Shown: positions 1-64,000 of the stretch, piece by piece
How the letters are laid out: each line of letters begins with the position of its first letter
Numbering within the stretch: the stretch's first letter is position 1
NCBI GenBank assembly: GCA_002269645.1
Contig: NIVC01000528.1
Span: forward strand, 62,001-126,000
Length of the DNA stretch: 64,000 nt
Direction of reading: 5' to 3'
Origin: Macrostomum lignano
Taxonomy: Eukaryota
Notes under the pieces: model-generated
Told to the model about the DNA's origin: nothing
The model's input: the letters and a program-made list of their open reading frames with translations, nothing else
Databases searched by the model: none
Translations under genes and position numbers: made by a program

Positions 1-79
1 TCAAAGGTTGAGAATTTACTTAGAGTATCATAACGAAGAACAAATTCATAAAAGTGCAGCAGAAAATGGAAATTATATG

Positions 80-1582
80 TTAGTGATGTTTGACCATATA
101 ATTGTTCCATACTTTTGACAAATAATTCAATGCAACACTTGGCATGAACATAGAGTTCCTCAAGGCCTGATGAAAAAACATAAATAGAAAAATGTAGAAG
201 CAAAAAATGACGATAGTGCTTTTCAGACAGGAATTTTTTTTAAAAAAATAGGGACCTAAATACAAAACAAATAAAGGAAATTCTGTTGCCTTAAAGTGTG
301 CCAGTTCACTGTCAAGGCAACAAGGGCGACGTTGAAACTCTGCAGGAATAAACTTAGCAGTGCGCTCAATGAAATCTGACAACTTAACTAGACTGTCATG
401 GGATATTTTGCACCAAGAGCCAAATGTAGAGGAAAAAAGATACTTAAAAATTTTGCGAGTGACACCTAAACAAACAGCATGCTGATAATCTGGTGGGAAT
501 CCAGAATACAGTCCAATCATTGGCAGAATGTTAAGAATTGGAGTAGAAGAATCATGCTTTTGATTGTTCTCTTCTATACGACTATATCATTCATCTGTTC
601 TAGATTCACCAACTTGGGCTGAAAAAATTACACAATGTTCTGCATAGCCACATGGAGCTCGACAATAATTGCAGCCAACTCTAGAGTTGTGACCAAAAAT
701 ATTACAAATGAATGAGCGTGCAGGTGTATCACAAGCAAAAATTACTTTACTAAACCTAATATGATGACCAAGAATGTGAACACCATTTTCAATAAAGCTT
801 TTAAGCTCAGAACAAAAATCAGTTAAAAGTAAATTTAATTCTGGCTTTTTCTTTCCAACAAACACTGCTATAGGAAGAGGACGAGCAAATGCTGAAATTT
901 TAATTAGAATTGGCCAAGCAAAAAGCAAGGAGCTATTGTACAAAGGCATTCCATCAATATTAATTACAACATCTACCTGAAGCATGCCAGAAACAATGTC
1001 ATACACACATTTAGAAAAATCAAACAACTTATTCCTTAAACAGAACTCTAGATTTGCAGCAATTGACAAGTACGAAAATTGTCCAGTTTGCATTGTACCA
1101 ATAATGTTAGTAGACGGGCTTGCATTCTTGTTTAGCTTTTTGAGTAGATAAATAGAAGGTGGTACATTTAAACCATGCCTACATAGGATACAAAGAAGGT
1201 GTTGCATTGCACTTTGGGAAATGTTGAATAGAATAAAGAATAGAAACAGTTCTTCAGCCAAGCTCAATTTTTCAACTTCAGGACTATCCTCAGTAGCTTG
1301 GTCTAGGTCTTCAAAATCACTTTTGCTAGAACCATCTAGTAAGTCAGTCAATGATACTCTCTTTGACCTTGAATTACTAGAATCATAGTCAAGTTCTTCG
1401 CTTGTTTTAAGGCAGCTTTCCAAACAGGTTGAAGAAGTTGCCTCCACAGGATTTTGACTAGTAAATTCAGCTAGATCTTCAACATCTTCAAAGGTTGGTG
1501 CTTCAATAGAGTTTGATTGATTTTCAAAAATGCTACCAACCAATTCATTAGCTAAATTATGGTTAAAAGTTTGTCTTGACAT
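80..1582 (-). pseudogene. Decayed CACTA/EnSpm (CMC)-like DNA transposase, broken into at least two ORFs (587..1582 and 80..520); probably continues beyond the window start
   Basis: Motifs INIDGMPLY..WPIL, VFVGKKKP, FACDTPARSFIC..GHNSRVGCNYC, then PDYQHAVCLGV and IPAEFQRRP..FKATEF..LYLGP, which are typical of this transposase family. The frame is interrupted between 520 and 587. No TIR identified. Confidence 0.75.
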
Positions 1583-3379
1583 CTAGAAATATTTAATAAA
1601 ATGCCTTTTAATAATGATATAAACAAGTTTTAAAATGGATAAAATGTAGTAATTTAGAATCTAATATACTAAAAATGGTCTGTCGGTATATGTGTGCATG
1701 ATCAATTTTAGCAAAAACGTTTAGAAGCTAAATAAGATACTTTTTGCAATCAAAACAGTATATGAGATGCTATTATACTACAAAACAAAAATGTTTTTTT
1801 CTAATTCTTTGATATACACTATTCATGTATTACTAGATTGCATGTTGCATATTGAATGTTGCATACACAAGAATTTTTCCCCAAAACAAAACCAAGTATA
1901 GGATACATAGCCATAGGCCTTATTTGTCAAGTTTGATTTGTTATTTCCATATACTAAAATTTTGTAACTGAAAATATACATCATCATATGCATACATGTA
2001 TATAATATGCATATACACATATATAAGTAGTCCACATATCCTATTTAAAATTTTCTAGATCTGGACCTATTAACACAACATAAAATAATTAATATTATTT
2101 TTAATTTTCTAAGCTTGATAATAGCTAGTAACAAAAATAAGCACTTTAAATTTAATTTAACTCTATTAGTCTATATACTAATATACTATACCAATTAATA
2201 CTAATAACTATTAGCATCTTTTTTTACCAAAATATCTTGTAAAAAGCTACAATGTTGATTTGTTTATACCATATGACATAGTGACTATCACATGCCATAA
2301 AGTTACATTACATTATATAAGAAATAAGGACAGATTCAGTATCTGATTCTAACTAAAAATATATAGGTCTAGTCTAGTCTTAATATTTTATTATAGGCCT
2401 AATAGATCCATAAAGCATAAAATACCACACTAGGTCTAATACAAAGTAATAGATCTAAAAGTAAGAAACTAGGCTCTACTTTGCTGAAAAAAGAACAGAG
2501 TTTTATAAAGTTATAATTTTATAGTTTCACTATTACACTATTTGTAAAAAAAGTAGGCCTGAAAAAATAAAACCGAGATAGAACAGAACAATTTCACATC
2601 AATTAACCACAATAGTCAATACTATATTGCTTTCCCCTATACAAATATAGTTATTTTAAAAACTAATAGCCATGGTTATTTTCTTTTGGGGGTTGATACT
2701 ATCAAATTTATACATTTAGTGTGCTTTTGTAGCCAATGACGCCTGCAGACACCGTGGGACCAGTCCAGTTTACATTAATTAACTGGAAACTAACTTTCAA
2801 AATATTCTATTTTTACAGGTCAAACAGTCTGAAAATAAAAGTTATAACAAATAATGTATAAATTTGTGGTACGTATTATTTTAAATAAAAGCGTTAACCT
2901 ATTTGTCAGTGGAATAATTGTTTTAAAAATCAAAAAATTTATTCTGTTTCATTTAAATATTGCTAGTTTTAACACACTTTTTTAAACTGTGTTGTTGCCG
3001 TTGTTTTTACAACATAAAAACAACACTAATCCCAGCGTTGTGCAATCCAACGCGATACCAACAGTTAATTAAAAAATGCATTTTTATGATTTGTGCAACA
3101 TGTAGTCGTTTTTTAATAAAAGATTTTTGCATTTTCTGGTTGTTTCTGCATTTTTCCCCAACAGTTTTTCCACCTACATCCGTTGAAAATCCGTTGGATC
3201 AGCGTCGCATTTTTTGCTGGGATCATTTTCCTTATGATGCTAGCAATAGTGACTATATAAGGTCAGAAGCTACATATATAGTTTATTAAAAATATATATT
3301 TCATTCTCTGTTGCCTCTCCAATGGGGGTTGCTGATTGCTAGTTATATGCTATTTTCAACTCAATTCAAAGAGCAATTA

Positions 3380-4687
3380 CGAGGGATACTCCAAAAGTTT
3401 TGCAATTCAACCACTTGCGCAAGTCGCACAATCTTCAAAACCAACTCTCTGTACAATAAACATGTACATAGTCCCCACCTCAATTTTCAAGTGAATTCAT
3501 ACATATACGCCTGCTCAGCCCCCAGTCAAAGTCAGAGACTCCTTAACTGTACAGCTGCAGCCATGGAATTGAATCGTGAGCAGAATCGGCTACTAATTTG
3601 GTACTGCCACAAGCGAAAGCTCACGGCGCTTGAGACTCATGCCGAGCTACTAGCAACATTGGAGGCTCAAGCGCCGTCATATGCTACGGTTACACGCTGG
3701 TACCGCGAGTTCCAGGCCGGCAGGACCAGCTTTTCTGACGACCCCCGGCCCGGGAGACCTCCGACAGCAGTGACGGAGGAAAACATCGCTGCAGTGCAGG
3801 AGCTGATTCATCAGGATCCGCGAATCACCACGGACATGCTAGCTATGAATGTCGGCATTGGATCGGCAGCGGTCGATACGATTCTACACGATCACCTGAG
3901 AGTCAGGAAGCTTTGTGCCCGATGGATACCCCACATCCTGACAGATGCTCAAAAACAGGCCCGCATGGAGTTCTGTCAGTTTCTCATCAATCGATATGAG
4001 CACGGGAGCCATCAGCGCCGCTCTGAGGTCATCACTGGTGATGAGACGTTTCTGTATCATTTTGACGTCGAGACAAAGCGCAGCAGTGCAGAGTGGGTGC
4101 CGGAAGGTGGTCAACGACCCCTGAAAGCAAGGCGGTCCCGGTCCCAGGGCAAGCGGATGTTTGCCATCTTCTTCGACTCACAAGGCGTGGTGGCGATGGT
4201 GAAGCTGGAGGGTCAAGCTACAGTCACTGCTCGATGGTACACTGAAGAGTGCTTGCCAGTCGTGATCGACAGCGTGACCCAGAGGGCGCCAAGGACGGGA
4301 ATGCGAGGGCGGAAGCTTCACCATGACAACGCCCCCGCCCACACGGCTGCTGCAACTCGAGCGTTCCTGGACCAAGAGGGCATTTCAACGCTACCACACC
4401 CGGCCTACTCACCAGACCTCGCCCCCTGCGACTTCTGGCTCTTTCCAGAAATCAAAAAGTCGCTTAGGGGGCGCAGGTTTCAGTCCGACGAGGAGCTGGA
4501 GCAGGCGGCGAAGGAGGCGATTGACGGCATCCCAATTGAAGACTTCCAGGGCTTGATGAACAAGTGGCTCGGACGAGCGCACAAGTGTTTGCAGTTCCGG
4601 GGAGCCTACTTTGAAGGATTGTAATAGAAAAGTTTGGCAAAATTAACTTTAAATAGTCGAATTGCAAAACTTTTAGAGTATCCCTCG
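3380..4687 (+). mobile_element. Complete mariner element (1308 bp) with 29-bp TIRs and TA target duplication
   Basis: Left TIR cgagggatactccaaaagttttgcaattc at 3380..3408; right TIR at 4659..4687 is its reverse complement with 1 mismatch; TA at 3378-3379 and 4688-4689. Confidence 0.96.
3563..4624 (+). CDS. Mariner transposase, DD34D, 353 aa, uninterrupted
   Basis: First ATG inside the TIRs is at 3563. N-terminal HTH region, WIPHIL motif, TGDET, HHDNAPAH and YSPDLAPCDFWLF, with 34 residues between the 2nd and 3rd Asp. Confidence 0.95.
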   Translation: MELNREQNRLLIWYCHKRKLTALETHAELLATLEAQAPSYATVTRWYREFQAGRTSFSDDPRPGRPPTAVTEENIAAVQELIHQDPRITTDMLAMNVGIGSAAVDTILHDHLRVRKLCARWIPHILTDAQKQARMEFCQFLINRYEHGSHQRRSEVITGDETFLYHFDVETKRSSAEWVPEGGQRPLKARRSRSQGKRMFAIFFDSQGVVAMVKLEGQATVTARWYTEECLPVVIDSVTQRAPRTGMRGRKLHHDNAPAHTAAATRAFLDQEGISTLPHPAYSPDLAPCDFWLFPEIKKSLRGRRFQSDEELEQAAKEAIDGIPIEDFQGLMNKWLGRAHKCLQFRGAYFEGL

Positions 4688-5398
4688 TATATGTTCATAT
4701 AGAGTGCTACTAGGGGAATATATTTGGAAACCATGATTTGGAAGTAAAATAAACAGCACTATGCCTCAGTTATTTAGTCTTGATTTTAGTATATAGGAAA
4801 GATTCGGCTTTTTATCTCTGTAAAATATCTCTGTAAATCTCTGTAAAATAAACAGCACTAAATATTTTCATTGCTAGTTCAAATCTGATTATCTGTCTTG
4901 ATTATTTTTTGTATTTATTAGTATATAAGTATAACTTATTATTCCTTTGCCATGGTAAAGGAATAGCTCCTATTGGGCATTATACAAACTATCAAAGGCA
5001 ACAGCAGAATCAATATATCTTTCTTATAATGTGAATCATTTTGCTCCTATCTGCCTTCTGCAAAGATTGGCCCTTGGATTTTAGCTATTTATTTAAAATC
5101 CATCATCTAACACTGGTAAGAGTTAGTGAGCATTTTGAAGTCTCTTTCTCTTCATAAAACTATTTCCTAAAGCTTATCCCCTAACTCTATATCATGGTTT
5201 CTTGGAACTTTTTAGTGCAAAATATTGCTCAAAAGCACTGCAACACAAGTGCATTATGACCTACTAAAAATGCAGTCATTTACTATTTGGCCTGTGTCCA
5301 TGCTATTGTGCTTTTAAGTGCCATGCTCATCTGTAATTTCTATGTCTCTATCCATGAAAATCAAGTTCATAATTCAAATAGTTTGATTTCGATTATAA

Positions 5399-8134
5399 AT
5401 GAAAACTTTTTACCATTTTTGCTATTTTTCTGTCTGGATCATGCCACTTTCTGGCACTGCTGTTGCTGGTGATTCAAGTAAAGATTGGGAGAAGCTTAAA
5501 GCTGAAGGAAATGAACATTACAAAAACATGAAGTGGTCAGAGGCAGCTGACTGCTACTCCCAAGCAATTGGCATCAACTCAAAAGTCGCCGCCTTGTACT
5601 CAAATCGTGCCCTCTGTCAGATACAATTGGCCAAGTTCGATCTTGCACGTCAAGACGCTGAGGACGCCATTGCAATCGATCCGAATCAGGTGAAGTTCTA
5701 CCGAACTCTGTCTGAAGCTTTATTCAACCTTAAGTTGTTCAAAGAGGCTGTCGATGCGTGTAGAAATGGACTGAAGATCGATTCAAGAGATGAAACTCTA
5801 AATGTTAGAGCGCGAGATTGCATGGCCCTTATCATAGACCGCGAAATTAAAGAGCACCCTTTTGCTGGGGGCTTTGATCAATTGAAAACCAAAGATGCTT
5901 CAAAAAATCTTGCCGATCACGTGATGAAACAAGGGCCCGTTTCACCGGACGACGTAGGAACGATGGACAGTACCAATTGGCAGACTGCTTCAGAAATCAA
6001 GAAAGCTCACCGTATTTTACTGGCAGGCAGAGGTACCGTGCGCGGCGAGCAGAAAGCTCTTAAAATCTTTGAATCCGCTGCCAAGCGTGGAAGTGCGGAG
6101 GGTCTGTACAATATGGCTTTAATGTACAAAGACGGAATGGCTGGACTGGCCGTCAACCCGAAGAAGTATCTCGATTTGTGCCGCAAAGCTGCAGAACAGA
6201 AGCCCTACTTGAAAGTGAAAACAATCGGTACCGTTTTACGCAACATTGGCGTTGCAGAAGCAGAGAATGCTGTAGCAATGGCCTATAGAGATGGTCTAGC
6301 CGTTGACCAGGACGACAAGCTTGCTTTCAATTGGTTTCTGAAAGCTGCAGAGCATGGCTGTCCATCAGGAATGAACAATCTAGGTCTGGCACTTTACAAT
6401 GGCATGGGCTGCGAAATGAACCTAAAATCTGCCCGCTCATGGTACCAGAAGTCTGCAGATCTCGGTCAGTCGGAAGCTCTTTTTAATTTGGCGGGAATGC
6501 TCGTGAAGGGAGAGGGAGGACCACAAGACGCATTCAAGGCGGCACAGCTGCTTAAAACTGCTGCTGATCAGGGCCTTCCAGGCGCTCTCCTGGCATTGCA
6601 GCACCTGCAGCGTTCTGGGGCTTTTGGTGCCGCATCAATGAATGCTTCAACCAAGGTCGTTCGGCAAATGGCTGACTCAAACGAAAAGCAAGCTCTGTTT
6701 GTAATCGGAATGAACTACCTTATGGGAGAAGGCGGCTTCACTAAAGACCTGATAGAGGCGGAGAAGCACCTAAGGAAGGCTTCTGCTTTAAATCACAAGG
6801 AAGCAACATTTCAGTTTGGAAGGCTTCTTCTGCAGCAGCGACGTAATGAAGACGCCGCAATTTATATTCGAAAAGCCGCAGACAGTGAAAACGAAGATGC
6901 TCAGCGGACTTATGGTCACATTTTGGCTTTTGGTCACGGTTGCGAACGCAATGTGTCGCAAGCTCGTCGATGGCTGCTTCGTTCAAAGCAGCCTCAGTCC
7001 GATGTTGACGAACTTATCAAATATTCCACTGCAGTTATCGAGTTCGAAGCTGCCGAGAAGCTCTCCAAAACTGGGCTAACATACTTTGAGCGAATCGAAC
7101 GATATGCCGAATCTCTGGTGTCAAGCGAGGAAAAACAGGGTGTTAAAGACTTGCTCAGGATTTTCAAGAATAGTCATGAGAACCCGCCTCATCCCACGCG
7201 TCTTTACTCGGATTTTAACCTGTCCGCTGTAATGCCAATGATGGCAAAGCGAGTTGCTCAAGGATCTAAAACGGCGCAGAAATTTTTCGTTTGTTTGAAT
7301 CTACTCGACCAGGCAGATTTGGCGCTAGAGATTAATCGCATATCAGACGCGTTTCGTCTGTATCGGCAGGCTGATAGAGTCTGGCACCCGCTTCCAGTCG
7401 ACTTGGAGAAATTAAGGCGTCTATTTTCTGCCGCAACGCAAGCCTTCGAGCGAAACCCGAGAGACGCAGATGCGCTGTACGTTATAGTACATTACAACAT
7501 GGCTTTGAAACTTTGCAGCCTTGCAGAGCTGCTTCGCATGGCATCGATGTGCACTCATCTGAATCCTGATGTCGCCGATTACCACAACCTAGTTGGCCAT
7601 TTGCATGCATTTAATGGCGATTATATTGCATCTCATCGATCGATTGAACGAGCTCTCGAGCTTGAATGGGAGCCGGACTGGCTGTACAGTAAAGCGTCCT
7701 CTCTGCGCTTACAAGATGGAGTTGATCGCGAAGCTGTGATCAAGGCTTACGAGGAGTACATTTCGTCCAGTGAGCCAGACAATCACAATGTCCCAAAGGC
7801 TTTTTACAGCCTAGCCGAGAGCTATTCCATCACGGACATTGAAAAAGCCCGAGAGTATTTCGAAAAGGGTCTCCGTGCCGAGAGTCCTGAAATAAGACTG
7901 CCGGTTTTCGAGTCACTCGACGACTTTCCTCCAAAGAAGCTGATGAAAATCATTTTGCAAGATCCGCTGCTCTCGAGTTCGGCTTCTTCGGCCAAGTCGA
8001 GCAACTGCCGATGCGCGAACTGCGGAAAACTTGATGCCCTGCAGCGCTGCAGCAAGTGCAAAATCTCTTACTATTGTGGTCGCGACTGCCAAGTAAACCA
8101 CTGGAAAAAGCACAAGAAGAATTGTCACGCCTAA
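5399..8134 (+). CDS. TPR / Sel1-like repeat / TPR / MYND zinc-finger protein, paralogue 1 (no N-terminal HEPN-like domain); likely start at ATG 5441 (897 aa)
   Basis: TPRs (LKAEGNEHYK..A..CYSQAI..LYSNRA), Sel1 repeats (AFNWFLKAAEHGCPSGMNNLG; WYQKSADLGQSEALFNLA), C-terminal CANCGK..RCSKCK..YCGRDCQVNHWKKHKKNC. Single long ORF that aligns with three downstream paralogues. Confidence 0.9.
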   Translation: MKTFYHFCYFSVWIMPLSGTAVAGDSSKDWEKLKAEGNEHYKNMKWSEAADCYSQAIGINSKVAALYSNRALCQIQLAKFDLARQDAEDAIAIDPNQVKFYRTLSEALFNLKLFKEAVDACRNGLKIDSRDETLNVRARDCMALIIDREIKEHPFAGGFDQLKTKDASKNLADHVMKQGPVSPDDVGTMDSTNWQTASEIKKAHRILLAGRGTVRGEQKALKIFESAAKRGSAEGLYNMALMYKDGMAGLAVNPKKYLDLCRKAAEQKPYLKVKTIGTVLRNIGVAEAENAVAMAYRDGLAVDQDDKLAFNWFLKAAEHGCPSGMNNLGLALYNGMGCEMNLKSARSWYQKSADLGQSEALFNLAGMLVKGEGGPQDAFKAAQLLKTAADQGLPGALLALQHLQRSGAFGAASMNASTKVVRQMADSNEKQALFVIGMNYLMGEGGFTKDLIEAEKHLRKASALNHKEATFQFGRLLLQQRRNEDAAIYIRKAADSENEDAQRTYGHILAFGHGCERNVSQARRWLLRSKQPQSDVDELIKYSTAVIEFEAAEKLSKTGLTYFERIERYAESLVSSEEKQGVKDLLRIFKNSHENPPHPTRLYSDFNLSAVMPMMAKRVAQGSKTAQKFFVCLNLLDQADLALEINRISDAFRLYRQADRVWHPLPVDLEKLRRLFSAATQAFERNPRDADALYVIVHYNMALKLCSLAELLRMASMCTHLNPDVADYHNLVGHLHAFNGDYIASHRSIERALELEWEPDWLYSKASSLRLQDGVDREAVIKAYEEYISSSEPDNHNVPKAFYSLAESYSITDIEKAREYFEKGLRAESPEIRLPVFESLDDFPPKKLMKIILQDPLLSSSASSAKSSNCRCANCGKLDALQRCSKCKISYYCGRDCQVNHWKKHKKNCHA

Positions 8135-10005
8135 GGCATTGATTTTTAAGCCAATTTATCTAAAACTGTTGTTAAATACTTGAAGACGGTCAATCCTTTT
8201 TCTGCTGACATACCCGGTGCTTGGACAGTTAATTTCGAACGATTTGCGCTTCCTTATTTTTTTACCTATTTAGCGTTAATTAATAACTAATACATTTACT
8301 AGCATACATAAATGGCCCGCTGAAAAATCTAAAAGGCTTTTTTAGCCTTTAAGGGGCATTTATACGGGCCAATGAAGAGCCTTCAAAGAGACTTCTGTGA
8401 GCAAATTTTTGAAAAGTTAAGTAACTTTTGAAGCAGTTTTCGTGACCACGTCGATTGAAGATTGAATTGGAGGTCCAAGCGGCTTTCAGTTTTTTTCAGT
8501 GGGCGAGTCTATTTCAAAGCATTTACAGTATTGTCTAACTGTTTTATAAACATTTTTTCAAGATTAGTATTCTTTAATTTCTTATTTTGTACTATTGACT
8601 AGCGGTGCTTATCATGTCGCTTTGTGTCGTCCAAGCATAAAAGTTCGAAAGTTAATCCCTACTGTTCCTATAGTGCGCTGTGGGCCACAATGAGGCGTTT
8701 CCAATTCTGGCTCTGCAATCTGTGTACTTTATCTCATCGAGGCGGTCTTGCCCGAAGTGTAACTCTGCATATCCGGTGATGTTTAAGTATTTTCACCAGC
8801 CCATTTATCAATTGATTTTGTCAAGCAATGGTAATTTTTCCTCTAATATTCTATTCTCTGCTGCTTTCTTATTTTAACAGTTTGGTATTTTCACTCAGCC
8901 CTCCTCGTCAGCCTGCTTTTTGGGTTATAAGCATTTTTATTTGCAGTGCTAAACGAACTAATTTATCATATTTATCCATCTGCACATCGTATTTATTGCG
9001 GGTTTTTCTTTCATTGTTGCCTGGTTGTTTTTCTCTACATAAAATTACTCGATTCGTGTAGTTGGTGGTGGTAAAGGCTCAATTAATTCAGTTTTCGTTG
9101 TTCCACAAATATCTAGCTGTGAAGCTGTCTTCTGTCTTCTACACCTTTTTTGGTGGATATGCTCGAGGGTTGTATAGGGTTGCTAGAAGATAAAAACCAT
9201 TATCTTTAAGCGACTGTTAGCGAGGGTATGAAATAGGAGTTCAACTCTCTATGGAGACTTAGCTACAAGTAAAATGAATCTATATTATCATCTCTGTTAA
9301 CACACATTGTTACACAGTCAGCTAAGAAGGATAAACTATTAAATAAGCCGAGCCATGCAATTTCTATAATTTTTGCCACGGGACAGGTACGACTGTACGT
9401 ATAATAAAAAATTAACATACAATCCTAAGCGAAAAGCACTATGAATACTAATAAAGCTATTTCGTAGAAGAAAGGCAAGACATCAAAAGATGAACATTCG
9501 GACTGGCTCCTATCAAAAGCAATAACAATTTTTGTGCTGAAAAAATGAAAATCTCCTAAATCTTCGTAATGTATTTTTTTCGGAAAACCTGCCTCCTAAA
9601 ATTTTCCAAGAAACGTACGTATTCCAAATCCTACTTGAGTAGTCCTTGCATGTACATGTACAGAGACTACATGTACATATGCTATAGAATGCTCGTAGTA
9701 TCGCATGCCGACTCAAGCACTTCCGAATGAGAGTTTTTTAGGCTCACGCGTCGGCCAGCTACATTTAGCTAGAACAATTATAGCTATGGGTTATAGTCTC
9801 AAATCGGCGTCAGCGGCGCTATCAGGAGCGGCCGGCGTGATCTGTCAATTACTCCCAAGCACAAGTCAATCTGCTGAAACCGTGGCAACATATTGCATAC
9901 ATTTTTCCTGCTGTTAAAATGTCTAAGTTTGATGCCTTCGTCTCCGCCTGCGGCCTGTCTGATTCAATTTCCAATATCTAAACAGTGGTCAAGTCTCGTC
10001 GAAAA

Positions 10006-10248
10006 TAAGGTTGCGATTTCAGGGGCCGGTTTTAACCGGCTCTGTAATCGTGTTTAGCCGACGGGGCCGCCCCTCCGCCCGTCTGTGCGTGCGGCCCGCG
10101 CGTGTGCATCCCTGCCGCAAGGTGGGGTGCTGGGTGCCGGCCGGCAGGCGGGGGTGTTGGGTTGGGGGTGGGCGGCGTCGGCCCCCTTTTATTTGTGCGC
10201 TCACGCTCTCTCGTGCGCGCTGCGAGAGCGCTTTGGCTCGTAAAATTT
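10006..10248 (+). repeat. Split direct repeat A1 (243 bp) of the Ngaro element
   Basis: Matches 17658..17900; one mismatch seen. Confidence 0.93.
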
Positions 10249-11181
10249 AAAATAAAGTCGGCCTTGCAAGCCAGACTGAGACAACACGAGGGGCAGTCAC
10301 AGCTTCAAGACGGCGGGACATCGGCATCGGCATCGCCCTGTGCGCAGGAGGAGCTCCAAGACCAAGGCCGGGACCCACGGGAGGCGGACCTGGACGGCGA
10401 GATTCGGCGGGCGCAGAAACGGCTGCAGCTCCTAGAGCTTCAAACACGCGAGCGAGAGCTTCGGGAACGCGCCGTCGTGACTGCTCGTACAGAATCAGGT
10501 GAGCAGCAGAATCTTTTCGCTGAACTTATCAACCCAACAGGCCCCGTCACCGCTAGAGCCAACCCCCGGCCGGTCGGGCAGCCGTGTCTACTCGTCAGAG
10601 ACTTTGTCGATGATCTGTCAGGCCAGGCTGACGAGCTGCTCACCAGGGGCAGCTCTGGCGGCCTCGTGCTCAAAAAGTCGACGACCAAGCTGGACGGCAT
10701 GACAATTGGGCAGTGGTTCGCCGGCAGTATGAAGGTCCTGCTTCAGATACTTGAAGACACAGCGCCGCAGGTGACCAGCAAGGGCCAAGTGTACAGCACA
10801 ACTGAGCAAGTCAAAGATTACGCCCAGTACAATGTCCAGGTGGCCGAGCTATTCGACAGATTCCCAGCGCACCGGGTGATCAGATTCGACCATGACTACC
10901 GCCAGCACCGCGCAGCCAACAGCCTTCGCTGGGGCAAAGACTGCGCCCAGATGTCGATCAGGCACCTGCTCAGCATTAAGACGGACCAGTACAACCAGAC
11001 AGCCAAGCGAAACCAGCCTAGCAACAAGAGCCGCGTCATGGGTCCGCGGACATCCTCAGGCCGCGAGCTGTGCTTGTCCTTCAACAGCACCAACGGCTGC
11101 ATGAGGAGCAACTGCCGATTCCTCCATGCCTGCCGAATCTGTGAGGGCAGCCACTCCGAGCAAAATCACGCAAAAAACTGA
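10102..11181 (+). CDS. Ngaro ORF1, gag-like with C-terminal Cys/His zinc-finger region; true start uncertain
   Basis: Coiled-coil-like segment, W..G..K / RFDHDYRQ..W core and C-terminal CLSFNSTNGCMRSNCRFLHACRICEGSH. Lies directly after A1. Confidence 0.8.
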   Translation: MCIPAARWGAGCRPAGGGVGLGVGGVGPLLFVRSRSLVRAARALWLVKFKIKSALQARLRQHEGQSQLQDGGTSASASPCAQEELQDQGRDPREADLDGEIRRAQKRLQLLELQTRERELRERAVVTARTESGEQQNLFAELINPTGPVTARANPRPVGQPCLLVRDFVDDLSGQADELLTRGSSGGLVLKKSTTKLDGMTIGQWFAGSMKVLLQILEDTAPQVTSKGQVYSTTEQVKDYAQYNVQVAELFDRFPAHRVIRFDHDYRQHRAANSLRWGKDCAQMSIRHLLSIKTDQYNQTAKRNQPSNKSRVMGPRTSSGRELCLSFNSTNGCMRSNCRFLHACRICEGSHSEQNHAKN

Positions 11182-11204
11182 GCAAGCGCGCCGACACGGC
11201 GCGC
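11172..11204 (+). promoter_or_regulatory. Candidate -1 programmed ribosomal frameshift signal between ORF1 and RT
   Basis: A_AAA_AAC at 11172..11178 in the ORF1 phase just before its TGA, a 7-nt spacer, then an 8-bp GC stem gcgcgccg-aca-cggcgcgc at 11186..11204. The -1 frame is open into the RT ORF. Confidence 0.7.
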
Positions 11205-11255
11205 GAAACCGATTTTACCCCTCCTGCTTTTAACTGCCTCGCTCAGCCCGCTCCC

Positions 11256-13017
11256 GTGCCCTGCATCGTCAAGCCTCCAGTGCGGATGTCCGATCTGACG
11301 CAGCCAGTGGGCGATCTCTGCATCGACGCCTGGCGCTCCGAGCTTGTTGGCGACCCCGACGCTGATTTTATTCTCGACGGCATCGAGAGCGGCTTCTCCA
11401 TTGTCGATGACTTCGACTTTACGCCGTGTCTCTGCAGCAACTACCAGTCCGTCAACCGGAATCGCGACCAAGTCCAAGCTGTTATCGGAGAAGAAATCCG
11501 GCTCGGTAGGTACGTCCCAGTCGTGGACAAGCCTGCGATGGTCTGTCCGCTGGGAGCCATTCCGAAAGACAGCTCCGGCATCCGGTTAATCCATGATTGC
11601 TCCGTCCCTCGCGGCTGCAGCCTGAACGATCACTATGCCCAACAAAGGCGTCTCCGCTTCACCTCCGTCGACGAGGCCGTCAGGATGATGCAGCCCGGCT
11701 GGTTTATGGCAAAGGTGGACATCGCGTCAGCCTACCGCAGCGTGCGAATTTCTCCGCATTGCTACCAAGCCACCGGCATCCACTGGGACTTCGGCAACGG
11801 CTGCTCAACCTTCCTGGTGGATACGCGGTTACCATTCGGCAGCAGAGCCTCCGTCAGCATTTTCCATCGCCTCACGCAAGCGGCCCGGCGAATGATGTGT
11901 CGCAAGGGGTTCCTGGCAACCGTCGTTTTCATCGATGACTTCCTCGTCATGGCCAGGACGAAAGCCGAGTGCGACAGAGCCTACCACGAGCTGCGCAACC
12001 TGCTCACCAGGCTTGGCTTCACCATCAACGAGAAAAAGTCGGTGCCGCCGACGACAAAGCTGCGATTCCTCGGCATTGACATCGACACCGTGCAAGCCAG
12101 TCTTTCCTTCCCAGCCGACAAAGCCGAAAAGCTTCAGCTTCTCCTTGACACCTGCCTCTCGCGGAGGAGCCTGTGCAAGGCGGAACTGCAGAAGCTGCTC
12201 GGGCACCTCAGCCACCTGTGCACTGCCGCCCAGCACGGGCGAGCTTTCCTGCAGCCGCTGATCGAGCTTGTCAACAGCCTGGCGCATCCGTCTGACAGGG
12301 TCGGCGTCACGGAGGAGCTCCGGTCGCAGCTGAGGTGGTGGATGACCGCGTTGAGCACGCTGCCGCCTAGAGCTGCCTGGCCCTCGCGTCGGCCGGCTGG
12401 AGCGATTGAGTCTGACGCCTGTGACATTGGAGGCGGTGCTGTGCTGCATTTCGTCGACAGAGAACCGGTTTGGCTCTACATCGACTGGCAGTCCGACTGT
12501 GATGGCGCGTTCAAGGAGCTGCACATCAACCTCAAGGAGTGCGCCGCCCCGCTGGTTGCGATTCTGCAGCACCAAGAAGCCTTCAGTGGCTGCTCGGTTG
12601 CAGTCTACACTGACAGCACCGCCGCCTGCGACATCATTAACTCGGGCTCCGCCAAGCACCAAGGTATTGCCGACCTGCAGAAGCGCGTCGCCCTGCCCTG
12701 CATTCAACGCGACATCATCGTCCGCGCGCACCATGTGCCTGGCCGCTTCCAGCTGCTCGCAGAGCCGCTGTCCAGAGCGCATGACCCCAGCCAGCTTGCC
12801 AACTTTCTGTTTCGCTTCTATGGCACCTGCTATGTGCCAACCAGCTTGCTTGCCTCCGCTTGCTTGAGCTCTGCCGCTGCCTCCCACCTTCTGTTTCAGG
12901 TCCGCCTCCTGTGGTCCCGGTTCCCGGCCTCTCCGCACCGGCACGTCGACTGCTCAGCCAAGGCTTCGCCAGCTCAACTCGCTCCGCCTACGCCAGCCAG
13001 TGCGCGTCCTGGATGCG
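11256..13017 (+). CDS. Ngaro ORF2: reverse transcriptase plus RNase H; frame is open from 11172 and the 3' end is cut by the Gypsy insertion
   Basis: GAIPKDSSGIRLIHD, KVDIASAY, RLPFG, VFIDDFL, FLGIDID, then RNase H motifs ESDAC, HINLKE, YTDS, HVPG..AEPLSR. Confidence 0.92.
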
Positions 13018-13311
13018 TGTTGGGGTTGTACTTTGGTTTTTCATGTTGTTTCACTTCTCTCTCTCTCTCTCTCTCTCTCTCCCGTGACTGATCATTCTTG
13101 CGCGCTATCGTTTTACCCCTACCTGTGTACATTTGTGCTTGCCAGTGTGCATGGTTTTAACCCCCAGCCAATCGGATGGCGTTTGTCTACCAATGTACGT
13201 GGTTTCGTGTTATGTAGTCAAATAAATACTTTCGTCACTTCGGTAGAGATCTTTCTATGGTTTACTCCTTCGCTTGCAAACATGACTTGACTCAGTTTTC
13301 CTAGACTAACA
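13018..13311 (+). repeat. 5' LTR of the young Gypsy (contains a (CT)12 run)
   Basis: Appears identical to 16392..16685 by eye. Confidence 0.95.
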
Positions 13312-13333
13312 TTTTGGCGTCGCAAGCAGGATC

Positions 13334-14011
13334 ATGAGCATCAAATTGAGAGAGACGCTGCCGTTGAGCAACATAGATGAGCTTCGCGCCTGGGTTGAAG
13401 TATTTGACGCCCAGGCCAGATCCAAAGGAGTCGAAGATACCGACGAGAGACGAGCGCTGACCGACGCTTTCATGGGCTGCCTCGGGGTCGCTGAGCTCAT
13501 AAAAGTCAAGCAGCTGGTTGCTCCAAAAACCCCGTCTGAGATGAAATGGTCTGAAATCAAGCAATGCCTACTGGCGTTTGTGGAGCCCAAGAAGAAACTG
13601 CAGATCGCTGAGAGGACAGCCTTCATGTCTATGCGCCAGGCCGAAGGCGAAACCGTCACCAGCTATGCCGCTCGTCTCAGGGAGCAAGCCGTCGTATGCG
13701 AGTTCGAGAGCCTGAAAAAGGAAGGAGCGGACCCCGCCGAAGCGCTCATCAAGATGCGGCTCATTGCCGGTCTGGCCAACTCGAACATCAGGAACAAGGT
13801 GCTCGAGCGTGAAGTTACTCAAGAACTGACGGTCGATCAGGTCACAGAATATGTTCAGCAGCTGCTGATGGTCAGCAACTTTTCAGCTGGGTCCCTGGCT
13901 GCTGCTCACTCGACTCTCGTGGATTCGGTGGTGCACCAGGCTAGGTCGCTGTCGACCGCGGGTCTGACTACGGCTGATGAAGCTCACTGCCCGCAGGCCT
14001 GGTCCAGCTGA
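13334..14011 (+). CDS. gag: Gypsy gag (no recognisable zinc knuckle)
   Basis: Starts just after the PBS; ERTAF..RQAEGETVTSYAARLRE..CEF and IKMRLIAGL motifs. Confidence 0.85.
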   Translation: MSIKLRETLPLSNIDELRAWVEVFDAQARSKGVEDTDERRALTDAFMGCLGVAELIKVKQLVAPKTPSEMKWSEIKQCLLAFVEPKKKLQIAERTAFMSMRQAEGETVTSYAARLREQAVVCEFESLKKEGADPAEALIKMRLIAGLANSNIRNKVLEREVTQELTVDQVTEYVQQLLMVSNFSAGSLAAAHSTLVDSVVHQARSLSTAGLTTADEAHCPQAWSS

Positions 14012-14082
14012 GTCCAGAAGACTCCTATCGTGATGAGCCCGTATTCTACTGTGGAGAAGGAAAGCCTGCCGAGTTCTGCACT

Positions 14083-16338
14083 GTGAAAATCAATCACAGA
14101 GAAGTGCTGATGGAGAAGGACAGCGGTGCCTCCTGCTCGTTAATCTCACGAAGGATCTGGAATGAGCTCGGAAGGCCCCCGCTGAAGTCGGCGAAGTCGC
14201 GCATGCTGGCGTATGACGGACACGTTATGAGACAGATGGGCGTTCTGGAATGCCTGGTAGAGACCACTGGCAACATCGGCCGCTTCAAGGCGGCAGAGCT
14301 GCCCGTCATCGACTGCCAACAGGAGTTTGGGCTGCTCGGCCGGAATCTGCTGGTCCTCGCACCGGTGCACCATGCCAGTTCTGATGGGTCAGCCGCCAGC
14401 AACAGGTATGAGAGCTTGTTGGGAATATCTGGTGCTACGGGAGAAATCCGTCTTTGTGCTGGAGCTAGGCCAATTTTCCAGGCAGCCAGAGAACTGCCCT
14501 TAGCGCTGAAGCACTTGGTTAAGAAGGAGCTGGACCTGATGGAAAGTGCTGGAATCGTTGAGAAGGTGATGTCGTCGGAATGGGGCAGTCCAATTGTGGT
14601 GACGGTGAAGTCAGATCGGGCATCCGTGAGAATTTGTGGAGATTATTCGGCTGTTAATCGGTTGGTTCAAGACCAGACCTTCCTCACTCCCTCGATTGAG
14701 ACAGCCTTTTCGAAAATGGCCAACAAGAAGCTGTTCTGTCGGTTGGACCTATCGGATGCGTACTATCAGGTTCCCCTGGATGAGGAATCGAAAGCGGTGA
14801 CCACCATAAACACTCCGTTTGGTTGCTACAGGTTTAACCGGTTGCCGTATGGCATTAAGGTGTCGCCATCTGTTTTTCAACGTGTGATGGAAAAGCTCCT
14901 GGGAGACCATCCATGTGTCATAGTATATCAGGACGATGTGCTGATCGGTGCTGCGAGCCGGGCAGAGTTGCAGAAAATTAGGGAGCAGGTGCTCAACAAG
15001 TTAAAGGCCGCAAATGTCAAGATCAACGAGGCGAAGTGCGTGATGGAAGCCAACAGCCTGAAGTTTCTTGGTCACATTATTGATGATGAAGGAATAAAAC
15101 CCGATCCGGGCATGGTGAAACGTGTGATGGATGTCGAGGTGCCGAAGACCAAGAAAGATTTGGAGAGATTTCTAGGACTGGCTCAATTTTATGGACGGCT
15201 GGTTCCAAACTTTTCTGAGAAATGTCGGCCTCTTCAGGAGCTTCGCCGCGGTGACCGGGTCTTTGAATGGAACGCGGTGGCTGAGGCGGCATTTTCGGAG
15301 GTCAAAAGGAGTCTGGCCTCAAACCCGTGCATCAAGCCGTTTGATGTTTCCGCGCCTGTCTGTCTTCGAGTTGATGCGAGCGAGAAATCCTTGGGCGCGG
15401 TGCTGGTCCAGTCTGGACATCCCGTCTTGTTCATGTCCAGGGCACACAGGCAGAAACACAAAATTGACATCTGGCCATCCGAGAGCGAGCCGTGGTCCCG
15501 GGTCCACATGGACCACTGTGAGGTGCCAGGAGTGGGCTTGCTACTGTTGCTGTCTGATGCATACTCGGGTTGGCCAGAAGCTGTCCAGGTCCCAGACAGG
15601 TCTGCGGGCAGTGTGCTGAGAGTGCTGAGAGCGGTGTTCGCCAGAAATGGAGTGCCTCGGACGCTAGTGTCGGATAATGCGCCCGAGTTCAGGTCGGAAA
15701 GAGTCTCGCAGTGGCTGAACAGTGTCGGCTGCCAGGAGATGCACACCCCACCGTACCATCCGGCATCGAACGGGCAGGCTGAGCGGTTGGTGAGGAGTCT
15801 CAAAGGCGGGCTGAAGACGTGGACGAAAGTGGTCCCATTTGACCAGTTCCTGCAGAAATTGCTCCTAACCATTCGCACCAGCAGGCCTAGCGGGAATCGT
15901 TCCAGCTCGCCGGACATTCTCATGTGGGGACGCCGGCTGCGCCATCCGCTGACGATGACCGAGCAGGTGGGTGACTCCATCTGGCTGAGGGCTCGGCCTT
16001 GCACGGCTCCGGTTCCGGCCAAGTTCATCGTGCAGCACGGCCGGATCACAGCTCTGGTGACCTCAGCTGACCTACCACACGGTGGACTGCGGATGGCGCA
16101 CGCAAACCAATGGAGCTGCCGCCCGGAGGCGGAGGCCGATCGGCGGCTGACCGAGGCGGCTGGATCCGAGGATCAGGCTGGGCTATCGATTCAGGGTGCC
16201 AAGGCTGGCTCTGACTCGGAGCTGCGTGAACCTGAGGTGACTGACTGTGACTCCCCGCTGAGTTCTGGAGATGAGACTCTCCAGCCCCAAAGCTCGTATG
16301 ATTTGCGGCCTCGTAAACCTGTTTGTTATAAGGTCTAA
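14083..16338 (+). CDS. pol: Gypsy pol: protease, RT, truncated RNase H fused in frame to the integrase core
   Basis: DSGASCSLIS (PR); RICGDY, RLDLSDAYYQ, YQDDVL (RT); VDASEKSLGAVL..FMSRA joined directly to HRQKH..PWSRVHMD, SDNAPEF, PPYHPASNGQAER (IN). Confidence 0.92.
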   Translation: MKINHREVLMEKDSGASCSLISRRIWNELGRPPLKSAKSRMLAYDGHVMRQMGVLECLVETTGNIGRFKAAELPVIDCQQEFGLLGRNLLVLAPVHHASSDGSAASNRYESLLGISGATGEIRLCAGARPIFQAARELPLALKHLVKKELDLMESAGIVEKVMSSEWGSPIVVTVKSDRASVRICGDYSAVNRLVQDQTFLTPSIETAFSKMANKKLFCRLDLSDAYYQVPLDEESKAVTTINTPFGCYRFNRLPYGIKVSPSVFQRVMEKLLGDHPCVIVYQDDVLIGAASRAELQKIREQVLNKLKAANVKINEAKCVMEANSLKFLGHIIDDEGIKPDPGMVKRVMDVEVPKTKKDLERFLGLAQFYGRLVPNFSEKCRPLQELRRGDRVFEWNAVAEAAFSEVKRSLASNPCIKPFDVSAPVCLRVDASEKSLGAVLVQSGHPVLFMSRAHRQKHKIDIWPSESEPWSRVHMDHCEVPGVGLLLLLSDAYSGWPEAVQVPDRSAGSVLRVLRAVFARNGVPRTLVSDNAPEFRSERVSQWLNSVGCQEMHTPPYHPASNGQAERLVRSLKGGLKTWTKVVPFDQFLQKLLLTIRTSRPSGNRSSSPDILMWGRRLRHPLTMTEQVGDSIWLRARPCTAPVPAKFIVQHGRITALVTSADLPHGGLRMAHANQWSCRPEAEADRRLTEAAGSEDQAGLSIQGAKAGSDSELREPEVTDCDSPLSSGDETLQPQSSYDLRPRKPVCYKV

Positions 16339-16391
16339 GGACAGGTCTTGGTTTCTTTTGTTTTTTGTTTTGCTGCTTTTGGGGGGAGCAG

Positions 16392-16685
16392 TGTTGGGGT
16401 TGTACTTTGGTTTTTCATGTTGTTTCACTTCTCTCTCTCTCTCTCTCTCTCTCTCCCGTGACTGATCATTCTTGCGCGCTATCGTTTTACCCCTACCTGT
16501 GTACATTTGTGCTTGCCAGTGTGCATGGTTTTAACCCCCAGCCAATCGGATGGCGTTTGTCTACCAATGTACGTGGTTTCGTGTTATGTAGTCAAATAAA
16601 TACTTTCGTCACTTCGGTAGAGATCTTTCTATGGTTTACTCCTTCGCTTGCAAACATGACTTGACTCAGTTTTCCTAGACTAACA
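16392..16685 (+). repeat. 3' LTR of the young Gypsy
   Basis: Same length and sequence as the 5' LTR; followed by the TSD ATGCG. Confidence 0.95.
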
Positions 16686-17586
16686 ATGCGATTCTGCGCC
16701 GCCCACAGACTTCAACCGCTGTCAGCGCAGCCCGCCGACGTGTGCAACTACCTGGCGGAGCTGGCGAACAACCGGCTGTTCTCAGTCAGCAGCCTATCCT
16801 GCCACCTCGCCGCCGTGTCCTGGCTCTACAAATTAAACAGCGTGGCTGACCCGACGAGGCAGCCACTGGTTCAGCTGGGCCCTGCGCGGCGCCCGCCGGC
16901 TCCTCGGCGCCGCCCCAAGGAGCAAACGAGCGTTGTGGCCGGCCGACCTGCAGCGGCTGCACGGCGTGCTGCGACCTGAAGAGCCCAGGGACTGCGCATT
17001 CTGGTGCGCCTGCATTGTGGGCTTGTGGGCCATGCTGCGGCGAGCCAACCTGTGCGTATACGGCCGGTTCGATCCGCAGCGAGACCTCAGCGCGAGCTGC
17101 ATCCGGCCGTCAAGGGCGGGCGTCATCCTCGTCATTCCGAGGTCGAAGACCAACCAGTTCGGGGCGCGCCAGCACCGAGTTTTCTTGCCGCAGCTCCCAG
17201 ACGGACATCCACTCTGCCCGGTCACCGCGCTCCAGAAGCAGCTGCGCATTAACCGACCGCAGGACACCCAGCATCACTTGTTCAGTACCCGAACCAGACG
17301 GTCCACAGCGCCGCTCACCGCGCGCACCTTCGCGAGGCGCCTGTCCACAGCACTTCGACAGGCCGGGTTCGCCGAGCCAGCCAGGTTCTCTGGGCACTCG
17401 TTGCGTCGAGGTGGCGCTACATCCGCGGCGGAGGCCGGCATCCCCATCGATTCAATCATGCGAGTCGGTGACTGGGCAAGCAGCGCTGTAGAGCGGTACC
17501 TACCGCCTTCGGTTGAGCGCAGTGCGCCGCTGCGCCTGGCTTCACTCCTCCCCTCAACGTGACCTCCTCCCTGGTTTGGGATTTTT

Positions 17587-17661
17587 GGACTCGTTTCGTC
17601 CGCTGCCTTTGTCGCCACGCCTGTGCCTTCCCTCTTGCTGCTTTTGGCCCTGTTGGCTAAG
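17587..17661 (+). repeat. Split direct repeat B1 (75 bp)
   Basis: Identical to 17992..18066; overlaps A2 by TAAG. Confidence 0.92.
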
Positions 17662-17900
17662 GTTGCGATTTCAGGGGCCGGTTTTAACCGGCTCTGTAAT
17701 CGTGTTTAGCCGACGGGGCCGCCCCTCCGCCCGTCTGTGCGTGCGGCCCGCGCGTGTGCATCCCTGCCGCAAGGTGGGGTGCTGGGTGCCGGCCGGCAGG
17801 CGGGGGAGTTGGGTTGGGGGTGGGCGGCGTCGGCCCCCTTTTATTTGTGCGCTCACGCTCTCTCGTGCGCGCTGCGAGAGCGCTTTGGCTCGTAAAATTT
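17658..17900 (+). repeat. Split direct repeat A2 (243 bp)
   Basis: Matches 10006..10248. Confidence 0.93.
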
Positions 17901-17991
17901 TTTTTATTATTTTTCTTGTAATGCTTTTATTCCGTTGCATCGTGACTTCCCTTTTAATCGCCTCAAATCCTAAAATATATTCGCTATCGCA

Positions 17992-18066
17992 GGACTCGTT
18001 TCGTCCGCTGCCTTTGTCGCCACGCCTGTGCCTTCCCTCTTGCTGCTTTTGGCCCTGTTGGCTAAG
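17992..18066 (+). repeat. Split direct repeat B2 (75 bp), 3' end of the Ngaro element
   Basis: Identical to B1. Confidence 0.92.
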
Positions 18067-18689
18067 CGCGTCCCATTGTCCGTACTAAAATAAAATAAAA
18101 TCGCTTTGCAATTAGCATTTAGCGTAGTTTTGCGTTTAGTTCACCTGATCGAGGCCGGAGCTGAAAACGAATGGAATTATCACGTAAAACGAAAATGCTA
18201 CCGAATGTAAATTGATTTTCTATTGAACGAAAGCAATTTCAGCAATGGTAGGCTGCTTATAGTGAGCAACGCGGATGCGGTTGATTGCCGAACGAATAGC
18301 TCTCAGCTGTTTTGCTCTAAACCTAAATGGCGCTATTATAATCGATTTTGTACATAATATAAATACGCTGCCTCTTATTCTTTAACAGTCCTTGCCTACA
18401 TACATTTCTTTCGGAATCATGTTGCTCACCAATTCGCCACTGCTGCTCAGGCGCATGGGCAGCCACCGGCAGCTGCACCACGCTGCCGTGCCACCCCAAT
18501 CGCTGGGGTTTCGCTAAGGATACGACCAGACTGCAGGACATAACTCGGCCCGTTTTCAATTGAAGAATCGACTACCCTACGGTCTACCCTTGGAAAAAAC
18601 GGCCACTGGCCACTGGCCTATATAGCTATGGAAAGACTCAGACTCGCCGGTCCTCACACCACCTCGGCCTCCGGAGTCACGACTGTCGT

Positions 18690-21600
18690 ACGTCTCTTGA
18701 TCCCCGGATTGCGACACCTCCCCTCATCATCAAGGACGTTTTCCTCGGTCGACTGCATCTGTTTGTGAAACGGCCGGATCGCAAATCTAGCTATCTCAGT
18801 AAACGAGCCCGGAGATGGCATCAGTCAAGTGGGTCGGACTGACTTTAGACTCTGAGCGTGGGATCGTGTCAGGAGACTTGATCAGCCCGTCCCTATGGCA
18901 CAAATCAGACCCCGCCAGTCCCGCAAATGAGAACGAAATGCAAATCAATCTTGTCTCGCGATGGCGGCGGCAGGGGCGGGTTCCCTTGAATTCTGGCAGT
19001 GAGAGCTTCCAAGATTGACTGTCAGTTGTAGCTGTTGCGGAGATAGCAGCTGAGTCTAGGTCGGCAAAAAGGGGGTCGCCTTCCCTACCGTCGCTCATGC
19101 ATACATATATTTGCGCTAGCTGGTTAAGCCCTGGAATTGCTACCCCAGACCCAGCTAGCCAAAATTACAAGTCTTGCAAATTACATAGCACGACGGGGTC
19201 ACGATTGGTGGAGAACGATTAACTTGGCCGCCAGCCAATCGCAGGGCGAGCGAGGGGGACGCGCTGGGGGGCGCAGCCAGTCAAAACCGGCTGACCTGCA
19301 CGCACTGCGTAAACAAACTGAAGGGGGAAAAGTCCAGTGACGGGCGCTCTGACTGCAAGCTCAAGATGGCTAAGCAGTGCAGATGCCCCGACACAACACA
19401 CCAGCCAACGAGGTTAAGTTCATACTAAGCCGATTCTGTCACTGTGGATTACCTGGTCGCCGGCTGTTGAGTTTCTGATTGGTTGGGTGAGAGGCTTACC
19501 TTAACTTGCTTGATTGGGTGATTCCTTATACATGTATGTCCTTTATTTAGGCGCACACATTTGCTCATTTTGTTCAGCAGTGCTGTTATTGAGGCAGAAA
19601 TCATTCAATAATACTGTTAGTTGTCCAATTGCTCCGATTCAAACTGAAGTGTGAAATGATTCAGCGAGAAGGTTAAATCTGACAGTTACTTTTATTGGTT
19701 TTATTTCTTTTTCGCTGATGGCTCAGATGAGGAGCGAAACTAACATGCGCTGGTCACAGTGGACCAAAGGCAGTAGTTCTCAGTCGATCAATTTATCAAA
19801 TCGGTTAGCGCGACGAGTAGCGAAATTGCCAATACGAGTACGTAGTACAAAATCGGCGCTAGAGATGTACTCCTATACACTCTAGGTTTGCCAAGCGGCT
19901 CGGGTAGTGAATAATCATGCGATCTCTTAAGTTCGAGTTAGACTATCATCCGCGCTATATGAGAGGCTTGGTTGGCACGTTGAAGGTCAAAAAGTACAAT
20001 CTCTCTTATTTAGCAATAATTTAATACTACATCCAGCTACCCCATAGGCTCGCCACCGCAAGAATCCCCTGCGCAAGTCCCCTCTGTCCCTGCATGGCCA
20101 ATGCGATCTAGTCCCAGCAGTGTCCCTTATTATCGGCTATGACTTCGAGATTGCCACCAAAAAGACACTATAGTTGGCAGGTAAGTGCAAAGCCCCTTCT
20201 AGTCGGAAGCCCGATTTTGAAAGCTCCGGTTTGGTGAGCCGGTGCGCACCGCGGGCTGGTGGCAGCGGGTTAGTTAATCTGCGGATTAGCTGATATCTAC
20301 GTTCAAAATTCTCCCTGCTTGTCTCTCGCTGTCCCTCTCTTTAGCTATAGGATCGACCTAGACTGCTCGCCACAGATCAAGCTACCAATTGGGACTTACC
20401 ATCTGACAGGAGTGGGGGGGGGCAGAACATTTCTAATTGATTCATTTCTGAGGCCTGAAGCCCTGAGGCTTTTAACGCAGAAAAGGCCGAAACCCATCAT
20501 ACACAGACAGAATTGCAAACGAGTTGACTCGTTATTATAATGCCCAGAACTAATGACCCTAAACTTGGCCCTAAAATAGGGTCATATTACATGTATTAAA
20601 AACCGGATTAATAAGTTCAGATTTAGAGTTCAAGAAACTTCAAGCGTCACTCAATCACGTACGTGAGCGTGACGAGTGATTTTGAAGGCCATGACTTGTT
20701 CTTGACCTCCGTTACCAAACCAACCCTGATGACGCCAGCCGCGCTGCGATTGGACGAGAAAGGGCAGGGCACAACGGAGAAAAAGTTTTTTCGATGGGGC
20801 CATGACGTAACATGCAGGAAAAAGCTTGGGGAGATCCATGTGCATGTATGGGGTCATAAAAACTGTCACACGCATGTATGTTTTCGAACAATAGAAAAGA
20901 TGGGGTTGCAGGTGCGCTGGGGATTGGGTGGGCGAAAGCATACATGTGATGTTTTTCGATTTTTTGTTAAAATGAAACAACTCGAAGCGATTGGCTGAGC
21001 CGATTTGTTAAAACTGAGGTCGAATTTTCTGGTTGACTGAGCTTGTTGCCATCCAAACTCTGGCGTAATCAAAAGATTCTATCAGTTCCCTCGGGGGTCA
21101 TAAAAATACGTCAGGTGTGACCATAAATCACTCAAAATCGCCACGATTTATGGCTTTTCGCGTAGGAATTACAAAAATCAGAAAAATGCACCAGAAAGGT
21201 CGTATTAAATGTAAGTAGAAAGTGAAGGTGATGACGAAAAATCGATAATCGCCAATAAGAGCAACGAATTATTTAAGTACTTTTGGGGTCATAAAAAGGC
21301 AAAGCTGTCAGAGCTGTCAAACGCTTGAGAAAACAAGAACCATAAGCCCTGACCTCATAAATCTGATGGCCTGTCAAAAATGATGAGTAAAAAGCTAACC
21401 GCCCGCATCCTCTCAGACCATCTGTCGCCAGCTTTTAACACTGAGTCAGACGCAGCACGCAGGTGGCTGTCAGACACGCTCACAAGCAATTATTTATGAC
21501 CCAAAAAATAAGCGAAAACTGCGCCTATGTTAAATGACTACAAGCATGGCAAAATCATATGCATGTAGCTACAAAAATCTTACTAGTATGAATTCTAAGA

Positions 21601-21711
21601 AAGTTGCATTAAAGGGAAGAAAAATGCCCATAGCCTGCTTTCAGTAGGCTAACAAGTTTGGAAACCCATGTGCGAGCGTGATCGATTTGGAAAAAAGTGC
21701 GTCCTTATCAC
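18690..21711. mobile_element. Unclassified repeat family, copy A: core (18690..20510) plus inverted terminal arm (20989..21711)
   Basis: Core is colinear with 25720..26910 and partly with 47880..48270; the arm is the reverse complement of 24935..25583. Confidence 0.7.
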
Positions 21712-22084
21712 ATGATGTACGCTCGTATGAGTCATCTTTTATCAGCGTTTAAATGCTGATTTGCCATCCCACACGAATGATTGTGTAGGTCGCGTGTTAA
21801 AGTGCGGCACGGGCCTGCTGCGCGTGGCAGCTTTGGCACGTGCGATCGAACCGCGCCCCGCGCCCCTGCCATCCCCTGCAGCCCCTGACGTGGCCTATAA
21901 GGCGAGGATAGTAAAATGGCGGAGAGTGCTAAAAACTTTCTCCCCACGAAAAGTTAAATAAACTCGCACATCGGTTCGAGAGACTCCACCGATCTTTCCA
22001 CTACGGGCCTGAGCTCAGCCGTATAGGCTTGAGGCTACGCGGAAAAATGTAGCTTTGGCATTGAAATTGGTTCTGAGAAAGAAC

Positions 22085-22225
22085 AAAACAAGTAGTAGTA
22101 GAACAGCTAGTAGAACAACTAGTAGAACAACTAGTAGAACTAGTAGAAAAGTAGAACAGTAGAACAGTAGTAGAACAGTAGAACAGTAGAACAGTAGAAC
22201 AACTACTAGTATTAGTAGAACAAAA
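22085..22225. repeat. Low-complexity (AGTAGAAC)-type minisatellite
   Basis: Irregular tandem agtagaac / tagtagaacaac units. Confidence 0.75.
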
Positions 22226-23504
22226 CAACAAAAATAACCGATACAAATCTTGACGACTCCTCGCAAATGAACGCGTCATATCATACGGCCCAAGGCGCAA
22301 GGAATCAGAGGGGAAGAAGGGAGGGTGCAGCGCAAAAATTATAGTGGGAGGCCCAGGGCGTGCCATATATCACTATGATAGATTGTTGTGTTAGATTTCC
22401 CCGCGGGTGAATACGTGTAGATAGCTTGGTCTTCCCGTGGGCCACGGCCAATTGTAGCTACAGCTGCTCAGAGAAAAAGACGACCAATACTGCATATATA
22501 TACATGTACTAGGAGCGAGCATGCATGTATAATGTGCTTAAAGAACTTTATTCAATTTACACTGCCACTATCTGAAGTTTACAAAAATTGAGATTTCGTT
22601 TAATAAGATATTTACATGTAAAGCTACGGGTTCGGTTGCAGCGTAGTAGCAACGTCAGCGTTTCAAACTGATCCGAAAACCTTGACAGGTACAGCGCTTG
22701 ACAGGTAGAGCACACCATAAGGACGTCAGGACAGGACGACGACGACCACAGGCACAGCGCTACCAAAACCGAGTTTCTCGTGTCGGCCTTTTCATTCATA
22801 TTGTAGGTCGGTGCTCGTATATACCTCACAGTTGTCATCGAGTCGTTAAACTAAAATTGTAAAAATAGGATGACCGGATCTCCAGTTCTCGGTTCAGTTC
22901 CGAAATTTATATTATTTCATTCCGGATTTCCTACTCTAAATAGTAAGTGTATAAACAAAGTAAAAACTTTTGTGCTACAATTGCACCAAAAAATTAAAAT
23001 AAAGAGCGTTGTATTCTATAGAATTATACTTTCTAATGAATAATTTTAGATTTCTTTGTACTTTTTGTATCAGTCACTTTAGCGTGCATATGGAATTATG
23101 GAACTATGCACGAATATGAAATTCAAAAGCACATGCTTTCGAAGTCCTGTTTAAAAGACACTAGGGCAAAGAAAGTTTCCTTACACACCTCTTTTTAATA
23201 TAAATTTAATAAGATATTAAATAAGAATATAACATTTATTTATCACCTTTGAAATGTAACTTCATACAGTAAGAATAAAAATATAAGCATTAAAGTTGAC
23301 AGTCTTTTGCTGAGCCAAACTGTCACTCTACAATGATAGTATTAAATATTTGAATACGCGTAGATGAAGTTTTTTTAGTTTTTACTCTTATTAAGACTAC
23401 AAAAACAATTTTACCTGGGGACTATATGAAGTATAACTTGTTTTAACTAGCTCGTATTTGTTTTACTTAAATGAATAAAAAATACATACACTGTAAAAGT
23501 TAGC

Positions 23505-24500
23505 TCATAACAACAACAGTCACATAGCAGGGTGCGTCAGATGGCGCGCCGCAGTGCCTGAGAGCGGACGAAGCGCCCGCCCCGTTGCATTTGGCAGTTT
23601 CGGGCACCCTGGCGTCGCGTAGGAGGCAGTTCACGTATCGACGGGTTTGGGCCTGACCCCGCCTGAGCGGGCCCTGCAGGGTGAGTAGCAGGACGTCCTG
23701 AACAGGTTGGGGGCAGTAGCCCTCGGCCCGGATCACGTAAGTGACCCACCAGTTGAAGTCGCCGCCGGCGCAGGATGGTGGACGGGCGCTGCAGCTTGGC
23801 CCGATCGTACAGGGCCTCGGTCCCGCGACGCTCTCGTCAGCTCGAAAGGCCGCACGGAGCAGCCCTGAGTGCGCCGAGAGTCCAGCAGCTGCCGCTCTAG
23901 CGTAGCCGTCAGTGTCCACGTCTCGGCGTTGTAGAGCAGAACGGTTTCGACCACCGCCTGCCACAGCCGAGCCCTCTGGTGGTCGGGCAGCGCTTCGGAC
24001 TGGACGTCGGCCCGGATTGAATGGAAGGCTGTCCAGGCAAGACCTCGGCGCCGCCGGAGGTCTTCCTCCACTTGAAGCATCAGACCGCCGAGGTAGGTGA
24101 ACCGCGCGCTGGCAGCGTGCTAGCGTGGTCGTCTGCCCGTCTGCGAAGCGACATGTCAGGTCCGCTGGGATGTCGGCCGGCACAGTCAGCACCTCAGTTT
24201 TCAGCGTGTTGACAACCAGTCCGACGCTCGATGCCACCTCGACCAACCTGTCGATCTGGCGCTGGGCGCCTTCAACGGACGAGGACAGGAGGGCGAGGTC
24301 ATCGGCGTAGCCAAGCACGCTGCATGTATAAGGCGCTTTTCGCCGTGGCGGCGACCGATGCGTCTGCGCAGCAGGAAGCCGTCGTTAGCCGAAAGGACTG
24401 CGGTCCGAAGCACCCAGTCCAGCAGCAGCACGAAGAGAAACGGCGCTAAAGTGTCATCCTGCAGAACTCCTGATGATGAAGTGTCGAACTGATGATGATT
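23505..24500 (-). mobile_element. 5'-truncated, frameshifted non-LTR retrotransposon (RTE-like) RT fragment
   Basis: SSGVLQDDTLAPFLFVLLLDW, LGYADDLALL, GLVVNTLKTEVL, LLYNAETWTLT spread over three frames; ends in a short (TGT)n tail. Confidence 0.85.
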
Positions 24501-24934
24501 TACATGTATGTAATCGCCCCAGTGAACCGTCTTTCTCATGGGGGAAGGATCAGATCGTATGACTATAGGGATATGGCTGCCAGCCGTTATGACCAGGCTA
24601 TGACCGACAGATCACCTTCAGGTTGTCCCGCCCATTATTAATAGATTTTTGTGGTGTTATTTTAGAGACCTGAGGGGTAAGGACCCACATGTGCCCCATC
24701 GATAGCTAAGGTGCAAATTTTGTCATCGGGGTATTGCATGACCCACAGGTGACCTGGTGCCAGAGCCCCGCCTGGGATGGGATCAAGGGTTTGAGCTAGC
24801 AGGGAGCAGCATGCAGCCGAATAATGGGACTCTGCTTGGGCACAAATCGGGAACTCCAGGATCATTACTGAAGGATTTTTATCAGGTGATCCTTCAAAGG
24901 CTGTGATGACATACGGTTCAGATTGCAAAGAGTA

Positions 24935-26910
24935 GTGATGAGGACGCACTTTTTTCCAAATTTCACGCTCGCACATGGGTTCCAAACTTGCTAGCCTTTT
25001 TTTCTAGAATTCAAACTAGTAGGACTTTTGTAGCTATATTTAATCTGCCATTACTTGTAGTAATAATAACATAGGCGCGGTTTTTTGCTGCTTTTGGGTC
25101 ATAAATCATTGCGTCTGAGCTGGTCTGACAGCCACCTGCGCCTCACTCAATGCGGAGGCTGGCGCCAGATGGTCTGAGAGGATGCGGGCGGTAGCTTTTT
25201 TCTCATCATTTTGACAGGCCATCAAGATTTATGAGGTCAGGGCCTATTGTTCGTGTTCACTCAAGCGTGTGACAGCTTTGACAGCTATGCGTTTTACCCC
25301 TAAAAGTACTTAGGGATTAGCGATTAGCAATTTCTCTTCATTACCTTCGCTTTCTACTTAATAAGAGCTTTCTAATGTATATCTTCTCATTAATTTTTGT
25401 CAATTCTACGCGAAAGTCATAAACCTTTTTGTTGCGATTTTGATTGATATATGGCCGCGCCTGTCATATTTTTACGACCCCGAAGGAACTGATAGGATCT
25501 CCCGGTCACGTGACTTTGGGTGGCAACAAGCTAAGCCAATCAGAAAATTCGACGCTCATTTTAACAAATCGGCTCAGCCAATCAGAATCGACGTGTTCCA
25601 TTATACATTAAACTGCGGTCCAGTTGGCGGCTATTTAAACTGGTGTTTTTGGCCTGCTCGGACTAACTTTTCAACCCTTTCTGGAGACCGGCCAGGAACT
25701 TGCTCTCTCCCTGGCCCGACCGTCGTTTCTTGATCCCCGGATTGCGACTCCCCCCATCATCATCAAGGACGAATTCCCCCGGTCATCAGCAGTGAACATC
25801 AAAGTGAAGAGCATCACCTGCTAGCTATCTGCGAAGATTGTGACCTCAGCATCATCCCGGGTCTACAGCTGCAAAGCACTAAGCCGATTCGGTCACTGGA
25901 TTACCTGGTCTCCGGCTGTTGAGTTTCTCATTGGTTGGGTGAGAGGCTACCTAGACTTGCTTGATTGGGTGATTCCCTATCTTTCCCCTGTTTCAGTAGC
26001 TGGATTAGGCGCACGCTTTTGCTCATTTTTTTCGGTAGTGCTGCTACTGAGGCAGAAATCATTCAATAATACTGCTAGTAGTCTGAAGCTCCAATTTAAT
26101 CTGAGATGTGAAGTGATTTAAGGAGAAGGTTAAATCTGACAGTTATTTTTATCGGTTTTATTTCTTTGTTCGCCGATGGCTCAGATGAGTAGCTAAGCTA
26201 GTAGGCGCCGGTCATAGTGGACCAATGGCAAGGCAGTTTCAATCTATCAAATCAGTTAGCAAAACTGCCAGTAGTGCAGAATCGGCGCTAGAGATGTACT
26301 CTGTGCACTCTAGGTTCGCCAAGCGGCTCGGGTAATGAATCATGCGGTCTCTGAGGTTCGAGTTAGTCTATCATCAGCGCTAGGAGAGGCTAGTTTGCGC
26401 GTTGAAGGCCAAAAGTACAATTCTTCGTATTTAGCAATGTTATAGTACATGTAGCTACCCCATACTCTCGCCACTGCAAGAATCCCCTGCACAAGTCCCT
26501 CTGTACCTGCATGGCCAATGCGATCAAATCCCAGCAGTGTCCCTTATCATCGGCTATGATTTCGAGATTGACAGCAAAAAGACACTAGTTGGCAGGTAAG
26601 TGCTAAGCCCCCTCTAGTCGGAAGCCCGATTTCGAAAGTTCCGGTTTGGTGAGCCAGGACACACGGGCTGGTGGCAGCGGGTTAGTTAATCTGCGGATTA
26701 GCTGATCTCTACCTTCAAAATTCTCCCTGCTTGTCTCTCTCTGTCTCTCTCTTAGCTATAGGACCTAGACTGCTCGCCACACGATCAAGCTACCATGGGG
26801 CTGACCATCTGACAGGAGTGGGGGGCCAGGACTCTAATTGATTTATTTCTGAGACCTGAGGCCCGAAGGCTTCCCGAAAGGGGCCGAAAAGGCCGAAACC
26901 CATCAGTAGT
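24935..26910. mobile_element. Unclassified repeat family, copy B: terminal arm (24935..25583) plus core (25720..26910)
   Basis: Homologous to copy A and copy C; retains a GT..AG intron-like segment at 26596..26755. Confidence 0.7.
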
Positions 26911-26999
26911 GTATAGAGAACACGTATCAGCTATACATGTACATTATGTACATGTACATGTAGTTTGGATTGATCAATGGGTTCGGGCCTGGCCCCCTC

Positions 27000-27265
27000 A
27001 TATGAAAGGTTCTCCTCCATATGGAGCACCAGACCGCTGGTGTGATGAACCACTGCTGAAAGCGTGCGTCTGCGCCGTGGCATGTTTTAGGTCCGCTGTG
27101 ACGTCAGCAGACACAGTCAGCATCTCGGTCTTCCATTATGCTGACAACGCTTGAATCCACCTCTCTGTGCTTTCAACAGACGAGGAAAAGAGGTTGAGCT
27201 GGTCGCCAGCGTTGCCAAACAAGCTCAGGTGTTTTTTGCCGTGTGGCGAACGATGCGTCTCCACA
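27000..27265 (-). mobile_element. Older, degenerate fragment of the same RTE-like LINE
   Basis: Minus-strand translation RHGKKHLSLFGNAGDQLNLFSSSVES..KTEMLTVSADVTAD aligns to RRHGEKRL..GYADDLALLSSSVEG..KTEVLTVPADIPAD of the 23.5-24.5 kb copy. Confidence 0.6.
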
Positions 27266-27291
27266 ACAGATAAAACAGCGCGAAGAAATCT

Positions 27292-27640
27292 CTCCATTTC
27301 AGCATTCGGGATGTGCCATGAAGCTCAAAGATTTTCAATTGAAAAAATATTTTTGGTGTAAAGTCTACTCAGATGTTATATTGCAAAAATGCTTTTATTT
27401 TAATTTTAGAAAGCTTTTCCTTGCTGCGTAGTATGCATTTGATTTTTTTGTACACTACCATCTACGTCGTAAACGTTGAAGAAAATGCACTCCATTTCAG
27501 CATTCGAGGTGTGCCATGAAGCTCACGGATGTTAAATTGAAAAGATATTTTTGGTGTAAAGTCTACTCAGATGTTATTACAAAACTGCTTTTAGTTTAAT
27601 TTTAGAACGCTTTTCCTTGCTGTAGTATGCATTTGATTTT
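27292..27640. repeat. Imperfect tandem duplication, period about 200 bp
   Basis: ctccatttcagcattcg..gccatgaagctc..ttttggtgtaaagtctactcagatgttat..gcttttccttgctg occurs at ~27292 and ~27490. Confidence 0.8.
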
Positions 27641-29067
27641 TTGTTGATTTAGTTTCGTGGAACTGAACGGGGAACCGAAAATCCGGTCATAAAAATAGGG
27701 TTCCAATTCCAAAATTGTTTTTAAATCTTTTAAATTGCACAAAACTGCGTAATTTGAACTTTCGGCGGTAAAACAAAGCATTTACCTTAATATTGTAGTG
27801 ACATCAGTAAACTAAGCATAAAGCAAACATTTTTGTGTACTTTGATAATGTTTTTTTATGAAAGGTTGATTTTTTAAAGATATTACACAAGAAAGGCGTC
27901 ACATGTTTCGATCGAGTTTTCGCTTTCGCGAACGATTTTATCGTGGCTTTGGCCGTACTGGAGGCTTATTGTTGCTTTGGGAATCAGTTAGTAATTAGTC
28001 ACAGTCTGTGACACTGTCTGTGACACATAGTGGATCTTGACTCACTCATTTTTTACCTTTTTGTGCAATATATTTTCTCTTTTTGTCTTATTTTCGGGAG
28101 CATTGTTATTCGTATTTTACAGTAAAATAGATGAAAAATAGAAATGGAAAAGCATCAAATTGTTTAATAGTGTTTATGAAATATTTGTTAGAACAATATT
28201 TTTCACATGGTATCCATTTAAAAAAATCACCGTCAAATTCAATGTGTTTAATAGATGAGAATTTTCATCTTTTCATTGATTTGCAAACAATGTCAATAAA
28301 AAATTATTGCAGAAAAGTTAGACTGCAAAGCCTATGACTTCAACAAATGTATATAATAGACTAAAGTTATTAAACAGTGGGGTGTGAATGCAACAATAGT
28401 TAGGATCAATATTTTTACTGAAATAGATAACAAGGTGGAAAGTATTTTTTAAATATGATTTAAACTCATATATTTTGCCTTTGAAAATTCTAAGCCAGAA
28501 TTTTATAAAATCTCTTATAAGAAGAATTCAACTTTCAACTGCAAAACTTTCTAGAAAAGTAATATCTACTATAGGTACACACAAATGGAAAAAATATCGT
28601 GGGAAAACTATGGGAAAACTATCTATATATAACTATAGAATAAATTTATTTGTAAGTATCTGAAATAGGGTCTTGCCAATTCCCATTTTATTATTATAAG
28701 TAACTATATATAAATCTAAATTACCAACAAATCACAGAAATTATTTGTTTTAATACAGTATTATTATTTGTTATAAGCACTACTTTTGTTAAAATCTTTA
28801 TCTAATTTTTTTAAGTTGTCCTTGCCAATTATAATGTACCCCCATACCCCCTTGATTACTATATAAAGGCTTTGCCTAGCATGAAAATAAAACCAACTCA
28901 TTGCAAGTTCCAGTTTCTTCCTAGCTTGCCTCTTTTGCAAAAGGAAATTTCTGCTGAGAGGTGGTCTTTGCTTAATCAATTCTTATCTTAGAAATAGGGA
29001 CAAAAAGCCATGTAGGCAATAGAGGTTGTATAGATACAGAAATAGGGACAAGACTATACAGGCAATA

Positions 29068-32000
29068 TGTTGTGGCTTATGCCATGCAAAAGATAATGGG
29101 TTTTGCCCCCATAGGCTCAAGGTTTAATGTCTATCATATATATTTGACCCATAGAGGCAATAGTTATTACAATGGATTGCCTTATCTATGAGTACAAGGC
29201 TTATATACAACATCTCCCCTTTTAATTCAGTCAATCCTGTATTTCATAAAATAAAATAAACGTTCAGTTGTATGTCTTCTTTCGTGGGTCAACTTGCATT
29301 CTAATGGGGGTACTCTTCTCCGCTGTGGTCTGCCTTGTGCAGTTGCATGAGCACCAGGATGTACTGTGTCCGGATGCGCTTCTGACTTCTTCGCTGTCTG
29401 GCATGTCTCTACTATCACTGGGGCTCATCGTCTCAAAAACTTCTGATTCCTTCGCAGGACTCGTCCACTTGTTAGCTTTACCAAGAATCGTTGTTTTTAT
29501 CACTTCGACGACGACTCCATATCTATCCCACTTCCTTTTTTGCATGTCTTGGAATGCCACTCTGTCACAAGTTCTTAACTTGGGAAGCAAGTGGGCTGTG
29601 CTATTGTAGTGTTGTTCGACCTTTTTTTGTCTCTCTACCGCTTTTCTGTCAATCTCGTCAGCTGCTACTCGCCATTCTTCTGCAAAGGCCCTTGCATGGG
29701 TTGGAAGAGTATCGCGAACAGGATGACCAAAAACCACTTGAGCTGGTGACCTGCCATCGTAACGTAGGGTGTTGCAATAGATTAGTACACCCTGCGCCAA
29801 GTTGTCCCAGTTTGGTTCTCTCTCGCATTCTGATTCCAATTTCCACACACTAGCTTTTTCATCGTCTTCACAGCTGCTTCAGTGCGTCCATTACTTTGAG
29901 CAAACGTTGAGATGATCGTCTGCTCTCCACGTTCCAGAGTTGCAGAAATCCAAGAAACGGCTTCGTGGTGAATTATGGCCCGTTATCTGACCATAAGATT
30001 TCTGGAGCACCCTTCTCGCAAAATCTTCTTCTCCAATGCGTTCATACATGTGCAACCTTGGGAATCACTTGGCCGTTTTTATTGGCAACACACACATGTA
30101 AGTCGCTATTGGCTGTTAGCAGTCACGTGACTACTCTTCCGTCCAATAGCGACTTACATGTGTGTTGCCAATAGAAACGGCCGGGTGAATCCCTAGGTTG
30201 CGCCCAAGCATGATGCGTTTATAACTTTGCTTGTTGGAGCTTCTGCGCCAAAATAGTCAAGTGTCGGCCAGCCGGACTTTCCATCTGCGGTCACTAAGAA
30301 TACTTTTCCTGCGTATTGGAACAGGTAGGTCAACGTGCAGTTCCTGGAAAACTCTTTCTGTTAGTTTACGCACGACGAGAGGCTCCTTTGGCTGGCTGGA
30401 AAAATTCTCTTGACACAGAGTGCACTTTCTAGATGCCATTTCAATGTCGTTTTGGTCCCGGGCCAATAAAATGACATCCGTGCTCGCGCTTTCTTTCTTT
30501 CTTTAACAAAATCCAATCTGGTTCACCAAGCCAAAGAACGCTCTGAGGTCAGTCAAATTTTCCGGTTTTGGAAACTCCTGAATGGCTTTGACGATTGCTG
30601 AATCAATCAAATATCCATTAGAGTCCAGTTGAAATCCCGCGAATTTGACGGTGGGTTGAGCAAACACAAACTTGTCTGGGTTTAGACTGACTTTTTGTTC
30701 TCTGCACCTCTCGAGGAACTCACGCACTGCCTTAAACATGCTTTTCATATTCTGTGTGAGCTAGTAGTATGTCGTGCACATTGTGATAAGTATTCTTCAG
30801 GTTTTCCAGAACTTCGTCTACTCGTCTGTTGTAGTGTTCAGCTATAGATGACAGTCCGAACGGTGCCCGCAGGTGTTTATACCGACCAAATGGCGTAATC
30901 AAGGTGGTAAGTGCCTGTGACTCCTTGTCCATCGGTATCTGGTGGTATCCTTTCGTGGCGTCGACCGTCGTGAAGAACTTTACACATTTTGGCATAGTGG
31001 ACATGGACACTACCTCGAATGGCGTCTGACTAACATATTTTTCTCGGACGACGTACTTGTTTAAGTTGCGCAGATCTGCACACAGTCTTATCTTGTTTTG
31101 ATGCTTCTTGGGCTGCACTGTTAGAGGGGCTCACCATTCTGTAGGCTCTGTGACCCTGGCTACGATTATAATACCATCGCGCTCCAGCTCCTCGAGCTCT
31201 TGCTTCAGCAGTGGCTTGAGTGGTTCAGCTATTCTCCTTGGTGCTGAGATCGCAAAAGGCTTTGCGTCTGCTGATACCTTGATCTGGAATGTCTCGCCTG
31301 TCATCTCGCTGATTCTTGTCGTAAACACAGAATATTCTCTTATTAACTAATCAATTGGTCTTGAGTTGGTAGATTTTGCTATGCTGCATAAAATTTGATT
31401 TGGGAAGTCCTTTGGAATTATCCGAAGCTTTCGACACATCTCACGCGATAGAATGGTCGTTGAGATCCCACTGAGGACGTGAAATTGTTGCTTTGTCTGG
31501 GCATCATCCATAGAAATCTGCATTTGAACCGATCCCATGGACTTTAGTAGTCGACCATAAACTGCCATTGGGTGCACGTCTGAGTAGTCTAGATTGTTCG
31601 CATCTATTCCAATTATCGACAGAACACTTTTGGGGATAGCGCCTTTGAAAGCTCCTTTGTCTGGCAACGCCCGGATGACTTTCATTTCGTTGGACGTTGC
31701 GACACTTAAGTTCAGGCAGCTTGATGTGATTTCGTCTGTCTCAGCACTTGTGGCAGATAGGATTGAGTTGAATTTCTCACCCTTTAGTTTTTGTCCGCTT
31801 TTTGGTTTGACATTGCTTTGAAAAATCTTGCCACATAACTTGCAGCTCTTTCTCCAAGCTGGACATTTCTCCTTTCCAAACTCGTGATCGCTTTTAAACC
31901 GATCCCTCAGGTTTTTGAGGCTCGTTCCCTGGGGAGTTCTTTGCTTTCCTATAGTTCGAGTTTCTTCGGATGGCAGATATGTTTGGCGTCTCGCCCTTCA

Positions 32001-32811
32001 TAGTTGCACAGTTTTTCCTAGAACCTTCCATTGACTCGCAGATTGTCTTGACTCGTTCTAGAGTTATATCACTTCCTTCCTCGAGTAGCTTCTCAACGGT
32101 ATTTTTGTTTCTCAGACCCATCACGATTCTGTCTCGCAGTTGAAGCTCACGCAGCCTTTACGGCAATGGTTGAAGTTACACCGAGATGCCATCTCTTTTA
32201 GGGCGACGTACTAATCGCTGAATTGCTCGCCTTCCATCTGATTCCGTAGCCAGAATTCGCGACTTTCAAAAATCTCGTTTTGCTGTCCTGAGATAAAGTC
32301 TTCCAGAGCTTTTATGATCTCTGATGCATCGTTCTTGTTCTCAGGCTTCAGCGCTGGTAGGTTCTCGACGACTCGGAGGGTATCCATGCTTAGGCATTGC
32401 GCGCAGTGCGAAGAGGCCATATTTCTTCTCCGCGTCATCTTGGATTTCGTTTAATCCGGACAGTTCCTCGAAAGCCTCCCACATAAGTTTCCACTGTGGG
32501 AATAAAGTCCTCTGGCTTTCAGCGTCGAACTGTGGTGCGTTCCGCAGGTCTATCTTGAGCGCCATTGCAACAGAATGTTTCGTATTCAAGTAACAGAATT
32601 GAAACAGAATGTTTCGCTTTGAATTTGGGCTTCCTTTTCAGCTGCTTGCGAAGCTATGTTGTGGCTCATGCAAAAGATAATGGGTTTGGCCCTGCGCGCG
32701 TGGCTTAATGCCTATTATATATATTTGAATAATTAATTGTAATTTCAAGGAACTATTACTTGTAATAGTTATTGCAAGGAATTGCCTTATCTACAAGGCT
32801 TATATACAATA
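29068..32811 (-). mobile_element. Old, heavily mutated Ty3/Gypsy LTR retrotransposon
   Basis: Diverged LTRs at 29068..29212 and 32657..32811, TSD CAATA on both sides, PPT aaaaaggggaga next to the 3' LTR, degenerate PBS. Fragments of gag, PR, RT (VDATKGYHQIP, RAPFGL), RH and IN (SDNGP, RSPAQVVFG) with many stops and frameshifts. Confidence 0.9.
30043..30212. mobile_element. 170-bp palindromic MITE inside the old Gypsy integrase
   Basis: Arms 30052..30112 and 30143..30201 are inverted; central agtcacgtgact palindrome; CAT..ATG ends; 7-bp TSD ATGCGTT (30036..30042 and 30213..30219). Confidence 0.8.
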
Positions 32812-33609
32812 CAATAGAGGTCGTAAAGATCCAGAAATAGGGACAACATCGTACAGGCAATAGAGGTTGTACAGATAGGCTCTGTATAGGCTCAAGGGGT
32901 ATTAAGAAGGTCATACGATGAAGGTATTAATACGATTAAGGTGCATTAGAAAAAAACCGAAAAAGATTATATACTCGTATTAAGGCTCGCCGCTGGAAAC
33001 CCTTGATCCCCAGAAACGCTGTAATTTCGGATTTAGTTTAGGATTTATTAGTGCAGTGTCTTACTGCTCGGGCACTCGTAGGTACCACGAAATTTCCAAG
33101 AAATCTAGTGAATTAGGAATTATCTAGAAAAGAGTTATCACTTAGTGACTAATATTAGAAAATTTCATAGATAGGAGAAACAGCTCTGTAACAACTTGGT
33201 GGCACTTAGTAAAATTTGTGAGATAGAACAATTAAGTACAAATACACCTGTTACATCTTGGTGACAACCGGTGGAATTATAGAGACAGGACAAGGAGGCC
33301 TAGTACACCTTGGTGGCACAGTGGGATTTATAAACGGTAGAAGAAGACTCACTAGTACATATCATTAAATTTTTGTAAGTTGGTTATCTTACCAAATATG
33401 GTGTATATGGTGTATTCAAAGCATGATTCCAATGCTAAGCCATTTGAAGTAAAAAAGCTGTAAAATTTAGCAAATCTATGCTTTAGGCATTGATTTGTTT
33501 TCTTAGCCCCATATATTTTATAAATTTTCTAAGGACCTAAGCTGTCAATTTTATATCGCTAAAAAACCTCTCAAGTAGACTAAAATACTTAGGCTACCCA
33601 AAATAGGTA

Positions 33610-36600
33610 TTGAAATTATATTTCCTGCAACTTTTTTCATTCATGTCTTGTCTCCGCATGGATTCTCAATCCATAAAAAATGCTAGAGCAGCTGCAAATA
33701 TTCATTTTGCTGTTAGTTTGCTACAAGAAGGAATTGATGCATTACTAAAGAGACACTGCGGACTTCAACAGCAACCAGATTTCAACACCTGCTTGCAGAT
33801 GTTAGAGACACAAATAGCCAAGCTTTTACCAGATGCGAGTTCCCAGGATCAGCTCCTTAAAACAATGCAGTTAGCCAGGGCGACAAGAAACCGCTACTCC
33901 CATCAGGAATTCGACGTCAACCGTTTCGAGCACGATGTCGAGTGCCTGCTCAAGCTGGCATCCTTGCTGGGACTGACTGAGTGCAGAGAGCAAATCATGA
34001 GCTTCACTGGCAGTGTGGGAACTTCTGGCGAAGACTGGGAGAAGCTGAAGATCGAAGGAAATGAGCACTACAAAAACTCAAGGTGGACAGAAGCGATGAA
34101 CTGCTACACCGGAGCAATCTGCATCAACTCAACACAGGCAATTCTGTACTCAAATCGCGCTCTGTGTGAAATCCAACTGCGCAAGTTCGATTTGGCTCGT
34201 GAGGACGCCGAGGAGGCCATCGTACTGAACCCAAAGCAGGTCAAGTTTTACCGAACATTATCTGAAGCACTGTGCAACCTTGAGCTGTATGAGGAGGCTG
34301 TGGCTGCGTGCGAGGATGGTCTGAAGATCGATCCTAGAGATGAGACTCTGCTTGTAAGATCGAGGGACTGCCAAGCTTTGGTAGCCGATGCCAAAATTAA
34401 AGAGCATCCTGTGGGCGGAGGTTTTAATCACATTAAAACGCCGGAGGTTTCGAGAAATTTTTTAGCTCATTTTTGGAAGCAGGCATCCGATGTCTCAGAT
34501 GAGGACGCCTGCCAAATGCACATGGTCCATCTACAGACCGCCTACGAAATCAGCAAAGCTCATCGTATTTTGCATTCAGGAAGAGGTAAAGTCGAGGAGG
34601 AGAATAAGGCGCTGGAAATCTACAAGTCTGCTGCCGAACGAGGTAGTGCAGAAGGCTTGTACAACATGGCAATCATGCTCAAAGAAGGATTGGCCGGAAT
34701 TTCTAAAAACCCGAAAAAGTATCTCGAACTTTGTCATGAAGCTGCTGAGCAAAAGCCCTATCTAAAAATCGCTAAAACTGATATTGTTTTCCCCAATATT
34801 GGCGTCGCGCAAACAGAAAACGCCATAGCAATGGCCTATAGAGATGGTTTTACAGTTGACCAGGATGACGAGCGCGCGTTCCAGTGGTTTCGGAAATCTG
34901 CAGAGCATGGCTGTCCATCCGGAATGAACAACCTGGGCTTGGCGCTGTACAGAGGCTCTGGCTGCAAGAAGAACCTTAACTCCGCTCGCTGGTGGTACCA
35001 GAAATCTGCGGACCTTGGACTCGCGGAGGCTCAATCGAATCTGGCTGGGATGCTCATAAATGGAGAAGGAGGACCACAGGACGCATCGAAAGCGGCTGAG
35101 TTATTAAAAGCTGCTGCAAAGCAGGGTCTTCCGGGTGCTGTCAAGGCACTGCAGCAGCTGCATGTGTCAGGGCCTCTCGGTGCTGAATCAATGCATGCTT
35201 CGAGAAAGGTTGTTCAGGAATTGGCTGACTCGAATGACAAGCAAGCCTTGTTTCTTATCGGAATAAACTACATGACCGGAGGAGGTGGTTTTGCTAAAGA
35301 CTTCGCGGAGGCCGAAAAATACTTAAGGAAGGCATCGGCCTTAAATCAGAAGGAAGCCATTTTTGAACTTGGAAGACTTTTACTACAGCAAAGAAAAAAC
35401 AAAGATGCTATACCTTTTTTGAAGAAAGCCTCTGAGAGTGGAAATACAGATGCTCAACGTATTCTGGGCGTTCAACTAGCTCTTAAGCACGGTTGCGAAC
35501 AAGATACAACAAAAGCTCGCCAGTGGCTGCTTCGTTCGAAGCTGAGCCCACGTGAAGTTGAAGAAATAATTCATTTTTGCAGTGACATTGTTCAGTTTGA
35601 AGCTTCTAAGAAACTTTCACCGGACGGCCTTTCTTGCTGTGAACGAGTCGAGAGACTTGCTGAATCTTTTGTGCAAAATGAGTCGAAAAAGCAAAGCCTA
35701 AAGAATTTGAGTGAAATTTTTAGACGACAAGAAGAGAACCCACCTCATCCAGCATCTTTTTGCTACAATCCAGACTCTCCTGGAATGATGCAGTCAATGG
35801 TTCTAAGTGTAGAAAAAGGTTCTAAAACAGCTATGAAGTTTTTTGTTGCTTTGAATCTTTTGCAACAGGCGAGTTTAGCATTGGATGATTGCAATTCATC
35901 AGCAGAAGCATTTCGCCTGTACAGACAAGCTCTTCGAGCCTGGGACCTTCTTCCAGTTGACGTTGACATTTGGGAGAGGCTCTTTGCCGCCGCATCAAAA
36001 GCGCTTGATAGAAATCCGAATGATGCCGATGCACTGTACATCATTATGGACTACAAAAGTATGAACAAACTTTGCAACGATGCTGAGTTGCTTCAAATGG
36101 CATACCGCTGTGCCTCGTGTAATCCTGATATAGCTGATTACCATTACAGATTAGGCTGCATGTACGCATTTACAGGCGATTACGTTGCCTCAGTTCGAAG
36201 TTTTGAACATGCTCTTGAGCTTGAATGGGAGCCTGAGTGGCTTTATTCTAAAGCGACGTCGCTACGACTCCAACGTGATACAGACCGAGCAGCTGTTATC
36301 AAAGCGTATGAAGACTACATTTCTTCTAATGAACCAGACGGCCAGAAAATTCCCGAGGCATGCTATTGTATTGCCATTGAATACTTCACTATGAGCGACC
36401 TTAAGAATTCACGAATTTATTTTGAGAAGGGTCTCCGAGCCGAGAGTCCTGATGTAAGGCTGCCTTGCTTCGGACCAATCAAGAATTTTGATTCTAAAAA
36501 CATACTGAAAGAGGCTTTTAAGTTTAACTTGCCCAATGCCCCCAATCAGCCAATCGCTTGCACTAATAAATGCGCGAACTGTGAACGGCCTGGAGCAACC

Positions 36601-36696
36601 AGGTGTTGTAGAAAATGCAAGAAAATTTACTACTGTGATCGAGATTGTCAGCAAAAGCACCGGAAGAAACACACCAAAGTTTGCGCTGCTAAGTAA
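33610..36696 (+). CDS. HEPN-like / TPR / Sel1 / TPR / MYND protein, paralogue 2; likely start at ATG 33658 (1012 aa)
   Basis: Intronless ORF. RNRYSH at 33886..33903, TPRs, Sel1 repeats, and MYND CANC..CRKC..YCDRDCQ..H..C. Confidence 0.9.
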   Translation: MKLYFLQLFSFMSCLRMDSQSIKNARAAANIHFAVSLLQEGIDALLKRHCGLQQQPDFNTCLQMLETQIAKLLPDASSQDQLLKTMQLARATRNRYSHQEFDVNRFEHDVECLLKLASLLGLTECREQIMSFTGSVGTSGEDWEKLKIEGNEHYKNSRWTEAMNCYTGAICINSTQAILYSNRALCEIQLRKFDLAREDAEEAIVLNPKQVKFYRTLSEALCNLELYEEAVAACEDGLKIDPRDETLLVRSRDCQALVADAKIKEHPVGGGFNHIKTPEVSRNFLAHFWKQASDVSDEDACQMHMVHLQTAYEISKAHRILHSGRGKVEEENKALEIYKSAAERGSAEGLYNMAIMLKEGLAGISKNPKKYLELCHEAAEQKPYLKIAKTDIVFPNIGVAQTENAIAMAYRDGFTVDQDDERAFQWFRKSAEHGCPSGMNNLGLALYRGSGCKKNLNSARWWYQKSADLGLAEAQSNLAGMLINGEGGPQDASKAAELLKAAAKQGLPGAVKALQQLHVSGPLGAESMHASRKVVQELADSNDKQALFLIGINYMTGGGGFAKDFAEAEKYLRKASALNQKEAIFELGRLLLQQRKNKDAIPFLKKASESGNTDAQRILGVQLALKHGCEQDTTKARQWLLRSKLSPREVEEIIHFCSDIVQFEASKKLSPDGLSCCERVERLAESFVQNESKKQSLKNLSEIFRRQEENPPHPASFCYNPDSPGMMQSMVLSVEKGSKTAMKFFVALNLLQQASLALDDCNSSAEAFRLYRQALRAWDLLPVDVDIWERLFAAASKALDRNPNDADALYIIMDYKSMNKLCNDAELLQMAYRCASCNPDIADYHYRLGCMYAFTGDYVASVRSFEHALELEWEPEWLYSKATSLRLQRDTDRAAVIKAYEDYISSNEPDGQKIPEACYCIAIEYFTMSDLKNSRIYFEKGLRAESPDVRLPCFGPIKNFDSKNILKEAFKFNLPNAPNQPIACTNKCANCERPGATRCCRKCKKIYYCDRDCQQKHRKKHTKVCAAK

Positions 36697-38234
36697 AGTT
36701 CGAAAGCCACCGTCTGCATGCCAAATTTTTTTCTTCGAGCTCTTTTTTGCCAAATTAACGCAACGTAATTCTTTTGCTTCTTTTGCCTTAGCATCTATTT
36801 ATCCTCTTATATTCCTTTTGTTTGTTTATCTGTTTTAACACTATTCTGCTGTCTCTACACGTTTTTCATGCATGCATTCATACATGTTTTTATAAGTATC
36901 TTTTCGGCCGCTAACTAAGAACTAATAATTTCTAACCCTCTAAGCCTTCGCTGATCATCATCCCCCACTAGAATAAACTGCTGAGAATTGCTGAGATGTC
37001 AAGGCTTGAGGTCAGAAGCTACATGTAGTTTATTCAAAATTTAGTATTCCATTCTTTGTTGGCTCGCCAACGGGGGCGCTGATTGGTAGCTTATGCTTAT
37101 GCTACTATTGGTTTATTTTGTCCTAAATTATACATAATTAGTGTTCAGTCACAGACTTAATTCACTCGAGTCAGCTGACGCGATTAAGCACGCGAATATC
37201 AGTAGCAAGTTTAAAATAAAAAAATAAACGTGAGAAAATAGATGTTTAGATAACGCGCCGTTCCCAGACTCCCGATTCTGGCCGACTCCCACGGACCCTT
37301 TCGCTCGTGCGTCATCTGAAATAACTCAGTATTGAGTGTAGTTGTTGAATTCCCGCCGCACGTAAAGACATGAAGACCCTTTAAATCAGACTTTTAGGGC
37401 GGCCTGTACTTGTCCTTTACAATCAAGCACTTGTGGGTTTTGTAAGAGTGCAGCTGTCCACCACTGCTACACTCCACCACGCTCTGATAAAATTTCAATT
37501 TTCCTAATTCCCTAAACTAAATTATATTCTTAATACGAGCTAGTCCCTAAGGTTAGTTCTAAATTACGGAAAGTATATAAAACCTAACCCTAACCCTAAC
37601 TTTAGGCTCGTTTAGTTTTGTGATGATATTTCCTGTTACAGTTGTTCTATAGTTTGTCAATTTTTTTAACTTTCAGCTACTAGCGTACTTTGTTAGATAG
37701 AATATCTGACTTTCGAACATTTTTGGCATGTTTTAACCTTTTAACCGTAAAATTTTAAATATATAAGCATAGATTTTTACTTCCGTAACCTTGCGTCTCT
37801 ATCTGATGTTTTTTTCTTTCAAGATCAAATGTTATTTAGGGCTAGGTAATTCTTCACACGTATTTCGGATGCACTCTGTCGCCCCTAGGTAAGTTTAAGC
37901 TTTGAAATTAACGGTAGGCTTCATAATAGACTAATACGAGAGTAATGCGTTTTCGTAGCCATCAAATGAAGCCCTTTTTGTATAATCACTTTGTACATGA
38001 GTTTTATGAATCGATGACTCATTTGATGCTGGTGTGAACGAACGTAGCCGACCTACTGGTACGAGTACATCATACTCGTCGGCTCTAGGAGCTAAGCTAT
38101 GGGGTTTGTCACCAATCAAATTTTATTCCCTATCAGTTCTATTAAGTCTATGTGTTCAAGTTAGCATTAGCATCTCTGGAAAATGTGTTCAACGTTTGTC
38201 TTCAAATTGCATTTCAGCGCCATTCCCATTGAAC

Positions 38235-41200
38235 ATGATGGATTTTCAAACAATAGATCAAGCTAAGGCAACTGCAAGCATTTATTTTGCTGTAAATCTG
38301 GTACAGGACTCGATTTACGCAATGCTAAAGAAAAAGTTTGGACTAAAAAAGAAGCTGGATTTTAAAGGTTGTCTAGAGATGGTGAAGAAACACGTAGCCA
38401 AATTCTTGCCTGACGCAAATTCCCATGCTCAGCTTCGTAACGCAATGAATTCAGCCAGAGAAACTCGAAACCGATATTCCCATCAAGATTTCGACGTAAA
38501 CCGTTTTGAGCACGATGTCGAGTCTCTGCTCAGTCTGGCCTCATTGTTGGGACTTACCGAGTGCAGAGAGCAAATCATGAAGCACATTGGCAGTTTTGTA
38601 CCTTCAGGTAAAAATTTGGAGAAACTCAAGGCTGAGGCAAGCGAGCACTACAAAAATTCCAGGTGGACAGAAGCGATGAACTGCTACAGCGGAGCAATCC
38701 GCATCAGCTCAGCAGAAGCTGCTCTGTACTCGAATCGCGCTCTGTGTGAAATCCAACTGCGCAAGTTCGAGTTGGCTCGTGAGGACGCCCAGAGCGCCAT
38801 TGGTATTGACCGGAATCAGGTGAAGTTTTACTGCATTTTGTCCGAAGCACTTTACAACCTTCAGCTCTACAAGGAGGCTGCAGATGCGTGTAAACAAGGC
38901 CTGAGGATAGATTCGAAAAATGAGACTCTGATTGGGAGAGAAAAAGATTGTCAAGCTTTCATTGTGGATGAAGACGCCAAACTACAACCAGTCCATGACG
39001 GCAGTGAGAAATTACAAGAAGCAGGCGTTTCTGAAACAATGTTAAATCGAATTTCCACTGAAGACGTTTGTTTCATGGACAGCGTCATGTGCGAAACATC
39101 ACTCGAGCTCCGTAAAGCGCATCGCATTTTGCAGTCGGACAGAACTGATCTTCGCGAAATGCAAAAAGCACTGAATATATTTGAGTCAGCCGCCAAGCGT
39201 GGAAGTGCGGAGGGGCTGTACAATACCGCATTGATGTACAAGAATGGATCGGCCGGGCTGGTAAAGAACCCAAAGAAATATCTCAGTTTGTGCCGTGAAG
39301 CGGCCCAGCAAAAGCCTTATATAAAAGTAGTGGCCAATAATACAATTTTACCAAATGTTGGAGTTGCAGAAGCAGAAAATGCCATTGCGATGGCCTATAG
39401 AGATGGCTTAACTGTTGAAAAGGATGACAAGCTCGCCTTCCAGTGGTTTCTGAAGTCTGCACAGCATGGCTGCGCGTTAGCAATGAACAGCCTAGGCATG
39501 GCCTTCTACAATGGAACTGGCTGCGAAAAGCACCTTGCCTTCGCTCGGTCGTGGTACCAAAAGTCTGCGGACCTCGGACAAGCTGAGGCTCAGTTTAGTT
39601 TAGCCGAAATGCTTGTCAACGAAGAGGGAGGGCCAAAGGACTTGTCAAAGGCAGGTGAGCTTTTTAAAGCTGCTGCAGACCAGGGCTTTCCAGGCGCTAA
39701 AACTGCACTCAATCGGCTGCAGCGACTTGGACATGTTGGTGCTAAATCGGTTAATGCGGAAGTCTCTCAGGAAACAACTGATTCGTATGAAAATAAAGTT
39801 TTTTTTCTTGTTGGAATGAACTACATGATCGGAGGACAAGGCTTGACGGAGGCAGACTTGACGGAGGCAGAAAAATACTTGAGAAAGGCTTCTAATTTGA
39901 ATCATAAGGAAGCAACTTTTGAGCTTGGAAAATTTCTTTTACAGCAAAGAAAAAGTGCTGAGGCAATTTCTTTCCTTCGAAAAGCTGCAGAATTACATAG
40001 CCAGGGTGCTCAACGGACTTTTGGCTTTTTATTGGCTTTCGGTCATGGTTGCGAGCGAGATGAGGCGCAAGCTCGTCGATGGCTGCTACGTTCAGAGACT
40101 AGCAAATGTGTCATCGATGACAGCATAAAATATTACGGTGCTGTTGTCGAGTTTGAAGCTGCTCAAAATCTCTCAACACGTGAATTAACTGTCTTTGAGC
40201 GAATCGAAAGGTACACGAATTCACTTTGTTCATCTGCACCGGACAAGCAGAGGCTGAAAGATTTGCTTGGTATTCTAGCACAAAGCCTCTGCACACGTCA
40301 CCCTGCTGCGGAATTGGATTCGCTCCCTTGGCTGATGGCCGTGCCAACAATGGCGGAGAGGGCCATGCAAGGATCAAGAACTGCCAATAAGTTTTTTCAT
40401 AGTTTAGATCTTCTAAACAAAACACGTTCGGCATTGGAAAGTAAGAACTCTTCAGAGGCCTTTCGCCTCTATAGGCAAGCAAATAGAGTCTTTCCGACTG
40501 TTCCTGTGGATTCTCTGACCATGGGTATGCTGGTTTCTGAAGCTAAAGAAGCCTTGGAGACTAACCCTAACAACACTGACGCTATATATCTACTTATTTT
40601 ATACAATGCCAGCAAGAGTCTCTGCAGTGTTTCAGAGCTACTTCAAATGGCGTTGCAATGTACTAACTTGAGTCCAGATGTAGCAGATTACCAGAACATG
40701 CTTGGCAACATGTACATATTCAATCGGGAGTTCGTTTCGGCCTGTCAATCAATTGAGCTAGCTCTTGAGCTCGAACAGGAACCGGACTGGCTCTACGGTA
40801 AAGCATCGGCCCTGAGAAGTCAAGATGATATTGATCTCAAATCTGTGATCGATGCGTACGAAGAATACATTGCCTCCAGCGAGCCCGACAGCCTGAATGT
40901 ACCGAACGCTTTTTACTGCATAGCTGAGGCGTATCTGGGCCTGAATGATGAAGACAAGGCTAAAGAGTTTTACGAGAAAGGTCTCCATGCCGAGAGTCCT
41001 GAAATAAGACTTCCATATTTCAAACGGTGTTATGATTATTTTGTAAAGAAGATGCTGGAGGCATATTTTGATGCAGTCGCAACTATTCGAGACTTCGTAC
41101 TGACGAGCTGCATGGCCGTCGCGAGCAGCGAGTCAAGCGGGAGCCGATGCGCCAACTGCGGGAAGCTCGAAGATCTGCTTCGCTGCAGCAGATGCCATAA

Positions 41201-41270
41201 AACTTTCTATTGCGGTCGGGATTGCCAACGGAAGCACTGGAAGCAACACAAACTACATTGCAGTCCCTAG
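38235..41270 (+). CDS. HEPN-like / TPR / Sel1 / TPR / MYND protein, paralogue 3 (about 1011 aa; frame open from 38034)
   Basis: MMDFQTI.. aligns with the paralogue 2 start. RNRYSH at 38466..38483, same repeat order, MYND CANCGK..RCSRC..YCGRDCQRKHWKQHKLHC. Confidence 0.9.
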   Translation: MMDFQTIDQAKATASIYFAVNLVQDSIYAMLKKKFGLKKKLDFKGCLEMVKKHVAKFLPDANSHAQLRNAMNSARETRNRYSHQDFDVNRFEHDVESLLSLASLLGLTECREQIMKHIGSFVPSGKNLEKLKAEASEHYKNSRWTEAMNCYSGAIRISSAEAALYSNRALCEIQLRKFELAREDAQSAIGIDRNQVKFYCILSEALYNLQLYKEAADACKQGLRIDSKNETLIGREKDCQAFIVDEDAKLQPVHDGSEKLQEAGVSETMLNRISTEDVCFMDSVMCETSLELRKAHRILQSDRTDLREMQKALNIFESAAKRGSAEGLYNTALMYKNGSAGLVKNPKKYLSLCREAAQQKPYIKVVANNTILPNVGVAEAENAIAMAYRDGLTVEKDDKLAFQWFLKSAQHGCALAMNSLGMAFYNGTGCEKHLAFARSWYQKSADLGQAEAQFSLAEMLVNEEGGPKDLSKAGELFKAAADQGFPGAKTALNRLQRLGHVGAKSVNAEVSQETTDSYENKVFFLVGMNYMIGGQGLTEADLTEAEKYLRKASNLNHKEATFELGKFLLQQRKSAEAISFLRKAAELHSQGAQRTFGFLLAFGHGCERDEAQARRWLLRSETSKCVIDDSIKYYGAVVEFEAAQNLSTRELTVFERIERYTNSLCSSAPDKQRLKDLLGILAQSLCTRHPAAELDSLPWLMAVPTMAERAMQGSRTANKFFHSLDLLNKTRSALESKNSSEAFRLYRQANRVFPTVPVDSLTMGMLVSEAKEALETNPNNTDAIYLLILYNASKSLCSVSELLQMALQCTNLSPDVADYQNMLGNMYIFNREFVSACQSIELALELEQEPDWLYGKASALRSQDDIDLKSVIDAYEEYIASSEPDSLNVPNAFYCIAEAYLGLNDEDKAKEFYEKGLHAESPEIRLPYFKRCYDYFVKKMLEAYFDAVATIRDFVLTSCMAVASSESSGSRCANCGKLEDLLRCSRCHKTFYCGRDCQRKHWKQHKLHCSP

Positions 41271-41749
41271 TTTTTCCTACACAAGTATTTAGAACTAACG
41301 CGGAATGGAAAATCTTTTTTGTGAGTTAGTGTGACATTTGGCATTTGTAATGTGCTTAATCCGTATTAATGTATAAAAAAGTATGTCACGATTGACTGCG
41401 ATTTTCTTTACTGCTTAAATTTTACTATTCGTTTTAGATAATTTACATCAGAAACGACAGGCATCAATTATCCCTGAATTTTGTTACATTTGCGTCTAAT
41501 TTTGATTTCATTAATTTCTGCTTTGCCAACACAATTTGTTTTATCAGTTTTATAAAGCCCCAATGGCACACCTCCCAAAGACGCGAGCGCTGTTTCCGAT
41601 TACTTTAATGCGAGTTGAACTCTTCCAAATTGTGCAACGCATGCACAGCCTGAAAGGTAATAAATGTTTTTGGGCGAGTAAATGCATGTATCTAGAACGC
41701 TAGGACGCTAGAATTTGCGCGACTGGATTTCGCGCTACTTGTTTTCTGC

Positions 41750-41885
41750 GCGACTGGATTTTGGGCGACCTGGAATTGAAGCGACTGTATTTCACGCGAC
41801 TGAATTTCACGCGACTGAATTTCACGCGACTGAATTTCACGCGACTGTATTTCACGCGACTGTATTTCACGCGACTGTATTTCGA
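41750..41885. repeat. 15-bp minisatellite (gcgactgaatttcac)
   Basis: About 7 near-perfect units plus degenerate flanking units. Confidence 0.85.
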
Positions 41886-43009
41886 ACGATTGGATTTGAG
41901 TTAGAGGGTTTAGATAGGAGTAAAATTTGCTGGTGTAAATGTACTTAAATCCAGTTCTATGCACATCTACGTTGGTGTAACTTTCATATACCAAATTAAT
42001 GGTTTGTCGGTAGGTATCTATGTGATCGATTCGAGAAAAAACGGCTCAACCAATCTTCATCAAACTTAATTGTTCTAAATTTGTACACTCCTCTGTTGCG
42101 CTTTGCCTGTTGATTTACTTTTCAATTAGCTGCTTTTAATATATTTATATGATGCACGAGTTTCCACTTCGAGATCATACACCTAACGTTCTGGATGTTC
42201 AGTCTTTTTACTTTCATTTAACTGATTTGTATAAACTCAGACTTTACTTTTAAATCTGAGCAGACTTTCATTCAGAGCTACAGGACTTGACCTAGCCACA
42301 TCTTTCCCTAGAATTTAAGGGTTTCAGTCAGTCAGCCAGATAACTGATTAGTTATTTATCGAAAAACTTCTTATCTCGATAAGAAGTGCAAAATGCAAAA
42401 GTGCGCAAATGCAAAAAGAGAGAATGCAAAAGTTCTAATCAGTAGCCGACCAAATAAATTGTTTTATGTGCTTGACCCTTGACTCCTGAGAATTTCTTCT
42501 TGAGCTTTGGGTCTTAGCAACCCTCTGAGACAGATAACTGATTAGTTATTTATGGAAAAACTTCTTATCTCGATAATGCAGCAGACTCCATTGAAATTTG
42601 CTCTTTTTGCGAGAGTAGTGAGTGCCCTTGCACTTTAGTTGTACCCTTTGCGACCTTCATACTGACAGTATTTAATGAATTCCCAGCCCTGTCCCGAAGC
42701 CTCGGAAAAGGCAACTGCGAAACAGTATCGGTATATCGTTTAGTTTAAGTCTTTTAGCTCTCTAATCATTCCGACCTATTACTGCCTGATTAGAAAATAA
42801 TTTAAAGAGGCTGTCAATTACGAGTGTTTGATGCAAATCGTCGATCATAAGTCGCAACATCAAAACTTGAGTAAAAGCCTTTTCTTTCTTTTTTCTCTGT
42901 TAAACCCATTCCCGTTATGTATAATCCGTTTATTACACTAATAGCATGTTTTCTACTGTTTTAGCGGTTAAGCAAGTCGCTAGTTTTAGCCACAGTTTAT
43001 ACACGAAAT

Positions 43010-64000: not shown

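What the first reader, a model, noticed from the sequence alone, without database searches (positions are those of the whole stretch)
33658..33990. N-terminal domain with an invariant R-x4-H motif resembles a Swt1-like HEPN RNase
Seen: LA/SA-R-[AE]-T-RNRYSHQ-[ED]-FDVNRFEHDVE..LL.LASLLG in paralogues 2, 3 and 4 (motif at 33886, 38466, 43310). It is preceded by DF..CL.M, while the first ~70 aa otherwise diverge. Paralogue 3 encodes the motif with different synonymous codons (cga aac cga tat versus aga aac cgc tac), which points to protein-level constraint. Knowledge: RN-x3-H followed by a helix ending in LL..hG is the pattern of Swt1-like and DZIP3-like HEPN domains. Inference: a catalytically competent RNase domain.
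Basis: partly seen in the sequence, partly recalled or inferred. Interest (0 to 1): 0.82.

Follow-up and report, generated by a model that had tools for sequence, protein, structure and literature searches.

The report
Flatworm HEPN RNase-like domain family
Three of four tandem genes in this flatworm (Macrostomum lignano) region start with a small helical domain of the known HEPN ribonuclease superfamily with its catalytic motif intact, so they probably encode RNA-cutting effectors on a large repeat scaffold, a new but unsurprising member of a known kind.

Summary
The window is Macrostomum lignano contig NIVC01000528.1.

The HEPN reading is supported.
- Pfam HEPN_Swt1 (PF18731) is the top hit for all three N-domains, but below threshold (13-21 bits; cut-off 27.5).
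- An exhaustive HMM search found a small eukaryotic family: flatworm, bdelloid rotifers, oomycetes and metagenomic eukaryotes.
- Four members pass the Pfam cut-off (29-40 bits).
- A profile-profile comparison links the window domain to a five-orthologue set (those four plus one at 25.8 bits) at 99.3% probability.
- Across about 46 non-redundant members, the Arg is kept in 45/46 and the His in 42/44.

Caveats.
- p2 and p4 share a gene-conversion tract, so their identity is not independent evidence.
- Foldseek found no HEPN structure.
- DZIP3-like HEPN is not supported.
- RNase activity is inferred, not shown.
- Other M. lignano paralogues have lost the motif or the whole domain.

This is a new member of a known kind, in an undescribed HEPN-TPR-Sel1-MYND architecture.

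The parts
33658..34008 (+). p2 N-terminal HEPN domain (aa 1-117): helices 3-34, 42-56, 60-81, 87-103, 107-117
   Evidence: AF2 models with pLDDT 87.3 and 93.4. PF18731 is the top hit. hhalign to the orthologue set A4 (four pass the Pfam cut-off, one is just below) gives 99.3%.
33886..33906 (+). [quoted passage not shown]
   Evidence: Sequence. Family conservation R 45/46, H 42/44, Q 42/44. Position in the model matches the canonical HEPN position described in PMC3710099.
33778..33783 (+). p2 D41-F42, a nearly invariant pair at the N-cap of helix 2 and a candidate for the second, acidic, HEPN active-site residue
   Evidence: D 42/43 and F 42/43 across the family. Helix 2 starts at residue 42. 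Its spatial proximity to the motif was not measured.
38238..38588 (+). p3 N-terminal HEPN domain; motif at 38466-38486, encoded with different synonymous codons
   Evidence: This is the best single-sequence Pfam hit: HEPN_Swt1 at E 3.1e-4, 21.4 bits.
43070..43432 (+). p4 N-terminal HEPN domain (aa 1-121); motif at 43310-43330
   Evidence: From about 43295 it is 98-99% identical to p2 because of gene conversion.
34030..34353 (+). p2 three-TPR module immediately after the HEPN domain, of the Hsp70/Hsp90 co-chaperone 'clamp' type
   Evidence: phmmer against PDB: STIP1/Hop 6.7e-24, then SPAG1, RPAP3, CNS1, SGTA, CHIP and PP5. Pfam TPR_1/TPR_2.
34588..35577 (+). p2 Sel1-repeat region (about 6 repeats; approximate limits)
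   Evidence: Pfam Sel1 at E 2.1e-31, 6 stretches.
36571..36684 (+). p2 C-terminal MYND zinc finger (aa 972-1009)
   Evidence: Pfam zf-MYND at 25.1 bits against a cut-off of 22.7.
33658..36696 (+). Paralogue 2, an intronless ORF of 1012 aa: HEPN-TPR-Sel1-TPR-MYND
   Evidence: It is 50% identical over its full length to M. lignano PAA88107.1.
38238..41270 (+). Paralogue 3, 1010 aa, same architecture
43070..46138 (+). Paralogue 4, same architecture but with an in-frame TGA at 45668-45670 (codon 867). The frame stays open downstream through the MYND finger.
5399..8134 (+). Paralogue 1: TPR-Sel1-MYND without the HEPN domain
   Evidence: Homology to p2 starts at p2 residue 113, with no HEPN remnant in the window. 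Pfam domains. It is identical to the database protein P0045.

Best explanation
The first roughly 117 residues of paralogues 2, 3 and 4 form a HEPN domain of the Swt1-like clade (Pfam PF18731). It has an intact R-N-x3-H active-site motif.

Proposed mechanism.
- The domain most likely acts as a metal-independent endoribonuclease.
- It would be the effector end of a large scaffold protein. That scaffold consists of a co-chaperone-type TPR clamp, Sel1 repeats, further TPR-like repeats and a C-terminal MYND finger.
- Each protein carries a single HEPN domain. By analogy with other HEPN RNases, activity should require two such domains to come together and pair their R-x4-H motifs. The repeat scaffold and its partners would control that pairing.
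- The target RNA is unknown.

Shown here:
- homology to HEPN;
- motif conservation in distant relatives;
- the canonical position of the motif in a confident model;
- purifying selection;
- the domain architecture.

Inferred, not shown:
- RNase activity;
- dimer-dependent activation;
- any role in defence or RNA quality control.
For: - PF18731 is the top Pfam hit for all three window domains. It is hit by 17/27 family members and passes the Pfam cut-off in four orthologues, three with the same HEPN-TPR-Sel1 architecture and one a short 154-aa record.
- hhalign of the window domains against a five-orthologue set (those four plus P0057, 25.8 bits) gives 99.3% probability, E 1.8e-20.
- The window profile finds those orthologues at E 1e-6 to 1e-31 in a library of 1.8 billion proteins.
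- R77 is kept in 45/46, H82 in 42/44, and position 78 is N or H in 41/46. This is the R-[N/D/H]-x3-H pattern described for active HEPN domains (PMC3710099).
- The AF2 model (pLDDT 93.4) has four core helices. R77 lies in the last turn of helix 3 and H82 is the first loop residue. PMC3710099 places the motif exactly there.
- dN/dS is 0.12 over residues 71-115 between p2 and p3.
- PADLOC and NCBIfam weak hits converge on HEPN families.
- The gene family is expanded: four tandem copies here and at least three further loci in the same genome.
Against: - The window domains themselves score below the Pfam cut-off (13-21 bits against 27.5).
- Foldseek of both models against PDB and BFVD returned only generic helical bundles (best E 0.59).
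- Profile searches against PDB sequences found no HEPN chain.
- Other M. lignano paralogues have lost the His (RDRHSRQ in the PAA88107.1 cluster), lost both Arg and His (TSRLSTQ in P0046), or lack the whole domain (p1). The scaffold can therefore persist without catalysis.
- No RNA cleavage, dimer or expression data were available.
- dN/dS shows no diversifying selection, which an arms-race effector might be expected to show.
Confidence: 0.6

Rival explanations
1. The domain is a true HEPN fold but is not an enzyme. It would serve as an RNA- or nucleotide-binding sensor, or as a dimerisation module, for the TPR-Sel1-MYND scaffold. This is the role proposed for the HEPN domains of Swt1 itself and of sacsin.
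For: - Swt1's own HEPN is inferred to be inactive and a sensor (PMC3710099).
- Within M. lignano, paralogues with a degenerate motif (P0001 cluster, P0046) or without the domain (p1) are retained as full-length ORFs.
Against: - In p2, p3, p4 and P0043 the R, N and H are all intact.
- These residues are the most conserved columns of the whole family.
- The motif segment has the lowest dN/dS of the protein.
- PMC3710099 argues that HEPN domains keeping this motif are RNases.
Confidence: 0.27
2. The domain is not HEPN at all. It would be a generic four-helix bundle adaptor (FAT-like or similar) whose R-x4-H is coincidental.
For: - Foldseek top hits are FAT domains, chemoreceptor ligand-binding bundles and designed bundles, none of them HEPN.
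- R-x4-H arises by chance in 22% of shuffles.
Against: - All those Foldseek hits are non-significant (E >= 0.59, TM 0.2-0.4).
- Profile evidence for HEPN is strong and comes from three independent libraries.
- The motif is nearly invariant at 21-65% overall identity.
Confidence: 0.05
3. The domain belongs to the DZIP3/hRUL138-like HEPN family, which is also fused to TPRs in animals, rather than to the Swt1-like clade.
For: DZIP3-family HEPN domains are reported fused to TPR and expanded in some invertebrates (PMC3710099).
Against: PF18738 HEPN_DZIP3 did not appear among the families listed for the 27 members (the 25 most-matched of 30 at E <= 1), nor among the listed hits of the full-length proteins. 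PF18731 hit 17 of the 27 members.
Confidence: 0.03

Closest known systems
Swt1-like HEPN clade (Pfam PF18731), in particular its catalytically active, lineage-expanded eukaryotic members (the Ava_2192-like versions in Daphnia, Naegleria and dictyostelids; PMC3710099)
   Same: - Profile-level homology.
- An R-N-x2-[SA]-H motif at the junction of helices 3 and 4.
- A small helical domain.
- Lineage-specific expansion in a eukaryote.
   Different: - Those eukaryotic versions are described as solo domains. Here the domain heads a roughly 1,000-aa TPR-Sel1-MYND protein.
- The window copies score below the Pfam cut-off.
Swt1 (yeast and human), the protein that gives the clade its name
   Same: Same Pfam family.
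   Different: - Swt1 has a dyad of HEPN domains that lack the motif and are inferred to be inactive.
- Its nuclease is a PIN domain (PMC3710099).
- The window proteins have one HEPN domain with an intact motif and no PIN domain.
RNase L and Ire1 (KEN-type HEPN)
   Same: The working model is the same: a repeat or sensor module controls dimerisation of a C- or N-terminal HEPN RNase. R, the following polar residue, and H are all catalytic (PMC3710099).
   Different: - A different HEPN family, circularly permuted and fused to a kinase or pseudokinase.
- No sequence-level relation was detected here.
Sacsin, DZIP3 and C6orf70/ERMARD (eukaryotic HEPN proteins fused to chaperone modules or TPRs)
   Same: - A HEPN domain is combined with TPR or chaperone-related modules.
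- The window's TPR module is most similar to Hsp70/Hsp90 co-chaperone clamps, which recalls sacsin's DnaJ and Hsp90-like context.
   Different: - They belong to different HEPN families, and none was hit by the profiles.
- Their architectures differ.
- No Sel1 or MYND combination is reported for them.

Membership tests
HEPN superfamily | R-x4-6-H motif with a polar residue (N, D or H) immediately after the Arg | tested here: met
   R77-N78-R-Y-S-H82 in p2, p3 and p4. Across the family: R 45/46, N/H/D at position 78 in 42/46, H 42/44.
HEPN superfamily | [quoted passage not shown] | tested here: met
   The AF2 model with pLDDT 93.4 has helices 3-34, 42-56, 60-81 and 87-103, plus 107-117. R77 is in helix 3 and H82 is the first loop residue. 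The definition is taken from PMC3710099. The bundle packing itself could not be inspected because coordinates are not returned.
HEPN superfamily | Three-dimensional similarity to solved HEPN structures | tested here: inconclusive
   Foldseek against PDB (two models) and BFVD gave no match with E < 0.5, only generic helical bundles. Short all-helical bundles carry little signal for this method.
HEPN superfamily | Second conserved acidic residue in helix 2, near the motif | tested here: inconclusive
   D41 is conserved in 42/43 members and caps helix 2. It is not in the usual E-x3-[KR] context, and its distance to the motif was not measurable.
HEPN superfamily | Metal-independent endoRNase activity dependent on the R and H, usually through a composite site formed by two HEPN domains | not testable with these tools
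   No biochemical data, and no multimer prediction was available.
Pfam PF18731 HEPN_Swt1 | Score at or above the curated gathering threshold (27.5 bits) | tested here: not met
   The window domains score 13.0-21.4 bits and 13.6 bits, although PF18731 is the top hit each time.
Pfam PF18731 HEPN_Swt1 | Significant homology to sequences that do pass the threshold (transitive membership) | tested here: met
   P0021 40.2, P0056 35.4, P0017 29.3 and P0060 29.0 bits. hhalign of the window set against a five-orthologue set (these four plus P0057, 25.8 bits) gives 99.3%, E 1.8e-20, over 115 columns. The full-length proteins are 27-34% identical with the same architecture.
Pfam PF18738 HEPN_DZIP3 | Profile match | tested here: not met
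   It is not among the families listed for the 27 members (25 of 30 shown at E <= 1), nor among the listed hits of the full-length proteins.
Hsp70/Hsp90-binding TPR clamp (adjacent module, not the finding itself) | Three-TPR domain with the carboxylate-clamp residues (K, N, N, K, R of Hop TPR1; residue list from memory) | tested here: inconclusive
   The best PDB relatives are all EEVD-binding co-chaperones. In the Hop TPR1 alignment, K131, N135, N166 and K196 match four clamp positions. The fifth position is T200, with R199 adjacent. Binding was not tested.

The most novel reading that the evidence does not exclude
The HEPN-TPR(clamp)-Sel1-MYND proteins could be a previously undescribed class of eukaryotic RNases that are tethered to chaperones and activated by oligomerisation.

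- The TPR clamp would dock on the C-terminal tails of Hsp70 or Hsp90.
- The Sel1 and MYND parts would sense a partner or a non-self ligand.
- The N-terminal HEPN domains would pair and cut RNA.
- This would couple proteostasis or infection sensing to RNA decay, as a flatworm, rotifer and oomycete analogue of RNase L or Ire1.

The patchy distribution (Macrostomum, bdelloid rotifers, saprolegnian oomycetes, unidentified protists) would then reflect horizontal spread or repeated loss of a conflict system. The motif-less paralogues would act as regulators or decoys.
Probability: 0.2. Interest if true: 0.7.

Novelty: new member of a known kind. Interest (0 to 1): 0.42.

Why it matters
HEPN RNases are central effectors of prokaryotic defence (Cas13, Csm6, abortive-infection and toxin systems) and of a few eukaryotic pathways (RNase L, Ire1, Las1).

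This family adds a compact, apparently active HEPN domain to a eukaryote-only scaffold that no paper in the searched library describes. It is expanded in a regenerating flatworm model in which RNAi and transgenesis are available (from general knowledge, not checked here).

If the domain is active, it offers a tractable system for asking how repeat scaffolds and chaperone-binding modules gate a HEPN nuclease in animals.

It also shows that the M. lignano proteins are under-annotated. Their precomputed Pfam domain lists in the protein collection searched here carry no HEPN domain.

Tried and rejected
- Word-index search. The search with the p2 N-domain alone found nothing. The exhaustive HMM search was needed.
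- PDB sequence searches. The window profile and the family profile gave only spurious coiled-coil or unrelated hits: laminin beta-1 at E 6e-4 and a sodium channel at 0.22. These were rejected as low-complexity helical matches.
- Foldseek. Both AF2 models against PDB, and the better one against BFVD, gave no significant match. I treat this as uninformative rather than as evidence against HEPN.
- Remnant in p1. A tblastn search for a remnant HEPN exon upstream of p1, or anywhere else in the window, found none.
- Assembly collapse. I first read the database protein P0044, a p2/p4 hybrid, as an assembly collapse or a recombinant haplotype. I rejected this once the public contig proved 100% identical to the window and the gene model was seen to span 12 kb with p3 nested inside it. 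It is an annotation artefact.
- DZIP3-like HEPN. Considered and rejected: no profile hit.
- Homodimer model. This could not be run. The structure tool takes single chains of window or database sequences only.
- Literature. Searches for HEPN with MYND, Swt1, Macrostomum, rotifer or oomycete found no description of this architecture.
Full report
**What the window is.**
A 32,025-bp stretch of Macrostomum lignano assembly GCA_002269645.1, contig NIVC01000528.1, fetched through a database protein, is 100% identical to window 23646-55670. The window is therefore flatworm nuclear DNA.

It carries four + strand, apparently intronless paralogues of about 1,000 aa:
- p1 at 5399-8134;
- p2 at 33658-36696;
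- p3 at 38238-41270;
- p4 at 43070-46138.

About 25 kb of transposon debris lies between p1 and p2, and satellite arrays lie downstream.

**Checking the observation.**
- p2, p3 and p4 start with a roughly 117-aa domain that p1 lacks. p1's homology begins at p2 residue 113, and tblastn finds no remnant elsewhere.
- The motif R-N-R-Y-S-H-Q begins at 33886, 38466 and 43310.
- The 'DF..CL.M' element is present.

Two qualifications apply.
1. p2 and p4 are 98-99% identical in DNA from about residue 72 to 262. There dS is about 0.11, against 1.5-2.1 elsewhere. This is a gene-conversion tract, so their identity in the motif is not independent evidence. The p2 versus p3 comparison is independent: for residues 71-115 it gives dN 0.10, dS 0.85 and dN/dS 0.12, the strongest constraint of any segment.
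2. An R-x4-H by itself is cheap. It occurs in 22% of shuffles of the domain, and R-[NDH]-x3-H in 3%.

**What it is.**
*Window domains against Pfam.* Pfam's HEPN_Swt1 model (PF18731) is the top hit for each of the three domains. All hits are below the 27.5-bit cut-off (E 3.1e-4, 0.083 and 0.13).

*Finding relatives.* A word-index search found no relatives. An exhaustive HMM search of 1.84 billion representative proteins with the three-sequence profile found 25 (E down to 8.5e-31). A full-length search then added more. The named sources are:
- M. lignano;
- the bdelloid rotifers Didymodactylos carnosus and Rotaria sp.;
- the oomycetes Aphanomyces stellatus and Saprolegnia parasitica.

The remaining hits are unnamed metagenomic or assembly contigs. 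One that was inspected looks eukaryotic.

*Architecture.* Most full-length members share HEPN, three TPRs, Sel1 repeats, further TPR-like repeats and a MYND finger.

*Link to PF18731.*
- 17 of 27 aligned domains hit PF18731, with a best E of 4.6e-11.
- Four members pass the curated cut-off: P0021 40.2 bits, P0056 35.4, P0017 29.3 and P0060 29.0. P0057 falls just below at 25.8.
- hhalign of the window's three domains against those five sequences gives 99.3% probability and E 1.8e-20 over 115 columns.
- Weak hits in two other libraries are mostly HEPN families: CARF_HEPN, Csx1/Csm6, Cas13a/b and Cas13-ApeA in PADLOC, and Csx1 and HepT in NCBIfam.
- HEPN_DZIP3 never appeared.

*Motif conservation.* In 46-47 non-redundant domains, with 21-65% identity to p2:

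| Position | Conservation |
|---|---|
| R77 | 45/46 |
| Position 78 | N in 34, H in 7 |
| H82 | 42/44 |
| Q83 | 42/44 |
| D41 | 42/43 |
| F42 | 42/43 |

This is the R-[N/D/H]-x3-H signature that Anantharaman et al. 2013 (PMC3710099) identify as the HEPN RNase active site.

*Structure.* AlphaFold2 with the 27-sequence alignment gives pLDDT 93.4 and pTM 0.85. The helices span residues 3-34, 42-56, 60-81, 87-103 and 107-117. R77 sits in the last turn of helix 3, and H82 is the first residue of the loop to helix 4. [quoted passage not shown]

Foldseek of both models against PDB and BFVD found only non-significant generic bundles. Profile searches of PDB sequences found nothing relevant. I treat the structural search as inconclusive, not as contrary evidence.

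**How it most likely works.**
*Shown here:*
- the domain is a HEPN homologue;
- its catalytic-type residues are intact and strongly constrained in p2, p3, p4 and in the homeologous gene P0043.

*Inferred:*
- it is a metal-independent endoRNase;
- with one HEPN domain per chain, it must pair with a second copy to build the composite site seen in other HEPN nucleases (established knowledge of RNase L, Ire1, Csm6 and HepT).

*The rest of the protein.* The adjacent TPR module is most similar to Hsp70/Hsp90 co-chaperone clamps: STIP1 at 6.7e-24, then SPAG1, RPAP3, CNS1, SGTA, CHIP and PP5. Four of the five clamp positions match. The clamp residue list is from memory. This suggests, but does not show, chaperone docking. 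The Sel1 repeats and the MYND finger are protein-interaction modules. My best model is therefore a scaffold-gated RNase whose targets are unknown.

*The main rival.* The alternative is a non-catalytic HEPN acting as a sensor or dimeriser. It draws support from three observations:
- the PAA88107.1 cluster has RDRHSRQ, with His replaced by Arg;
- P0046 has TSRLSTQ, with Arg and His both lost;
- p1 lacks the domain altogether.

The scaffold can thus persist without catalysis. That pattern of active and inactive paralogues is itself typical of expanded HEPN families (PMC3710099).

**Comparison with what is known.**
- Membership of the HEPN superfamily and of the Swt1-like clade is supported by transitive profile evidence. 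The window sequences alone fail the Pfam cut-off.
- The name-giving protein Swt1 has inactive HEPN domains and cuts RNA with a PIN domain. The resemblance is therefore to the active branch of the clade.
- PMC3710099 lists many fusions for this clade and for other HEPN families (TPR, Sel1, NACHT, DEATH and others), but not TPR-Sel1-MYND.
- No paper in the searched library combines HEPN with MYND in a relevant way.
- Precomputed Pfam annotation already marks PF18731 on some orthologues, for example the Rotaria protein P0060. The architecture is therefore implicit in databases even though it is undescribed.

**Verdict.**
Catalytic competence is plausible but untested. This is a new member of a known kind, of moderate interest.

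Noticed in passing
window 33646-45670 (p2 5' part joined to p4 3' part): The public gene model BOX15_Mlig016935g1 (P0044, 866 aa) is an exact hybrid. Its first 212 residues are p2 and its last 702 are p4, overlapping inside the 98-99% identical tract. The model spans 12 kb with p3 nested inside it as a separate gene. This is probably an annotation artefact caused by the gene-conversion tract, and it leaves about 800 codons of p2 unannotated.
   Followed up: yes
window 45668-45670: p4 has an in-frame TGA where the paralogues have a Lys codon (WLYN* against WLYSK). The frame stays open for 155 more codons through an intact MYND finger. This could be a very recent nonsense mutation, a truncated product, or read-through. 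The public gene model also ends there.
   Followed up: partly
window ~33870-34440 and ~43295-43865: A gene-conversion tract between p2 and p4: 98-99% nucleotide identity and dS about 0.11, against 1.5-2.1 in the rest of the genes. [quoted passage not shown]
   Followed up: yes
window 5399-8134 and 3311-4624: p1 lacks the HEPN domain. Homology to the other paralogues starts at 5438. A mariner/Tc1-type transposase ORF (HTH_48, DDE_3, Transposase_1) lies about 800 bp upstream. Whether its insertion removed the first part of the gene was not resolved.
   Followed up: partly
L003 (NIVC01000907.1:126232-149117): The homeologous locus has a p1-like gene (93.6% nucleotide identity to p1). It then has a single HEPN-bearing gene (P0043, 84% to p2, intact motif, no MYND) and the PH-domain gene. 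The p2-p3-p4 triplet is therefore not mirrored there.
   Followed up: partly
proteins P0001/P0030-P0033 and P0046 (other M. lignano loci, e.g. L001): Paralogues elsewhere in the genome keep the full architecture but have degenerate motifs: RDRHSRQ, with His replaced by Arg, and TSRLSTQ, with Arg and His both lost. They are likely catalytically dead copies.
   Followed up: partly
window 34030-34353 (and the equivalent in p1, p3, p4): The TPR module after the HEPN domain is closest to Hsp70/Hsp90 co-chaperone clamp domains (STIP1, SPAG1, RPAP3, CNS1, SGTA, CHIP, PP5). Four of five clamp positions are conserved.
   Followed up: partly
window 10102-17562 and 29264-31685 (- strand): Transposon debris between p1 and p2:
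- an RT/RNase H ORF (11256-13091) and a tyrosine-recombinase ORF (16933-17562), suggesting a DIRS-like element;
- a protease-RT-RNase H-integrase pol ORF (14083-16338);
- RT fragments on the minus strand (30732-31118).
   Followed up: partly
window 48313-49006, 51934-52454, 53606-55742, 56330-64000: Dense micro- and minisatellite arrays with periods of 13-31 bp and up to 126 copies fill most of the last 12 kb. They create the long repetitive ORFs listed there.
   Followed up: partly
window 51337-51840: An ORF with a PH domain (E 1.5e-9). It is part of a PH-domain gene that also flanks the family in the homeologous locus.
   Followed up: no
L002 (JGI metagenome 3300071516, contig Ga0620986_01126): The orthologue with the best Pfam HEPN score (P0021) lies on a 202-kb AT-rich eukaryotic contig. 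There the gene is called in three pieces: 530 aa, 312 aa, and a 126-aa piece with MYND. This suggests introns or a variant genetic code. The organism is unknown.
   Followed up: no
protein P0016 (JGI metagenome): One relative carries two copies of the domain. The second is degenerate (WNLVSRQ), a HEPN dyad like that described for Swt1.
   Followed up: no
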